From Dudresnaya verticillata (taxonomy: Eukaryota): a stretch of DNA of 64,000 nucleotides. How positions within the stretch are numbered: the stretch's first letter is position 1; the number at the start of each line of letters is the position of its first letter. This document shows, piece after piece, positions 1 to 64,000 of this stretch. The DNA lies in NCBI GenBank assembly GCA_977862235.1, contig OZ374565.1, forward strand, positions 1,550,001 to 1,614,000, given 5' to 3'. The translations under genes and the position numbers were made by a program. The notes below the pieces were generated by a model. The model worked only from the letters and a program-made list of their open reading frames with translations. It did no database searches and was not told where the DNA came from.

Positions 1-2035
1 TGCTGAATAGCTTCAGCGGCGATTGCGGGCTATGTTGCTCTGCATAATTCTTCAGCGCCAGTAGGAGTAGCTTTCGCCATGATTTTCTTCCTTTTATCTT
101 GATTCTGAGTTTTTTTGGGACAGAACATAGGGGGGTCACGTCGAGCGGAAGTCCACAATTGTCCCATCTTGTAAGATGGGACTCAATGCCTTGGTCAGGG
201 GTTGCTGTACATAGCAACCCCTATCCAAAGCATTGCGTTTCGTATCATCTCAGCCCCAACAACGCTATCGACGTTAAAACAATTCACAACTTCATCATGC
301 CACTCATTGTGTGTGGCCCTCACACTCTTACTACAACACGGTGGGTATTGCCCTGGGTGTGACTGCAATGAAAGTTGGAGTACTGCAATTACTAACTGCT
401 TGAATTGCAAAGGTAACCCCCCATGACCCAGTACAATGGCTGTACCTCTGCCGCTGTCTTCCTTCGTGTCATTCTCAGCAAGTACTCATGTTGGAAGCGG
501 TCCACATGATGATATCTTCACGTCGTCCCCTATCCTCGTTTCAGGTATCCCAGACGCTCGCCCCATGGAAACATCGTGATGCTCTGGTTCTACGTCGACG
601 GTCTTTTACAGAAAGACAACCTTTTAGACGCCCTTCACTCACAAGGTAACCCCTCAGCTTGCTGCACAGTTCTCTCTCAGCGTGCATCATCTACTATGGC
701 AATAACTACAGACAAGACGGGTTCAACCCCACACAGAAAGTTTCGTTTACTACCCCTCACATCCAAACCCACTCATGCCTCTGATTCAGTATCTTCCACC
801 GTCCAATCCAATGGCACCGCCCAGCCCAGCAACCCTAACACATCCCGAGCTCCCCTCATCACCCGCTCCCAACCTGCCCGGCTCTCTCCATCATATCGCG
901 TGCCCATCCCATGAGCTGCTCCCGGGGCCATAACGTTGTATCCAGCTCAGCCAGGGCAACTCCGCGCGTCTCGATGACTTCAGCACGAAGAGCCCTGAGT
1001 TCTTGTAATAGGCGTTCCGGAGCAGTGTCGGAAGGTGATATTTTGTCACCGGGTCACGGTCGGGTCCGTGATTTCCTTCACATATACTTCGACGTCGCCA
1101 CTGGCAAGCTTAACGAAATTTCGTTACCCTCCGCTCCAACCGTGTCGGTGCGCTGACCTGTTGATCAACAACCCTCGGGTCGAGTCAACTTCGCAAGCTC
1201 TTCTAGGAGGTACAAAATGAGGCGTTTAATAACCTCATACATCCTGTCCGCTAGCATCGTGGTTAACAATAGCGTCCGAAATCCCAGGACCCTGCTCCCC
1301 TGTCGCTTCAGGATTGAGACCATTCTGCATGCTTAATAAACGCTGCATGTATTACCGAAGGTACTCGGTCATCAGGAAGTGCCGGCACGCCGGTGAGACA
1401 TTTTTCGGAAGGTGGCGACATTTGGCAGCTTACTACAATATTTCGTAGACCATACACACAGCCACAGCTGAATGGGCTCTGCGTCATGCTCGCGTCGTGA
1501 TGCTTGAATGGGTCTGAATAAAGTTGGCCGGCATAAGATGAGCTCCGACATCAAGGACCACCAGCCCAACCGTTCTCTCCTCAGAAACTCGGCGCTGGGA
1601 TTCTGGAGACTTATTACGGTTCTCACGATATCAATTATTTCTCAGTATCCGTTGCGCCCATGATAAATGTGTCTCCTGTATGACCAGTTTCCAGTACCCT
1701 ATAGGGCTATAGCAGCATCATCCTTCGGCGTGAAGTGACTGTAGTCCTTCAGTACTTGGTCACCCCATGACACCAAGCCTTGACTGCATATTCATCGGCT
1801 TCGATGGATATTTATGGTCGTTCCTTATTGACGATGCGCCCTGTATTTTGAAAAATTCCATACCAAGCTTTCGGACAGGAGTCACAAAGGTCGACCTGGG
1901 TCTGCTCCTGAGCACATTGCCTTGTACACCATGGGGCTTAATGCGTTTTGCGCACAGCTCGTATCGTGATGCCTGCGCCTCACGTTTAGTAACGTTGGCG
2001 AGGATATGACTACATCCAGCGCGGGGGCCGGGCAT
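1..2035 (-). pseudogene. Decayed coding region of unknown function (several stop-broken minus-strand reading frames)
   Basis: Minus-strand fragments 1760..2035, 1372..1626 and 195..410, plus stop-interrupted protein-like stretches between them; no family motif recognised. Confidence 0.25.
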
Positions 2036-3031
2036 TAACGTGAGACCGGTACCAGGAAGGGCAGCGGAGTGCTGCGGTGGAGATATGACCTGCGGCGGGC
2101 GTCATATTTATGTTGATTAGCGGTTAACCGCAGAACCTTGAACGGGCGAATCCACAACTAACAAGTTGTAATCTCTCTTGAGTCAGAAGCTCAAAACTGA
2201 GACGTATTTGCACCGCCGCTACGTAGAAACACGACGTGCTCAACACCACGCGGAATGTCGCCCTTAATACCCTTCACATCCAAAAATCAGTAACACCTCT
2301 GATTCAGAACGTGTACCGTCCACTCCACTGGGACCTCCCACCATCCCATAAGCTGGTTCCACGCGAATGCAGTTACTCATCAAGACCATACCGGTGTATG
2401 ATAGCAGTACACTGGAAACAAATGGAACATGTCCAGGGTTGACACAGGTTCTGATTGGCACAGACGGTGGCGTATTAGTCAATCATCACTGCTCTAGACC
2501 TCCTCAAATAGGATGTGTGCGCGGTGGGGGATAAGCGCCACGACTTCCAACTTTCGCTCTGGCATCACTTGAGATATGCCTGAATTCCTAGATCCAGAGT
2601 GGCCAGTCTACTAAAACCTCAAGCCATGACCGCGATCTGCATCGGAGCAAACGCCTCCACCACGCGTCTCAAGATCATCCCCACGTGCTGTGCCGACTGC
2701 GAACTCATCAGTGAGTCCGATTCCGGATTCCTACTGACTTGTTCGCTCTGTTCTCGGTATTCACGTAACCGTATCTTCCAGCGACGGAGGGGTATCCCGA
2801 GGGGTACCCATATTCTCAGTGTCTGCAGTTGCATCTGCAGCGTCACCACGCCTTCGAGTTGGGTACCACCTACCCAATACAGTTATTTTACGGCTGGGAG
2901 ATATCGACACCTCCTCCATTCCACTCCGCAAGACTACTGCCCGGCAACTCTTAGGTGCACGCATTCCACTAGCAACGACGAGATTCAAACCGTGGAACAT
3001 CGATATATCACCCCGCATTAACACAAGTGAG

Positions 3032-5128
3032 ATGGGTCGCGCTCGGGAGAATGTGCAGAGTGGCAAGCCCAAAGTTGTCACTGCGGACATAAGAAACGCT
3101 CCAACGACTGTGAGGTCCCATCCTACGCCTTGCAGTCTGCGTAGAGCGAGCACATGCAGGAAGGACTCGAACATAATCGGGAAATAATGGCTACCGTCAA
3201 GTCTCCCGGTTCTGATTCCGTCGAACAGCGCGATAGGCAACATGTACAAGCGAGGAGTGTCGTACTTATGATGGATGGAAAGGAGGTAGGCACGGCTGAG
3301 CCACTGAGGCCGTCACCACCCGAAGAGGGGGATGACACGGGAGCTTTCAAGGTGAGGATGTATGGTCGTTCGCTGAAGGAGTTGCAAGGGAAGGGCGAGA
3401 CATGGGTAGTCATATTCAATGTCAAAGTTTAGAAAGACCATCTTCAAAGTCGTTACAAGTACAAGTACCCAGGACTGGAGCCCCCCCCCCCGCCCACTCT
3501 TTCTGGACTCAATTTGGAATTCATGTTTGGGACAGGGAGCAGATAACGAATGGGAAGAGAAAGCAAACGGAAGAGGAAACTACAGGGGGTGCGCAAGGGA
3601 ATATACCTGTCAAGTCGAAACTGACAAGTAATATGGGAAGTGATGGCCGTGTTGCTCGAAGGGTGCTTCCATCGCGGAAAGGGAGGCCTGGTCTACTCCA
3701 GCGCCTTGCTACAACGATAGGGATGGGAACTAAAATACCTGCTCCCCATTCTGAATCTCCGAAACGGTCGTTACAGGTGAATAGAACCAGTACAGACTCA
3801 GTGGCTGAGGCACTTCATGGTGAAGGGATCGAGCAAACTAAGGAAAGAGCGCACGCCTTCGCCTGTCCCGGAACTGCCCTTACTCGTCTACACCCCTGAG
3901 CGACAAGCTCCCATGTGCCGTCGTCCATACGCATTGGATGCTGGAAATAATGGCGACAAGAGGAGTCGCAACGCCTCGGATGAAGTCGAATTGTGTACCA
4001 CAAGGAGGGTCGAGTCACCAAAAAATGATAGCAATGACGATAGTGTGCGTCTTGACGATAATCACACACCCGACGCTGACGAGTCGCCAGACTGGACGCC
4101 AACGGAGACCAGAGAAGTTGATGAAGAGGCTAATAATGGTGCCCTGGAAGCTTCGTGGGATAAGCCCAAGCGCCAATACAGGTATGTCAATCGCCCAGAA
4201 GGAGCGCTTTCAGGGTCAATAATGCAGGCGAAGAGGCGGAGGGTTTTGGAAACGTTGGAGAGTCAGGACATGTCCGGTATCTACTGCTGTAAGATGAAAC
4301 AGTGTTTCGCCACTATTAAGCCTGTTTATGTCATAGCCGAGTCGCGCAAAGTCATGGCGCAGAACGGGGCCGAGAGAAAAAGCTACCTCGCAGGGCTTCT
4401 TGAGCACAACTCCAACATGTACTTTTTAGCGGTCGTCCTGTCTGCTATACATTCCTGGAGAGGGCGTTCGGCTTTTCGAAAGACCTTTAGTCAGTGGTGA
4501 AGGGGACAAATCTCATCGTGAAAGGAAAGGTAGAGGGCTCGCTGTCACGTCTTCCTCTACTGAGCAGCTGGAGGTCATCGTTTCATTTCTGGAGCGGCCT
4601 TGCTGAAGTCTCTGGAGACTCGCAACCGGACAAGCAAGAGACTCATCTTCCGTTCTATTAGAAACTCGCAGTTTACAACATGTTTAAGAAAGAACATGAC
4701 GCTCTGTATTCGAGGCGAGAGACGCCATCTCAAAGCTACTTTTACAGCATCTGGATTCGATACTGCCCACAAATCAAGGTACGGCGCACGCATAGGTTTG
4801 CGAAATGCCCTGAATGCGAACATATCAAAGACTTGCTGACAAAGGCCGCCGCAGACCTTCCTAGCACGGAAGCGATTCGTGAGCGTCGGTTACGATATGT
4901 CAAAGCGATCATGAAGGAGAGGCAGAGTATCGCAAGAAATGCGAAATGGCATCTATGTACCTCAAGAGCTACTGCTATGCAATAATCGATGGTGCTGATC
5001 ATTCCGTGTTCGGATTTCCTCACTTCCATGTCAAGCGGAAGGATATCCGCGGGCATGCCTTGAAGCCGAAAGTTGTTGGTGTCCTGGAACACGGTCAAAC
5101 TGCAAACCTCCGCCTATTCACTATGACC
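3032..5128 (+). pseudogene. Sola-like (DUF7869-type) DDE DNA transposase, frameshifted and 3'-truncated, with an extra N-terminal domain
   Basis: Consecutive fragments 3154..3432, 3402..3899, 3817..4500, 4680..4985 and 4946..~5128 give CC-x4-C, 'PSQSYFYSIWIRYCPQIKVRRTHRFAKCPECEH' and 'IIDGADHSVFGFPHF...KVVGVLEHG', the layout of Sola/DUF7869 transposases. Homology stops abruptly at ~5128. Confidence 0.7.
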
Positions 5129-8100
5129 GGTTGGCTTCATGCACTCCCACATGCAACTTGGACTGCACAAATCCAGTCGCAGCCAGAGCCTCAACACCTC
5201 GTTCCGATGACTCCACAACACCAAAGCTTTCCTCGGCAACATGAGTCTGATCTGAGTCATCCGCAGCAGATTCTCCAACAACGTTGTCATTCTTTGAAAC
5301 TTGCGATTCAGTGCTGCGAGGCATGACTGCAACGTCGTCAGTAGCCCCATCCACATCCTTCATCCTAGTGACACCATCTACAGCAGCACCATTTGTCGTT
5401 GTATCCTGCGCACCACCTTCCTCCATCTTACGGGCATCTATTTCTTCCTCTTCTACAGCAGTATCGTCCGCAATAACATCCTCAGCAGAAGCATCATCCG
5501 AGTACGTTGTGTCGGTGCAGAGGATATCCGTTATAGCGGTACTAACGACAACATCATGTCGAGTAGTGCCACTGGCAACAGCTTCATCCACAGCATTGGT
5601 ATCCGAATTGGCTTCTCTAACATTTGTTTCACACCCAGCAGCTTCATGTTGGGAAGCTTTGCCTTCATCAATCCCATCTGACGTACTCCCAGCTTGTGAT
5701 TCTTTTCAGAAGCCGCGAAAAAACCCAGCTCTTCGTCATTATCCTCTGCAGTGGCACCATTCCGAGAACAGTCTTTGGCCGCAGCCAAACTCGCCGCTGC
5801 TTCATCTGCAGAAGCACAGTCTACTGCAACGTCGGCGACATCTGTAGCAGCTGCCACTCCAGAATTAGTTACGATAGTGTTGGTTATAGTATTGGCCATA
5901 GGTTTACCTGCTGCAGCTTCAAGCACAGCAGCATCGCCCTCTCCAATGCGCAATTCAGCAACAGTGTGTGCAGTATCGCTTTCAATCGCCTTATCCACTT
6001 CAACTTGAGTTCCAGAATCATTATCCTCAGAACTGGTGGTGTTCGTCGTATCAGCTACGTTCTGCATAACAACAATAGTAAAAACGTCATCCACAGCTGG
6101 TTCCTCCGGAGAGGCGTCATCAGCGCTGGACTCCCTCGCAATAACTATCTCCGTAGCGTTTTCGTCCTCTGCATATTCACCCACTGCGACTGCATCTTCA
6201 TCGCCTTCATCAGCAATTACTTCGCCAGCAGAGGCCCCATCTGCAGTACAGGTATCCACAACAGAAGCACCCACAAAAGCAGTCTCCGCAATATTGCTGA
6301 TCGACTTGCCTTTGCGAATATTCTCATCGTCCGCAGAAATTGCTGGCAATGAAACGTTGAGAATAGCACTATCCCTCGCAAAAGAAATTTTCGCAGCAGC
6401 TTCAGCACAACTCACCTCCTCATCTAGTGCATCCACAGTATCATCTGTTGAAAGAGAAACAGTATCTGCACCACCAGAAACGATACCTGCAGGAGTTAGT
6501 TCCGTACTAGCAGTGTCTGTAGAAACATTTTCTACACGATCTTCAACTGCTAGAGGGTTATCGTCATCAAATTGAGGCGTAAGACTTCTATCGGCGGTTT
6601 CGTCACCCTGAAAATGGTCATTCACTTGAGTATCCTCCAGAGGAGCGCTTTCAGATAGAACGCTTTCAGCAGGAAGGACAACCGGGAGAGGGCCCCAAGA
6701 AGGATCTTCTTCCACAGGAAGAGCGCCGCTCAAAAGACTGACATCCTCAGGAATATCGTCTGCACAATTGTCCTTTCCAAAATAGTGTCTTTTGGAGTGG
6801 CGTCATCGACTATGGGGTCTTCTGCAGTAGCCTCTTCCACATAAGCGATTGCTGCAATTACCTCTTCTTCAGCAGTCTCATGCATTACGATGTGTTCTAC
6901 AGCCGCATCTTCTACAATAGTGATATCCACGATTGCATCTTCTGCAATAGCGATATCCACGATTGCCTCTTCTTCATAAGCATCGCCCACTTTGGCGTGT
7001 TCTGCAACAGAGTTGAAAACAATAGCGTCTCCTGGAGGAATTTGTAAACTCTGCGTTTTGCTCCTCGGCGTTGTTGTAAAAACTGTGCTCTTCCCCCTCC
7101 CCTTCCTACGGTTGCTGAGAGAGGAGCAGCTTTTATTGTCATGTTTGTTCCTTCTGCCAGCTCCAGAAAGATGGAGCTATACACAGAACAGTCATCTTCA
7201 TTCGTTCTATCAGCTCCAGTACGTTGGAGCTGGACACAGAAAAGTCACCCTCATTCCTCCTGTCAGCTCCAGAACGTTGGAGCTATACACAGAACAGCCA
7301 TCCTAATTCCTCCCGTCAGCTCCAGAACGTTGGAGCTAGACATGGAATAGATAACTTAATACTCTAACGGCATAACGTACTGTGCCACACGTACAAATTT
7401 GAACAGTACTACAAAAACAAATATCCCCCGTCTGAGCTTGAAGAACAAGTCCGTGTTGGCGGCTTAAAGTTGTCGGTAGTCTAAATCTCTCTACAAATGT
7501 TATAAACAATAGGGTCTTGTTCTGCAACGTCATCAAACATAGCTTCCTCTAAGGAAGCGTTCATAACAATATTTTCTCCTGCAGCAGCATCGTCCACAAC
7601 AGTATTTTCTCTTGTAGTGTCATCCAATGTTGAGTCTTCTATCGAAACATAGAATCGAGCAGCGTCTGCTGCAACAGCAGAGTCGACAATAGCGCCTCCT
7701 ACGCCAGTGTTACTCACAATTGCGTCTTCTACAGCAGCTCCATCCATATTATCATTGTCAACAAGAATGTCTTTCGCAACTTCCACAGAGACGTCAGCCA
7801 CATCAAAACCTTCCGCGGCGGAGGCGTTCAAAACAGAGCGTTCTAAAATATCGGCTTCTTTAGAAGCACCTTGGACAGAATCATGGTACATAGAAGAGTG
7901 TTCACGCGCAGCGTCCTCAGCACTAGCCCCCTGAACGATAGTGTCGCTCGACGTGTCGTTTTCAGTAGCAGTGTGACCAGAAGCGGTATCACCTGTAATG
8001 TCGTCTTCGGCATTGTAGTCTTCTGCGGTAGAGGTAGCGCATTCTACGAAGGCGTCTCCCTCCGTAGCGTCTTCTACGGAGGCGTCTTCCACGCCAGAGT

Positions 8101-9640
8101 CTCCATAAGTACGGTCTTCTACAACATATTCGTACACATTGTCACCTTCCATAGTAACTACAGCAGCGACTTTCACAGAGGCCTTTGCAGTATCGCCTTG
8201 CACATCCGTAGTGTCATCTCCGACAATAACGGTAACAATAGTTGAGTTTCATACAGCTTGATTATGCACATTGCCTTCACAAGCAGAAGCGTTACCAACT
8301 GCGGTCTTATCCACATGGTCATTCGCAGCAGAGTCATTCGCAGCAACGTCGCCCTCGGGAGCATCAGTTTCGACTGGAATATTCGTTCATGCGACTTCCT
8401 TAACAACATCTTCCGCAGTCATGTTGCTAGTATCATCATCAGCTCCTGCTGTCTCATCCGTAAAAGCAGCGCTCGAAGCAACTCCTTTTTCACCCACATC
8501 TGCTGCAATCTCATCACTAATCGCAGTACCTTCTAAAGCAGTATCATCTACGAGACCGACACTCGTAGCAGGGTAGTTAATAGTACCTTCAGCAGTTCTG
8601 TCCACAGTAGTTTCATCTACAGAAACAGATAGAGCGGTCGCACCCGCAACCGTGCCGTCGCTGACACCCTTTGCTCCCATTTCGCTCGTAGAACCGGCCA
8701 TTGTATTGCTGTTATCATCCATACCTTTGCCACTTACAGCAATCCCATGTGATGCAGAAACGTCAAAAGACGAGTCGTGCGCAGCAGCGCCATCGTCGAG
8801 AAACTCCGTCTTCATGGATGCAATCGTGCCTGCGGCTTCCTTGGCAACATTGCCCGTAGTACTGTCGCTAGACCCATCATCGTCTATTGCCATGTCACCC
8901 GTAACAGAGATGCTCGTAGCAACTCCGTCTTCACGCAAATCTGCTGCCATCGCGCCACTCGAAGCACTATCTGCTAAGTATCCTGCTGATGCAGTATCAT
9001 TATGCAGTATCATCTACGAGACCGGTACTCATAACAGCACCATCCATAGAAACTCCTCCAACAACTGTGTTCACAGCAGTGTCATCTACGGAAGAAGACG
9101 CAGCTGTTTCACGCGTAGTCGTGTTGTCGCTGACCTCCTCTGCTACCGTTTCGCCCTCACCAACAACAGTTGCATTGCTTTCAACCTCCTTAGCACTGCC
9201 ACTCGCAGCAGCACCCTCTGATTCGACGACATCAGTAGCAGCGTCATTCGCAGCAGCGTCTTCCTCGGGAACATCTGCTGCCGTAGAGACATTCGTGGCT
9301 GTGGTTCCCTTATCAACATCTTCCCCAGTCGTAACGCTAGGACCAGCATCGGCAATTGCTGTGTCACTCGTAACAGTAGCGCTCGTAGCAGCTTCGTCTT
9401 CAGGCGCTTCTGCAGCAACCTCGTCACTCTTGGCAGCATCTTCCGCAGCAGTATCATCTGCAAGGCCGTTACTCGTAGCAGCACAATCCACAGAAACAAC
9501 CCCACCATCTGTGCTCACAGCAGTATCATTCAAAGTCACAGCAGGGGTTTCAGCGGAATGGTTCGTTGACAAGTTTGCAGCGACTCGCGGTTGGATTGCA
9601 ACTGTTGTCGACGTCCACAGTGCTCCTGGCTTGCGATATT
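5121..9640 (-). pseudogene. Very long Asp/Glu/Ala/Thr/Val-rich low-complexity protein, broken into fragments
   Basis: ORFs 9000..9572, 8387..9013, 7481..8203, 6730..6990, 5531..6733 and 5121..5591 share the same acidic composition and recurring motifs (EDA.VED, GLVDDTA). Confidence 0.65.
7158..7342. repeat. 53-bp minisatellite, 3.5 units, each with an AGCTCCA-N6-TGGAGCT hairpin
   Basis: Units start at 7158, 7211, 7264 and 7317. Confidence 0.9.
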
Positions 9641-10440
9641 CTCGCTCAAGCTGTCATCAACGTTGCGTGAGACGATTCGGGCGTAGTGGAAGAGCGTTCC
9701 AAGACGGTCTGCAGCGATGGGTCTCTAGAGAAGATAGCGGTACACGTCAGTTGGTTCTTGCGTCTAGATTCGAAGAAGAGCGTCACGGCTGAACAGCACC
9801 AGGCGGCTAAAGGCGCTACGCGCCGTTTGCGCAGTGCAGTATGCTTGGAGTTAGGAGTATCAGCATTCTCAGAGACATCGGCAAGGGAGTGGTTTGGGGA
9901 GTACGTCCGTTGACCTCTCGCACGCCGTGCGGGTGCGTCGCGAGGCAGTAGCTAATTTCTTTCCTCGTGTCTGGGAGCTATCGACGAATATATATTCATA
10001 ATAGCTCCTCGGCACTGCCGAGATCGAAACGCGACTTTGTTAGGTTTCACGATTCCGCTTCCTGAATAGCTATGTAGCAAACTAGATTATATCCAAGAAA
10101 ATATCTACTTTTTAGGTGTTTCATTCCGACCAAAAGGATGAGCTATGTAGCTCCCACGGAGCTGCAAATCAAAACCCTATGAAATAGATGTTTTATTTCG
10201 CGCATCTCAACATATATTGGCCGATATGTATATTCGTTTCTAGCTTTTTGAGATCTGCTTCCTCGTTTGCTACTGATGTCAACGTGTTCCCGAGGTTCCG
10301 GCCAACCTCGTCGTGCACCCATCTTCTGCTCTGGGATGCCCTCTCTGCCGCCACCCCCCGTGCGCAGTAGCGGTCAGCCACTACCCATGTCGCCCTCTAG
10401 TGCGGCCACCTCTTGAAATGTTCCAGGCGCTGGCCGATCG

Positions 10441-10717
10441 TGCACGCAGTCTGACTACAAGCCGTGTTCATTGACTACGCACTCCTCGTTGTACAGCGTA
10501 CGGCGTACGTACGCCTGTGCATAGCGGCACCCCGTCGCCACAGGCCGCTCATGCACGCAGTCGGCGCACCTCATCACCGCAAGCCGCTTGTGCACGCAGT
10601 CGGAGCACCTCGTCGCCGCAAGCCGCTCATGCACGCAGTCGGCGCACCTCATCGCCGCAGGCCGCTCGTGCACGCAGTCGAACTACAAGCCGTGTTCATT
10701 GACTATGCGCTCCTCGC
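10441..10717. repeat. 39-bp tandem repeat (~4 units) bracketed by ~48-bp direct repeats
   Basis: TGCACGCAGTCGGCGCACCTCATCGCCGCAGGCCGCTC-type units; TGCACGCAGTC..ACTACAAGCCGTGTTCATTGACTA at 10441 and 10669. Confidence 0.85.
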
Positions 10718-11111
10718 TCAACGGCAGGGCGTGGCTGTACCCTAACGCTATTGGCCTCTCGTGCAATACAAAAATGTTATTCAAAGATGTCCCATCTTCG
10801 GGTAAAGGACCTCACCGCAGCCTCCCACTCTCTTACCATATTGGCGCGGGTTGTACGACTAAGCAGCGAGGTTGATGCTGACGAGAGAAAAGCAGTAGTG
10901 GACGCTCCGCTGATTGCAGTGTCTAATGAAATGGATGTTGCAACATGTTGCGCTGCAGCGCGAATTGAGAAGTTCAACCGGACTTTACTGTATCAGGAGA
11001 GAATGGGAACTGGAAGAGAAAGAAGGCACGTTGTGCAGCGTTTCGACTGTTCACGTCATCGCAAAACATGTTGGTGATCAATGCATATCGTTTACAAGAA
11101 TTGCGCAAAGC

Positions 11112-11693
11112 CTATTCCGAAAGCGGGTCTTCTACATTGCGTTGTCCTTCCTCCCTAAGTGCACGTACAGAACGATGCAAGTCCTGTACATTTCGAAGAG
11201 TATTGCGAAGCGCCCTTATTATCTTTCTTCCGAATTCTTGAATGAGGTAGCGAACGAAATTGGATGCCCTTTGCACTTCGACCTCCAGGTCACCGACTAC
11301 GGCCCGCAGATGGGCGACCTGTGCACGTAGTCGTATGACCTCGAGCTGTGCATCGCCAACCGTTGGGTTAAGGGGCAGTGGCATTTCGGGTGTTGGTAGA
11401 ACTGTTCAGAAGTTGTGTTGAAGCTGGTTCTCAATATCCGAATCCAACTCTGGGTCGTCTCCGCCCAGGACATGTATCCCAAGACGCCGTTCGATAGTTT
11501 GCAGTCTTCTTCTCGCAGCCCTCGCGATTTGCACTGCCTGAACCACAACTCTCGACAAGCGGTCCATGACGTTGGTGGTTACCTCACTCATTCTCTGCCG
11601 AGCACTTTCCGCTCGAGTTCCTAGCGCGTCTACCTCCACTCAAAGAGCCTGTACCTCGGAGAGAAGTGCTTCTGTATCCACGTCTGTTGCCAT
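11112..11693 (-). pseudogene. Small coiled-coil protein with two in-frame TGA stops
   Basis: ATG at 11693, ORF 11406..11639 and ORF 11112..11384 are all in one frame; heptad-rich (LEVIRLRAQVAHLRAVVGDLEVEV). Confidence 0.45.
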
Positions 11694-11831
11694 GTCGGCC
11701 TCATGTCTATTGTTTCGCGGTGATGCAATGGGTATGGAAATGAGATCGGCTACCTACCGAACGAAGCGCACTCTTCACTGGCGAAAAATGTGCGTTCATT
11801 GCACTGCAAATGTGCTGGCGTTTCCAGACGA

Positions 11832-14800
11832 CTACGACTCGGGTTGGAAAGGTTCCATCTCATTCAGATCCCACTTAAAGAATGCACTTAAATCCCTGAG
11901 CAGGGCCGGTTTTTCCTCCGGGCCCTTGAAGGTGTATTTGTATGGCTTATCAGCAAACATCTCGAACACATCGAATGAGAACACCGCTACGAGATGTTTC
12001 CCAGGTTCGCTAAACTGCTGGAAATAATGAGCATGTATGGTATCCTTAACCCCAGTGCCGTTTTCAGTCCGCTGAATTGACGCCTCCCTAACTCTCTGCT
12101 GTCCGTATTTGAGCCAAACTCTGTCGCCCCCTTTCAGTATGGCCTCACTACACTTGACAGAAGAGTCCTGAGACAAGAATTTGTCTTTCGCTGCTGCTGC
12201 GTTTTGCACGACACATGCAGTACTGCAACCGTGTTTGCCATCCTTCCCCACTTCTGTGACATCCTCAGTGTGCGATGGTACTCCGCACTCAGCTGGCTGC
12301 GCCTTCTTCTGTTTTTCCTGCGTCTCGGAAAGATCAGTTGGACGCTTATGTCGAAGTAAAACCCTAGATTTGCAACTCCGTTTCTCGTTAGCGAGGCGTT
12401 GTAGTCTCTCCCTGCCCAGTCTGAACGTCCCAGCTTTGCTTTCAACAAGAGTGCACTTCCTATGCATCCTGAGACACGCAGTTCCTGTAGTCATCGTTTC
12501 GGCGTGTGTGTCCAGAACAGACCCCCCATCAGGGCAAAACGTGGTAAGGACCTCTGTGAGCATGTCCGGGTTCTTTTCCTCTGTAAGAAGCGGGGCTCTA
12601 GTCGTTCCAGGCTTAAAAAGTTTATCCCTCGCGGCGGGAACAGACGTCATCACAGCGAGTTTCCTTCTCTCGCGACATGGAACGTAGTGGTACGGACTTG
12701 ACAAGTCGGGGGAGAATGATCCCTTCGATAATCTTTTTCGCCTGCCAAATACTGCAATCTCAGCACCATTTTGCAGCCCCCTCCTGCGACTGATCTGAAT
12801 AGTAGCGGTGTCCTTGCATATCACGAACGGGTACTGTGGGCAATCGAAGCTCTTATCCGTAAGAGCTCTTCTAAATGTGGGGAAGTTCATAAAACTGCAA
12901 TAGATGAAGACCAACCCACCCTCCTTCACTACTCGTCCGCAGAACTCACACAAACGTTTGATGTCCTCTTCAGTAAAGCTGTTATCGTATTCAGTACCAA
13001 CGTCTGACATACCCTTGGGTGTCCCGTACGGTGGGTCTGCAAGGACAAGGTCAAATAAAGGACTGCACTCGTTTCGGATTGACTGGTCGTACTCCCGCCA
13101 CCGCATCTGATGGGTGGTTATTCCGCACTTGGAGATACCGTCACGGTCTCCCTCAAGAGACGATGTGTTCAATCTCTCCGATTGTCGAGTAGATGCCGCT
13201 GAGCGAATAGAGAGCCTGGAAACATTCTCTCCTCGCTGATCAACCTGTTCTGCTGTACCGGTCTCACCATTCTGGCTATCTTCATTGCCATGCACCTTGA
13301 CCGGCGTGGTCATATCCAGTATCTGATTCACGACGCCGGTAGTTATTTCAAGACTTTCCTGCTCTTCTTCAGGTGCCATCCCGTCCATTCCATCCTTTTC
13401 CTCGGCAATGCCGCGATCAACCACGCTATCGGGGCCAATATTAGAAATTGAAACCGGATGTTTATCCTTCTGGCCAGTTCCGGGTGTGGATTCCCCCTGG
13501 GACTCGACCTCTGTGCGGAACTGGTATCTATAGTTCTTTTCTTTCCGTGGAGCTTCCTGAGGGCATTCTCTTCGATATGCATCCAGCAAAGGGTTTAAAA
13601 GATCCTGATCGTTGCTGAAGTTCGCGCGTACCTCATGGTCCAACTTCGTGGAGTTTAAAATGTTTTGCCTAATGACTTGCATTCCTTCCGGCCAAGTTTG
13701 AGTCTCCAACAATCGTTCGAATTTGCGCGCTTCCTTCATTGCTTCCTTCGCTTTCTGAAACTGCTCCAGGGTCTGATAGCTTGTCACAGACCGGAAGTTC
13801 TAAAGTCGGTGCACTTCACGAAATCTGTCCAATGTAGCTATCTGTACTTCCACCCCGTCCGCCATCTTGCTCGCATTCATGAAAGCGGCTGCAGACTTGA
13901 GCGATGTAATATGGATGAATTTACGGTACACTCGGCAGTCGACGCTTCGCATTGCCCCATCTTTGTCCATCGACGTGCCTTCTCTGTCGCAGTTTATCTT
14001 GGCAGCCAGGTCCGGCCTTTCCTCATTCGTATTAATTCCAATTGCCTCAATATCCTTCTGATCCAGACGCAAGACAGTCTGAGCAGTCTGTTTAATGGTG
14101 TTATTGCGTTACAGCTTCGAGCCATCATATGCCTCGGCAATTTTGGGAGCACTGGGTTGCTCCCTGTCTTGGATTGCAACCTGTCAGCCTCCTGTCGCAA
14201 GCCATGGATTAGATAGTAAAAGGTAGTTTCGATGAAATAACCGTGTGCATGTTTCTCATTCTGATGACGGGCAAGCTGCCGTAGTTCACAGATGCTGTGA
14301 CCGTCCTTCAGTAAGGTGACAGGTCAAGCAAACGATTGCCACACTGTGGGAAATTCCACCATTAATTCCGATATGACACAATGTTGATGTACTCCATCGA
14401 CAATTCCGAACCACTTGGCACGAGTATTTGCCTCTACCAACGCATCCTCGTCAGAACACAACTTTCCTCCTTCTGTTCTGGACCTTTTGAAATATGCTAC
14501 AACCAAACCCCTCAGTGTTCCGTTTAATTCGACAACGATTGGGGAGTCGGGCCCAGCGACGTAGCCAACAACTCCCTCCTTGACGTGAGAAGAATGTAGG
14601 TGAAAACGAGCTTTGAGTCGCTCCACACCGGATCGCACCACAGGCCTTATCTGTGTCAATGGAATGCAAGCTCTATGATCGATTGTAATGTTGACGGAGC
14701 CATCCATGACATCAGGGAACAAAGCCTTCCCGCTACTAATGGAGAAGGCTATTTCTGCTTCTGCAGCGGAGCTGTCAGCCCCTTTTCCTGTTCTCTTTCT

Positions 14801-14857
14801 CGACATCTCGGACAATCTCCCCATCGAACGCGGCGTTGACTTTCGAAGGTATTTCAC
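11832..14857 (-). pseudogene. ParB/Srx-like domain + beta-class N6-adenine/N4-cytosine DNA methyltransferase + C-terminal transposase-shared domain
   Basis: ORF 11832..13787 has catalytic motif IV 'FDLVLADPPYG' preceding 'EKNPDML..VL..FCPDGGSVLDTHAETMTTGTAC' (motifs X/I), i.e. beta order. ORF 14324..14857 has 'IRPVVRSGVERLKARF...FGIVDGVHQ' (ParB-like). The pieces join across three stops and one frameshift (~14150). Confidence 0.8.
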
Positions 14858-15450
14858 AGTTATGTTGTGTGTGTTTCCGAATTTTGGCAGACCTTATCGC
14901 GGAATGCTGACAGTCTTGATAACCACTAGCGAGTCACGAGCATATGCTCGTACATGCGGAGAACCTTCTGTTCACTTCGTTACCGTCGAGGCTCAGATGG
15001 CATTCATTTCGGACAGTGGATGGCGTATTGGTACCGCACTGTACATGCCTATTCATTTCTTGCGGTTCCAGTATCAAAATGGTTTGACCGCCTCGTGCAC
15101 CTTGCACTTTTCAACCCGGGAATACCACAGATCAGTGCGTAAAGTGCTGAGTTCAGAATGGGGCGACTATCCGAAAGGGCAGACCTCCCATGCAGACATT
15201 CTGATTTTACCTCCCTTCCTAATGACGGTCCGCCTGAATTCGTAGGTGCAGAAAAACAATCATGCCGCTTTTGCCTCCACGTAACAACTTAACATTCTGC
15301 TTCCTCAGAAACAACTGGATGACATTTCTATCTGTCGAACAGTCCATTGATTCTGATTCACGTTTGCCCTAGAAGCTCAGGGCGGAGAAAAATTGGGGAT
15401 GCCTATACGGCATGCATCTACCACGTGGAGCCGGCATTGGAAGTCTAAAC

Positions 15451-15865
15451 TGTTGTGAAACATAGGGGGGAGAAGCGTTTCTTCTCCTGTAGATGTAACT
15501 GGTTAGGGCAGAATCCTGCCAGAGACGAACGTGCGCACAAGCGCGTGTGGAGTCCCACGGTTGACTGTTTACTGAGTAGTTATTGAGTGTGTGTGTGTGT
15601 TCGAGTATGTGAACACTGCATCACGCTAGCCCTTAAATACTACGGAGAACTAAAGGGATAGAACTACGAACAGTATGTGGTGTAAGTTGCGGGATAATTG
15701 CAACTAACACTCTCAGCTAGAGAACGACACGCCCGCTTTGTTCCACGAACAATTGCCACGCCCTAGTCATCTATTGCGGACGTGGACAAACTAATTCGTA
15801 CGGGTTGACGAATGACATCGAAATGCTATAAGGGTGGCTTAAGCACAAGCACAGTTCCGTTAACA
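15451..15865 (-). repeat. 3' LTR of copia element E (415 bp)
   Basis: TGTT...AACA termini; short purine tract GGGGTA just upstream on the minus strand; follows the RNase H stop codon. No partner LTR in the window. Confidence 0.7.
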
Positions 15866-15905
15866 TACCCCATTGCTTGATGTCTGAGGATAACCAAAGG
15901 AACTA

Positions 15906-17045
15906 CTACTCTTTTGGGTGAATGACCCACTGCTCCAGTTGAGTAGTAATCTGATATGTCTGAAGAAGATCTTTGAGGGATGTCTTATTGCCCTTGACCT
16001 TTGTTAAGGAGTCTGCAATGTTGTCCTTGGATTCAATAAGTGCAACATTGGATATTGTCCCTTCCTTATATGCCTCTCGGGCTGCCGATATATCTACCAT
16101 TAATCGTTTTTCGGTGGTATATCTTGACTTTGTAATCACATTGAAAAGCTGTTCACTATCCGTGAACATGAAAATGGGTATATTGCGATTAAGAATCCTC
16201 ATAAGATCATGCCGAATTAGAAAACTGCAGTCAAAACCATCTGTAAAAGCCAATGTTTCTCCTGCCATACTAGAGCGTGTTACTCTGCGACATTTGTAAG
16301 AGGAAAAATGAAGTACGGAGCACATATCGGACTTGTCGGGCAATAAAATGATGAAACCAAGCTGTGAGTAATCATCCTCTGTATTGCGATGTGATGCATC
16401 TGTGAAAACCAGCATCCTGAGGCCGTCTTGATCGAGCTTCTGGAAATGTAGTTGCAGGTTTTCAGTTGACCGGAGATGCTTAATAACGGCATTGAGGTCA
16501 TTCACTTCGCTTTGAGAGAAATTATTCTCTGTAACACGTGCAAGAAATGATACTGCACATGCTATGTCAGGGCGTGTTTGTACAATCCACGCTACTTTTG
16601 CCCTTGTTGACCGAAACTGAGGAAATGATGCATCCCTTTTGAGAAATCGTAATCTCTTGAAGTACTGTGTTTGGGAAATTCTTCTCTCATTCTGATCGCT
16701 TACGTCACAATTCATTCCAATGTATGTGAACTTTTCTGTATCGGAAAGTTTGATATCAAACTCGGATGAGAAGATACTTTTCAGTAATCGCTTCTGCTCT
16801 TTCGTGCCTGCCTGCAATAATTCATCTACGTAAGATCATGAAAGTGCAAGTAACCTTCTCCCTATCCTTTTAAAGAATAATGTGAAGTCACCTGTTGCCT
16901 GTTACATGCGACGTTTGTCGGTATGGAAACTAGAATTTGTTTCGCACCAATAATCGCCACTTTCAGTTAGTCCATATAGAGGCATGATGACTTGAAGTAG
17001 CTCATCTTTGTTCAGTTCTATACATTCCGGATTGGTGAATATCTT
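15906..17045 (-). mobile_element. pol: Ty1/copia element E remnant: RT C-terminal half + RNase H
   Basis: 'PLYGLTESGDYW', 'TRPDIACAV', 'FTDASH...SQLG', 'FTDSEQL', 'NIADSLTK'. Confidence 0.92.
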
Positions 17046-17341
17046 CCACTCCGATGAGACTGGTTCAATTACCTTAGCGGAAAGCATGCGATCGATCTCT
17101 GTCTTCTCGAGATCTCGCTGCTTATGTCCGGCACGGTATGGGGCTTGATATACTGGCTTCGCTCCGGGAGTTAACTCGATGCGGTGCTTGGCAGCTGTAA
17201 TGTTGCCAAGATCGCCACTCCACATCGACTTATATTCCTCGAGTAGGGTTAAAATCCGTTTACGGAGCGATGCTTCTTCTGTGCCGATCTGGACTTGATC
17301 CTTCCAGTCGGTAGTATTTGTATTTTCCGTTACGGGTTTGC

Positions 17342-18253
17342 TTATTTCCTTGTCGTGAGGGGAGATGCTGCTGGCCTTTTCGGAGGTAGGGTTAGAATTA
17401 AATGATTGAATAATTCCTCCCCCTCCTTAAATGGAGGTATACCGTCAACGGTAAAAGTAGCAGAAGGGGCAGCAGTAGCGAGGCCCACGACAGTAGATTT
17501 GGGCAACCGTACTGGCTTATTAGAAACATTAGAGACCCAGATCCGAAACGGTATGTTAGGTACAACATCCATAATACCATTAGCCATTAACGTGAGGTGT
17601 TTAAAAGCCGGCTTAGGATGATTTTGTAGAAAGCATAACCCACCCGTGGGGGTATTAACCGTTACGGTGGTTTGAGTCATAGGGGGAATAAGGGTAGATT
17701 TTGCTAAACGAATTTTCTGAGAAACCGTAGCGGTAGAAAGAGGTGAGGGCTATAGGGTGGCAGTGGTTCCCGTCTTCGGAATTTTGGCTTGACCAACAAG
17801 GGATACCGGTGGGTAATGATGAAAAACAACTTTCCGTAACGGCGGGAGGATGGCCTTCACGTAGCGGTCGATGAAGGTAGTTCCCAAAATACAGGGAGCC
17901 GCCAAGTTCGCGACCACTAGAAAATGAACGCGAGCACGGAGCTCTCCGATACGGACGAAAAGTTGGATCTGACCAAGAGGGCGTACAGCGCGATTAGACG
18001 CATCCCATAATGGAGGACTGGCTGCTGGGCGTATGAGTGGGAGCCATTGGCGCGGAAGGCGCCTGGCACTAATGAGATTGGGCCCAGCGCCAGAGTCCAA
18101 GACGGAGATTAAAGGAAGCATCACGCTATCTGTCCGTCCCACGGTAATTTGCATCTTGTAATTTTGATATTGCATAAAGCAGATAGTATCATTGGTCTGA
18201 TAAGCCAATGGGAGTTCCGTAACGGTATCTCGCCGACCCCCTGGCGGGTCCAC
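17342..18253 (-). pseudogene. pol: Aspartic protease + linker of A1, one internal stop (17750)
   Basis: 'VLDSGAGPNLI', 'ILGTTF'; continuous in copy A2. Confidence 0.9.
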
Positions 18254-18297
18254 ACTCGCGAGAGGTGGAACGCCGTGAGGCGGGGATGGCGGCGCCC

Positions 18298-20778
18298 TTA
18301 CGCAGCCCCCCTTGAGTTTTCCGAATTCAAGGTTGCACCAGTCGGATCCGCCTCCAGGGGCTCGCGCAATTCTGCGAGTTCCACTCCGTCATGGTCCTCC
18401 ACCGATAGTATCGGGGCATTCCGTTGCGGAGGGGGCGTATGCGGTCTGCCCCGATTCCCTTGCGGATTCGAACCGGTTCCTACTACGAACCTGCGACCTA
18501 CAGGGTAGTGCTTCTGGAAGTTGCGCTCGCGCTCTTCCATAAGCCTAACCCGATCGGAGTCATGTATCCATGGGCAAACAACGTGCTCTGGAGAAAGGCG
18601 GATGCAACAGTTACCACTTCCATAAAGGCGTCGGACCCGAGGATCCGACTCATCCCGTAGCGGAGGTGCTGGTTGCTGCCGTCCTCGCCCATCGTGGGCA
18701 TTATTTCCGAAATGGTGACTCGGCTGCTGTTGGGGGCCAGGAGCCGGGCGAGATCCACCATAGGGGGGACCTTGCGCGCGTGGCATCCTGGGCGGAGTAG
18801 GGTGGCCGTTTTGAGGGGGCGAGGAGTACGAGGTAGAAAAGGTAACCCCCGTGCTCGTACCCGTAGCGGCACCGTGGCCTCCCTCGACGGCTAGCACTTG
18901 ATTATCCGTAGCGCAAAGATTCCCTTGCGACTCATAGTGTACATCCGATACGGAATCCAGCAACAACACCTTAGACGGGCGCGCTTTAGTGCGCCCATCA
19001 AAGACGTGAGCCGGAACGGTTTGGCGTCGAGCTGCCCGATGGGACTGACCCAGGCCAGTCGCATAGCGAGTGATGGCCTGGTAATCCGACTGGGAATGCG
19101 TCGCTAGATAATTTCTCATCTGTTGACAAGTACCCGGTAGGAGTCCTTCAACGAACAGTGACTTCAATGCCCGATCGGAAAATACTGTACCGCAACGGAG
19201 AGCCTTGGCCCAAAGCTGGTTCGAGAACTGCTCTTCCGTCATGGCGGATGTTTGCCTGAAGTTGCTGACATCCGTATAGGCTTCAGCAATCACTTCCTCC
19301 GTAGCGTAGGTTCTCAATAAAAAGTTCACCACCTCGGAATATGAGCGGAGCATCTCGGACTGCTCCACGTCAACCGCCATGGTACCTCCAGCAAGCCTAG
19401 CCTGTAGAAGGGCTTCGGCCTGTCCTTTAAGGAAAAACTGGAAGCACCAGACGGCAACCCCTTCGGCGATGCCGTTGATGTTACAACCGTCACGGAACTT
19501 AGCGAGAAATCCCAAGACGGTAATAGGGTCCGTCCCATCGAATGTATGGGACGACATCTGGACGTCGAGTTTCTTCCGTATACGGCTCATGTTCTGTGAG
19601 AACTTAGAGCCGTAGGTTTTACTCCTCTTATCCAATCGGTAGGTGCGGTAATCCAGCGCCTTGACAAACTTGTCATGTAGCGGCCGGATTACCTTAACCT
19701 TTCCGGATTTGGCACCGTGTTTTCTGGCGCGGTGCCTATTCTCTCTATCCGTTACGGAAGAACTCTCTGATTCTGAATCCGTAGAGGTAGATGAGTCATG
19801 CCTTTTTTCGCGTTTCCGCGATCTTCGGTTTCTCCTCTTGCGGCGGCGGTGTTGGCTATCCTCTGAGCTGCTCTCATTGGATTCCATACCGGATTGGTGG
19901 CGTCGTCGCTGGGTGTGGTCGCCCATGTGCGACCGACGGGGAGGGTCAGAGCGGGAGTGTCGGGCATCTCGTTTATGCCGACCTCGACTGGCCCTCCGAC
20001 TCGGATGGGGTGAGCTGGACGCATCGCTGAGATGGTCGCTGCCTCCACCTGATCGAACCGGAACGGTATAGCGCTCCTGCTGATAGCGCCCTGACGTAGG
20101 CACATCTACGTGTCCAGGAGAATACCGTAACGGTGGCGGAGTGTGTGTTGGTCCCGTAGGGGCTTGTTGATGTTGAGAATCCGTTACGGGAGCCGGTGGC
20201 AGTGGCCCAGAGGGTACTGTGCCCGGCGGCAATCCCATAACGGGGGGTTGTTGCGGCTGCTGCGTTCTTCCCTCGACCGGGAAGTCATTCCGTAACGGTG
20301 GTTGCTCAGTAAAAGCTTCCGTAGCGGGAGGCCTTGCCATGCCGGGAACAATCTGGCTCTCGAGTTCGGCGGCCACCTTTTCCTGTAGGATCAAAGCTTG
20401 CACTATCCGAGGAAGGAGCTGCTCCAGGTAGGAATTAACCAAAGACGGAACAGTTTCCGAGAGGGATATCTCCACCTCTTTTACCATTCCAGGTTGTACT
20501 TCCAATCGGAGATGCTCTAACACCCGAGGAAGGACCTCCGACAGAACCCAGTGGACCCGATGGGATTCCGGCTTGGGTTGCGGAGCTGCCTTCTTCGAGG
20601 CGTCTGATCCGACACGGGAACGGGGAGCTTTACCAGCAGCACCCTTTAGGATGTCTTCTGGGTTCTCCACTCCGGGACGGATTTCACCTCCGTCACTGCG
20701 CAGACTGCGCGCAGCGGGGGTAGTGTCACCCGCTTTAGGTTCCGTAACGGGAGGGTCTGCGTGTTCTTCGTTCTGCAT
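18298..20778 (-). CDS. gag: Gag of gypsy A1 (826 aa, uninterrupted)
   Basis: Capsid-like 'FDGTDPITVLGFLAKF...FRQTSAMTEEQF...FVEGL'; degenerate zinc knuckle. Confidence 0.85.
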   Translation of the reverse strand: MQNEEHADPPVTEPKAGDTTPAARSLRSDGGEIRPGVENPEDILKGAAGKAPRSRVGSDASKKAAPQPKPESHRVHWVLSEVLPRVLEHLRLEVQPGMVKEVEISLSETVPSLVNSYLEQLLPRIVQALILQEKVAAELESQIVPGMARPPATEAFTEQPPLRNDFPVEGRTQQPQQPPVMGLPPGTVPSGPLPPAPVTDSQHQQAPTGPTHTPPPLRYSPGHVDVPTSGRYQQERYTVPVRSGGGSDHLSDASSSPHPSRRASRGRHKRDARHSRSDPPRRSHMGDHTQRRRHQSGMESNESSSEDSQHRRRKRRNRRSRKREKRHDSSTSTDSESESSSVTDRENRHRARKHGAKSGKVKVIRPLHDKFVKALDYRTYRLDKRSKTYGSKFSQNMSRIRKKLDVQMSSHTFDGTDPITVLGFLAKFRDGCNINGIAEGVAVWCFQFFLKGQAEALLQARLAGGTMAVDVEQSEMLRSYSEVVNFLLRTYATEEVIAEAYTDVSNFRQTSAMTEEQFSNQLWAKALRCGTVFSDRALKSLFVEGLLPGTCQQMRNYLATHSQSDYQAITRYATGLGQSHRAARRQTVPAHVFDGRTKARPSKVLLLDSVSDVHYESQGNLCATDNQVLAVEGGHGAATGTSTGVTFSTSYSSPPQNGHPTPPRMPRAQGPPYGGSRPAPGPQQQPSHHFGNNAHDGRGRQQPAPPLRDESDPRVRRLYGSGNCCIRLSPEHVVCPWIHDSDRVRLMEERERNFQKHYPVGRRFVVGTGSNPQGNRGRPHTPPPQRNAPILSVEDHDGVELAELREPLEADPTGATLNSENSRGAA

Positions 20779-20802
20779 GATACCTTAACGGAACACAACG
20801 GT

Positions 20803-20964
20803 TGTTCTTGCTTGTCTATCCAATATTCCGTAACGGGTTGTTAGTACAGCCGAATTCCTACCGTAGCGGATTTCGACGGCTGTTCTTGCTTGTCCATCCA
20901 ATATTCCGTAACGGGTTGTCGGTACAGCCGAATTCCTAGCGTAGCGGATTTCGACGGCTGTTTC
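20803..20964. repeat. 78-bp tandem duplication in the A1 5' leader
   Basis: Units start at 20803 and 20881; single copy in A2. Confidence 0.9.
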
Positions 20965-21004
20965 TTCCAACCGTGACGGTGTTCTAGGTCGGGAGACCAA
21001 AAGA

Positions 21005-21679
21005 TGTGGTGTAGTGAAAACCCACGAACTCCGAGACGGACAGCTGGCCTGACTTTCCTTAACGGACGAGAGCAACACTACCTCCACGGGGTGGTAGAGC
21101 AGTTCGCACCGAGACGGGAGAACAGCGAGCGGCTAACCGAGATGGAAATTGGGAAGCAACAGACAAGGGGGTGGTACAAGTGCCGGGACGGACTCCGTAA
21201 AGGTGGTGGTGGTAGACCGCAACAGGCTCGGCGCGGGGAAAACCGTAAAGGATTGGGCTACTGTTGCTTACCCGTTTACCTTAGGAGCCGCTGCGGTGCC
21301 GCCCTGATATACAAGTCAGGGTGGCACCGAGAGGTCCGGTCCGTGGGGGCCAGACCCTAGTGGTCTGGTCCTTTGGTGGAATCGGCCCTACTGGTCCCAA
21401 TCTCCGACACGGACATGCGCAGCATTCTCATTGGCTGGCGCACTACTCTACATACTGTACAGATACTCACTAAAAATAAAGAATAAACACTACAAATACT
21501 CCGATATGGTTGGTGCGCTTCACTGTTGTACAGCAATGCGTACCGGCGTACAGCAATGCGTACGACATCCGACACGGTTACACGTTGCCAGATCATCAGC
21601 GTGGCGTATTGCCACATCACCCGTTACGGTTGGCTCGCCGTCGGCGTGCCGCGTGCGCGCCATGGCTCACTTCACCACA
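21005..21679 (-). repeat. 5' LTR of A1 (675 bp)
   Basis: TGTGGTG...CACCACA termini; PBS at 20982..20999. Confidence 0.93.
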
Positions 21680-21947
21680 AGTTCTTCCAACCGCGAAAAT
21701 AGAGATCGGGATGGACCTTTCGTCGAACTCACCATTGTCTACCTGTAGAGTTGCGAATTCTCATCATGTTAGGATGGCAGTTCTACAGGAAGATAGTTGT
21801 TTTAGTTGCACCAGAAGAGGTAAACAATCTGCACTGGAGGAATACGGGAGGGTACGTGAGATGGAATTGGTCTACTACATTTCTCACTGCACCCGCCGCT
21901 GCAAAAACGGGAATCTCAAGTTCCGGTAACGCAATGATGAGAGTTAC

Positions 21948-22856
21948 TGCAGTGCCAGGGGGGGTCCCCCGTTTTCGCTTTCAAGCGTTGATATGCAGCG
22001 TCTACCGACGGACGACCGCCAACGGCGCGCTCAACCCGCCCGCGGCGCAAACACGTCACCGACGCATGCCGCTGGCCACTTGGGCCAGAACGGCTCGCTG
22101 GGCGTGCAGACCGCACGCCTGAACCCGGCCACTATACGGCGCCACGCGTACGCGCATGGCGCAGTGGCGGGAATGTTCGCTGTAAGCGTGGCCCGAATCC
22201 GGATCCAATCGGGATCTCACATCGGGATCCCACATCGGGATTAAGGGGTGTAAGACACGCGCCTGTAAGCCTGGCGCATCCGCATCGCTATCCCGAATCC
22301 GGACTGGATCGGGATTGGTGCGGATCGAGATCGCTCGCGCCATGAGGCGCATGCGGCTGTAAGAAAGTAATCCACGTGTAGGTGTAAGGACTCGAGCGGG
22401 GGAGCTACGCGCGATCTATCAGGAGCGCGGCTGCATGACGGACGAATCTGTCAGACGCGCCTCGGGACAACACGTGTCCCGAGTTCCCGCGTTACGCGTA
22501 CATCCGCGTCGCTGCCGCTAGGTAATCCTGTACTTATTTGATCCGTCTCAGACGTCATAGTAAACCCCGGCAGGCCGGCCTTGGTCCAGACTTCCCCGTT
22601 CAGCACGCGCGTACCTTACCGCTGCCTACGGCTAAGCGTCTACCCCCGTGCTTCCACGTCTCTACCCGTCCTCGACGTGTTCCCTTTCTGTTTTCTTTTG
22701 TTCTTCTTTTCCGCCAAGGGCGTTTACAGTCCGCCCAAGGCGAGTCAACCGCTCTACCACCAGACACCCACGGCGAGGCCACTCATCGCCGCAGGCGTCG
22801 CTACCCACCGAGCCCCGAACTGCTCGGCGGTGTCCGTCGTCGACGTTTGCACTACA
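21948..22856 (+). repeat. 5' LTR of gypsy B (909 bp)
   Basis: TG(C/T)AGTGC...GCACTACA inverted termini, followed by the PBS at 22859. Confidence 0.85.
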
Positions 22857-22858
22857 AC

Positions 22859-22876
22859 TGGTCTCCCGACCTAGAA
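22859..22876 (+). promoter_or_regulatory. Primer binding site TGGTCTCCCGACCTAGAA (tRNA-Tyr-like)
   Basis: Lies 2 nt after the LTR; identical 18-mer at 34901 and (reverse complement) 20982. TGGTCTCCCG complements the GGGAGACCA 3' end of yeast tRNA-Tyr. Confidence 0.75.
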
Positions 22877-23852
22877 GTGTGCTACGTTGCAACGAGCTAC
22901 TCCGTCGTGCGACGTCCGACCTTCCGTCTCTAGACGTTCCTCGCTAATCGTCCACGACGTTCAAGCAACTCTACGACTGCATTATGGCCTCACGACCGCC
23001 GCCGTCGCGAGGCCCCAGTTCAAGAAGACCGTCATCGGCGCCGGGAAGTGCTCCCGCGTCGGAGCGGTCGCTACAGCGGATGACAACGAGGTCTGGGCGC
23101 CTCGTGAGCCCAGAGATCGCATCGGCCTTCCCAACTGGTCCGGGCCACGACCAATCCCACATATCGCTCAGCAGGGGAGAAGTACCTCCCCCGCTGGTAC
23201 CCGTCGTTATTCGCACCACCGTTCCGAACGAATCGGCCCTCCGAACTTACCACTCGCACGTGGATTCCGTGACACGGTACAAGCCGAACAGCGACCCGTC
23301 GAGGACGGAGCCCAAGCCGACATCGTCGAGGAACAACCGGAAGTTCCGGTTCACCAACCAACCTTACCCGTCAACGACGACCAGGGACGCCCTGCAGGGC
23401 GCGACGTCGTAGAAGAATCATCAATCCCAAGGGGCTGCTGCCCCTCACCCCACGGCAGTGCCGGATGTTCACCGGCCAGGCCGTTAGCGCAACCGCGCAG
23501 CACGGGAGGTCCGCCGCAGGCGTCGACCCCCGCGCACACACCGCCAATGGCGTCCCCAGCATCCGCCCGCGTTGGTAATCTCACGATACCTCGCGAGCGG
23601 ATTCGGGAAGTATGCGTCGCCGAAGACGATAACTTACTCGCTCGATTCGCGGAAATGCTCGACGAAAATGTTGGAGGTATTTTCAGCCGTCTGCAGACGT
23701 TGGAAGAATATCGGGACGGCGCCCTTCAAGGACTCCCCGTTCCGACCTTGACCGTCTGGTGACGAACCCCAACCACGGGGTAGATGCCCCGCAGCCAACG
23801 GCATTGAAGGCCCACTCTCAGTCTGAACTGAGTTCACGCGAACGTTTTCAAC

Positions 23853-25541
23853 GTGGCAACCCGCTTAGAGCGACTAGAAACCGCCAAATGGCACCAAGGG
23901 CCGCCGTCCGATGACGATAGTTCCGAGGAAGACCGTCGACGACGCAAAGATCGTAAGAGACGGGGCAAGAAACGCCGCAAGTCGCGTCATCGACGGAAGA
24001 AGAACCATCGCCGACGAGGGGACTCATCCTCATCCTCTTCAGACTCGTCTAGTGACGGCGGGTCAACAGACTCTTCGTCGTCAGACGATTACGACAACGT
24101 GACTCACGGCAGTGCAATGCGACCCCGCAGAAAGCGATACAAGGGACTGAAGGAGCTAAGCCCCTCCAATCCTCTCTTCGACCAGTTGCTATCGTACCGC
24201 ACATACCGTCTCCAAGACGTGGGACAGAAGCGCTCTGGACGCGAAACCGGGAAGGTCAAAGACCATATCAAGCGACTCGAGTTAACGATGAAGGACGCCG
24301 CCTTCAACGGCAGCGACCCCGTCATGGTCTTCGAATTCTTAACGCGGTTCGCGGATGAGGCGGACACGCTAGAGATGAGCGAAGCACAAGCGTTCATCGC
24401 GCTGCCGTACTTCTTAAGAGGTACGGCAGCGACGCAATTTCGCTCCGTCAAATCGACGTCCTCTCGCCACCGCGGCGGCGTATCATCGTACCCGGAGGCG
24501 GTGCACTATCTACTCTGCACACACTCCACGCCTTCGGCGATTCGAGACGCTGTCCTCGCTCTGCGGTCGACTAGTCAGAAGCAGGGCGAAGACGAGACGA
24601 CTTACGGCATGAGACTCGCCGGCGCAAGTATTCGTTGTGGTAACGTTTATCCCGAATGGGAAAATATGACACTGTTCATCGATGGGTTAGACCCGACGAT
24701 CAGGTCCTTAGTGGCCCGCTTCCGCGAAGAAAAGCCGAGGGCGGAGATATCTTTCGAACGTTTAGTCCACTTCGCCCAGGACGAAGGCGACGCGCAACGC
24801 GCAAGACACGGCAGGGCCGGCTCGACGTCAGTAAGACGGGATATATTGGCCCCAGCCCAAGCCGCTCGCGCATCGCGCCCCGCCATTGGCGACAACCGAA
24901 CGGGTATACGTCAACAGACGAGGGGCACGAAGCCTGCCGCACGTACTATGGTAGCGGAGTCCTCCGTTGAGTTCCGTGATGTCACCCGTCATGCGGACGA
25001 TATGGAAACACACGCCGATGGCAATCTCTATTTGGCCGATGAACAAGCATCAGTGCCAACGTCAGCGTTACCTACGGACAGCTACGTCGAAGACGGGGAC
25101 ACAGAGGCGATGGATCCTACACTCGCCTTTGGGCGTTCCGTTGTGCCCGCGCCACGCGTCCTGTACTCGGAGTATGCCCCCCACGTCCATCGGGCGAGGC
25201 CAGGTTGGCAAGATAGGGGTCCGCCCCGTCAAGACGCTCGCAGACAGTTGATCTGTCATCAGTGTCATGCCCGTGGCCACATCGCACCGGACTGTTTCCT
25301 CCGCATGAGCGAGTATATGAAAGCGATCGCCAACTACGAAGGCTTAACAGACGCCGAGAAGACGGGGGTCCCCGCCGATGCGTACACTCGGTACAAGGAA
25401 CGCGCTGCGCGCGAAGCAGCACGCCGTGCAGCACGACCACCGTCGCCACGAGGCGGACCTATGCCGCATGCAGCAGAGCGTCATCCGACGGTGGTCAATC
25501 GCTACACAGCGCCGCTACAACCGCCGCAGGCGAAACACTAA
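23853..25541 (+). CDS. gag: Gag of gypsy B (N-terminal part probably in 22887..23762)
   Basis: Homologous to A gag (YRTYRL, FNGSDP, FIDGL); CCHC knuckle CHQCHARGHIAPDC. Confidence 0.85.
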   Translation: MATRLERLETAKWHQGPPSDDDSSEEDRRRRKDRKRRGKKRRKSRHRRKKNHRRRGDSSSSSSDSSSDGGSTDSSSSDDYDNVTHGSAMRPRRKRYKGLKELSPSNPLFDQLLSYRTYRLQDVGQKRSGRETGKVKDHIKRLELTMKDAAFNGSDPVMVFEFLTRFADEADTLEMSEAQAFIALPYFLRGTAATQFRSVKSTSSRHRGGVSSYPEAVHYLLCTHSTPSAIRDAVLALRSTSQKQGEDETTYGMRLAGASIRCGNVYPEWENMTLFIDGLDPTIRSLVARFREEKPRAEISFERLVHFAQDEGDAQRARHGRAGSTSVRRDILAPAQAARASRPAIGDNRTGIRQQTRGTKPAARTMVAESSVEFRDVTRHADDMETHADGNLYLADEQASVPTSALPTDSYVEDGDTEAMDPTLAFGRSVVPAPRVLYSEYAPHVHRARPGWQDRGPPRQDARRQLICHQCHARGHIAPDCFLRMSEYMKAIANYEGLTDAEKTGVPADAYTRYKERAAREAARRAARPPSPRGGPMPHAAERHPTVVNRYTAPLQPPQAKH

Positions 25542-25719
25542 TAAGGGTACCGACTCCTGACACTGGGGTGTCGCACCACGCAGAGAGGCTTCCGCCTCGG
25601 GTGCTGACACGGAAGGAGTGCCCGAACTTAGTTAACAAACACGCCGATAGGCGGGTAGACTCGTCACGGACGTCCTTGAAGCGCCCCTGGCGTAGGTACC
25701 AGCCCCCACAAGCCCGGGG

Positions 25720-28700
25720 ACAGTTGCTCGTAATGGCCAAAAGGAACTACAAAGTATACGCCGATCTAGGCGAACTGTAGGCACCTTGGCACGTAAACTC
25801 ACTGTCCTCGACACGGGGGCTGGTCCGAATTTCATCCGTATTGACGATATTCCGCTAGAAGCGCGATCGCGGATCGTATCCAAGAGTCTCCCCGTCATAC
25901 CAGACGCTAACAACAAGGCGATTCAGACCCGGGGCACTATCGACTTAGTCGTACGTCTCGGACGAAGGGTCGTCAAGTTGGAGTTGATCGTCTGTGAACG
26001 GCTCGCTGCGCCGGTTATACTTGGTTGCGACTTTTGCGACCGCTTTGTCGAAGCGATTTATCCGCGGAGTCGCGAGATTGAGTTGGACGACGGGACCCGT
26101 GTTCCTATAACGCGCCGCCCGCTGCGCCGGCCCCCGTCGTACCCCCCGTTGCCAACGGAACAACAGTACGGCACGGCCGGAGGACGAACGTCGCCCAAGA
26201 TACGCGTTGCGGAACGAACAATCATCCCGCCACAGGCATAAAAGTGGATCTCGGTAACGACCGAGCGAGCAGGGGTCATTACCATCCAACCGTTTGGAAC
26301 TTAATATGATCGGCAAGCTTTGGCCGTTACTAACGGGGTCGCTCAAGTAGAGCCTCTGCGAGTGTTCCGGATTCTCGTCGCAAACTTCTCCCCGCGTCCG
26401 CAAGCGCTCGTCAAAGGACAAGTCGTCGCTACCGCGTTTCCACATCCCACAGCAGTGTTCCCCAGTCACATAAGCCTTGCCGATGTCCTAGGTATCACCG
26501 AGGAGCAGGCAGCGAGGAAGAGGCGAATCAAGATTTCCGTTTTCAAACGAATGATGGAGTAACGGCACTGCCGGATACATTCGCTAAGTCGATCGAAGCA
26601 ACTGTAGCGAAACCTCCGTCAGTGGACGAGTTGGACCTGAGTCATCTCTCAGCCGAACATCAAGGACGGCTGAAGGAGATGCTGCGCAGGTACTCGTCGA
26701 TGTGGGACGGTTCATTAGGAGAAATCGCAACCACGGAGCACTATATTGACTTGCTCCCCGGCTCCAGGCCGATTTCATCCCCGCCTTACCGCGCTGGCCC
26801 AAAGCAAAGGCAACTCTCTCAAGCGGAGGTGGATCGCATGTTGCGTCAGGGGGTTATCGAACCCGCATAATCGCCATGGGCGTCGTTGGTCGTCTTTACT
26901 CCCAAGAAGGACGGTACACTCCGCTTCTGCGTTGACTACCGTCGCTTGAACGCAGTAACGGTACGAGATACGTACCCTCCCCCACGACTCGACGAATGTA
27001 TTGACAGTCTAGGGGAAGCGAACGTCTTCACCACCCTAGACTGCAATAGTGGTTACTGGCAGGTGCCCATCAACCCGCGAGATCGCGACAAGACGGCGTT
27101 CACGTGCCATGCCGGATTGTTCCGCTACAAGCGTATGCCCTTCGGACTTACTAACGCACCGGCCACGTTTCAACGGACCCTCGATATCCTGCTTGCTGGT
27201 TAAAAGTGGCGCTCCTGCCTCGTCTACCTTGACGACGTGATCATCTTCTCGAACGATATCGACAGTCACTTCCGTCATGTTGACGAGATCCTTTCGACCT
27301 TGAATCGGGCCGGGGTAACATTGAAGTTAACCAAGTGCGACTTCTTCACCCCGACCGTCAATTATCTCGGCCATGTGATACGTCCGGGACGATTGGAAGT
27401 AGACCGTACGGTCACACCCGCGTTACGCGAGGCCAAGCATCCGCGGGACCAGAAGGAATTACGGAGCTTTCTCGGATTATGCAACGTCTATAGACGGTTC
27501 GTATCGCGATACGCGCATGTCGCCGCTCCCCTCAACAAATTGTTAAGGAAAGAGCAAGACTTTCAGTTACAACCGTTCACCGAGGAGCAAGCTCGGGCAT
27601 TCAGTACGCTTGTCGAAGCGGTGACTCACCCACCCATCCTGGCGTTGCCAGAGCAAGGACTACCGTACTCCGTCGATTGTGACGCGAGCGAATACCAAGT
27701 TGGCTGCGCACTCTTTCAAACGCAGCCCGACGGCGAACGGAAGCCGCTTGGCTTCTAGTCACGCTCGTTAACCGCTCCGGAGCGCAACTACTCGGTATCC
27801 GAAAAGGAATGCTTAGCGGTAGTCTGGTCGATCACGACGTTGACACCGTACCTTCAGATGGAGTCCTTCGTAGTCCATACGGACCATTCTTCATTAAGGT
27901 GGCTCATGGAAATCAGCGACCCCTCGGGACGGTTAATGAGATGGCGCCTTCGCCTCTCTGGGTTCGACTTCGTCGTGAAGTATAAAAAGGGGTACCTGAA
28001 TACTCAGGCAGATGCCCTCTCACGTCTACAGATGAACGGCGAAATTGTCGAGCCAATCGACGATGATATCCCGTGTTACCACGGGAGCTGCGTCAAAGAC
28101 GCGGACCGCTCGTCAGAGGACGGCTACGCTCACGAAGAAAGCGATACGTCAAACGCCAAGAGCGAAATCGATTTCTCCGAACGAGACTTCGAGTAGTTTG
28201 ACCAGATGTTGGTTACCAGCGCACCACCGGCGGATGAAGTGCTCCTCCTTCAATTGACGCATGAAGAGTTGGTGCATGATCAGGGCAGTGACCAGTACTG
28301 TTCCGAGATCCGGAAACGTCTAGACGACGGAGACAACCTACCGTTTGCAACGGACGAACAAGGACTATTGGTTCGGACCGTCGAGGCCCGACCCCAAGTC
28401 GTTGTACCATCCGCGTTACGCGTTCGATTGCTCCACCTCCGGCATCATGCTAAATTAGCAGGGCACCCCGGAGGGCGGAAACTATACCATACGCTTCGAC
28501 GCGAGTATTATTGGCCGTCTATGTCGGTGGACTGTTACGCGACCGTCCGCAATTGCGTTACTTGCGCGAAGAACCGGGTACTGATGCGAAAGAACGTGAG
28601 AGAGATGAAACTGTTCCCGGCAACCGAGCCTCTCGAGTTTGTGTCCATCGATATACTCGGGAGCTCATACGCACTAAGCGGGGGAATAAGTTCCTACTCG

Positions 28701-30283
28701 TCATCGTGGACCGCTTCTCAAAGCTGGTCCGGACGGTTCCCTTACGTAAGATTACGGCATTGGAAATCGCTAAGGCGTTTGTTGGACACTGGGTGTTTGT
28801 GTATGGCCCACCCAAGAAGCTGCTGTCCGACAACGGGCCGCAGTTCGTAGCCAAGTTGTTCCAGGACGTCTGCCGCATATTATGGGTGGAGCATCTCTTC
28901 ACCACTACATACCATCCGCAGTGTAACGGCCAAGTGGAACGATTCAATCGAACCATCCTCGCCTCCCTGCGTCACTACGTAGCAGACCACCCCAGGGACT
29001 GGGATTTGTTCACCGATGCCCTGACGTTCGCGTACAATACGCAACTGCACTCGTCTACCCACCTCGCCCCATTCGAGTTGGTGCTATCTAAGCCCCCGCG
29101 GCCATTGTCGCTGGAAGCGGAGCCATCGCTTGAAAGCGTGCCCACTGCCGGACAGTACTACACCAAATGGCGAACCTGGCTGTCCGCGTTGGTGGGAACC
29201 GCTAACGCGTCGCTCGCGAAAACGCAGGCGCGTTACAAACGGAACTTTGATACACGTCTGAGGAAATCGAAGGAGAACATCGCTGTGGGAGACTTCGCAT
29301 TCGTGCGGAAGGAATACTTCGCCCACGGCGGGAGCACCGATCGCTCAGAGCGCAAATACAAGCTCGCACCTGTAGCGGACGTACCGTATCGAGTAACACA
29401 CGTCGAAGACGGGACAGTCACCGTCGATAAGGGACGTGGCGAACGCGAACGCTTATCCCGAGACCGCGTGGTATGGGCGCCAATCCCACCAGGGCACACC
29501 GCCCCCGCAACCGTGCAACCACCGGGACCACCTGACGTACCGGGACCCACGGCCCCCACGTCAACCGACGAAGGAGCAGGAACCCCGGACACGCCACAGG
29601 CGGACCCGGCAGGAGGCACAGGGACACCGCGCAGCACGAACGACTCGCAGGAGCGGATGAATGCAACGCCACGAAGCCGCGGGTTAGCAGAGCTTTCGCC
29701 CTTTGCCGCTAACCCTGACGACGGCGTATCGCAATCCGTCTCCGACGAGGAGGAGGGTCCAGGCATCCGTACATGAATGGGACACGCAACCTCGGCTTCG
29801 CCGGCTACCACGGTAGGTCCCGCTTCGAGCGCATCGACTGACGATGAGGGAGACCGCGCTAACGCGAAGGACGCCGCTAGAAGCGAGGAACCAGTACGCA
29901 AAAGCGACGAACCACAACCCACTACGCAAGCGCTCGGGGCACCGACCCAGCGCCTCAGGCGATCGACTCGTCGAGTACGATTTGCCGAACCGGTGCAGAC
30001 GCCCATCACGGAACGAAGTGAGCCGCCCAAGGCGTTAGAACGGCAGGAGCCCACGTCGCTCGCTGCAAGCGAGAAGGAGTACGTTATCGAACGGGTTGAG
30101 TCGCACGCACACGCGGAAGACGGTGAGATCCTCTACCGCGTCAAGTGGTTTGGATACCCCGCTTCAGCGAATACCTGGGAACCCGTGTCCAGTCTACCGC
30201 GATCGCACGTCGTGCGGTATCACCGTCAGAAGCAAACGCGCCTGCCGCCAAACATCGACGACGCGCAACGCGGGTATCCCTAG
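25720..30283 (+). pseudogene. pol: Pol of gypsy B: PR-RT-RNase H-integrase-chromodomain, many stops and frameshifts
   Basis: LDTGAGPN; RFCVDYRRLN; MPFGL; YLDD (~27223); DCDAS; HPGG/CVTC; SDNGPQF; NGQVERFN; 'EYVIERVESH...YRVKWFGY...NTWEP'. Confidence 0.95.
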
Positions 30284-31488
30284 TCAGGGTGGACGCTGGA
30301 AGCGACAACACACGACACATACGAGCTGACGCGAACGTGCACTCGTTACGGACGACGGGGGCGACAGGCTGTAATCAACCGGATCAAGGACTACTGGGTT
30401 GGCGACACGCGAATAGGCAACCCTCTTCGGAGGGGGTCCGTAAGGACAGAGCAGCTGACAGTAGTCAGAAGGCGTGTGGAGGGCGCACGCACCACACGAA
30501 ATCGGGCAACAACGAAAAGGAAAATTTTAATGCGAAAATAATAACGCGGGCACCAGCCAGGCGGCGGCGCCCAACAAACGGGAACCTGACAAGTGTGTAC
30601 CCCAGCACTACGAACGCCCACGAGGCAACCAAGCACGGACGCGACAAACCGTCTCCGACGTCCTCGCCCAAGCGCGCCACTCACGGCCAAGTCCAAAACT
30701 CGTCACCCTTACGGGCGGCGCACGCAACCGCCTCGAGAGTGACGCTCGCGAACGTCAATGACGGGTCTCAAATCGAAGAAGGGGTCGCCCGCAAACATTA
30801 GAGAAGAAACAGTCGTCGAAGACGGAGATGGGCTACGTTTCGTGCATGACGCGCTAATCGCAAAAATGACTCCGCCACTGGGCGCGGCAGCCACGCCCAG
30901 GAGTCGCAGGAAACGCGCCCCACGCGCGGCGCATCGCCAAGCTAACCGTCCCCGACGCTAACCCAACATGCCCTACGTCAAAGACGAAAAGCCTACCGAC
31001 AAACGGCTCCCCAACTACATAGTCGCTCAACAAGCGGAACCACAATATGAACAAAACGACTAAGTCGGCATGAGAAAATGGACCCTCCCAAAAGGGGTTA
31101 CGCTACTGTAGCGGCATCGAGAAAGGAGAAAAACGCCACCAAGGCGGCACCGCCCCAAGCCTTTACGCAAACGCTACTTCAGCGAACAGACAACAACAAC
31201 GTCTATTCGAACGCGACCCGTCGGCTACATACTATTCGCTCTCGCAGCGCTCTACATCAAGCGGACACACAAGCAACTACGTTTTAACAACGGTCAAGTT
31301 TGTTCGGGCTTCACAAGCGAGGGTAACCCCCGTGCCCGCATGACCTTCCACCACGACCTACGTCGTGAGACGCGGCACTAACCGTCTATGACGTATGAAT
31401 CCCTCGCTCGCCGCCCCAACACGAGGCAGGCAGAGCGACACCACACGCGCTCTCGCGTTTGCTAACCGTTCTTAACGATCCAACAACG

Positions 31489-33770
31489 CTACGGTTTTTT
31501 CGTCGCAGACGGCTCAGATGGGGCATCATCCCCGACGCCATTGGGGGATTCTCTTAACGCCTCTTCGTAGAGGTCGTCTTCCGTCACTGACGATGCACTC
31601 GCAGCAGGGGCAGGGACGGACCGCAAGGGACCCGCCACAACCACTGCTGTCGAAGTCGCGACATCCGCCGCTGGCGCCGCATCTGGCTCACAATCCGCCT
31701 TAGGCGACGACTGTCCGTCAACCGCCATAGGCGCAACGTCAGGAAGCTCACTCGCCTTTGGCAGCGGAGCATCCTCAACCGCCTTGGGTGAAGTCGACGG
31801 CCCCGGCACCTCCGGTGACGGGACCGCATTAACCGCCAAAGGCGTTGAACGATCAACATCCGTCACCGACGAAGAGGCCACTAGAGCCTGCGGAACCGCC
31901 GCAGGCGCTACCATCGCACTCGCCTTTGGCGGACTTTTGTTAACAACGTCAGTGGACGCAATGGCGGACGAACCCGCACAACCCGCCTTAGGGGACAAAG
32001 GCTTTTTCGCCACTCTGTCATTAGACGCCGCACCTTCGTCGTTAGACGGCACAGTCGCAACGACGGTCGACGCCGGAACCGCAGCAACGCTGGGCTGCAG
32101 AGCAGCCAGCAGCGAGTGCCCGAGGGGCGTCGTGGATGACCTGCCCGACCCGTCAGTGACGACACCGGTAGCTCGCAAGAATGCGAGCACTGTGCTACGC
32201 TGCTCCTCAGTCCATTCGGGCACTGCAGGAGGGCGATGCGCACCGTCAGCGACGTTAGACACTCCACCTTGAGGCGTAACTACAGGCGCAGAACTCGCCA
32301 TGGGCGCAGCCATGATGGCATCACCATCACCCTCATTGACGGGCGCCGAGAGATCCAATGGCGCAACCGACGGCAAGCCAACAGGCACAACAGCCGACGG
32401 TCCTACCGCCGCTGGCGAAATCGTCGCGGGGGCTGTCGCTCCCGCAGAAAGCTCAACCGCCATAGGCGTAACGATGTCCGTCCCAGAAGGGTTAACTGGT
32501 CCGCTGTTAGCGTGGAACGCATCCTCCTCCGCCATCAAGGCGCTCCAGTGGGGTGGGAAATCCCCCGCAAAGTCGCAATTCTTGCGCAACCCACGTGGGT
32601 GATTCGCTGCCGTGAAGCGGTCCGTACGAAGATGGCTCTGAGCGATGTTCTCCGTTGTAAGACGTTTGGTCCACGGGTTGTACCATACCAAATCGCCACA
32701 GGCGGAACGATTCCTACTCATCGCGTAACGCGGACGGTTTACCTTACGGCGCCGGTTTCCCGGCGGCACAGCTGCCGGGTCGTCCCAGTTGACGTTATCC
32801 CCCACATGGCGTAGATCCCAGAACTCTTGGCAGTTCCTGGCACCGCCCAGTACTTCAGTCAAGCCAAGCCCGCCAAGGAGACTGAATACACGTGGCGGCA
32901 CATAATAGAGCCGGAAGGTGTCATACACCTCCCACATCCATGCGTAAGTTACGTTGACGACCCACTCGGTGAAAAACACGATCCAACATCGGGAGTACGG
33001 ATCCGTCCGCAACTCGGAGCCAATATACGTGACACACGGAGGCAATTCAGCCGCAAAGCCCTCGCAGACCTCAAAGTCCCGCCACAACGGCGGGACGCGA
33101 ATGAAGCAATGCGGCAACTTTTCCCGCTCAATGCGATCAACTTGCGTATCTTGATACGGTACAAAAACGCCTTTGCGGCGACGCGTTTCGCACTCCCAAC
33201 GGACGCAGCGCTCCCAATAGAAGGTGCCCGTCCTGTGCAAGTATCGGAAATCCGCTTTCAAGCGTACACCAAGGAGGTTAGCCTCCTGAAGCACCCGCGG
33301 CTCAGCCAAAACAGCCACAAGGCTTAATGACAACGTCCCAAGATGGTCCCCACCTACCTCACCATTTGTGCGGTACTGCCCTTCGTCAAATGCAAAGACG
33401 GTGGGCGTCAATACCGACCCCGGATAGCGGGTAAACCGCCGATACACGTCAACGACGAAACGCGCATGCGCATCTGCACGCGTCTGGCCGGCGGCAATAC
33501 GCAGCCAACCCCTCGGAATGGCGCACCGATGGCGCCACTCGTTCGTCCACACGACGGCCAGGGGCAACTCCCCTGGAAAAATCCGCTCACAGCGTAATGG
33601 TTGATGAGGTCCTCATGTCGCGGGGCCTCCTGGTCGAACCAGGGGGCCCGCGAGAATAAGCGGGCATCGTTGCGGGGAGTCCTCCCGACAAAGTCGAATG
33701 GTGACGGATACACCGGCGCCGCCGAAGGCGCAGCCACTCGTAGGCCGTTGAACTGTGCCATTACGTCCAA
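31489..33770 (-). CDS. Additional antisense ORF of gypsy B: Trp/aromatic-rich globular domain + Ala/Pro/Ser-rich tail, one frameshift near 33575
   Basis: 692-codon ORF 31489..33567 plus upstream piece 33408..33770, located between pol and the PPT. Confidence 0.75.
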
Positions 33771-34239
33771 GACGTTGAGTAATCACACGCCACTGGCGGA
33801 GTTCATACGATACGTCAATGACGGTTCTGGGACTTCGAAGTCGAGTCAACTACGCCAAAGGCGGAAGCACACAAAACACACGTCAACGACGCTAGACTGA
33901 ACGACGCCGAAGGCGGACCGCAAAGAAACGCCCTAGGCGGTAAGCGTACACACGCGTGCAAAGATGCGACGTCAACGACGGGGTTTCACGCACGCCACTG
34001 GCGAAGTTGGTCAACGACACGTCTTCGACGGGGAATCTTCCTACGCCAAGGGCGGGGAAAACTGCACGTGCGTCTTTGACGGGGCTCAACCAACGCCAAG
34101 GGCGGGCAAACGCAGACGCGAAGACGCGGGTGACCGACACGATCGGCACTGGAAGAGACGTAGGCGCGGGAAAGCAGGCAGGCTGAAGCAGGTTGACGTG
34201 TTTGCGTTTTCGGAGGGGGTCGTGTAGTGCCGGGGGGGT

Positions 34240-34895
34240 TGTGGTGAAGTGAGATTCGGCATCCGAAACGGTGGAAATGCATATAGTGTGGCCTGAACCG
34301 TTGTGGGATGTGTGCACGCGTACTCGTGTCGGTTTTGGGTGCATTGTTGTGTGCTGGCGTACATTGTTGTGCAGCAGTGGAGCGCACCAACCGAAGCGGA
34401 GTATTTGTAGTGTTTATTCTTTATTTTTAGTGAGTATCTGTACAGTATGTAGAGTAGTGCGCCAGCCAATGAGAATGCTGCGCATGTCCGTGTCGGAGAT
34501 TGGGACCAGCAGGGCCGATTCCACCATGGGTCCAGACCACTAGGGTCTGGCCCCCACGGACCGGACCGCTCGGTACCACCCTGACTTGTATATCAGGGTG
34601 GCACCGCAGCGGCTCCTAAGGTAAACGGGTAAGCAACCTTAGCCCAATCCTTTACGGTTTTCCCCGCGCCGAGCCCGTTGCGGTCTACCACCACCACCGT
34701 TACGGAGTCCGTCCCGGCACTTGTACCACCCCCTTGTCTGTTGCTTCCCAATATCCGTCTCGGTTAGCCGCTCGCTGTTCTCCCGTCTCGGTGCGAACTG
34801 CTCTACCACCCCGTGGAGGTAGTGTTGCTCTCGTCCGTTAAGGAAAGTCAGGCCAGCTGTCCGTCTCGGAGTTCGTGGGTTTTCACTACACCACA
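34240..34895 (+). repeat. 5' LTR of A2
   Basis: Direct repeat of 43126..43781; TG...CA termini. Confidence 0.97.
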
Positions 34896-35043
34896 TCTTT
34901 TGGTCTCCCGACCTAGAACACCGTCACGGTTGGAAGAAACAGCTGTCGAAATCCGCTACAGTAGGAATTCGGCTGTACCGACAACCCGTTACGGAATATT
35001 GGATAGACAAGCAAGAACAACCGTTGTGTTCCGTTGAGGTATC

Positions 35044-37519
35044 ATGCAGAACGAAGAACACGCAGACCCTCCCGTTACGGAACCTAAATCGGATGACACT
35101 ACCCCCGCTGCGCGCAGTCTGCGCAGTGAAGGAGGTGAAATCCGTTCCGGAGTGGAGAACCCAGAAGACATCCTAAAGGGTGCTGCTGGTAAAGCTCCCC
35201 GTTCCCGTGTCGGATCAGACGCCTCGAAGAAGGCAGCTCCGCAACCCAAGCCGGAATCCCATCGGGTCCACTGGGTCCTGTCGGAGGTCCTTCCTAGGGT
35301 GTTAGAGCATCTCCGATTGGAAGTACAACCTGGAATGGTAAAAGAGGTGGAGATATCCCTCTCGGAAACTGTTCCGTCTTTGGTTAATTCCTATCTGGAA
35401 CAGCACCTTCCTCGGATAGTGCAAGCGTTGATCCTACAGGAAAAGGTGGCCGCCGAGCTCGAGAGCCAGATTACTCCCGGCATGGCAAGGCCTCCCGCTA
35501 CGGAAACTTTCACTGAGCAACCACCGTTACGGAATGACTTCCCGGTCGAGGGAAGAACGCAGCAGCCGCAACAACCCCCCGTTATGGGATTGCCGCCGGG
35601 CACAGTACCCTCTGGGCCACTGCCACCGGCTCCCGTAACGGATTCTCAACATCAACACGCCCCTACGGGACCAACACACACTCAGCCACCGTTACGGTAT
35701 TCTCCTGGACATGTAGATGTGCCTACGCCAAGGCGCTATCAGCACGAGCGCTATACCGTTCCGGCTCGATCAGGTGGAGGCAGCGACCATCTCAGCGATG
35801 CGTCCAGCTCACCCCATCCGAGTCGGAGGACCGGTCGAGGTCGGCATAAACGAGATGCCCGACACTCCCGCTCTGACCCTCCCCGTCGGTCGCACATGGG
35901 CGACCACACCCAGCGACGACGCCACCAATCCGGTATGGAATCCAATGAGAGCAGCTCAGAGGATAGCCAACACCGCCGCCGCAAGAGGAGAAACCGAAGA
36001 TCGCGGAAACGCGAAAAAAGGCATGACTCATCTACCTCTACGGATTCAGACTCAGAGAGTTCTTCCGTAATGGATAGAGAGAATAGGCACCGCGCCAGAA
36101 AACACGGTGCCAAATCCGGAAAGGTTAAGGTAATCCGGCCGCTACATGACAAGTTTGTCAAAGCGCTGGACTACCGCACCTACCGATTGGATAAGAGGAG
36201 TAAGACCTACGGCTCTAAGTTCTCACAGAACATGAGCCGTATACGGAAGAAACTCGACGTCCAGATGTCGTCCCATACATTCGATGGGACGGAGCCTATT
36301 ACCGTCTTGGGATTTCTCGCTAAGTTCCGTGATGGTTGTAACATCAACGGCATCACCGAAGGGGTTGCCGTCTGGTGCTTCCAGTTTTTCCTTAAAGGAC
36401 AGGCCGAAGCCCTTCTACAGGCTAGGCTTGCTGGAGGTACCATGGCGGTTGACGTGGAGCAGTCCGAGATGCTCCGCACATATTCCGAGGTGGTGAACTT
36501 TTTATTGAGAACCTACGCTACGGATGAAGTGATTGCTGAAGCCTATACGGATGTCAGCAACTTCAGGCAAACATCCGCCATGACGGAAGAGCAGTTCTCG
36601 AACCAGCTTTGGGCCAAGGCTCTCCGTTGCGGTACAGTATTTTCCGATCGGGCATTGAAGTCACTGTTCGTTGAAGGACTCCTACCGGGTACTTGTCAAC
36701 AGATGAGAAATTATCTAGCGACGCATTCCCAGTCGGATTACCAGGCCATCACTCGCTATGCGACTGGCCTGGGTCAGTCCCATCGGGCATCTCGACGCCA
36801 AACCGTTCCGGCTCACGTCTTTGATGGGCGCACTAAAGCGCGCCCGTCTAAGGTGTTGTCGCTGGATTCCGTATCGGATATACACTATGAGTCGCAAGGG
36901 AATCGTTCCGCTACGGATAATCAAGTGCTAGCCGTCGAGGGAGGCCACGGTGCCGGGAACGAGCACGGGGGTTACCTTTTCTACCCCGTACTCCTCGCCC
37001 CCGCAAAGCGTCCACCCTACTCCGCCCAGGATGCCACGCGCGCAAGGTCCCCCCTATGGTGGACCTCGCCCGGCTCCTGGCCCCCAACAGCAGCCGAGTC
37101 ACCGTTACGGAAATAATGCCCACGATGGGCGAGGACAGCAGCAACAAGCACCTCCGCTACGGGATGAGTCGGATCCTCGGGTCCGACGCCTTTACGGAAG
37201 TGGTAACTGTCGCATCTGCCTTTCGCCAGAGCACGTTGTTTGCCCATGGATACAGGACTCCGATCGGGTTTGGCTCATGGAAGAGCGCGAGCGCAACTTC
37301 CAGAAGCACTACCCTGTAGGTCGCAGGTTCGTAGTAGGAACCAGTTCGAATCCGCAAGGGAATCGGGGCAGACCGCAAACGCCCCCTCCGCAACGGAATG
37401 CCCCGATACTATCGGTGGAGGACCATGAAGGAGTGAAACTCGCAGAATTGCGCGAGCCCATGGAGGCGGATCCGACTGGTGCAACCTTGAATTCGGAAAA
37501 CTCAAGGGGGGATGCGTAA
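35044..37519 (+). pseudogene. gag: Gag of A2, frameshifted by a ~5-bp deletion near 36955
   Basis: 35044..37116 plus 36950..37519 together match the 826-aa A1 gag. Confidence 0.9.
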
Positions 37520-37563
37520 GGGCGCCGCCATCCCCGCCTCACGGCGTTCCACCTCTCGCGAGT

Positions 37564-40500
37564 GTGGACCCGCCAGGGGATCGGCGAGATACCGTTACGG
37601 AACTCCCATTGGCTTATCAGACCAATGATACTATCTTCTTTATGCAACATCAAAATTACAAGATGCAAATTACCGTGGGACGGACAGATAGCGTGATGCT
37701 TCCTTTAATCTCTGTCTTGGACTCTGGCGCTGGGCCCAATCTCATTAGTGCCAGGCGCCTTCCGCGCCAATGGCTCCCACTCATACGCCCAGCAGCCAGT
37801 CCTCCATTACGGGATGCGTCTAATCGCGCTGTACGCCCTCTTGGTCAGATCCAACTTTTCGTCCGTATCGGAGAGCTCCGTGCTCGCGTTCATTTTCTAG
37901 TGGTCGCGAACTTGGCGGCTCCCTGTATTTTGGGAACTACCTTCATCGACCGCTACGTGAAGGCCATCCTCCCGCCGTTACGGAAAGTTGTTTTTCATCA
38001 TTACCCACCGGTATCCCTTGTTGGCCAAGCCAAAATTCCGAAGACGGGAACCACTGCCACCCTACAGCCCTCACCTCTTTCTACCGCTACGGTTTCTCAG
38101 AAAATTCGTTTAGCAACATCTACCCTTATTCCCCCTATGACTCAAACCACCGTAACGGTTAATACCCCCACGGGTGGGTTATGCTTTCTACAAAATCATC
38201 CTAAGCCGGCTTTTAAACACCTCACGTTAATGGCTAATGGTATTATGGATGTTGTACCTAATACACCGTTTCGGATCTGGGTCTCTAATGTTTCTAACAA
38301 GCCGGTACGGTTGCCCAAATCTACTGTCGTGGGCCTCGCTACTGCTGCCCCTTCTGCTATTTTTACCGTTGACGGTATACCTCCATTTAAGGAGGGGGAG
38401 GAACTATTCAATCATTTAATTCTAACCCTACCTCCGAAAAGGCCAGCAGCATCTCCCCTCACGACAAGGAAATAAGCAAACCCGTAACGGAAAATAAAAA
38501 TACTCCCGACTGGAAGGATCAAGTCCAGATCGGCACAGAAGAAGCATCGCTCCGTAAACGGATTCTAACCCTACTCGAGGAATATAAGTCGATGTGGAGT
38601 GGCGATCTTGGCAACATTACAGCTGCCAAGCACCGCATCGAGTTAACTCCCGGAGCGAAGCCAGTATATCAAGCCCCATACCGTGCCGGACATAAGCAGC
38701 GAGATCTCGAGAAGACAGAGATCGATCGCATGCTTTCCGCTAAGGTAATTGAACCAGCCTCATCGGAGTGGGCCAGCCCCGTGGTTTTCGTTCCAAAAAA
38801 GGACGGCACCATGCGGTTCTGTGTTGACTATAGAAGGCTCAATTCCGTAACGGTTAGGGACTCATATCCCTTGCCCAGGATGGATGAGTGCATAGATTCC
38901 CTTGGGGAAGCTACTGTTTTTACCACCCTGGATTGCAATAGCGGATATTGGCAAGTCGAGATTCCGGAAGAGGAAAGGGACAAAACTACCTTCACTAGCC
39001 ATTTTGGCTTATACCGTTTTCGGAGAATGCCATTCGGATTGAAAAATGCACCGGCAACCTTCCAACGGGCAGTGGATATAATCCTTTCTACGGTTAAATG
39101 GCAATTTGCCCTCGTCTACCTAGACGATGTAATTGTCTACTCAAGAACCGTTACGGAACATTTCCACCACTTGAAGGAAGTCCTTACGCTTTTACGATCC
39201 GCTGGGGTAACGTTGAAAGTGTCAAAGTGTGACTTCTTCAACGCGTCTGTACAATACCTGGGGCATGTTATCCGTCCCGGAAAATTAGAAGTGGATAATC
39301 GGAATATCCAATCCGTTAAGGTCGCGAAGCCGCCGACAAACCAAACGGAATTGCGATCCTTCTTGGGAATGTGTAACGTGTATCGTCGCTTTGTACCCAT
39401 CTTCGCTCGGATTTCAGCACCACTAAATAAGAAAACCGGCAAGGGCTCACCATTTGAGTTTGGAATATTATCCGACACGGAATATGAAGCCTTCGAGGAA
39501 CTGAAGAGACGCCTTATCTCTCCACCTATATTGGCTCTACCCCGTCACGGATATAAATATACGTTGGACACTGACGCATGTGACCACCAAGTCGGCTGTG
39601 TCCTTCTGCAGGAACAACCGAATGGCGATCACCTCCCTACTGGATATTGGAGCCGAAGCCTCACCGATGCGGAGAAAAATTATACGACAACCGAAAAGGA
39701 ATGCTTAGCCGTGGTCTGGAGCATGTTAACACTCCGACCCTACCTTTACGGTGATAAGTTTATTCTCCGAACGGATCACGATGCCCTGCGGTGGATCCTG
39801 AACCTCGCAGACTCATCTGGCCGCCTTGCCAAGTGGAGGCTCCGCCTATCGGAATTTGAATTTGAGGTGCAATACCGTCCTGGAATTAAGCATCAACTCG
39901 CCGATGGGATGTCGCGACTCCGAACGGATGGCGGTGACGATAGACCTTTGGATGAAGAGATACCCTGCTTTGTCGCCGAAAACACCGTCGACGGATTATA
40001 TGAGCATGGAGTATATTTAACCGATTGGGCCACATCACAAGAAACCGCTACGGAAAATAACGTAATATGCGCCGTGGAGCCCGCCAGTGGGAGTGCATCC
40101 GCCTCCCCTAGCCCGACGCAATACCGTCACGGTTTACTGTAATCCAAGAATCCGACGTTAAGGATGAGACAATTACCAGGGAGGAGTTCCTTGAAGCGCA
40201 AGCCCGAGACCCTTTCTGTCGTCTCAAAGCCGATACGGTAGGCTCCCCTGGATCACAGTTTGACTATGGCCGTAACGGATTCTTGGTACGCAAGTCCCAA
40301 TTGGATGGTGCTCTGCAGAAGGTGGTGCCAAGCGAACTCCGTAGACGGGTATTGTATTTATCCCACTACACCCTGATGTCGGGTCACCCAGGCGGAATTA
40401 AGATGTATTATACACTCCGACAGGATTATTATTGGCCTCATATGGCCAACGATGTATTTGAATCCGTTCGGACGTGTCGCTCCTGCGTGAAGACAAAGGG

Positions 40501-41846
40501 AACCCGCTTTCGGAACCAAAGATTTATGAAGCTTTTCCCCGCTAGCGGACCTTTGGAGTTTGTCGCTATCGACATTGTCGGGCCACTTCCGAAGACAAAA
40601 AGGGGTTATGTCTACGTTTTGGTAATAACCGATCGGTTTTCTAAGCTGACGCGCTGTATTCCGTTACGGACAACAACAGCCGTTGTGGTGGCTAACGCCT
40701 TTCTGGACTTTTGGGTGTACGCCTACGGCGCACCCCAATTTGTCCTAACCGATAACGGACCGCAGTTTACTGCTAACTTCTTCGACGCGGTGTGTTCCTT
40801 ACTCGGAGTCAGGCACCTGCTCACCGCTGCCTACCATCCGCAGACAAATGGGCAAGCTGAGCGATTTAATAAGGCAATCGCTCAGCGTTTGCGCCATTAC
40901 GTTGAGGATCATCACTCCGATTGGGATCTGTACCTGCTACCGTTGACGTATGCGTACAACATGCAGGTACACCGTGTTACGGAAACAACGCCATTTGATT
41001 TGGTGCTGACACGCCGCCCATCGGATATCGTTGTACGAGGGGCTCCTGTCGAGCATCAAGAAACCGTTACGGAAGGGCGTATGACCCCGGTGCTACAGAA
41101 GCGGAACACCATGCGCCGTTTACGGTATGCGCTCCAGACAGCGCGCACTAAGCAAACAGTGGCTCAGCAAAAAGCCAAGGCACTGTTTGACCGTAAGGTG
41201 CGCTTTAGGCCTATAATCCGTAACGGAGATCACGTCTATGTCGACAGGCCGCCCCATAACTTGCGGCCTGCCGAACGCCGTGAACGGGACCGATTGGAAG
41301 GCAAGCCGGATGATGTAGGCGAGGTGGCTCAGGAAATGAAGAAACTCCTTCCGAGAGCCACGGGGCCTTATGAAGTGGAATCCGCAACGGAACATGTCGT
41401 TACAATCCGAAAGGAAGGGGTATTGATCCCCGTAAGTATCGATCGGATCACGAAGGTTCCGATCGGATCACGAAGGTTCCGATCGGAGTTGCGGTTCAGC
41501 CGGCACCATTACCAGTGCCGCCTGTCACGCCATCAACCGCTACAGAGAAGTAGTGCCACACCCAGAAGGTACTACAGTAGTACCTCCTTCTGAAGGTACT
41601 ACTCCCTCCGCGACGGAACCACTGCAAGCCGATACGGAATATGTGATCGACAAGATTGTCGGTCACCGCGACGAACCTACTGGGATGACGTACAAAGTCC
41701 GCTGGTATGGTTACCCTCCGGATCAGGATACCTACGAACCCGCCGAGGAATTGCCGCAGAACTTCATCTACCGCTATTGGAAGCAAAAACGCAAGAGCTC
41801 CGCTAAGGGAAAGCCACTGCGACGCCCAGCCAAGGTACGCCGCTAA
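37564..41846 (+). pseudogene. pol: Pol of A2: PR-linker / RT-RNase H / integrase / chromodomain
   Basis: LDSGA; YLDD; DTDAC; HPGG..CRSC; TDNGPQF; GPY; 'EYVIDKIVGH...YKVRWYGY...DTYEP'; frame breaks at ~38400-38475, ~40100 and 41441. Confidence 0.95.
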
Positions 41847-43125
41847 CCGTAACGGAAAACAAGCTACTGTCGCTTGCGGTAATCGCAACTCCCCGCGATG
41901 TGGCGACCCGGTTACGGGAACTGCGTCTTGTCGACGCCTGCTACCGTTACGGGATGTCGTTGCTGCTCCAACTGGGGCATACCGCTCCGTCACGGATTTT
42001 GCCAGCGTGGGTCGCGTACCCTGCTGATGACGCGACCCATTTCCCGAAACGGTACTCTCGTTTTTCCGCAATATCGCAGCCGGCGTACTTTGCCCAGGTT
42101 CCACCGCTTACGCGGCACTCTTCCGTCACGGAAATCGCTCTGAACACCCCTTCAGCCACCGTAACGGTGTTCGTCGTTCACCTTTCCGGGAGGGGCACGC
42201 CTTTTTCTTGCGATGGGCGGCCGCCCCAGCATGTTTGGGCCAAGAACGGCCCCTTCCGCGACGGTACAGGAAAATTCCTGGGTCTCATTATTCTTCTCAG
42301 AGTCCCGGGGAATATATTAATATTGATGTTAATATTAATATTTTCAATATATTATATTGAAAATAATATATTAACACCGTCGCGGGTTGGGTTCATCTCA
42401 AGAGGAAGAGGTTCGTGGTGTGTCTCATAAGGGCAGGAGTGAAGGTACTCGCCTGTAACCGCTACGGATTCCTGAAACACGCCGCCTGCGACGGTTTGTG
42501 GCGTACCTAGCCCCCCAACTTCTCGACACCCAAGTCGGAACAACTTCCGTCAGAGGTAACGGGTGTGAAGTACCGTCATCCGATCGGAGTACGAATTGTC
42601 CATTGTGGATATGGGAGGGTAATCGACTGCGCGGTCGAGCAGACCGTTGGGGAAGCTTATTCCGCTACGGTGAGAGCAACACTCTCCAAGAGTGTTTGCT
42701 CCTTTATGTGTGGTAGGACCCCCATGTCGGATTTTTGCAAATGCGGCTGTCTGTGAGGTGTCTGGATTGCACACCCGTTACGGTGAAAGAGGGGTAAGTT
42801 CTGGCGTCTGCTCCGCTGACACACTGGAGTAACCCGTTGCGGATGTTTTATGAGACCGAAGACTGGCGACCAGCCTGGGCAAGGAATCCTTGCGGATGGC
42901 GCGCGACACTCGCGTCAAGCGCGTTTTGGTTATTCTCCGTGACGGAAGTCCTGGTCTTGGAGGTGCGTGGGGTTTCCCAACGCATCGAAGCAGACCGTGG
43001 CGGCAGTAGAGCAGTTGACGAAGGACCTGAAAAAGCTGCTCGAATCCGTTGACCGTGCCTCGCACCCAAGTCGCAACTCCATCAAGGTGGGCGCACGAGG
43101 ACGTGGCGCCATTTCAGGAGGGGTC

Positions 43126-43781
43126 TGTGGTGAAGTGAGATTCGGCATCCGAAACGGTGGAAATGCATATAGTGTGGCCTGAACCGTTGTGGAATTTGTG
43201 CACGTGTATCCGTGTCGGCTTTGGGTGCATTGTTGTGTGATGGCGTACATTGTTGTGCAGCAGTGGAGCGCACCAACCACAGCGGAGTATTTGTAGTGTT
43301 TATTCTTTATTTTTAGTGAGTATCTGTACAGTATGTAGAGTAGTGCGCCAGCCAATGAGAATGCTGCGCATGTCCGTGTCGGAGATTGGGACCAGCAGGG
43401 CCGATTCCACCATGGGTCCAGACCACTAGGGTCTGGCCCCCACGGACCGGACCGCTCGGTACCACCCTGACTTGTATATCAGGGCGGCACCGCAGCGGCT
43501 CCTAAGGTAAACGGGTAAGCAACCTTAGCCCAATCCTTTACGGTTTTCCTCGCGCCGAGCCCGTTGCGGTCTACCACCACCACCGTTACGGAGTCCGTCC
43601 CGGCACTTGTACCACCCCCTTGTCTGTTGCTTCCCAATATCCGTCTCGGTTAGCCGCTCGCTGTTCTCCCGTCTCGGTGCGAACTGCTCTACCACCCCGT
43701 GGAGGTAGTGTTGCTCTCGTCCGTTAAGGAAAGTCAGGCCAGCTGTCCGTCTCGGAGTTCGTGGGTTTTCACTACACCACA
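43126..43781 (+). repeat. 3' LTR of A2
   Basis: Direct repeat of 34240..34895. Confidence 0.97.
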
Positions 43782-43893
43782 GATTGAAAATTCATTAAAA
43801 ATTGCTGAGGTCAGCTGCTATTATGGCGCTTTGTAATTTTGCCACTGTGCAGTTTTGTTACTGTTTGTAACAACTCCTCCCCTCTTAATTGTC

Positions 43894-46267
43894 TTATTCG
43901 TCCTCGAATAACTTGTTGAAGTAGTTCTGGATAAGCGCTGGAAGCTGTGCGACTTCGTTTTTAGGTAACCATGTGTTTTCAATGGCATCCGTGTTGCTAA
44001 AATGCACTAGAAACTCGACTTGACCTTCATGTAGGCGGTGTGCGACGATCTTCTCAATGCGTCTTCCTGTAGGTGATCTTCCTAAATGAAGCTTTTGTGG
44101 AACATTTCTCTGATGTTGGTCTTCCACATAAGGCTTGAGTAACGAAATATGAAATGTAGGATGTAGCTCCTTATATTCGGATGGCAGTTCTAGTCGATAG
44201 GCTCTGCCGTCAGCTACTTTGTTAACGATGGTGAATGGACCAATGAACTTCGGAAGGAATTTCTTGGTTTTACCGAGTGGTTTGGGTAGGTTCTTAGTTG
44301 ATAACATCACGTGGTCTCCGACTTCGTATTGTTTTTCGTTTCCATTTTCTGTGTCCTGTGTATGCAAGTTTGCATCTCTAATTGCTTGTTGGGCGATCTC
44401 GTTTGCCTTCTTCATGTCCTCCAAGAAGGTTTGGGATTGGTCATTAACTGAGTGTTCAGTATGTAGTATATCGGAAACTGTTAATGGATTTTGTCCGTAT
44501 TCCAAATAGAAAGGCTTGTTTTTGGTTGTCTCGTTTGTATAGTTGTTGTATGCAAATTCAACTCTGGGTAGGTATTTGTCCCAATCTTTCTGTGTACTAG
44601 AGATGAAGCATCTCAACATTTCTTCAAGCGTCCTAAACGCTCGCTCGGATTGGCCATCTGTCTGTGGATGAAATGCGGTTGAAATGTTCAGCTTAACTTG
44701 CAGCAATGTCATCAGCTCTTGCCAAAATGTCCCCGTAAAGCGGGTATCTCTATCTGATATAATTTTTTCGGTATTCCATGATGTTTGTATACTTCCTCGT
44801 AAAATACCTGTGCAGCGTTGAATCCGTTAAAGTTGGGTTCTAGAGCGATAAAGTGCGCTCGTTTCGATAATTTGTCCACCACAACCATGATGGCGTTTTT
44901 GTTCCGTTTCGTCTTAGGTAGGTCAAAAATGAAGTCAATGGATATTTCCTCCCACTTACGTGTTGGCGGAGGGAATGGTCGACTAGTTCCTGGTGCCTTT
45001 TGGTTTCTGCTTTTCGATTCTTGGCACCTCTGGCAGCTCTTTTCATAGTTGTAAACTTCCTTTTTCATGTTTGGCCAGAAGTAATGGCTCGATATATTAT
45101 GAAGCGTCCGTTTGTAACCTCGGTGTGCTCCAATTAAGGACTCATGGTTATCTTGTAGCACTGTTTTTCTTGTCTCGCCTTCTGGTAGGCATAATCTATT
45201 TTCGAAATAAAGTGTCTTGTCCTTCCTCTTATACGGTTCTGATGGCTTATTTTAATGTTCTTTAAATTTCTCGTCTTCGAGATACTCCTTTTCTAATCGT
45301 TTAAGCACCCGCTCTGAGACGGATACGGTAGTTATCGTCATTAATTTTGATATGAAGGAGGTGGATGTCTTATATACTTCCTTGTACTGCCTAGAGAGAG
45401 CGTCTGCGACTTTGTTTTCTTTTCCCTTGATATAGTGTACTTCGTAATCAAACTCTTGCATAAACTCAACCCACCTCGCTTGTTTACGTGATAGGGTCTT
45501 TTGTGTATCTAAGTACTTCAGTGGATGGTGATCTGTATGTATTTTGAACTTAGCTCCATGTAGATAAGATCTCCACGTCTGTAATGCATACACAATAGCT
45601 AATAGCTCTCGCTCATGGGTACTGTAAACTTGCTCTGCAGGATTCAATTTCCTTGATGCATAAGCCACTGGTCGGCTTCCCAGTTCATCTTTTTGTGATA
45701 ATACTGCTCCTATTCCTGTCCCAGAAGCGTCAGCTGTTATATCGTAGGGTAAACCTGGGTCTGCACAACGTAACACAGGTGTTTTTGTTAAAGCTTCTTT
45801 TAACTGTTCAAAGGCAATTTGTTCTTTTTCACCCCACACAAAGGCATTTTTCTTTTTTGTCAGCTCCGTTAAAGGAGTTGCGATAGTAGCGTCTTATTGT
45901 AGATAAGAATATCGTCCAAGTACACTAGTACGAATTTGTCCAAATAGGGTTGGAAAATAATGTTCATTAAAGTCTGGAAATATATGGTCTGACCATTATA
46001 ACGGCCTCTCCAATCCGCAATTCCAGATCCTCCACACACCTTTCCATCGGAACAAGTGTCTGGTCCCATAATTCTGCGTTGAGATCAGTCTTTTTCTCTC
46101 TGCAGTTCCAACCCGTCTGCGTATTTCTTTGACATTACTATTTCTTCACAACCAGAGTCTACCAGCGTCTTGCAATGGAATTTACTGGTACCACTTCGTA
46201 GTGTCCCATTGTAGACCAACAATGCTTGTCGCCTGGACTTCTCTTTTTGTATGGTGAAAATGCACAT
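43894..46267 (-). pseudogene. pol: Pol of C: PR fragment, RT mostly deleted, RNase H, integrase, chromodomain
   Basis: LVDSGC; YLDD; ADASG..ELLAIV; HRG/CQRC; DFI; QTDGQSER; FIGPF; 'IEKIVAHR...FLVHF...NTW'. Confidence 0.92.
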
Positions 46268-46294
46268 ACTTTTATACTACCTACTACTCCCTTT

Positions 46295-46390
46295 TTTTGT
46301 TCTTTTTCTTGTTTTTGCAATGTTTGTGTATTTTTTGTATCTTTTTCTTGTTTTTGCAAAGTTTTTGTATTTTTTGTATCTTTTTCTTGA
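46295..46390. repeat. 39-bp A-rich tandem repeat at the gag-pol junction of C
   Basis: Encodes QEKDTKNT(K/Q)TLQK twice plus a partial unit. Confidence 0.8.
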
Positions 46391-46445
46391 CACTCGGCCA
46401 TTGTTTGTTTCTCCGTCGCCGTGTCGAAGTGACTCAACGGAGCAA

Positions 46446-47312
46446 TTAGTTTTTCTCTTCCTGTTTTACGGCTTGGCTAGCCCCAGTTTTGTAATGTTTT
46501 CTTGCATAACACCCTTTTTGTGCACAGATGAAACAAAGATTTTCATCCATATAGTGTTTCCTTTCTGCTGGTGATAGGCGATTTCCTCGTCTCTGGGGTA
46601 TTATTCCAATCTGCATAGGTACGGGCCCATCTGATGAGTTTCCATTTCCATTTCCATTGCGGAAACCATTGCCCCCAAATCGTGGAGTATATAGACTGTC
46701 TAGTCTATCCGCTATTTGCATAGCTTCTTGTAGGGTATTGGGGTAAGCCCTTTCCACTTCTACCCTGGTCCTGTGTTTCAGGCCCTGACTATAGTGAAAT
46801 ATCTGTTCTGCTGGAGCCATGCTCGGTATCTGTAACAACCACTTAGAGAACTCTTGGTTGTATTTTCTAACTGTGTTTAAGCTTCCCATTTGTTTTAATT
46901 CATTTAGCATCTTACGTGCATTCAACTCTCTGTTTACAGGTTCAAAGTGTTCCAACAATTTAGTGTTAAATACCTCAAATGTTGGTATATCAATGTTGTT
47001 TAAACTTATTAACTCCCACCATTGTATTCCAGCACCATTCATATAGCTTACGGCATACTTAACCTTTTTATCTTCAGGTACAGGATTGTTCTGGCTATTG
47101 AAAATATTTTCAAGGCTTTTAACCCAACTCCGAGCAAATTTACCGCTGAACTTATCAGGTTTACCCGTTCTTAGGTTATTGTCGATGTTTGATTTCGTCA
47201 CATTTTGATATGTCTGTGTTGCTTCTTGCAAGGTCTGGTTTGCCTGTCCAAGCTGTTGCTGTAAGGCGGCTACTTGATTCTGTAAATTTTGGACCTGCTT
47301 TGTGGGGTCCAT
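46446..47312 (-). CDS. gag: Gag of C (288 aa)
   Basis: KPDKFSG, 'AVSYMNGAGIQWW', 'GPVPMQIG', CFIC knuckle; ends in GAAAAAC-TAA. Confidence 0.9.
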   Translation of the reverse strand: MDPTKQVQNLQNQVAALQQQLGQANQTLQEATQTYQNVTKSNIDNNLRTGKPDKFSGKFARSWVKSLENIFNSQNNPVPEDKKVKYAVSYMNGAGIQWWELISLNNIDIPTFEVFNTKLLEHFEPVNRELNARKMLNELKQMGSLNTVRKYNQEFSKWLLQIPSMAPAEQIFHYSQGLKHRTRVEVERAYPNTLQEAMQIADRLDSLYTPRFGGNGFRNGNGNGNSSDGPVPMQIGIIPQRRGNRLSPAERKHYMDENLCFICAQKGCYARKHYKTGASQAVKQEEKN

Positions 47313-47723
47313 TTTCCTAATTGTAATATATTTTCTTTTCTTTTTTTCAAACCCACAAAGATCAATTTATTTCTTATTTTTTGCAGTTTCTGAGTACTTT
47401 GGAAATCTCCCGAACGTAGACTTTTGGTGGTTTAGCTATGATGTGCCACTTGTCAATATAGCCACTCTCAGCAGCTGCCTTAACTAGGTCACGAAGCTGA
47501 TTTCCTCGCCTAATATGTTCCACACCGTATTGGTGATTTTTGAATAATATTTTGCTACTGTATGTAATACAGTGAAGGACTTACAGAAGTGGGCCCTCTG
47601 CCCGCGTGTATGCGCTGAAATAGCGTTACCTATAGGGCACCAACAGGGACAAGATGGGTAGCCTATGATTGAATAACTTGGCTTGAAGAGCTGTTCAATC
47701 ATGGCTGAAACAATACTTATTTG

Positions 47724-47860
47724 TTTTTACTGTTTATGATTCAAGCACTGCCGTTCAACATATATGTTTTTACTGTTTATGGTTCAAGCACTGCCGTTCA
47801 ACATATATGTTTTTACTGTTTATGTTCAAGCACTGCCGTTCACAGTATTTGTTTTACAGC
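47724..47860. repeat. 43-bp tandem repeat x3 within the copia D LTR (also ~52740..52870)
   Basis: TTTTTACTGTTTATG(A/G)TTCAAGCACTGCCGTTCAACATATATG units. Confidence 0.9.
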
Positions 47861-48177
47861 TTCTTGCTCAAGCAGTTGAGTAGTTACATACTAGATATGT
47901 TGTTACGATTATTGCAACGGTTCACGGCTACTGTATGACAGAACGAGCTGTTTGTTAGGTTTATGTTACGTCTAGTACTACAGTTGTATTCGTGCTACAG
48001 ATTACGATGTAGTGCAGACTTTAGTCTATTTATAGTGACCTTCTCGAGGTCTGCAGTAGTTCTAGCCATCGAAACACAACAACACTTACCAACTTATCAA
48101 TACCACTTTATCTCAACACTTTCCCTTTCGTCAGCAATCCATCCATTCAGTGTGCATCCTCCTTTCCTTTTTAAGTT

Positions 48178-51100
48178 ATGGGCCCAGAGCTTCCTTCTCG
48201 CCCGAAGTTCTCATGGACACTCAAGGACACGCCTTGGACAGATGGCCGTGGTCCACAGGAAGCATATCTTCATGCAGTGAGACCATGGAAGTCATTCCAC
48301 AATAAGCTGCCTGACTCTAATAGCAACAAGATTCCCAAAGATCTTCAAGGACTTGTGTTGCAGTCCCAACTTTACGGTCGTGCAAAAGATTTGGTTAAAA
48401 AGCTGTCTACAAATGTGATTGAAAGTGAAGATGGCACACTTGCCATTGCTAAAACACTACACAAAGATGACCCTCTCGCCGTTGTCCACGATGTTTTTCA
48501 GAAATTCTTGTCTGTGTTGAATACAACGCGCGGTGGTACGGAAGGCTTCAAGAACTTCGAGCAGCGCTTCGATGCGCAATTATGTCGATTCAATTCTAGG
48601 TCTTCTACTGCACAGCTGCCGGAATCGCTCAGTTCTTTCTTGCTTTTGGCAAATTCTCGCCTTGAATCCAACCAACGTGTGTCGATCCTTGCTGCGGCAT
48701 CTCCTCGAGCATCAGAAGTATCTCGAGATGAATCTATGATGGACCGTATCAAGTACGAAGAAGTTGCTTCTATACTACGCACGTGTGACAAACCGCGTGA
48801 TGTTATCAAGCCTGTTAATACCACTATGTCTGGAAACAGTGCTTTTACTAGTTCACGTAACCGTGTAAAGCGTCGCTATCGGAAGCCCATTAGCGAGATG
48901 AATCCAGAAGAAATTGCTGAATTGAAGAAGAGGTCCACTTGCAGAAAATGCAAAGAGAAAGGACATTGGGAAGGCGGCCCCAAGTGCAAGGATTTAAAAA
49001 GAAATGAAGAAGGGCATTCTGACGCTGCTGGTAAGACTAAGACTAAAACCGTCAACTTCAATATGGTTTCCATTCGGGCCCGGCATAATTTTCCACTTAA
49101 CGTTCCTGGTCCCCTTTTGGACGATGGTGCACCATACTCCGGTATTGGATTAATCGAGCTGAAAAGGCTTGCTCCTTTTGTTATTCCAGATTGGTGTGGA
49201 AATTTAGGGCCGCTTCCAAGCTCCATTTCAGATCGACCTTACTGGCAATATGGCCAAGGAGAACACTCCAGTTCCCCTCGTCGAATTCTTGGTTCTGTGA
49301 AACTTGCTCTACGTAGTGACAATAACACTGTTGTTAACATTACCCACTTGGTGATTGATGGTTCGTCCCAATGGATTATAGGCAAGAATGTCACTAAGCT
49401 ATGCAATATCATTCACATTAATGGACACTATCTACAACTCCCTGCAACTGGTAACGATGCGAACATTGACAAGATATCAATTGTCAAGCATGATTTACTG
49501 GACTATATTCCATATGCAAAATTCTGCCATACCTTATTCCCGTCTGTTAATGAGGCACATGTTAAGTCTTTGGTTGGAAGCGTAACAAATATTTCTTGGA
49601 ATGACCTCAAAAAGATCATCGACAAGGTTCATCGTCATGTATGCGGACATTCTAACTACTACGACGTGAAGACACTGCTTGAGCGCAACCAGTTATGGAC
49701 TTCTGAGTGCGCCTCTTATTTGTCCAAAGTTTTGAACTCGTGTCGCTCATGTCATACTACGGACCTACCAGTCAAATCGAGAGCTGTCTCTTTAAACAAC
49801 TTCTCACGGGGGTTCAATGATTTGGTATTTGTCGACCATTTCTTCCCCGAAAATGAGAATGTGTTCCACATCATGGATTCGGTTTCTAGGTATTCTGCTG
49901 GAGACTGTACTCCATCCAAAGGTATGGATGACTCTATAAGTGTGTATGAGTCATGTTGGATCTCACCATTTTGGCCACCTACTGCTGTACAAGCAGACCC
50001 TGCCTTCGACAACCAAGACTTCAAGTCTCATCTGCATCACTATGGAACTGTTTTCCGTAAGGCTCCTCCGCGAAGACCAAGCAAGAATGCAATCGAATCT
50101 AAACACCGTGTTATCAAATCTATCTTTACTCGGTTGCGACATGCAAACCATGAAGCTAGTGCTCGATTGCTTATTCAGCAGTCAATTCGAATCTCGAATG
50201 ACTTGTACGGAAATGACGTCGCGTCAGCTCATAAAATCGTGAAAGGGTATACACGCCCCGTTCTTCCCGGTCAGGCACCCATCAAAATTCCTGATGATGT
50301 TGTCAAAGCGCATGAAGAGCTTTCAGTACGCCGCAAGCTAACTACCATTTTGCGCTCCAAAGCTACAGTAGATCGCCCGGTCCGTGTTGGTGATCTTGTG
50401 GAAGTTTATCTTAAGCAGCCTAACGAGAAGCGTGGTATCTGGACACAGCCTCGTTCAGTCCTAGAATTTGACAGACATGCCCATACTGTGACAGTACCTG
50501 GCAAATCTGGTCGCAAGTTGTCTGCTGCAGTAGAAGATGTTCGATTCGCGTTGCCAAGCGCTGCAGATTTTTCCCATGCTGTGCAAGAAGCTATTGATGA
50601 CGCTTCTGAAGCCGTAGTTGATGCCGTTGATACTATTTCTACTGATGATGATGGAAATAGCGCCGCAGAAGAAGATGGAAGTGCAGATGATGATGATTGG
50701 AAACAAACTACTGGTGTTTTATTTGCGTCGGTTGATGATGATGGCGATGGATACGGGGCCAACCCTGGTAATGATGAAAGCGCGAGTGCACATGAGCTGA
50801 TTAACGATAACACAAATGAACCAATTACAGATTCTGCTGCACCTCCTGAACAGCACATCTTGCCTAGTGATCTTCGTACGGACCAGTCTGATTTAACCTA
50901 CACCCCGCCTAGTGGTCGTGTCAGCGCTAGGGAGCTGAATTCTCTTGATTCACCTGCTCACAGCAATGAGCAGCAGAAGGTGACTCGCTCACAACGTGGT
51001 AGCGCGGCTGAAATTGTTTTGCAGCCAGGCACAAAATTGTGTAGCTCTGAACAGTTGCTACTTGAGAAGTACTATCAAAGGTTCGGCAGTAAGGAGTTTC

Positions 51101-52664
51101 TTCTTTACGAGGCTCAAGGATTGCCTCCCTCCGTAACCGAAAACGCCTACAGAGCAGAAGAGAACGGTTTTCTCGCTACCTGCGAAACTGTTCCTGTGTC
51201 CAGTGTTCCGCGAAATGCCAACATAATCACAAGCCATGTACTCTACAAGATCAAAGTACAAGATGATGGATCCAAATGCTGCAAAGCCCGTATCGCACCT
51301 CATGGAAACAAAGACAGAGAGAAGAAGAACCTGAAGACTGATTCAGCATCATGCCCTCCTTTGGGTTTCCGCATTCTGTTCTCAATAGCTGTTTTATTTC
51401 AATGGACTCTAAGCAAGGTAGATGTCAAGAGCGCTTTCCTTCAGTCTGGCCCTGCAACACGAGATGTATATGTGATACTTCCTCGTGAATGTCTTAATAA
51501 GTCGATGTTTTGGCTGCTACTTGCCGCAAGTTACGGTTTGGTGAATACAAATGCAAAATGGCAACATCATTCGGACTCAACTTTCAGTGAGCTTGGTCTC
51601 AAGTCAGTGGTCTATATACCTCCGCTTTTCTACTTGTTACATGATGGAGCACTTGTGCTTCTGGTAGCGAAAGTGGTTGATGACATCTTAGTTACTGGTA
51701 CTAAGGCTGCAAAGAAATGGTTTGTCGACGCTTTGGCTAAGGTTTATGAGTTAGGGACAATTGTTCATCTCCCAGGTACCTTTTATTTCTTTGGACTCAC
51801 CGTTTCACAAGATAGTTCTGGATTCATTACTATTTGTGCAGATGATAAGCTTGAAAAGCTTCAACAGTATAATCTTGGTCGACTGCGCAGGAAGCAAGCC
51901 GACGCAGCACTGAATTCATTTGAGAAGTTTCAATTTGAGTCAATGAATGGCTCTTTCGGCTTTTTGGGACAAAACGTGAGCCCCTTTGCTGCATTTTTTC
52001 AAGTTTTATGCAACAACGCAGGTCTAAACCAACCATACATGACATTGTTCGGCAGTCTGGATTATTGAAGAAACTTAAGAAGATGGGCTCTACTACCAAA
52101 TTTTGTGTTCCGCTTCACGGTGACTTACCGGTCCAAGTAGTTGTTTTTCTGATGCTGGACGTCCCAATACACATGGACAACTCGGGTATGTAGCTGATCT
52201 CCTCATTGGAGAGTTGAAGTCAAATGCGCGCTTTCATGTTTTAGGTTGGCGATCCCATTTGTCAAGGAGGCCCGCGAAATCAAGCGCAGCTGCTGAAGTC
52301 ATGGCAGCAAGTGAAGCTCTCGATGATGGAAAAATTATTTGCAGCAGCAAATTCTGTTTTGCTACAAGGTACAGTTCACTTGCATTTAGTGGTGGACTCG
52401 AAAGATTTATTCTCCTCTTTGTCAACGTGCCGCAGTCATGAAGACAAATCAATTACTGCTGATGTTCAATTAATTCGGTACAACTACGAAACGTATGCCC
52501 TCAACTCAGTTATATGGATTCCAGGCAAATTGAACTTTGCTGATGTACTAACAAAACTGGACAGTCCAATAAGTGAAAGTCTACAATTGCTGGTGTTCGA
52601 TGGTGCGCTTCCTTTTGATTTCATCAATTGCGAATCTCGTACTTCAGAGCAGTCTCTAGGGTAG
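48178..52664 (+). pseudogene. pol: Gag-Pol of copia D (1296-codon ORF, then frameshifted RT end/RNase H)
   Basis: CRKCKEKGHW knuckle; LDDGA protease; HRHVCGH/CRSC and DDE integrase ahead of RT (DVKSAFLQ, YGL, VVDD); RNase H 'VDSKDL', 'NFADVLTK'. Confidence 0.95.
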
Positions 52665-54068
52665 CAATCTCAGAAAGGAAGGTACGAATAACTTGGCTTG
52701 AAGAGCTGTTCAATCATGGCTGAAACACTACTTACTTGTTTTTACTGTTTATGATTCAAGCACTGCCGTTCAACATATATGTTTTTACTGTTTATGGTTC
52801 AAGCACTGCCGTTCAACATATATGTTTTTACTGTTTATGTTCAAGCACTGCCGTTCACAGTATTTGTTTTACAGCTTCTTGCTCAAGCAGTTGAGTAGTT
52901 ACATACTAGATATGTTGTTACGATTATTGCAACGGTTCACGGCTACTGTATGACAGAACGAGCTGTTTGTTAGGTTTATGTTACGTCTAGTACTACAGTT
53001 GTATTCGTGCTACAGATTACGATGTAGTGCAGACTTTAGTCTATTTATAGTGACCTTCTCGAGGTCTGCAGTAGTTCTAGCCATCGAAACACAACAACAC
53101 TTACCAACTTATCAATACCACTTTATCTCAACACTTTCCCTTTCGTCAGCAATCCATCCATTCAGTGCGCATCCTCTTTTCCTTTTTAAATGATTGGTCG
53201 AAGTGTCACCCTGCAGGTCAGTAGCTTAGTATCTGTGTATTTATTTTAGAAATTATTGCTTAGGATAGGGGGCGTGTATATAGCGCAGTATGAGGGGTGC
53301 TGCCTGACAGTCGGAGTACCATATAAGGGTATCTCCCGTAGCGGTCACTGAACAGTAAAGGCAAGCACCTTCCGGCCCCAACTACGTCTCCAAGCTATCG
53401 GCACCGCAGCACACTTGTCACCCGTGCCCGGTTAACCGCCCGCCCAGTGAACTACCTTCAGTATCGTGCTTCCAATCAGGTTACGTGCCCTCGTCTACCC
53501 TCTGGGTTCCTCCCGCTCTACCACCGCTACCAGGTACCCGCTCTGTGGCTTTCTCATTGAGTGCACTCTTTGAGTTCACAAGAGACCTAAAAGGCACTTC
53601 CTAACACTGTAACGCGTTCCACAAAGGTCGCAGTTAATGTTAACAAAACGGTCGTATTGGCGCTCTAAATGGCTTACAGCCGTATTAAATCCTTCTCTCT
53701 TGAATATTTCTTCCAGGTGTAATTTGGATGTGTTATGGTCGTCCCAGGATTGGTTGACAAATTTAGTGTGACCGTACTGGAAACACTTTTTGTTACTGTA
53801 ATTAGGCTTGGCTGTAATATTGAATGTCGGTCCCGTAAAAGCACTCGGTAATTTTGCCAAAAATTTGTCCTTATTTTCCACGTTTGTTAGCTTCTCTTTT
53901 CCTGGTTTTTCACTTTCTGCTTTTTAAATTGTTTTCTCGGTATTTAACGTATTCGGCGATGCTGTTTTCAAAGGCTGCTCAGCCTTATTTGGCTCAATAC
54001 TGGGCGGAATAGCGCTCACTGCACACAAAAAGTAAACGTTAGCGATCTAGTAGGCGATGCTACCAATT

Positions 54069-54439
54069 TGTCGCGGCTCAGATAGCACTGTAATGAATAA
54101 ACTTACTGTTGGGGTTTTTTTGGGTGGTTGATGAAGCACGCGGTGCTTTTGACACACTGCTTGGACTCGCCGACTCAGAAGTTTTTGCTTCAGACTTTTG
54201 CGGCTTGCCTCCCTTTCTCTACGAGAGTCGAGAGCAGACCTCCTTTATAGAATTCTAGTAGTTAGAGAAAGCTCGATGGAACTTACTAAAACTAGCACTT
54301 AATCTATAGACTAAGTAAAAGACTACAATAAAGACTAACAGGATTGCAGATTGAAAATTCATTAAAAATTGCTGAGGTCAGCTGCTATTATGGCGCTTTG
54401 TAATTTTGCCACTTTGCAGTTTTGTTACTGTTTGTAACA
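54069..54439 (-). repeat. 5' LTR of gypsy C (371 bp)
   Basis: TG...CA termini; iMet-type PBS 3 nt downstream; first 91 bp duplicated at 43782..43872. Confidence 0.85.
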
Positions 54440-55782
54440 GTACTAGGCCACGGTGAAGCATACTTTATGATGTCGTCCACAGGCGGCGACCTCTGGCCGG
54501 CTTGGGATCCGGATATTTTTGATTAGAGCGTAGAAAGTACAGCGAAGGGGCCACTTGGCATACACCCGCCCAATGGGCGCCAGCTGGCGTGTAGATGAAA
54601 CGACACCTAGTACGTGGTACACGTGGCAGGAAGTGTTGCATCCGTTTTCTTCCGCAGATGCGTCCATGGTAGCCTTCAGAAGACTGGGTGACAGTCCATA
54701 GTCGGTGTCCGCTGTGCCAAGTTCGGAAACCGCTGTCCCAGATTTCGTATGCTGACAATCTCGGGGAGTTACTGCTGCTCCAACCTGCAGAATGTGACAG
54801 CATGTGACAACTACACTTTACAGTCAGGCGACGGAAAAATTGCTACATTGCAACTCCGCAAGTTGCAAAACTGGACCACGGCCCCGGCAGGAAGCAACCG
54901 GCGCCGTGGCGACTACCCGCCCGCATTCTGGCGTCCCGAATGCCCCGCGGGCATCTTTATTGCCCCAGTCGACGCAAAAAATTAACGTACAAATTAATGG
55001 CAGTCCATACTTGCTAGAACGTGTGGGCACATGCCTGCATGGCAAATATCAACTCGTAGACCCAGACTAAGGCTTCTGCAAAAAGGGTCGTCGAGTCGTG
55101 GAAACTGTCCGAAGCTTTCGTAATCCGACGAAAACCGCAGTCGAGTCGGGCGTGACGTGAAGCACTGAAATGAGGCCCGAGTGCAACGGTGAGAAAATCA
55201 GCGAAATTATACTCCCTCATTGGCCCGACGACAAATCAGGGCCGGCTGTCCGGCGAGTGTGCTAAGCTCGAAGGAAGCAAGCCGGCTTTCGCACTAACCA
55301 ATCACCTTCCAGTAGCGTTCATGGAACGGATGCACGTAGTGGACCAAGTGGACCAATCCCCACCAAATGGATGCCGAAATTTGGTGGACCTTCGGTGGAA
55401 TTCACGTCGATCCCTCCGCGCTTGACCAAGACTCCTTCGGTTCGTGGCAAGCTGATGCCAAGCTTCCCGCCCTCCCTTCTTTTGCTGTATCGGCGCTTGG
55501 ATACCCTCTTCGTGATCCTATATCCTCCAGAGTCTTGAGCTTCGTGCCTTGACGGTCTCGGAGACGTTGCGCCCATCTTCCGAGTAGTCGCCTAGGTGAA
55601 AGTGCCTGTGCACCACTTCTTCCAGCTCCCGCTTCCACCTGAGAATTCTTCGACTCTCGCCTTGCTTCCTCTCACCGCGAAATCTCCCGTTCAAGCTCGC
55701 AAGCGACCGTTTGATCGTTCTCTCCTGGGCGTTAGAGCCATTGGGTACAGCCCCTTCCCAATGTCTAGTCATTTGAACTGAT

Positions 55783-57196
55783 ATGACATCAGCCAGAAGA
55801 ATTGCTTTCGAGAGCGAAATACCGGTTATTTTCAACCTCAAGATGGGCGAAGATCAGGTCCCGCAGCGAGACTTCACCGATTTCTACATTAAGTCCGACA
55901 ACAAGGATGTATCGTTGCTTGAGTTGGGAAAGGGCGACGGTGACAGTCATGATTTCGTGGGAAGAGGCTGTGAAGTTTCCCGACTGGAAAGATGCTGAGG
56001 GTCATTACGACTCCTCTTGCTGAGTGGCGTTTCGAATACAGCGGCGACCCATGTATCTGGATCCGCTCTGCGAACGCATGGTACCGGCTTAAGAGCGCAG
56101 CGAGTAGATACAGCAAGACGTATCAGCACTTGAGGCGCCCTTTCGAGATGTGCGCAAGAATATATCTCCAGGCCACGACGATGCAACGCGTGACGTATCA
56201 GACGTTCTTGGAAAGACTTACCCGTCGGTGGAAGAACATGAAAGCCTACACGGAAGAGGAGATTTTTGCAGAAAAAGAGTTCATTCTTCAGCAGCTGACA
56301 TCCCTCAACAACAGGAAAGTAAATTCCCTGGAACTTGTCAAGAAGTTGCGGGAAGGGGAGGAAGCCTTCTCCTCCGGGAATAATGAAGGAGTCCTCAAGG
56401 GTCCCGGTAGTCAGCAAGATCCCACACCGAAAGTCGAAATGAATCCATCGCATCAAGATCTTTGGGTTCCGAGTCAAGCACTTGATGAGGAAGGAACCGC
56501 AAGGTTACTACAAGCAGCAATGAAGATTATTGCTCTAATGTGCAAACAAGGAGCAGCCAAACCCTTTCTTCATTCTGTAGATCCCATACGGGATAGGGCA
56601 CCAAACTATTTGCATATCATTAAGAGACCGATGGACTTCGGGACCATCAAGAAATGTTTATGAGCGGGGCTTACTCCAATGCCCTGCAGGTGGCCAACGA
56701 TGTGCGTTTGATCGTACAGAACTGCCGGACATACAACGGAAATGCTCATGTGTACACGAAATATGCCGTCAAACTTGGATCAGCATTCGAGCATCTGATT
56801 CGAAGGAGAGAATCCTTCGAACTCAGCAGAGCCCAACAAGTGAATCAGGGAGAGACAGAAATGGCTCGAGTTGAAACGGACCAGAAGACTCCGTTACCGC
56901 CTTTCTATCCTACAACGTATTGTGCAACAGGCTCTCCCGGTGCAACCCTCATTAGATCTGTACCAGTTCAATCACAAAGCCTTGAGGCAGTTGAAGAACA
57001 TACCATGAAACGTCTACTAGATCCTTGCGCCTCCAGAGCATGTAGCAAGATGAGCAGACCAGACAGCAAGTATTGCTCGCAAGACTGCGGGATAGCTGTC
57101 GCCATCGCGCGTATTCGACAGATGGAGGAAGCTGGGATTGATGTCGAGGACTATATCTGTGAATCAGAGAGGGCCATAAGCGATAGAAATCCATGA
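55783..57196 (+). pseudogene. DNMT1-RFTS(RFD)-like domain + bromodomain + CFP1/Spp1-like Cys finger protein, two 1-bp frameshifts
   Basis: 'PQRDFTDFYI..VSLLEL' and 'EWRFEYSGDPCIWIRSANAWYRL...RYSKTY' (RFD-like); 'PFLHSVDP...PNYLHIIKRPMDFGTIK...DVRLIVQNCRTYN' (bromo); 'CASRACSKMSRPDSKYCSQDCGIAVAIARI'. Confidence 0.78.
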
Positions 57197-59000
57197 CCTC
57201 AAACGCCCACTGCAAGAAGGATACGGGGAATGGAATCGCATATGGTACATCCGCAGGCGACGCTGCAAGGCGAGATGCTGCGTCGTGATTTCGGGGATGC
57301 GAAAAAGAGGGCGGAGCCTAAATGAACGGGGGACATCCAAGGAGTCTTTTGGGACCCGGCGGGGCAAAAATATGGAGAGATGTTATGCCGCCTTCCACTC
57401 AAACAAAACCGCAAGTGTCAAAACATGGAGCTTTCATTAAACATTGCTGGCAATAACTGCTTCTTCGCAGAGGATCAGAAGCCTAACTACTACCTTGGAT
57501 ACCTCTCTCTTCTTCTGAAACCGCCCTACATCATAGCAACCCCAAGTAATGTTGAAGCCTGCGCCTTTTTCCCATTGCACATGAGCAACGTGACTGCGCA
57601 AGACATGTTTCCCCACTGCAGTATCAAATTGTGGAAAATTCGATCACTGAGGGAAGTCCTTCTCGGCACCAGCAGTATCGAGTCTTCGTCGCAAGGTCTG
57701 AAGAAGAGGTAGTCATTGCCGGACCCGCCAAACCGTTCTTCAGTTAACTCTGCAGTTTGAAAAGCTCTTGCAGGAAAGACGGGGGCATTGTTTCGGACCC
57801 CAGTCACTCGTCTTTCGCTCCCATATCTCCCTCTGCTACCTCAGAATTATCGCTGGCTTGGATAGCTACTTGCTTATGTTGCCCTGATCGCAGTCAGCTT
57901 CATTTCTTGGATTTCATCGAGCACGGCCAGTACTACAGCCCATCCTCGCCCAATTCAACTGCGCAGTTATTTTTGCATTCTGCTGTGCTTCTTTTGAATG
58001 ACATATTTTATACGGGGTTTGTGGGTTTGTGATTTGCATGAAGACAGGGAAGATTTTCTTCTTTCAGTTGCTGGGAACAGAGAACAGGGGTACGTGAGGG
58101 AAATCGTGCGTTTCGTCATATGCTCAGCTATTGCCTTCAGGAAGAATCGCATAGGCAGTTCTTGCCGTATCATTGAGGTTCAAGGAAGACGGAAGTGGTA
58201 TATACTGTTGAGGGAATCACGTTGAGGCAACCGCTGAACTTCAAGTCCACCCCTGATCGGGATTGGGTTGACTTGAAGGTGGAAAGATGAATCTTATCGC
58301 TAATAGTCTAACGTGGACCAGAGCGAGTTGATGAGTATTTTCTTGCATTCTTGGCTGAGACAGACTTCCTTCAAACCTTCGGACCCATTTGAGATGCTTG
58401 GAGATTCATCAGAGATGCAGTCTGAGAAGATCGGTATGGTAGCTCAGTTTACTCCCTTGTTAGGTTATCATGCATCAGGATCGGAGCTGGAAATACAGCA
58501 GCCATGCTTGGGTAATGTACTTCGATTCAATTGCAGTGGAGTGGGTGAACTGGGAAACGCATTCGTAGTTGGATTTCTGTCGACTCTCTTGCTATGCTTC
58601 TCTCAATACCAAATTGACCAGCAGTCGTTGAGCTTAAGCACGGAAAGACTGTTCACCGCATTTGAGACGACATTTTTTGTGATCTGGCGGCTTATCGGTT
58701 TGGTAAGAACAAGAAAGATGAATTGCACATTGCAGCGAGTGTTAAGTTTCTCGTAAAATCGAGAGAGAAGAACTTTATTAAGAAGAGTGAGAGGGCGCCC
58801 CGTGATTTATATGTTGAGGAAAGAGGGCAAGGCTGGTCCATCTCACGGAGATATCTCACGGGGATAGCTCTTGCCCATTCAGTCATTGGCCGCGTGGTCT
58901 CAGCACTGTTGTACAGAGCGATTTTTATCTCCGATCCGCACCGGTCGACGTAGAGCAGAACCAACGTCTCGGGTCGCGTAAGCGGTTTGTCATTGCCCAA

Positions 59001-60569
59001 TCACTTATCGCGCGCCGTCATGTTTCTTATTGTGCCGTCCACCACAAACCGAACTCCACTCCCGTCGTACCGAACAGGCACCCGCATCGGAAACCGTTCC
59101 CGGAGCCTCATCACATGCTCAATCGACTGCCTTACCATCACAGCCAACCTCTCGCGGTCACCTTCGGCGAGCTTGATCATGCGTTGGCGCGGGTCAGCCT
59201 CGCACCACACGTCCTTGTAGTAGCACCCGCTCTCCACCACACCGGCCTTGAGCCCTGCCTCAAACCGCAAGTATCGTAGCCCAGCGTTGCCGCCAGCCAG
59301 GTAGCATCGTTCGGTGACGTCTTTTGGGAAGATCTCCAGCAGCGCCCCAAACGGCCGGACAAACATCGTGTTAACAAGATTCGCCCCATGAATCCCCACA
59401 ACAATCCCCACACCCTCGATCTCGCGCACCTGCTGCTCAAAACTCTGACTTTCTCCCTGCTCCAACACCTTCAGCTGCGCTCCGACTCGTCTCGTCTCAT
59501 TGTGAAGCACAGCCCCAAACCACCTCTCATCATCCTCCGAAAACCGACGCATCCCACCCGCCTTGAAGTACCCATCGCCGCTCGGCTTCCCTTTCCGCTT
59601 GGCATATCCCACCACGAAGGGCGGCAGGTCTGACCATGCTGGCCCGTCTACGCCCGGCACGGTCGTTTTCATTTTCAGCCCGCCGTATACTGCTCGTCGG
59701 AAGTCGACTGAATCCTTTGAAAGTGCCGAGCCGTCTAGTGCGACGTCCGTGCCGTTCGGAAAAGCCCAGGTGTTGTAGTGCCCCCGTCGACCGAGCACGA
59801 TGGGCTGATCGAGGCATATTGTGTCCGCTTTCGCCTGGGGGAGAAAGTGGACGGTGACGGTGAGCCCGAGACGCACCAAACGCTCTCGAAGTAGGATCTC
59901 CAGCAGGTCGTGCTTCCATGGGTGCCCGAGGATGATATCTTTCGATTGCCATTGGAGGACATGCAGCTTGTTAGGGCGTGTCGCGTGGGGAAACAACAGA
60001 GACAAGCGCTCCACGACGCGCACCAGGTCAGTCACCGGGTTGACGAAGTGGTACATATTCCGTGGGAAGGCGTAGTCTGGAACGACGATGGTCGGCTCCG
60101 CCAGATGTAGCGTAGTGTTGCCTTTTGTGGCAGGAGTCAGCGGGCGGAGTAACGGGCATTCCGGGCGGGCGCGACGAAGGCCGCTACCGTGCGCGCAGTA
60201 CACAAAGTCATGGCGGAAGGTTTCACAGGTGTGTGAGGTGCCGTTCAGAACTGCCGGGAGCGTATGCCTGGAACTTGTGAGATTCGCGTGCAGAATGGCG
60301 CACTCTGGCTTAACCGCGGGCGTGTACAGCGTGCGCCGGGACGGTGAGAGGCACAGCGCGGGAGGAACGCAGAGCGAGCGAGTGCTGAATTCCCAGAGGT
60401 TCGGTGAGGACGGGTTGATGTTGGTCAACAAGCAGACTTCGCGCGCGATGTGCGGCCTAGTGAAAGCCTCGCTGGAATCCGGCCACGATGAGAGCAAGCG
60501 GAGCGCTAGAACAAGGAGGCAGAGAACGGCGGTAGTGCCCAGGGATGACTTGGTTGAGATGCGCTTCAT
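59001..60569 (-). CDS. Glycosyltransferase family 61 (DUF563-like), type II membrane protein
   Basis: N-terminal signal anchor; 'NMYHF'; 'SFEQQVREI...VVGIHGANLVNTMF...ALLEIFP'; uninterrupted 522 aa. Confidence 0.88.
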   Translation of the reverse strand: MKRISTKSSLGTTAVLCLLVLALRLLSSWPDSSEAFTRPHIAREVCLLTNINPSSPNLWEFSTRSLCVPPALCLSPSRRTLYTPAVKPECAILHANLTSSRHTLPAVLNGTSHTCETFRHDFVYCAHGSGLRRARPECPLLRPLTPATKGNTTLHLAEPTIVVPDYAFPRNMYHFVNPVTDLVRVVERLSLLFPHATRPNKLHVLQWQSKDIILGHPWKHDLLEILLRERLVRLGLTVTVHFLPQAKADTICLDQPIVLGRRGHYNTWAFPNGTDVALDGSALSKDSVDFRRAVYGGLKMKTTVPGVDGPAWSDLPPFVVGYAKRKGKPSGDGYFKAGGMRRFSEDDERWFGAVLHNETRRVGAQLKVLEQGESQSFEQQVREIEGVGIVVGIHGANLVNTMFVRPFGALLEIFPKDVTERCYLAGGNAGLRYLRFEAGLKAGVVESGCYYKDVWCEADPRQRMIKLAEGDRERLAVMVRQSIEHVMRLRERFPMRVPVRYDGSGVRFVVDGTIRNMTARDK

Positions 60570-60769
60570 GGCTCCATGGCCGGCGGCTGAGCAAGCCTTA
60601 GCGGAAGGTTGCGGTCAGATGTACGATGCTAGAGCAGAGTATGACTGGCGTCCAGCAAGCGGAAGGTGAAGTTTGATTTCTTGGTGTTTTGTTTAGAGTG
60701 GTCCTGCGCGGGCAATCAGCGACTGCCACCAACGCTTCGATCACGAAAAGAAATGGAAGCCTTTACTTG

Positions 60770-63299
60770 TAATTACTTGTAAATAGAACTCCACTTGACA
60801 AACCGATGACAACTAAGATAAGAGGATAGAAGCACTTCTAGGCGCTCTCGTCAAGGTATAGGAAGGAAGAGGAAAAGGATGAACTTGTGAGTGTCAAATC
60901 CTTAGGGAGGGAGGGCGGGAAAAGGATGAACTTGCGGAGCTCTCTGCGAAGAGGTTCCGGCTCCCTTAAGTACAGCCTAGATGTCCCCGAGAGTAGCGTA
61001 CAAGGCATTGCGGAGTATCGCCCGGGAGTCGTATTGGGAGTCACTGTTGTTGACACCATTTTCGGCACTGTACCCAAATTAGCGTCCTGCATTTGCGAAC
61101 CATCTTGAGTCGGCGTCAATCCTGGTGACAACTATTCGGTGGACCATATACAGTACCCTAGATACCCCTTCGGGACGCTCAGCGAAGTTCGCTGTTCTTG
61201 GTCAGTCTTTTCATACCTGTAAAGCGGCATCTTTGACACAACATGAAAAACCGATTTCGGCGACGATGTAGAGCGACAGGGGCTAGAACATGGCAAGCTA
61301 CACGTCGTAGTCTATTGCAGGGACGGGAGTGATGTGTTTGGTAAGAGCGACCAGAAGTAGCGCTCCATTTCCGAGTCTTTGACGGAGTCGACCGTCGAAG
61401 TAAACATTGATGACCATTCTGGATGTGCGCCAACCCCCACGTTGAACAATCACCGGGAGCGGAACACCTAGTAGGACTAAAGCCGTCGCAGCATCGCTTC
61501 GCAAACTGTGTGAGGCATAAAACCCAAAGGCCGGAGGCACCACTGATAAACTCTCTAGGATGTTTTGCAAAGCTCGGGTCACACATTGTGGGGACATTGT
61601 CATGCCATCCAGTGACCAATACAAACTCGATGGAGAGGAGAATGTCTGGTGCTTACAGAAAGAATCCTGCAGTGCCAACGCGTTATCTTCTCCTGATCCG
61701 GCACAAACCAGTGCGTGAGCCTCAATGCCGCGGACCGGGCGGCCTTTGAAGGAGCGTGGGCGTGCGGATATCGAAATGTAGGCTGTAGTTCCCGAGGTAT
61801 AATGCGTAACCGATACATCCTGCTTTTCAATAGACCGTGCAGACGATTCACGCCACATCATGAGGTACTGAATCTCGATAAGAGCCGAATCGCGGTGCAG
61901 AACAGAACCCGCCTTCTGTGTCAAGCCGAAGCATCTAATACGCTATATGGTAGACCCGGGGAGGGCCACACGAACATCTTGTAGTGATCCTCGTCAGTCG
62001 TCCTCCCGTTTAAAAGCCCGAACGCGGTCGCTCAGTGCTGGTTCCTGGCAAGGATCTGGAAAGCCGTCGCGTTGATGCCTTGTCCGTATAGCCGAGACGT
62101 AATGGTCGATGGATCGGGAATGCACTCTCCCTTCTTCGAAAAGGAATCCGACATACGCCAGGACAGACCCTTTGCCCGCGGGCAGTGCCATGAGGTCTTC
62201 CTGCGCACAGAACGTGGCGAACTTCTTACACCGGCTTGACTTCGAAGCCCCTGTCGTGGAAGCGAGTGCAGAAGAAGCTAGTCTTCGGCTTGCGCGCCCA
62301 GCCGAAGTTCTAGGGAGCTGAGTCTCGATGGCAGCTTGGACCGCCGCTTGTGCCGGGGTCCCACTTCGGCCAGCTCGAGTGCCCAAGCCGGATTCACGGA
62401 TACGGAGTCGAAGAGAGCGCCCTCTGTCGATGGGACCACACGTGACGATAGGCAAACGCGACGCAACAAATTGTACCAGCTGGCTCCCGTCCAGTGCGGA
62501 ACCACCACCACGCCGTGAGCTCGCTCTTTCTCGATCTTGAGGAGTGTCGTTGCTATCCACTGGGGGGAGAATTCCAGAGTCTGCTCTGGCCGTCTCCCCA
62601 GAACTCTCTCAGTTGCGCCTTAATTACCTTGGCTCGAGCCGCCGGGGCGTCCCCCAGAGGCCAATAACGCCGCACCCGCTGAAGCTGCAAGGAGTCCTGC
62701 AACAATTGCCTCAGTGAAGGAGTCGCTTTCAGGTCCTTCGGATTCCAGGTACGGCTGAGGCGATCCGCATGCTTGTTGACCGCGGAAGGAAGCCATACGG
62801 CGCGTAGGGTGACTTTCATCTCCACTAAGACTTGGTGAAGGGCGCGTCGCTCGTCCATCAGCTCCGGGGTACTGGATACCATGTTGTTGATAATGTAAAA
62901 TACGCTCATGTTGTCCACATGTAGAATCAGCCTCTCGTGGGTACCAGAGACTCGAGCATGGACTAGATCGGACTGCAATGAGAGTCGGACGGCTAAAACC
63001 TCGCGGTGAGTAATGGATTTGAGACGCAAGAACGGAGACCATATACCTTGAACTTCCACGTCTCCGGGAGAGCCAGCAGCCATATTCCGCCCCAGCGTTC
63101 CTCCAAAACCGACATCTGCAGCGTCCGTGTGCAGGTTCCAATGTGGGTTGCCGCCACCTATCAATCTGCCATCCCCCTGTAGCATATGTCGCCAAGCCTT
63201 GAGATCTCGAAGGCCCGCATTTGAAAGGCGCACACATAGTGTGGAGCCGGATCCCCAGACGCCTTTGGATGGGTGTCTCAATAATCCCAGTCGGTTGAA
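60770..63299 (-). mobile_element. DIRS-like tyrosine-recombinase retrotransposon remnant (RT tail, RNase H, MT-like domain, YR)
   Basis: 'LGLLRHPSKGVWG' RT tail; RNase H 'HTDAA..G.GG','ITHREVLAV','VDN','NKHADRLSR'; 'VVVPHWTGASWY'; YR N-domain 61994..62400 and 'SHSLRSDAAT...RGGW...VY'. Left boundary approximate. Confidence 0.88.
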
Positions 63300-64000
63300 C
63301 AGGACGTAACACTAATTTCGCCGGCTACAGAATTTCCAAAACAGAACAGAATTTTTTGAGGGTCCTTGAATCCCGGCGTTTGAGAGCGCGTTGGAAGGGG
63401 GGCGCTACCCTGAGAATAGTGGTGCAAACAGATTGGAGCAAACGCAAATAGTTTCGGAGTTATGCGCTCCGGCATATGGCCCCCCCCGGGGTCGAAAGTT
63501 CCCGAAAGTTGTGATTTTTCCGAAAAGTTCCAATAAAAAATTCTCCAGAAATTGATTCTGGCCCGTCCCGCCGCCCGCGCCCCCGCCCCCCGACCGCACA
63601 CCGCATTCTGGCGACTTCCCGCCGCATTCTGACGCGCTCGGACTTGGCTTCCCACCGCATTCCGACGCGCGCTCGGCCACCTCCCCACGTACGACAGCCA
63701 CTCCCACCATCACCCTTCCTGGTGCTGCTACTGGCCCACGCATTCCGCATTCTGGCGCGTGCGCACGCGCTCTGCTTCTGCGTTGCGCGTAATGAGGCGC
63801 GCTTCCCCACCCCCTCCCAGACCCGTAGTGCCGCTCCCCGCCCCAGTCCGGCCTGTGACCGCACTCTGTCTCACGCTCCCTGCCGTTCACCGACACCTCG
63901 CCGTCACCCTTCCCCGTTCACCGCGCCCGGCCGCATTCTCACACGTCCACATCACGTTGCCGCATTCTGACCCACGGTCAGCCCCGCCCAGCAGTCCCCC
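63300..64000. mobile_element. Probable terminus of a DNA transposon with subterminal CCGCATTC(T/C)G repeats
   Basis: Abruptly cuts the DIRS RT at ~63299; begins CAGG; about 6 copies of CCGCATTC in a non-coding GC-rich tract. Confidence 0.4.

Follow-up and report, generated by a model that had tools for sequence, protein, structure and literature searches.

The window, the 64,000-nucleotide stretch of Dudresnaya verticillata contig OZ374565.1 analysed here, is eukaryotic and repeat-rich, has about 50% GC and, beyond 15.4 kb, is occupied by Gypsy and Copia elements nested in one another. Ahead of this nest lie two broken genes, a likely transposase gene on the plus strand and a gene for a ParB-methyltransferase (ParB-MTase) on the minus strand, with a palindrome array between them. 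One copy of a small domain, here called the barrel, lies just ahead of the transposase-like core, and a second ends the ParB-MTase.

3250–3545, plus strand: barrel copy 1 (segment A); 36–41 bits with a three-relative HMM, 66–72 bits with a 30-sequence HMM, hhalign 98.5%
3546–4260, plus strand: low-complexity linker between barrel and transposase core, open apart from a single frame switch
4260–5131, plus strand: decayed core, likely of a DUF7869/Sola1-like transposase (CC..C, HLP and CxxC motifs, Atlas lead)
5121–9653, minus strand: broken series of acidic low-complexity ORFs, 18–24% D+E
7148–7342, no strand: 53-bp tandem array of 3.7 copies (TRF)
11832–12146, minus strand: barrel copy 2, at the C-terminal end of the ParB-MTase
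12390–13110, minus strand: beta-class amino-methyltransferase domain (PF01555, E 1.3e-10; 42 bits, curated cut-off 26.7)
13110–14810, minus strand: N-terminal ParB/Srx-fold domain, helical region and linker

Six-frame Pfam scans found no additional gene in 1–3180 or 9700–11830. Upstream of the transposase are two adjacent hairpins (161–238) and a dispersed 113-bp repeat (712–823 and 2229–2340, 74%). The LTR nest (15451–53197) holds a Copia remnant with an LTR at about 15451–15869, placed by eye, whose partner is absent from the window; two Gypsy copies, 97.7% identical and in opposite orientation (17046–21585 and 34232–43781); further Gypsy elements; a Copia element with 98.6% identical LTRs (47671–53197); and a minus-strand 707-aa ORF with no Pfam match (31489–33612). 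Beyond it are two probable host genes, one for a DNMT1-RFD and bromodomain protein, split over two frames (55974–57196, plus strand), and one glycosyltransferase-61-like (59001–60614, minus strand), followed by ORFs that by eye resemble the tyrosine recombinase and RNase H of a DIRS-type retroelement (61298–63324).

The sequence-only reading had proposed that the N-terminal region of the transposase and the C-terminus of the MTase share a domain of about 90 residues, and both segments are present where it had placed them, at 3250–3550 and 11832–12135. Compared directly, their similarity is borderline. BLASTP gave no alignment between segment A and the window MTase, and the Smith-Waterman score was 47; with the whole MTase ORF as target, 53 of 3000 shuffles did as well, and with the MTase tail alone, 2 of 2000 did. 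Three database relatives, retrieved via the methyltransferase domain and ending in the barrel that is also present in the window MTase, scored 95, 84 and 72 against segment A, values that none of 2000 shuffles reached in each case. An HMM built from these three, with the window MTase excluded, gave segment A 36.0 bits (E 3.4e-13; top of 5000 shuffles, 8.3), within a range of 36–41 bits for HMMs of three independent relatives, and in a six-frame scan of the whole window it matched solely at the two barrel positions. A 30-sequence HMM gave 66 bits, or 71.6 bits with a frameshift placed near 3513, and hhalign, the comparison suggested by the sequence-only reading, returned 98.5% (E 1.5e-15). The homology of the two segments is real, although it emerges only by way of the relatives and not from the pairwise score, and the shared domain is confirmed.

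The barrel is about 100 residues long, and no database family covers it. Among 1.84 billion representatives, 283 relatives were found at E ≤0.001 and 150 were listed; among the matches listed, and with the window's own protein counted, 31 of the 152 proteins examined have the barrel. It is missing from 71 of the 106 relatives that have a tail and ends about a third of such ParB/methylase helpers. Its position is C-terminal in all 48 carriers, a sample blind to transposase fusions because every carrier was gathered as an MTase relative. In the relatives P0011, P0024, P0057, P0061, P0094, P0095 and P0126, the barrel at the end of the protein is replaced by Cys-rich, PHD-like fingers or by a SET domain.

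The barrel alignment has conserved aromatic columns, and the predicted model appears to have an SH3-like barrel topology, resembling the Royal-family readers (Tudor, PWWP, chromo-barrel) and BAH and KOW domains. The barrel is predicted to fold like the chromatin-reading Tudor modules. Foldseek searches with the model against PDB and BFVD gave no match at E <0.001, the sequence had no match in PDB, and a single-sequence search with the barrel found 0 of 27 candidates. The Atlas offered nothing but DUF4138 clusters, at 0.90–0.91 and with low recognition, and these were set aside. Prediction of a two-copy barrel complex, made with no alignment, scored 0.00, which we take as no answer.

The domain had also been likened to the Tnp1/En-Spm accessory domain. 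The Tnp1/En-Spm barrel (PF03017) of plant TnpA is itself likened to an NDX-B domain (available sections of PMC13547354), and the likeness probably extends to the broad fold class: both would be small C-terminal beta-barrels on transposon accessory proteins, structurally tied to a chromatin regulator. By sequence the likeness fails, with none of 28 barrels of the window family matching PF03017 at E up to 1. Two observations speak against the proposal that the barrel binds DNA: 24 of 28 barrels carry a net acidic charge, and the helper has a ParB-fold domain of its own.

In the plus-strand gene, an ATG at 3187 stands about 20 codons ahead of segment A. The segment is broken by a premature stop at 3430–3432, within the stretch that the sequence-only reading had quoted, and by a frameshift near 3513. 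The WD placed after the segment in that reading is in reach only across this frameshift, which fits best near 3513 and not in the poly-C run. After the barrel the frame is open for 387 nt with no stop and overlaps a second open frame that enters the core; the link requires one further frame switch, within 3781–3899, where the two frames overlap. Among 20000 dinucleotide shuffles, 1 had an open path of this kind, with one switch over 751 nt. The simplest interpretation is a single continuous ORF that has the barrel at its N-terminus.

The overlap could instead mark a gene boundary, with segment A forming a separate small accessory gene, TnpA/Tnp1-like, made of a barrel and a disordered tail that ends at 3899 and placed head-to-tail with a transposase whose start would be an ATG near 3817. 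The frame-3 ORF does stop at 3899, a Met near 3817 is present in the frame-1 ORF, and split head-to-tail TnpA/TnpD genes are present in Arabidopsis En/Spm families (available sections of PMC13547354). However, this arrangement demands that two ORFs on one strand overlap by about 80 nt, and single-base frameshifts are common throughout both genes of the locus. We regard it as very improbable.

Read by eye, the core (about 4260–5131) has roughly four more frame switches and two stops. Its CC..C, HLP and CxxC motifs are presumably those of DUF7869/Sola1-like transposases, DUF7869 being linked to Sola1. A Pfam scan of the core fragments gave no hit. In the Atlas, the last intact core piece scored 0.96–0.94 to unnamed eukaryotic clusters, the one at 0.96 being oomycete-dominated, and 0.91 to one cluster in which 13% of members carry PF25273. 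The label DUF7869, assigned in the sequence-only reading and found in no paper searched, therefore stands as a lead only; the plus-strand gene is likely a transposase. The first catalytic-type Asp lies near 4990 and the gene ends about 45 codons later, at about 5131, so that the remainder of the catalytic core is missing; a complete DDE/D triad is absent from the window copy. This truncation point coincides with the end of the broken acidic minus-strand gene. The decay looks real. Assembly error is an unlikely source of the frameshifts because the two Gypsy copies differ by 85 substitutions but only one indel in 3839 nt.

Segment A could also be left over from the tail of another ParB-MTase gene, now deleted, and have fused with a transposase remnant, the minus-strand MTase belonging to a different element. 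The shared domain would then mirror merely the abundance of the helper family. Such a chimera agrees with the C-terminal position of the barrel in all 48 carriers, and with family alignments that run upstream of segment A to about 3082–3091, over linker-like sequence. However, no MTase or ParB remnant was found within 1–3100, the barrel has no trailing stop, its open path to the core would rarely arise by chance, an ATG lies just upstream of it, and a transposase fusion would be invisible among carriers that are all MTase relatives.

The minus-strand gene, of about 990 codons, encodes an N-terminal ParB-fold domain, overlooked in the sequence-only reading, followed by the methyltransferase domain and the barrel, an architecture also present in its family. 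Motif IV (DPPY) precedes motif I and is intact; the SAM-motif position has Glu in the window copy, against Gly in 113 aligned rows and Glu in 2. The gene is broken by a frameshift near 14150 and by stops near 14110 and at 13800–13802. Both genes at the locus are thus broken and, judged by its sequence, the window copy is dead. Many relatives have EPPx or other degenerate motifs in place of DPPY, P0038 and P0058 among them, and a large share of the ParB-MTase family may be catalytically dead. Avoidance of GATC was considered as a methylation footprint and rejected, its z-score moving from −4.0 to −2.1 once the acidic gene was removed.

Compared with other beta-class enzymes (CcrM, M.BceJIV, M1.HpyAVI and rotifer N4CMT), the window MTase differs in its fusion to ParB and a barrel, and in being a broken copy. 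Among the closest described systems is the giant DNA transposon Sola1-1_Ec32 of Ectocarpus (21.5 kb), in which a 1104-aa gene with ParB-like and N4C/N6A methyltransferase domains lies opposite the transposase, and whose authors propose that the helper binds and modifies its own transposon DNA (available sections of PMC12477816). In both loci, a gene for a ParB and N4/N6 MTase protein of about 1000–1100 aa runs on the other strand from the transposase. In contrast to the window, the available description of Sola1-1_Ec32, on which this comparison rests, mentions neither a barrel at the C-terminus nor a domain in common with the transposase. Its termini (AACCG...CGGTT) and 282-bp TIR were not found in the window. 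In red algae, the Plavaka accessory genes PAG2 (PF01555 and SET) and PAG3 (ParB and 2OG oxygenase) move among transposon superfamilies, and tandem inverted repeats neighbour the ParB-type PAG3 genes (available sections of bioRxiv 10.1101/2025.02.11.637652). The window resembles these in its PF01555 methylase and in a ParB-like domain with an inverted-repeat array nearby. It differs in having ParB and MTase in one protein that ends in a barrel; the SET domain of PAG2 is absent, and nothing in the window indicates an EnSpm/Plavaka transposase. Pfam found no SET domain in the window ParB-MTase, and among 24 relatives scanned only P0126 had one. P0126 (MTase and SET) has no ParB domain, as in the PAG2 architecture, and matches the window protein distantly (E 2.2e-13).

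The two genes are separated by 6.7 kb of other sequence, with a junction at the truncation point. The acidic ORF series, to which no family is assigned, abuts that point, and its membership of the element is uncertain; it contains an internal duplication of about 700 bp (8383–9085 and 8824–9529, 66%). A non-coding stretch of about 440 bp (7037–7480) splits the acidic gene and contains the palindrome array; an intron, a cluster of ParB sites and a small insertion are all conceivable identities for it. Each 53-bp unit of the array holds a spaced palindrome, AGCTCCA-N6-TGGAGCT, with 4 matches, and at least 4 were reached in 0 of 100 shuffles. The array is a candidate ParB site, or else a small unrelated insertion. 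A 39-bp tandem array of 3.9 copies at 10455–10725 encodes, on the minus strand, repeated zinc-finger-like CxxC-V-H units with no Pfam hit, and short coiled-coil-like minus-strand ORFs with weak Pfam hits lie directly downstream of the methylase gene (11112–11640).

The two barrels are only 17.6% identical, ranking 24th of 30 comparisons. Segment A is nearest to P0038 (31.7%). In the barrel tree, in which it sits on a long branch and the bootstrap is rough and incompletely settled, it groups weakly with P0038 and P0058 (90/83), both proteins with a degenerate DPPY, and not with the neighbouring MTase. On the identity and the tree together, a recent duplication of the barrel in cis is rejected, and the sharing is therefore old or was acquired elsewhere.

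No TIRs or 4-bp target duplication were found between 1–3300 and six candidate right-hand regions; the LTR nest may cover the element ends, or the window may not reach them. Context scans for linked loci found nothing in viral contigs or prokaryote genomes, and a scan of JGI metagenomes gave two short, weak loci of 25–35% identity. The single element that the sequence-only reading had assumed is supported by the opposite-strand layout, as in Sola1-1_Ec32, and by the palindrome array between the genes, while the missing termini, the 6.7-kb gap, the junction at the truncation point and the lack of a second linked copy in the scans count against it; on balance we find it plausible and lean slightly towards it. 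The low identity of the barrels, the missing termini and a region that is a nest of insertions would suit the joining of a deleted ParB-MTase to a transposase remnant, which, with the evidence from the plus-strand gene, we consider somewhat unlikely.

The sequence-only reading had gone further, with barrels that bind one another or a common DNA site, the transposase thereby recruiting the methylase, which then marks the element. The shared domain is real, the opposite-strand layout and the palindrome array between the genes would fit, and a transposase-accessory complex is predicted for plant En/Spm TnpA-TnpD (available sections of PMC13547354). However, acidic barrels fit DNA binding poorly, the helper has its own ParB-fold domain, two thirds or so of the relatives with a tail (71 of 106) do without the barrel, and the similarity between the two copies does not exceed their similarity to the barrels of other proteins, with no sign of joint evolution. 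Recruitment of this kind is decidedly unlikely. As for an undescribed system, the pairing of the genes is already in print, and so is the self-marking hypothesis, the Ectocarpus authors having suggested that the helper binds and modifies the DNA of the element that carries it. A barrel common to a transposase and a ParB-methylase was not found in the literature searched, outside which lie the supplements of the Ectocarpus and Bostrychia papers, which may bear on novelty. No barrel family was found in the available sections of PMC4738411, and a term search of 10.64898/2026.08.24.746577 gave no match.

The explanation we prefer, at roughly even chances, is a decayed giant cut-and-paste transposon, of the type described in brown and red algae, in which the ParB-methylase helper ends, and the transposase likely begins, with distantly related barrels. 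The ParB domain of the helper would bind the element, possibly at the palindrome array, and its methylase would modify adenine at N6 or cytosine at N4. The barrel would be a swappable module for binding protein or chromatin, its slot being filled in relatives by PHD-like fingers or SET, and the transposase would have gained it long ago from the helper-family pool and not from its present neighbour. Each protein would thus use its barrel for chromatin targeting and not for gripping its partner.

Two 2025 papers propose that algal transposons use ParB/methylase helpers for binding and marking themselves, and neither shows a mechanism. The barrel would add an unclassified SH3-like family and, as a small domain predicted to be well folded and purifiable, would be a direct handle on the targeting of both helpers and transposase. 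It is a speculative and rather unlikely extension that algal giant transposons own a Tudor-like reader family, carried on transposase and ParB-methylase, by which cutting, insertion and the DNA mark are aimed at one chromatin state. If true, it would be a transposon-private read-and-write epigenetic circuit with a bacterial-type DNA mark.

Follow-up and report, generated by a model that had tools for sequence, protein, structure and literature searches.

A decayed ParB-like and methyltransferase gene near a transposase remnant in the red alga Dudresnaya verticillata, and its family of putative transposon accessory genes

Features of the Locus

The window considered here is a 64,000-nucleotide stretch (64 kb) of a Dudresnaya verticillata contig (GCA_977862235.1, OZ374565.1, positions 1,550,001 to 1,614,000), and it consists mostly of Gypsy, Copia and tyrosine-recombinase element DNA. 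Embedded in it is a broken gene with a predicted ParB-like part, an HTH-like part and a methyltransferase (MTase) domain, accompanied by a transposase remnant and tandem arrays. The features are as follows:

3247..3510, plus strand: another remnant of the C-terminal domain of the family, immediately 5' of the transposase (HMM E 4.7e-16)
4168..5128, plus strand: decayed, 3'-truncated DUF7869-type DDE-like transposase (tblastn of the transposase of locus L001, E 2.5e-40, three frames)
7148..7342, no strand: tandem array of 3.7 copies of a 53-bp unit with a palindrome in each unit (TRF; arms 7 bp, spacer 6 bp)
10527..10680, no strand: tandem array of 3.9 copies of a 39-bp unit, flanked by two direct repeats of about 70 bp, 1.2 kb downstream of the gene
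11832..14806, minus strand: ParB-HTH-methyltransferase pseudogene of about 990 codons, interrupted by three stops and, near 14166, by a frameshift
11850..12137, minus strand: small beta-rich C-terminal domain found in many family members (HMM from 28 relatives, E 8e-22)
12426..13052, minus strand: beta-class N6/N4 amino-methyltransferase domain, DPPY intact and motif I degraded (PF01555, E 1.3e-10)
13803..14240 (approximate), minus strand: predicted HTH-like and helical region 3' of the ParB domain, with the frameshift and one stop inside
14248..14720 (limits approximate), minus strand: predicted ParB/sulfiredoxin-fold domain, from a model of the relative P0012

A preliminary description had placed the gene in an algal nuclear genome, and its surroundings agree with this. 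GC content across the gene is 0.49–0.51, the same as in the flanks, no gene-specific depletion of CpG or other dinucleotides was found, and the neighbours are Gypsy and Copia elements and genes of red-algal type. Among these genes, the intact glycosyltransferase-61-like gene at 59004–60614 gave 29 matches, and the three that are named to species come from Chondrus crispus, Agarophyton chilense and Gracilaria domingensis, which makes a florideophyte host likely. Bacterial or phage DNA that was mis-assembled into the contig (the chimera that had been named as a possible refutation) or recently transferred would fit with the prokaryotic type of both domains, the PHROG matches of the MTase and the absence of visible introns. 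It is nonetheless extremely improbable in view of the GC content, the eukaryotic neighbours, the decay of the gene and its nesting within a ParB-type family. Moreover, searches with two N-terminal patterns, which distant relatives could escape, gave 40 viral and 10 prokaryotic matches, none of which was confirmed as a relative.

State of the Gene

The gene likely starts at an ATG at 14806 and ends with a TAG at 11832–11834. It had been described as a decayed gene of about 1,000 codons, a size that holds well; the upper limit of 14857 given for it is merely where the frame opens. The lesion count and the other coordinates given were right, with in-frame stops at 14324–14326 (TGA), 14109–14111 (TAA) and 13800–13802 (TAG) in addition to the frameshift. 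The last 655 codons are uninterrupted and form a 655-residue ORF (11835–13799, minus strand). When an intact relative, P0003, was compared by tblastn, its residues 12–998 aligned with the gene in two frames (E 1e-141), and the pseudogene was also matched by the family HMMs in a profile search.

In the SAM-binding motif I (DxF/YxG), the window copy reads DTHAET, with Glu at the conserved Gly, while its ParB-type motif DGxHR reads DGVHQ, a lesion missing from the preliminary description. The copy deviates at 10 of 68 strongly conserved columns versus one to three in its five closest relatives, and its branch in a quick tree measures 0.87 versus 0.16–0.38. Because both motifs are degraded and the branch is long, and with the stops and frameshift as well, the copy is very likely dead, as had been supposed. 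It clusters with the five relatives (SH-aLRT 96), all of which keep DPPY, motif I and DGxHR. Since these are motif-complete and the losses are those of the window copy, its ancestor was likely competent in catalysis, and it is the window copy that would since have decayed.

The Methyltransferase Domain

The uninterrupted ORF matches the PF01555 (N6_N4_Mtase) profile with 42 bits, above the curated cut-off of 26.7, over profile positions 2–215 of 221. On the minus strand, the DPPY of motif IV (13026–13037) is followed by EEKN (12570–12581) and by the degraded motif I, DTHAETMTT (12486–12512), and this placement of motif IV before motif I is the beta order. The profile check bore out the assignment to the beta-class amino-methyltransferases, and the position of DPPY that had been proposed from the letters was right. 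Motif I has its Gly in 48/56 relatives and its Tyr or Phe in 48/56, and it is intact in the five closest.

The best matches of the family profile and of a structural model are the adenine MTases M1.HpyAVI, M.BceJIV and CcrM, with which the family has in common the fold, the motif order and DPPY. It differs from bacterial beta-class enzymes as a long fusion protein of eukaryotes that has additional helical and C-terminal domains, and identity in the fold alignments is only about 18%. The full-length model, built from eight sequences, was poor (pLDDT 55) and served only for the MTase fold search. The accessible part of PMC8885841 assigns DPPY to bacterial N6A enzymes and SPPY, as the usual form, to N4C enzymes. 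Intact relatives are predicted, and likely, to mark their own element with methyl-adenine (6mA).

That the enzyme instead writes 4mC, or acts on RNA, is quite improbable. Beta-class folds include N4C enzymes, bdelloid N4CMT and PvuII were among the fold matches of the model, and several eukaryotic MTase captures have shifted to RNA (PMC4738411, in the part available); however, the motif is DPPY and not SPPY, the best profile and fold matches are adenine DNA MTases, and the domain is fused to a predicted DNA-binding module.

The N-Terminal and C-Terminal Parts

The ParB-like segment reported upstream of the MTase domain is upheld by the fold of an intact relative, P0012, but not by a ParB profile match of the window piece itself, which gave none in Pfam or PHROGs. 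Likewise, a check for ParBc, by which the segment was to have been verified, found no such Pfam match in the window piece or in intact relatives, and the profile matches that intact relatives did give are all weak (DndB, E 0.0005–0.008; a PHROG ParB-like family, E 0.006–0.03). The window piece shares 41% identity with the P0003 N-terminus. It has the conserved Arg and the G-V-x-R box, and its one stop falls at a conserved Trp. In the family, the ParB-box Arg is kept in 55/56 relatives and DGxHR in 21/56, including all five closest. The G-x-x-R motif, presumably the nucleotide-binding motif of the ParB/Srx superfamily, is not intact in the window (DGVHQ).

The N-terminal 482 residues of P0012, a relative and not the window copy, were modelled with confidence from a 56-row alignment (pLDDT 86, pTM 0.82). 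With Foldseek, ranks 1–11 of the model's matches were all ParB, Noc or KorB chains (E 0.012–0.35), with no ParB match at E ≤ 0.001 and a best value of 0.012. With VIA, whose Z-scores here fall within the range that the tool calls common, the order was pNOB8 ParB (Z 8.4, rmsd 4.4, 215 aligned), PadC (Z 7.8, rmsd 2.7, 97 aligned), KorB (Z 6.5, rmsd 2.6, 93 aligned), sulfiredoxin (Srx; Z 6.1, rmsd 3.3, 87 aligned), a serine kinase and Srx again (Z 5.4), followed by HTH-type chains, which match residues ~175–243 at a Z of ~4. Each score alone is modest, and it is because of the agreement across the set that a ParB/Srx fold is predicted for the N-terminal part, likely followed by an HTH.

A different lead came from P0013, whose residues 1–410 resemble fungal DUF3723 clusters with an Atlas feature similarity of 0.94–0.95. 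DUF3723 is a common cargo of the fungal Starship elements. The likeness, a lead only, would hint at a ParB-like module common to giant transposons, and the literature search found no paper linking DUF3723 with ParB. As for the C-terminal domain of about 95 residues, Pfam gave no match, and a suspected likeness to CACTA TnpA-type domains was dropped for want of Pfam support.

A Family of Relatives

Searched exhaustively with the MTase domain, the representatives of clusters at 50% identity gave 270 matches at E ≤ 0.001, the best 150 of which were listed; smaller word-indexed searches gave four matches with the MTase region and six with the N-terminal region of a relative. The 173 proteins collected, with 10 near-duplicates removed, included 56 near-full-length relatives of the same architecture, each with the full N-terminal region. 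Because the sample was ordered by similarity to the window copy, it leans towards that copy. In one cluster of 19 members, the 15 listed include three of 1003 residues and several fragments, and such a mixture of whole and fragmentary copies is as expected of a repeat family. Intact copies, for which a search among relatives had been advised, do exist: P0013, P0005, P0006, P0003 and P0024 are natural members with complete motifs. Pattern searches of metagenome contigs gave 201 matches, of which seven were confirmed, namely six family members (L001–L006) and one distant solo MTase. The notion of a rare phage-type capture is not supported, given these counts of clusters and relatives, the failure to confirm any of the viral or prokaryotic matches of the two N-terminal patterns and the fact that the architecture was already published.

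Eight further long matches without the ParB-type N-terminus formed a branch of their own (support 99), and five of the eight carry a Pfam SET domain. SET was absent from the window ORF and from all of the 38 ParB-type relatives that were scanned (0/38), and the SET-type proteins gave no match to the N-terminal profile of the family. In its predicted domains, the SET-type branch matches the published architecture of PAG2. An initial reading of the window gene as PAG2 was rejected on these three grounds, and, judged by its sequences, the ParB type forms its own lineage beside that of PAG2. The quick tree left out four of the 56 relatives, whose MTase part was short or cut, and had only two long-branch outgroups, so that it is silent on the donor and on a common origin with PAG2.

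The relatives vary most tellingly in their catalytic motifs. Both MTase motifs are kept in only 17/56, which means that the family as a whole does not depend on methylation, and a subclade of 22 rows (SH-aLRT 89) has DPP(Y/F/W) in 0/22. This subclade nevertheless keeps ORFs of 830–1051 residues, the ParB-box Arg in 22/22 and motif I in 15/22, as would be expected if the family mainly served DNA binding or scaffolding, with the ParB-HTH part binding and condensing the element or pairing its ends and the MTase domain being dispensable or a non-catalytic reader. Such a role, the main rival of the reading favoured here, is rather unlikely. The sole relative seen beside an intact transposase, that of L001, itself appears to lack DPPY, and the inactive MTase domains borne by DIRS1 provide a precedent (PMC4738411, in the part available). 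On the other hand, the remaining 30 tree rows, including the five closest relatives, have motif IV in 17/30 and motif I in 26/30 at 30–50% overall identity, and this suggests that catalysis has been under selection in the branch of the window copy.

Linkage to a Transposon

The link to a mobile element that had been proposed is best seen in L001, where the ParB-MTase relative lies head-to-head with an intact 823-residue DUF7869 ORF (PF25273, E 4.9e-46). This arrangement counters the alternative, raised at the same time, of a gene never linked to transposases, and a homolog of that transposase occurs in the window at 4168–5128. The remnant there breaks off soon after the conserved Asp motif that comes first, and its 3' part was not found within the window. 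A transposase was seen in one of the six algal-type loci, the other five contigs being only 1.6–3.6 kb long.

Within the window, the transposase and the ParB-MTase gene are on opposite strands, convergent and 6.7 kb apart, and no element ends or terminal inverted repeats (TIRs) were found with exact seeds over 1–24000 or by sensitive blastn of 1–16100 against the window. Given this distance and orientation, the truncated transposase and the missing TIRs, the two are at most candidates for parts of one element in the window. The remnant at 4168–5128 is a candidate for the carrier of the gene, and the carrier is likely a DUF7869-type DNA transposon and not one of the LTR retroelements of which the window otherwise consists. 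The carrier transposons are probably of Sola1 type, a reading drawn from a parallel in Ectocarpus and from the DUF7869 transposase presumably being that of Sola1. Set against the hallmarks of Sola1 (a Sola1 transposase, TIRs and a 4-bp target duplication), the transposase of the window and of L001 is of DUF7869 type and no TIR was found in the window; the literature search found no paper on DUF7869.

A host-domesticated family of DNA-modifying genes that merely sits among transposons would account for the long, intact ORFs, which are numerous and come from many samples, and for the element ends not found in the window. Yet the window copy is a pseudogene, there are multi-member clusters with fragments, and transposase linkage occurs both in L001 and in the Ectocarpus report (PMC12477816, accessible part), which leaves domestication with little probability.

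Several smaller features lie around the gene and the remnant. A second full ParB-MTase copy at 1500–3500 was considered and rejected, since the full-length family profile matches the C-terminal domain alone; Pfam gave no match in the one frame scanned there, and no ParB or MTase part was found beside the remnant at 3247–3510. Cys-rich stretches occur at 2580–2660 and 2730–2760 (plus strand), upstream of this orphan domain, and the tail of the L003 relative is Cys/His-rich and zinc-finger-like. Long, broken, acidic and repetitive ORFs rich in Ala, Asp, Thr and Val run over 5130–9700 on the minus strand, starting at the end of the transposase remnant; those scanned gave no Pfam match, and the run may be either a cargo gene or a later insertion. 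Directly downstream of the ParB-MTase gene and on the same strand, a decayed frame with a coiled-coil look (11000–11700, minus strand) is a possible second accessory gene.

Repeat Arrays and Palindromes

The array at 7148–7342 lies between the transposase remnant and the ParB-MTase gene. Its palindrome has four exact matches within the array and none elsewhere in the window, even allowing two mismatches. The arms are invariant at 14/14 positions versus 21/39 elsewhere in the unit, in a post hoc comparison (Fisher p 0.002, or 0.011 when three units are used), and of the other pieces of 53 bp in the window, 47/1202 contain a comparable palindrome. L001–L006 showed no tandem palindrome array. The array may be considered a candidate, and no more, for a parS-like binding site. 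Elsewhere, L001 has two adjacent long palindromes (arms of 13 and 16 bp) at 3501–3559, in the stretch that separates the transposase gene from the divergent ParB-MTase gene. Palindromes with 10-bp arms are found at 161–182 and 197–222, and an old direct repeat pairs 707–823 with 2224–2340 (74% over 118 bp). Rfam gave no match over positions 1–17000.

Comparison with Known Systems

Work on the brown alga Ectocarpus has described an element, Sola1-1_Ec32, that bears a gene of about 1,000–1,100 residues with a ParB-like and an N4C/N6A DNA methyltransferase domain on the strand opposite its DNA transposase, and similar proteins were noted for red and green algae (PMC12477816, accessible part). That work suggests that the product binds and modifies the element that carries it, as is proposed here. 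The two differ in host (a brown versus a red alga) and in state, the gene being transcribed there and broken here, and they are likened by description and not by sequence. The opposite-strand transposase has its counterpart in L001; in the window, the 6.7-kb spacing and the missing ends qualify the likeness.

The closest published red-algal genes are PAG2 (PF01555 plus SET) and PAG3 (a ParB-like N-terminus plus a 2OG oxygenase), accessory genes of Plavaka (EnSpm) elements in Bostrychia that are mobile among red-algal transposons (10.1101/2025.02.11.637652, in the part available). Tandem inverted-repeat arrays lie beside PAG3. The family described here combines ParB with the MTase and lacks SET, in contrast to both. 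The literature search found such algal accessory genes in these two reports only, where they are described by domain predictions, and the accessible part of PMC12695648 contained no red-algal 6mA data.

Phage ParB-terminase loci have ParB-linked MTases, and other captures of ParB-linked MTases were listed alongside them (PMC4738411, in the part available), whereas the N-terminal patterns used here confirmed no viral or prokaryotic relative. Bdelloid N4CMT likewise belongs to PF01555, originated in bacteria and is joined to a targeting domain in its eukaryotic host; it has SPPY, writes 4mC, is a host gene and has been shown to be active, in contrast to the DPPY, the ParB fusion, the likely transposon carriage and the predicted activity of the present family (PMC8885841, accessible part).

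The window gene is a new, very likely dead member of a published architecture. As the copy is very likely dead and the architecture known, the finding as first stated is not new. The literature search did not find the ParB type treated as a lineage separate from PAG2, although Supplemental Table 6 of the PAG preprint might already list the family. Neither the long-ORF subclade of 22 members without DPPY nor the four-unit palindrome array at 7148–7342 as a candidate binding site was found described.

Proposed Function

The reading that is favoured, with somewhat better than an even chance, is that the gene is a broken copy of a ParB-MTase accessory gene of large DUF7869 DNA transposons, the intact members of which would bind their own element and methylate its adenines. 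Through their ParB-HTH part, intact members would bind repeated sites in the element, with the HTH conceivably reading a palindromic site such as that of the array at 7148–7342. Bacterial ParB binds nucleotide triphosphate and dimerises or spreads, and the ParB domain here might do the same. The DPPY MTase could then methylate nearby adenines and so mark the element, likely with 6mA. Finally, the mark or the bound protein might shield the element from silencing or license its transposition. The PF01555 match and beta order, the adenine-MTase matches, the ParB-type folds, the near-universal ParB-box Arg, the linkage in L001 and the Ectocarpus parallel speak for this reading; the weak fold scores, the transposase in only one of six loci, the loss of one or both motifs in most relatives and the absence of arrays from L001–L006 count against it.

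A bolder version, which is unlikely as a whole, would have a ParB clamp load at the parS-like array, spread in a nucleotide-dependent manner and lay down a transposon-specific 6mA domain that blocks silencing, with the catalysis-less subclade acting as reader or decoy, in a system distinct from PAG2 whose ParB module is possibly common with fungal DUF3723. If true, the ParB clamp and 6mA domain would make up an epigenetic system of a selfish kind. The interest of the family lies in the quick test that it allows of whether transposons of eukaryotes lay down a DNA mark of their own other than 5mC. For this, the analysis supplies intact motif-complete members, an array that is a candidate for the binding site and, to compare with them, a naturally occurring subclade whose catalytic motifs are degenerate.

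Other Elements in the Window

Further features lie in the remainder of the window. Gypsy copies at 17046–21585 and 34232–43781 are about 97% identical and in opposite orientation; the former is truncated and abuts a Copia remnant, and the LTRs of the latter are 98% identical. A 93-bp direct duplication (99%; 43780–43872 and 54347–54439) brackets a block that contains a Gypsy element with a chromodomain as well as a Copia element. A gene with DNMT1-RFD and bromodomain regions spans two frames at 55974–57196 (plus strand), and a tyrosine-recombinase ORF (PF00589) with neighbouring ORFs at 61298–63900 (minus strand) likely belongs to a DIRS/Ngaro-type element.

What the first reader, a model, noticed from the sequence alone, without database searches (positions are those of the whole stretch)
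34240..43781. Gypsy family A carries ~22 copies of the palindrome CCGTWACGG, many inside coding sequence
By eye I count 22 exact copies in 9.5 kb (34697, 34986, 35072, 35524, 35633, 35689, 37102, 37592, 37975, 38150, 38482, 38845, 39148, 40270, 40661, 41064, 41218, 41847, 41944, 42159, 42775, 43583). About 20 more CCG-N3-CGG variants occur (CCGCTACGG, CCGTCACGG, CCGATACGG, CCGCAACGG). Chance expectation is about 0.1. A1 shows the same pattern, and I saw no exact copy outside family A. The sites are dispersed through LTR, leader, gag, PR, RT, IN and 3' region with unrelated flanks, so simple tandem duplication does not explain them. Inference: a family-specific barcode for a dimeric DNA-binding protein (everted CGG half-sites as for Zn2Cys6 factors; conceptually like VANC anti-silencing motifs of VANDAL transposons), or an RNA packaging signal or a mutational sink.
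Basis: partly seen in the sequence, partly recalled or inferred. Interest (0 to 1): 0.87.

Follow-up and report, generated by a model that had tools for sequence, protein, structure and literature searches.

The report
Family-specific palindrome barcodes in seaweed retrotransposons
A red-seaweed jumping gene has the short mirror-symmetric word CCG-NNN-CGG written 77 times through its genes and non-coding DNA, a neighbouring related family carries a different mirror word, and many relatives carry tiny hairpin-forming repeats of a fixed lineage-specific shape, which likely serve as self-recognition marks read by a still unidentified protein.

Summary
Confirmed and larger than reported. All 22 CCGTWACGG sites are at the stated coordinates; copy A1 has 12 more and 49.8 kb outside family A has none. 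The full motif is WW-CCG-TNA-CGG-WW (77 CCG-N3-CGG in A2). It survives a codon-preserving shuffle (14 vs 0.46) and fills 14 of 15 positions the protein allows. The element is a red-algal chromodomain Gypsy. Family B in the same window has its own mark, CG-xy-N3-y'x'-CG, whose arms covary and stop at exactly 4 bp. 55 of 93 related loci, against 3 of 60 distant Gypsies, carry excess short perfect inverted repeats whose geometry follows the RT tree. In four relative groups, stem positions show lower synonymous divergence than other sites. Best reading (0.45): selected, lineage-specific self-marks read on DNA by a symmetric protein that co-evolves with the element, VANC-like in logic but not a VANC system. 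Reader and function are not shown. RNA packaging signals, a host transcription factor and template-switch drive remain rivals. B also carries an antisense accessory gene with no fold match, but it does not track the marks. The scan noted a similar dispersed word in a fungal Gypsy before (e1-7136916).

The parts
34240..43781 (+). Gypsy family A copy A2 carrying 77 CCG-N3-CGG sites (22 exact CCGTWACGG); consensus WW-CCG-TNA-CGG-WW
34240..34895 (+). 5' LTR (TG...CA), 10 CCG-N3-CGG sites, about 15 per kb, the densest region of A
   Evidence: 98% identical to the 3' LTR; density
34901..34918 (+). Putative primer-binding site, same sequence as in family B (22859); tRNA not identified
   Evidence: sequence
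35044..37519 (+). gag, interrupted by a frameshift near 36.95 kb; sites dense in the N- and C-terminal parts, only 1 in the ~950 bp Ser/Arg-rich plus capsid part
   Evidence: weak Retrotrans_gag hit E 0.005 on the A1 frame
37429..40142 (+). Protease ORF (assigned from position and by eye, no Pfam hit) and RT-RNase H ORF; sites at conserved codons such as NSVTVR, RTVTEH, LPRHGY
   Evidence: Pfam RVT_1, RT_RNaseH
40112..41790 (+). Integrase, followed in another frame by a chromodomain-like segment (~41637-41790, recognised by eye)
   Evidence: Pfam rve, Integrase_H2C2; six-frame translation
41851..43125 (+). 3' region with 13 sites, an AT-rich palindromic island (~42310-42375) and a purine tract (43116-43123); no accessory-gene homologue detected
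43126..43781 (+). 3' LTR, 10 sites
17046..21680 (-). Family A copy A1 (5' LTR to start of RT), 12 exact and 36 N3 sites; the start of its LTR differs from A2 but still holds an exact site (21621)
21948..34239 (+). Related Gypsy family B with its own mark CG-xy-N3-y'x'-CG (113 perfect sites in 22101-34000; CGTC/GACG and CGCC/GGCG commonest)
33720..34104 (.). Family B array of marks at about 24-bp spacing, largely alternating CGCC-N3-GGCG and CGTC-N3-GACG, upstream of the antisense ORF
31489..33612 (-). Family B antisense accessory ORF (707 aa): a conserved ~340-aa domain with a confident model and no fold match, plus a low-complexity tail

Best explanation
The CCG-TNA-CGG sites are family A's version of a lineage-specific set of short symmetric marks that tile red-algal Gypsy elements, are likely held in place by selection, and would be read on the element's DNA by a symmetric protein (unidentified, likely element-encoded) so that each family recognises its own copies. 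Shown: enrichment, saturation of codon opportunities, family specificity within one host, strand symmetry, covarying arms and a fixed stem length in sister lineages, and lower synonymous divergence at stems in relatives. Inferred, least certain: binding at 5-15 sites per kb keeps the family's own copies active or protects and processes its cDNA, as VANC does for VANDAL.
For: Codon null exceeded 30-fold; 14 of 15 opportunities filled. Protein order itself favours the motif: full codon shuffle 0.07 vs synonymous shuffle 0.46. The Chondrus crispus relative P0095 and three unnamed neighbours (clade support 0.97 with A) keep motif-compatible peptides at homologous sites: TVTE in 3 of 3 covering the site vs 0 of 110 others, and RNGF in A vs RYGF, the swap expected when the central W flips (protein only, their DNA not seen). 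B: 118 of 248 CG-N7-CG are perfect complements; single-mismatch forms show no excess (5, 10, 41 vs control 8, 10, 38); the fifth pair is avoided (10 of 113 vs 31.4 +/- 4.5); coding count 56 vs 9.6. Sharp cut-offs recur: next-pair probability 0.10-0.17 in B, L030, L082/84, L147 and the triloop groups vs 0.23-0.30 in mark-free lineages. Geometry clusters on the RT tree. Mark-rich and mark-free families occur among 24 loci of one assembly. Fourfold-degenerate stem sites, defined on one sequence and scored among the others, diverge less: 0.117 vs 0.249, 0.098 vs 0.149, 0.128 vs 0.206, 0.128 vs 0.309; long-loop controls 0.216 vs 0.229, 0.119 vs 0.147, 0.177 vs 0.206; mark-free lineage 0.139 vs 0.150. 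Loop and flank preferences are largely reverse-complement symmetric, and folding excess is similar on both strands.
Against: No reader was identified. The obvious candidate, the antisense accessory ORF, does not track the marks: of 30 loci with it, 15 have the excess and 10 do not, and none was found in A. A itself shows no covariation, so linking it to the hairpin marks rests on kinship and the shared 3-nt spacer. Motif cores are not conserved between A1 and A2 (10 of 238 differ vs 97 of 4174 elsewhere). CpG transitions between A1 and A2 are not elevated (21 of 646 vs 45 of 1776, p 0.33), so there is no sign of CpG methylation to escape. Spacing is near random (CV 0.93 and 0.92). Some lineages show a modest sense-strand G.T(U) excess (ratios 2.4 vs 1.4, 1.9 vs 1.4, 4.7 vs 3.1) and A has CTA 7: TAG 0 cores, which fits RNA. 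The pairwise counts are not phylogenetically independent.
Confidence: 0.45

Rival explanations
1. Dispersed RNA packaging signals: each family's Gag recognises many small stem-loops of a set shape in its own genomic RNA, giving cis-preference over sister and parasitic elements.
For: Excess begins at 3-nt loops, the physical minimum (B: 5, 15, 118, 46, 29 perfect sites at loops 1-5). Fixed geometry and family specificity. Modest sense-strand G.U excess in some lineages. Predicted RNA hairpin energies of -1.4 to -5.3 kcal/mol for four example motifs. Multiple packaging signals in ssRNA viruses are recalled, not looked up.
Against: No G.U excess in B (5 vs 8.2) or the tetraloop groups (ratios 1.22 vs 1.20 and 1.11 vs 1.14). 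Both orientations are used in A (TTA 13, TAA 8). Loop and flank biases are mirror-symmetric, e.g. B flanks A..G 19 and C..T 19. Folding excess is no greater on the sense strand in most loci tested.
Confidence: 0.2
2. A host homodimeric transcription factor (Zn2Cys6-type everted CGG repeat, or Myb-type) is recruited by family A as a dispersed enhancer; the hairpins of other lineages are a separate matter.
For: A's arms are fixed, single-arm variants are about twice background, flanks and core do not covary, density peaks in the LTRs. Everted CCG-Nx-CGG sites for fungal Zn2Cys6 factors and the Myb site YAACKG are recalled.
Against: Only 26 of 67 sites contain YAACGG, and other Myb-type hexamers are not enriched. 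Related families in the same host use different marks. It does not explain covarying arms in B and relatives. Presence of Zn2Cys6 factors in this alga was not established (one search gave nothing usable; no genome).
Confidence: 0.15
3. Mutational drive: each lineage's reverse transcriptase (or host repair of the cDNA) turns near-palindromes into perfect ones by fold-back template switching, with selection only removing longer stems; the marks have no function.
For: Strict Watson-Crick pairing, no single-mismatch excess in B, L002 or the second tetraloop group, strand symmetry, near-random spacing, trait follows the RT tree. Quasi-palindrome correction is recalled.
Against: Self-templating gives complementarity, not specific bases: it cannot supply A's fixed CCG, T-N-A core and W flanks, or B's outer CG. 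Correction predicts paired double changes, but they are rare (8 of 1084, 0 of 434, 2 of 177, 0 of 316 comparisons) and no more frequent than in controls, while one-sided changes are about halved.
Confidence: 0.15
4. Artefact of composition, codon usage, tandem duplication or assembly.
For: A2 lacks a matching target-site duplication and joins family B on the left to family C on the right, so it may be a recombinant or a misjoin.
Against: Survives dinucleotide and codon nulls; unrelated flanks; present in a second copy; parallel marks in independent assemblies.
Confidence: 0.02

Closest known systems
VANC anti-silencing proteins and target motifs of Arabidopsis VANDAL transposons (Hosaka et al. 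2017, PMC5735166; abstract and passages read)
   Same: Short, family-specific DNA motif at high density within one transposon family; different motifs in related families of one host.
   Different: VANC motifs are non-palindromic, arrayed in one orientation, mainly non-coding and multiplied by tandem repeats in a DNA transposon. Here they are symmetric, written into codons site by site, in an LTR retrotransposon, and in sister lineages defined by base pairing. No binder or effect on methylation is shown here.
Plavaka PAG3 and adjacent inverted-repeat arrays in red algae (Petroll et al., bioRxiv 10.1101/2025.02.11.637652; passages read)
   Same: Red-algal transposon with inverted-repeat units proposed as targets of an element-encoded protein.
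   Different: DNA transposon; tandem arrays beside one gene; ParB-like candidate reader. Here the sites are dispersed over the whole element and no ParB-like domain was found.
Coding palindromes of Nematomorpha mitochondria (PMC6649704; abstract read)
   Same: Perfect inverted repeats embedded in protein-coding sequence.
   Different: Those are long (up to 284 bp) and organellar; these are 9-14 bp, of fixed geometry and family-specific.
Retand antisense ORFs with TRP28 domain (Vicient 2025, PMC11963269; abstract read)
   Same: Antisense accessory ORF of unknown function between pol and the 3' LTR of a Gypsy lineage.
   Different: Retand is a non-chromovirus land-plant lineage. B's ORF had no Pfam hit at E 1 and no fold match.
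Dispersed packaging signals of ssRNA viruses; HIP1 and DNA-uptake sequences of bacteria (all recalled, not looked up)
   Same: Many short signals spread through coding DNA by synonymous and mild amino-acid change.
   Different: Packaging signals are strand-specific RNA; HIP1 and uptake sequences are genome-wide and fixed in sequence. These marks are confined to single transposon lineages.

Membership tests
Ty3/Gypsy LTR retrotransposon with chromodomain | LTRs, PBS, gag-PR-RT-RH-IN order | tested here: met
Ty3/Gypsy LTR retrotransposon with chromodomain | Chromodomain after integrase | tested here: inconclusive
   Pfam Chromo E 2.5e-9 in family B; in A seen by eye only, in a shifted frame
VANC/VANDAL anti-silencing system | Short motif dense in one family and rare elsewhere | tested here: met
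   34 exact sites in family A, 0 in 49.8 kb outside; window only
VANC/VANDAL anti-silencing system | Motifs mainly non-coding, same orientation, multiplied by tandem repeats | tested here: not met
   15 of 22 exact sites in ORFs, symmetric, unrelated flanks vs passages
VANC/VANDAL anti-silencing system | Element encodes a VANC-type accessory protein | tested here: not met
   No Pfam hit for A's 3' ORFs or B's accessory ORF; no accessory homologue found in A
VANC/VANDAL anti-silencing system | Protein binds the motif and removes DNA methylation | not testable with these tools
   needs binding and methylome data; no CpG-transition excess between A1 and A2
Zn2Cys6 homodimer site | Two CGG half-sites with fixed orientation and spacing (recalled) | tested here: met
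   everted N3: 67 vs 0-13 at other spacers
Zn2Cys6 homodimer site | A cognate host factor exists and binds | not testable with these tools
   no genome; paper search uninformative
Dispersed RNA packaging signals | Stem-loops specific to the packaged strand, tolerant of G.U (recalled) | tested here: inconclusive
   no G.U excess in B or tetraloop groups, modest excess in others; similar folding on both strands
Template-switch palindrome drive | Paired double substitutions that restore complementarity (recalled) | tested here: not met
   compensatory cases rare and not above controls

The most novel reading that the evidence does not exclude
A whole clade of red-algal Gypsy retrotransposons runs a shape-coded self/non-self system on DNA: each lineage tiles its genome with mini-hairpins of an exact stem and loop size, its own protein reads that geometry rather than a word, and in family A the code has hardened into the fixed sequence CCG-TNA-CGG. 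The unknown-fold antisense protein may be an ancestral part of this system.
Probability: 0.25. Interest if true: 0.93.

Novelty: new variant of a known kind. Interest (0 to 1): 0.8.

Why it matters
How a transposon family tells its own copies from close relatives, and escapes host control without freeing the others, is an open question; the one worked-out case found in the papers read is VANC in a plant DNA transposon. Here a retrotransposon clade gives a natural series from no mark, through shape-only marks, to a fixed 9-mer, with sister families side by side in one host as controls. The accessory gene family (338 hits at E 0.001) is also a candidate new fold.

Tried and rejected
Whole-genome abundance: no genome held. 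Sequencing runs: none was listed, so no methylation, expression or copy-variation data. Hairpin reading of A's flanks and inner pair: no covariation (23 vs 22.9 and 29 vs 32.8 of 67). Even or nucleosome-like spacing: rejected, CV 0.93. CpG hypermutability: one search suggested it, but the matched test was not significant (p 0.33), so I dropped it. Myb monomer site: rejected as the main motif. Accessory ORF in A: two profiles and pairwise searches gave only non-significant hits; one database search of the plus-strand Cys-rich frame found nothing at E 1; other frames were not searched in that database. Accessory ORF as the cause of the marks: no correlation. Its fold: no match in PDB by Foldseek (best E 6.8), none at Z 2 or more among 48,161 chains, none among viral models; Atlas hits were weak and uninformative. 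A homodimer prediction for it was not obtained. No fetched locus had A's exact 9-mer more than twice; L008 has a weaker CCG-N3-CGG excess (32 vs 9.1) in another branch. The viral collection gave one distant locus. The methylase gene at 11832-13799 as writer of the motif: rejected, it lies outside both elements and matches the described PAG2 type. Nine paper searches returned no description of these marks; most were seen as listings only, the library lacks most subscription journals, and preprint supplements were not seen.
Full report
Observation. The 22 sites are real and correctly placed; the window has 34 exact CCGTWACGG against 0.40 expected. All are in family A: 22 in A2, 12 in A1 (17046-21680, minus strand), 0 in 49,825 other bases. 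The motif is broader than reported: 77 CCG-N3-CGG in A2, with a sharp spacer preference (N3 67, N2 10, N4 13, others 0-8, 3' LTR excluded) and a symmetric profile WW-CCG-TNA-CGG-WW. Flanks of the exact sites are unrelated.

The element. A2 has 656-bp LTRs that are 98% identical, a PBS, gag, protease, RT-RNase H, integrase and a chromodomain-like segment, with several frame breaks. Named RT relatives among the best 120 hits are from Agarophyton chilense and Chondrus crispus (one more carries a bacterial MAG label, probably host contamination), so the host is inferred to be a florideophyte red alga. A2 has no matching target-site duplication: its left flank is the first 17 bases of family B's 3' LTR and its right flank is an LTR of family C, so it may be a recombinant of two insertions.

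Not codon usage. In 5,748 coding bases there are 14 exact and 36 N3 sites; synonymous shuffles give 0.46 and 4.4. Wherever the protein permits the exact 9-mer it is present 14 of 15 times; for N3, 36 of 57; 39 control patterns reach 0-26%, the highest being the N4 variant. The nearest relatives (P0095 from Chondrus, P0067, P0008, P0023) keep motif-compatible peptides at homologous positions, including N/Y/H swaps that preserve the DNA word. Other A sites are not shared by them (for example TVTE at integrase residue 318).

A is one case of a clade-wide trait. Family B, in the same window and clade, has a different mark, CG-xy-N3-y'x'-CG. Its arms covary: CGCC..GGCG 35 and CGTC..GACG 34, mixed forms 2 and 1; 118 of 248 CG-N7-CG are perfect; single-mismatch forms show no excess; the fifth pair is avoided (10 of 113 vs 31.4); coding sites number 56 vs 9.6 under the codon null. 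The chromovirus C and Copia elements in the window show no such mark. Among fetched relatives, 45 of 80 metagenome loci and 10 of 13 close loci from MAG contigs have an excess of 4-bp perfect stems with 3-7-nt loops (ratio 1.5 or more, z 4 or more), against 3 of 60 distant Gypsies; 23 of the 80 have none. The 80 were the best of 602 from a partial scan; 6 short loci of the 78 were left out. The loci are related, so these counts are not independent events. Geometry follows the RT tree: 4+3+4 (B, L030, L002), 5+3+5 (L033 group, L147), 4+4+4 with outer C, often CT (L082, L084), 4-5+4 (L052 and L060 groups), long stems (L021-L056 group), none (L001-L075 group). Rich and free families coexist among 24 loci of one assembly. 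By this general census A itself scores only 1.31, because its mark is a fixed 3-bp arm; A shows no covariation of flanks or inner bases.

Selection or drive. Among related families (85-92% identical), stems diverge about half as much as chance stems, and compensatory double changes are rare and not above controls; L082 against L084 (70% identical) showed little difference from its control. At fourfold-degenerate sites, with stems defined on one sequence and scored among the others, divergence is 0.117 vs 0.249, 0.098 vs 0.149, 0.128 vs 0.206 and 0.128 vs 0.309; controls differ much less (0.216 vs 0.229, 0.119 vs 0.147, 0.177 vs 0.206, 0.139 vs 0.150). This favours purifying selection over continual template-switch correction. 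Against: between A1 and A2 the motif cores differ at 10 of 238 positions vs 97 of 4174 elsewhere, so these two copies show no constraint; they may simply be decaying.

DNA or RNA. Excess starts at 3-nt loops, which points to a physical hairpin. Pairing is strictly Watson-Crick in B and the tetraloop groups, with a modest sense-strand G.T(U) excess in three other groups. Loop and flank biases are mostly mirror-symmetric, and local folding excess is similar on both strands with RNA or DNA parameters. DNA is favoured, RNA is not excluded.

Candidate reader. B carries an antisense 707-aa ORF between integrase and the 3' LTR. Its ~340-aa domain has 338 hits at E 0.001 among 50%-identity representatives, including Gracilariopsis chorda hypothetical proteins (10 of 150 looked up), and is found in 30 of 80 loci, nearly always antisense and downstream of RT. 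The model is confident (pLDDT 91, pTM 0.90) and matches nothing in PDB or viral models; a missing match does not prove a new fold. It does not track the marks (15 with, 10 without, of 30) and was not found in A. Gag, RT or integrase-chromodomain are as plausible as readers; none was tested.

Mechanism. I commit to selected, lineage-specific self-marks read on DNA by a symmetric, co-evolving protein (0.45). An anti-silencing role is the least certain step: there is no CpG-transition excess between A1 and A2, and the Bostrychia preprint cites H3K27me3 for TE silencing in a unicellular red alga. Rivals: RNA packaging signals 0.20, host dimeric factor 0.15, template-switch drive 0.15, artefact 0.02.

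Known systems. It works like VANC in logic, but two defining features were tested and not met: the motifs are not non-coding tandem arrays (vs passages) and no VANC-type gene was found. Papers seen: PMC5735166 abstract and passages; bioRxiv 10.1101/2025.02.11.637652 passages; PMC6649704 and PMC11963269 abstracts. Zn2Cys6 and Myb sites, viral packaging signals, HIP1, uptake sequences and quasi-palindrome correction are recalled. Nine searches found no description of these marks; coverage is limited to the held library. An earlier unchecked note of this scan reports a dispersed lineage-specific word in a fungal Gypsy; there the word is said to be evenly spaced, whereas here spacing is near random.

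Verdict. New variant of a known kind; interest 0.8.

Noticed in passing
window 11832-13799 (-): ORF with an N6/N4 DNA methylase domain (PF01555, E 1.3e-10, DPPY motif) among tandem repeats; matches the description of the Plavaka accessory gene PAG2 type of red algae. SET domain and element ends not checked.
   Followed up: partly
window 31489-33612 (-): Antisense accessory gene family of red-algal Gypsy elements: 338 hits, confident model, no fold match; worth a study of its own.
   Followed up: yes
window 33720-34104: Regular ~24-bp ladder of family B marks, largely alternating two stem types, just upstream of the antisense ORF.
   Followed up: partly
window 34223-34239 and 43782 onward: A2 is flanked by the start of B's 3' LTR on the left and a family C LTR on the right, with no target-site duplication: recombination between two A copies or a misjoin.
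   Followed up: partly
window 42310-42375 and 42367-42760: AT-rich palindromic island in A's 3' region, followed by a Cys/His-rich, stop-interrupted plus-strand frame with no database hit; possibly a decayed accessory gene.
   Followed up: partly
window 21560-21680: The first ~120 bases of A1's LTR differ strongly from A2's yet keep motif sites, suggesting turnover with the mark retained.
   Followed up: partly
window 47671-53197: Copia element with 99%-identical LTRs nested in chromovirus family C; neither carries such marks.
   Followed up: no
L082-L093, L147 and other loci: Eukaryotic Gypsy elements sit on contigs labelled as bacterial MAGs, likely host contamination of those assemblies.
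   Followed up: no
L008: A separate branch shows a weaker CCG-N3-CGG excess (32 vs 9.1), possibly convergent with family A.
   Followed up: no
L152, L155: Distant Gypsy loci with enriched ATCG/TCGA-type palindromes (L152) and TAGCTA 14 vs 1.2 (L155).
   Followed up: no
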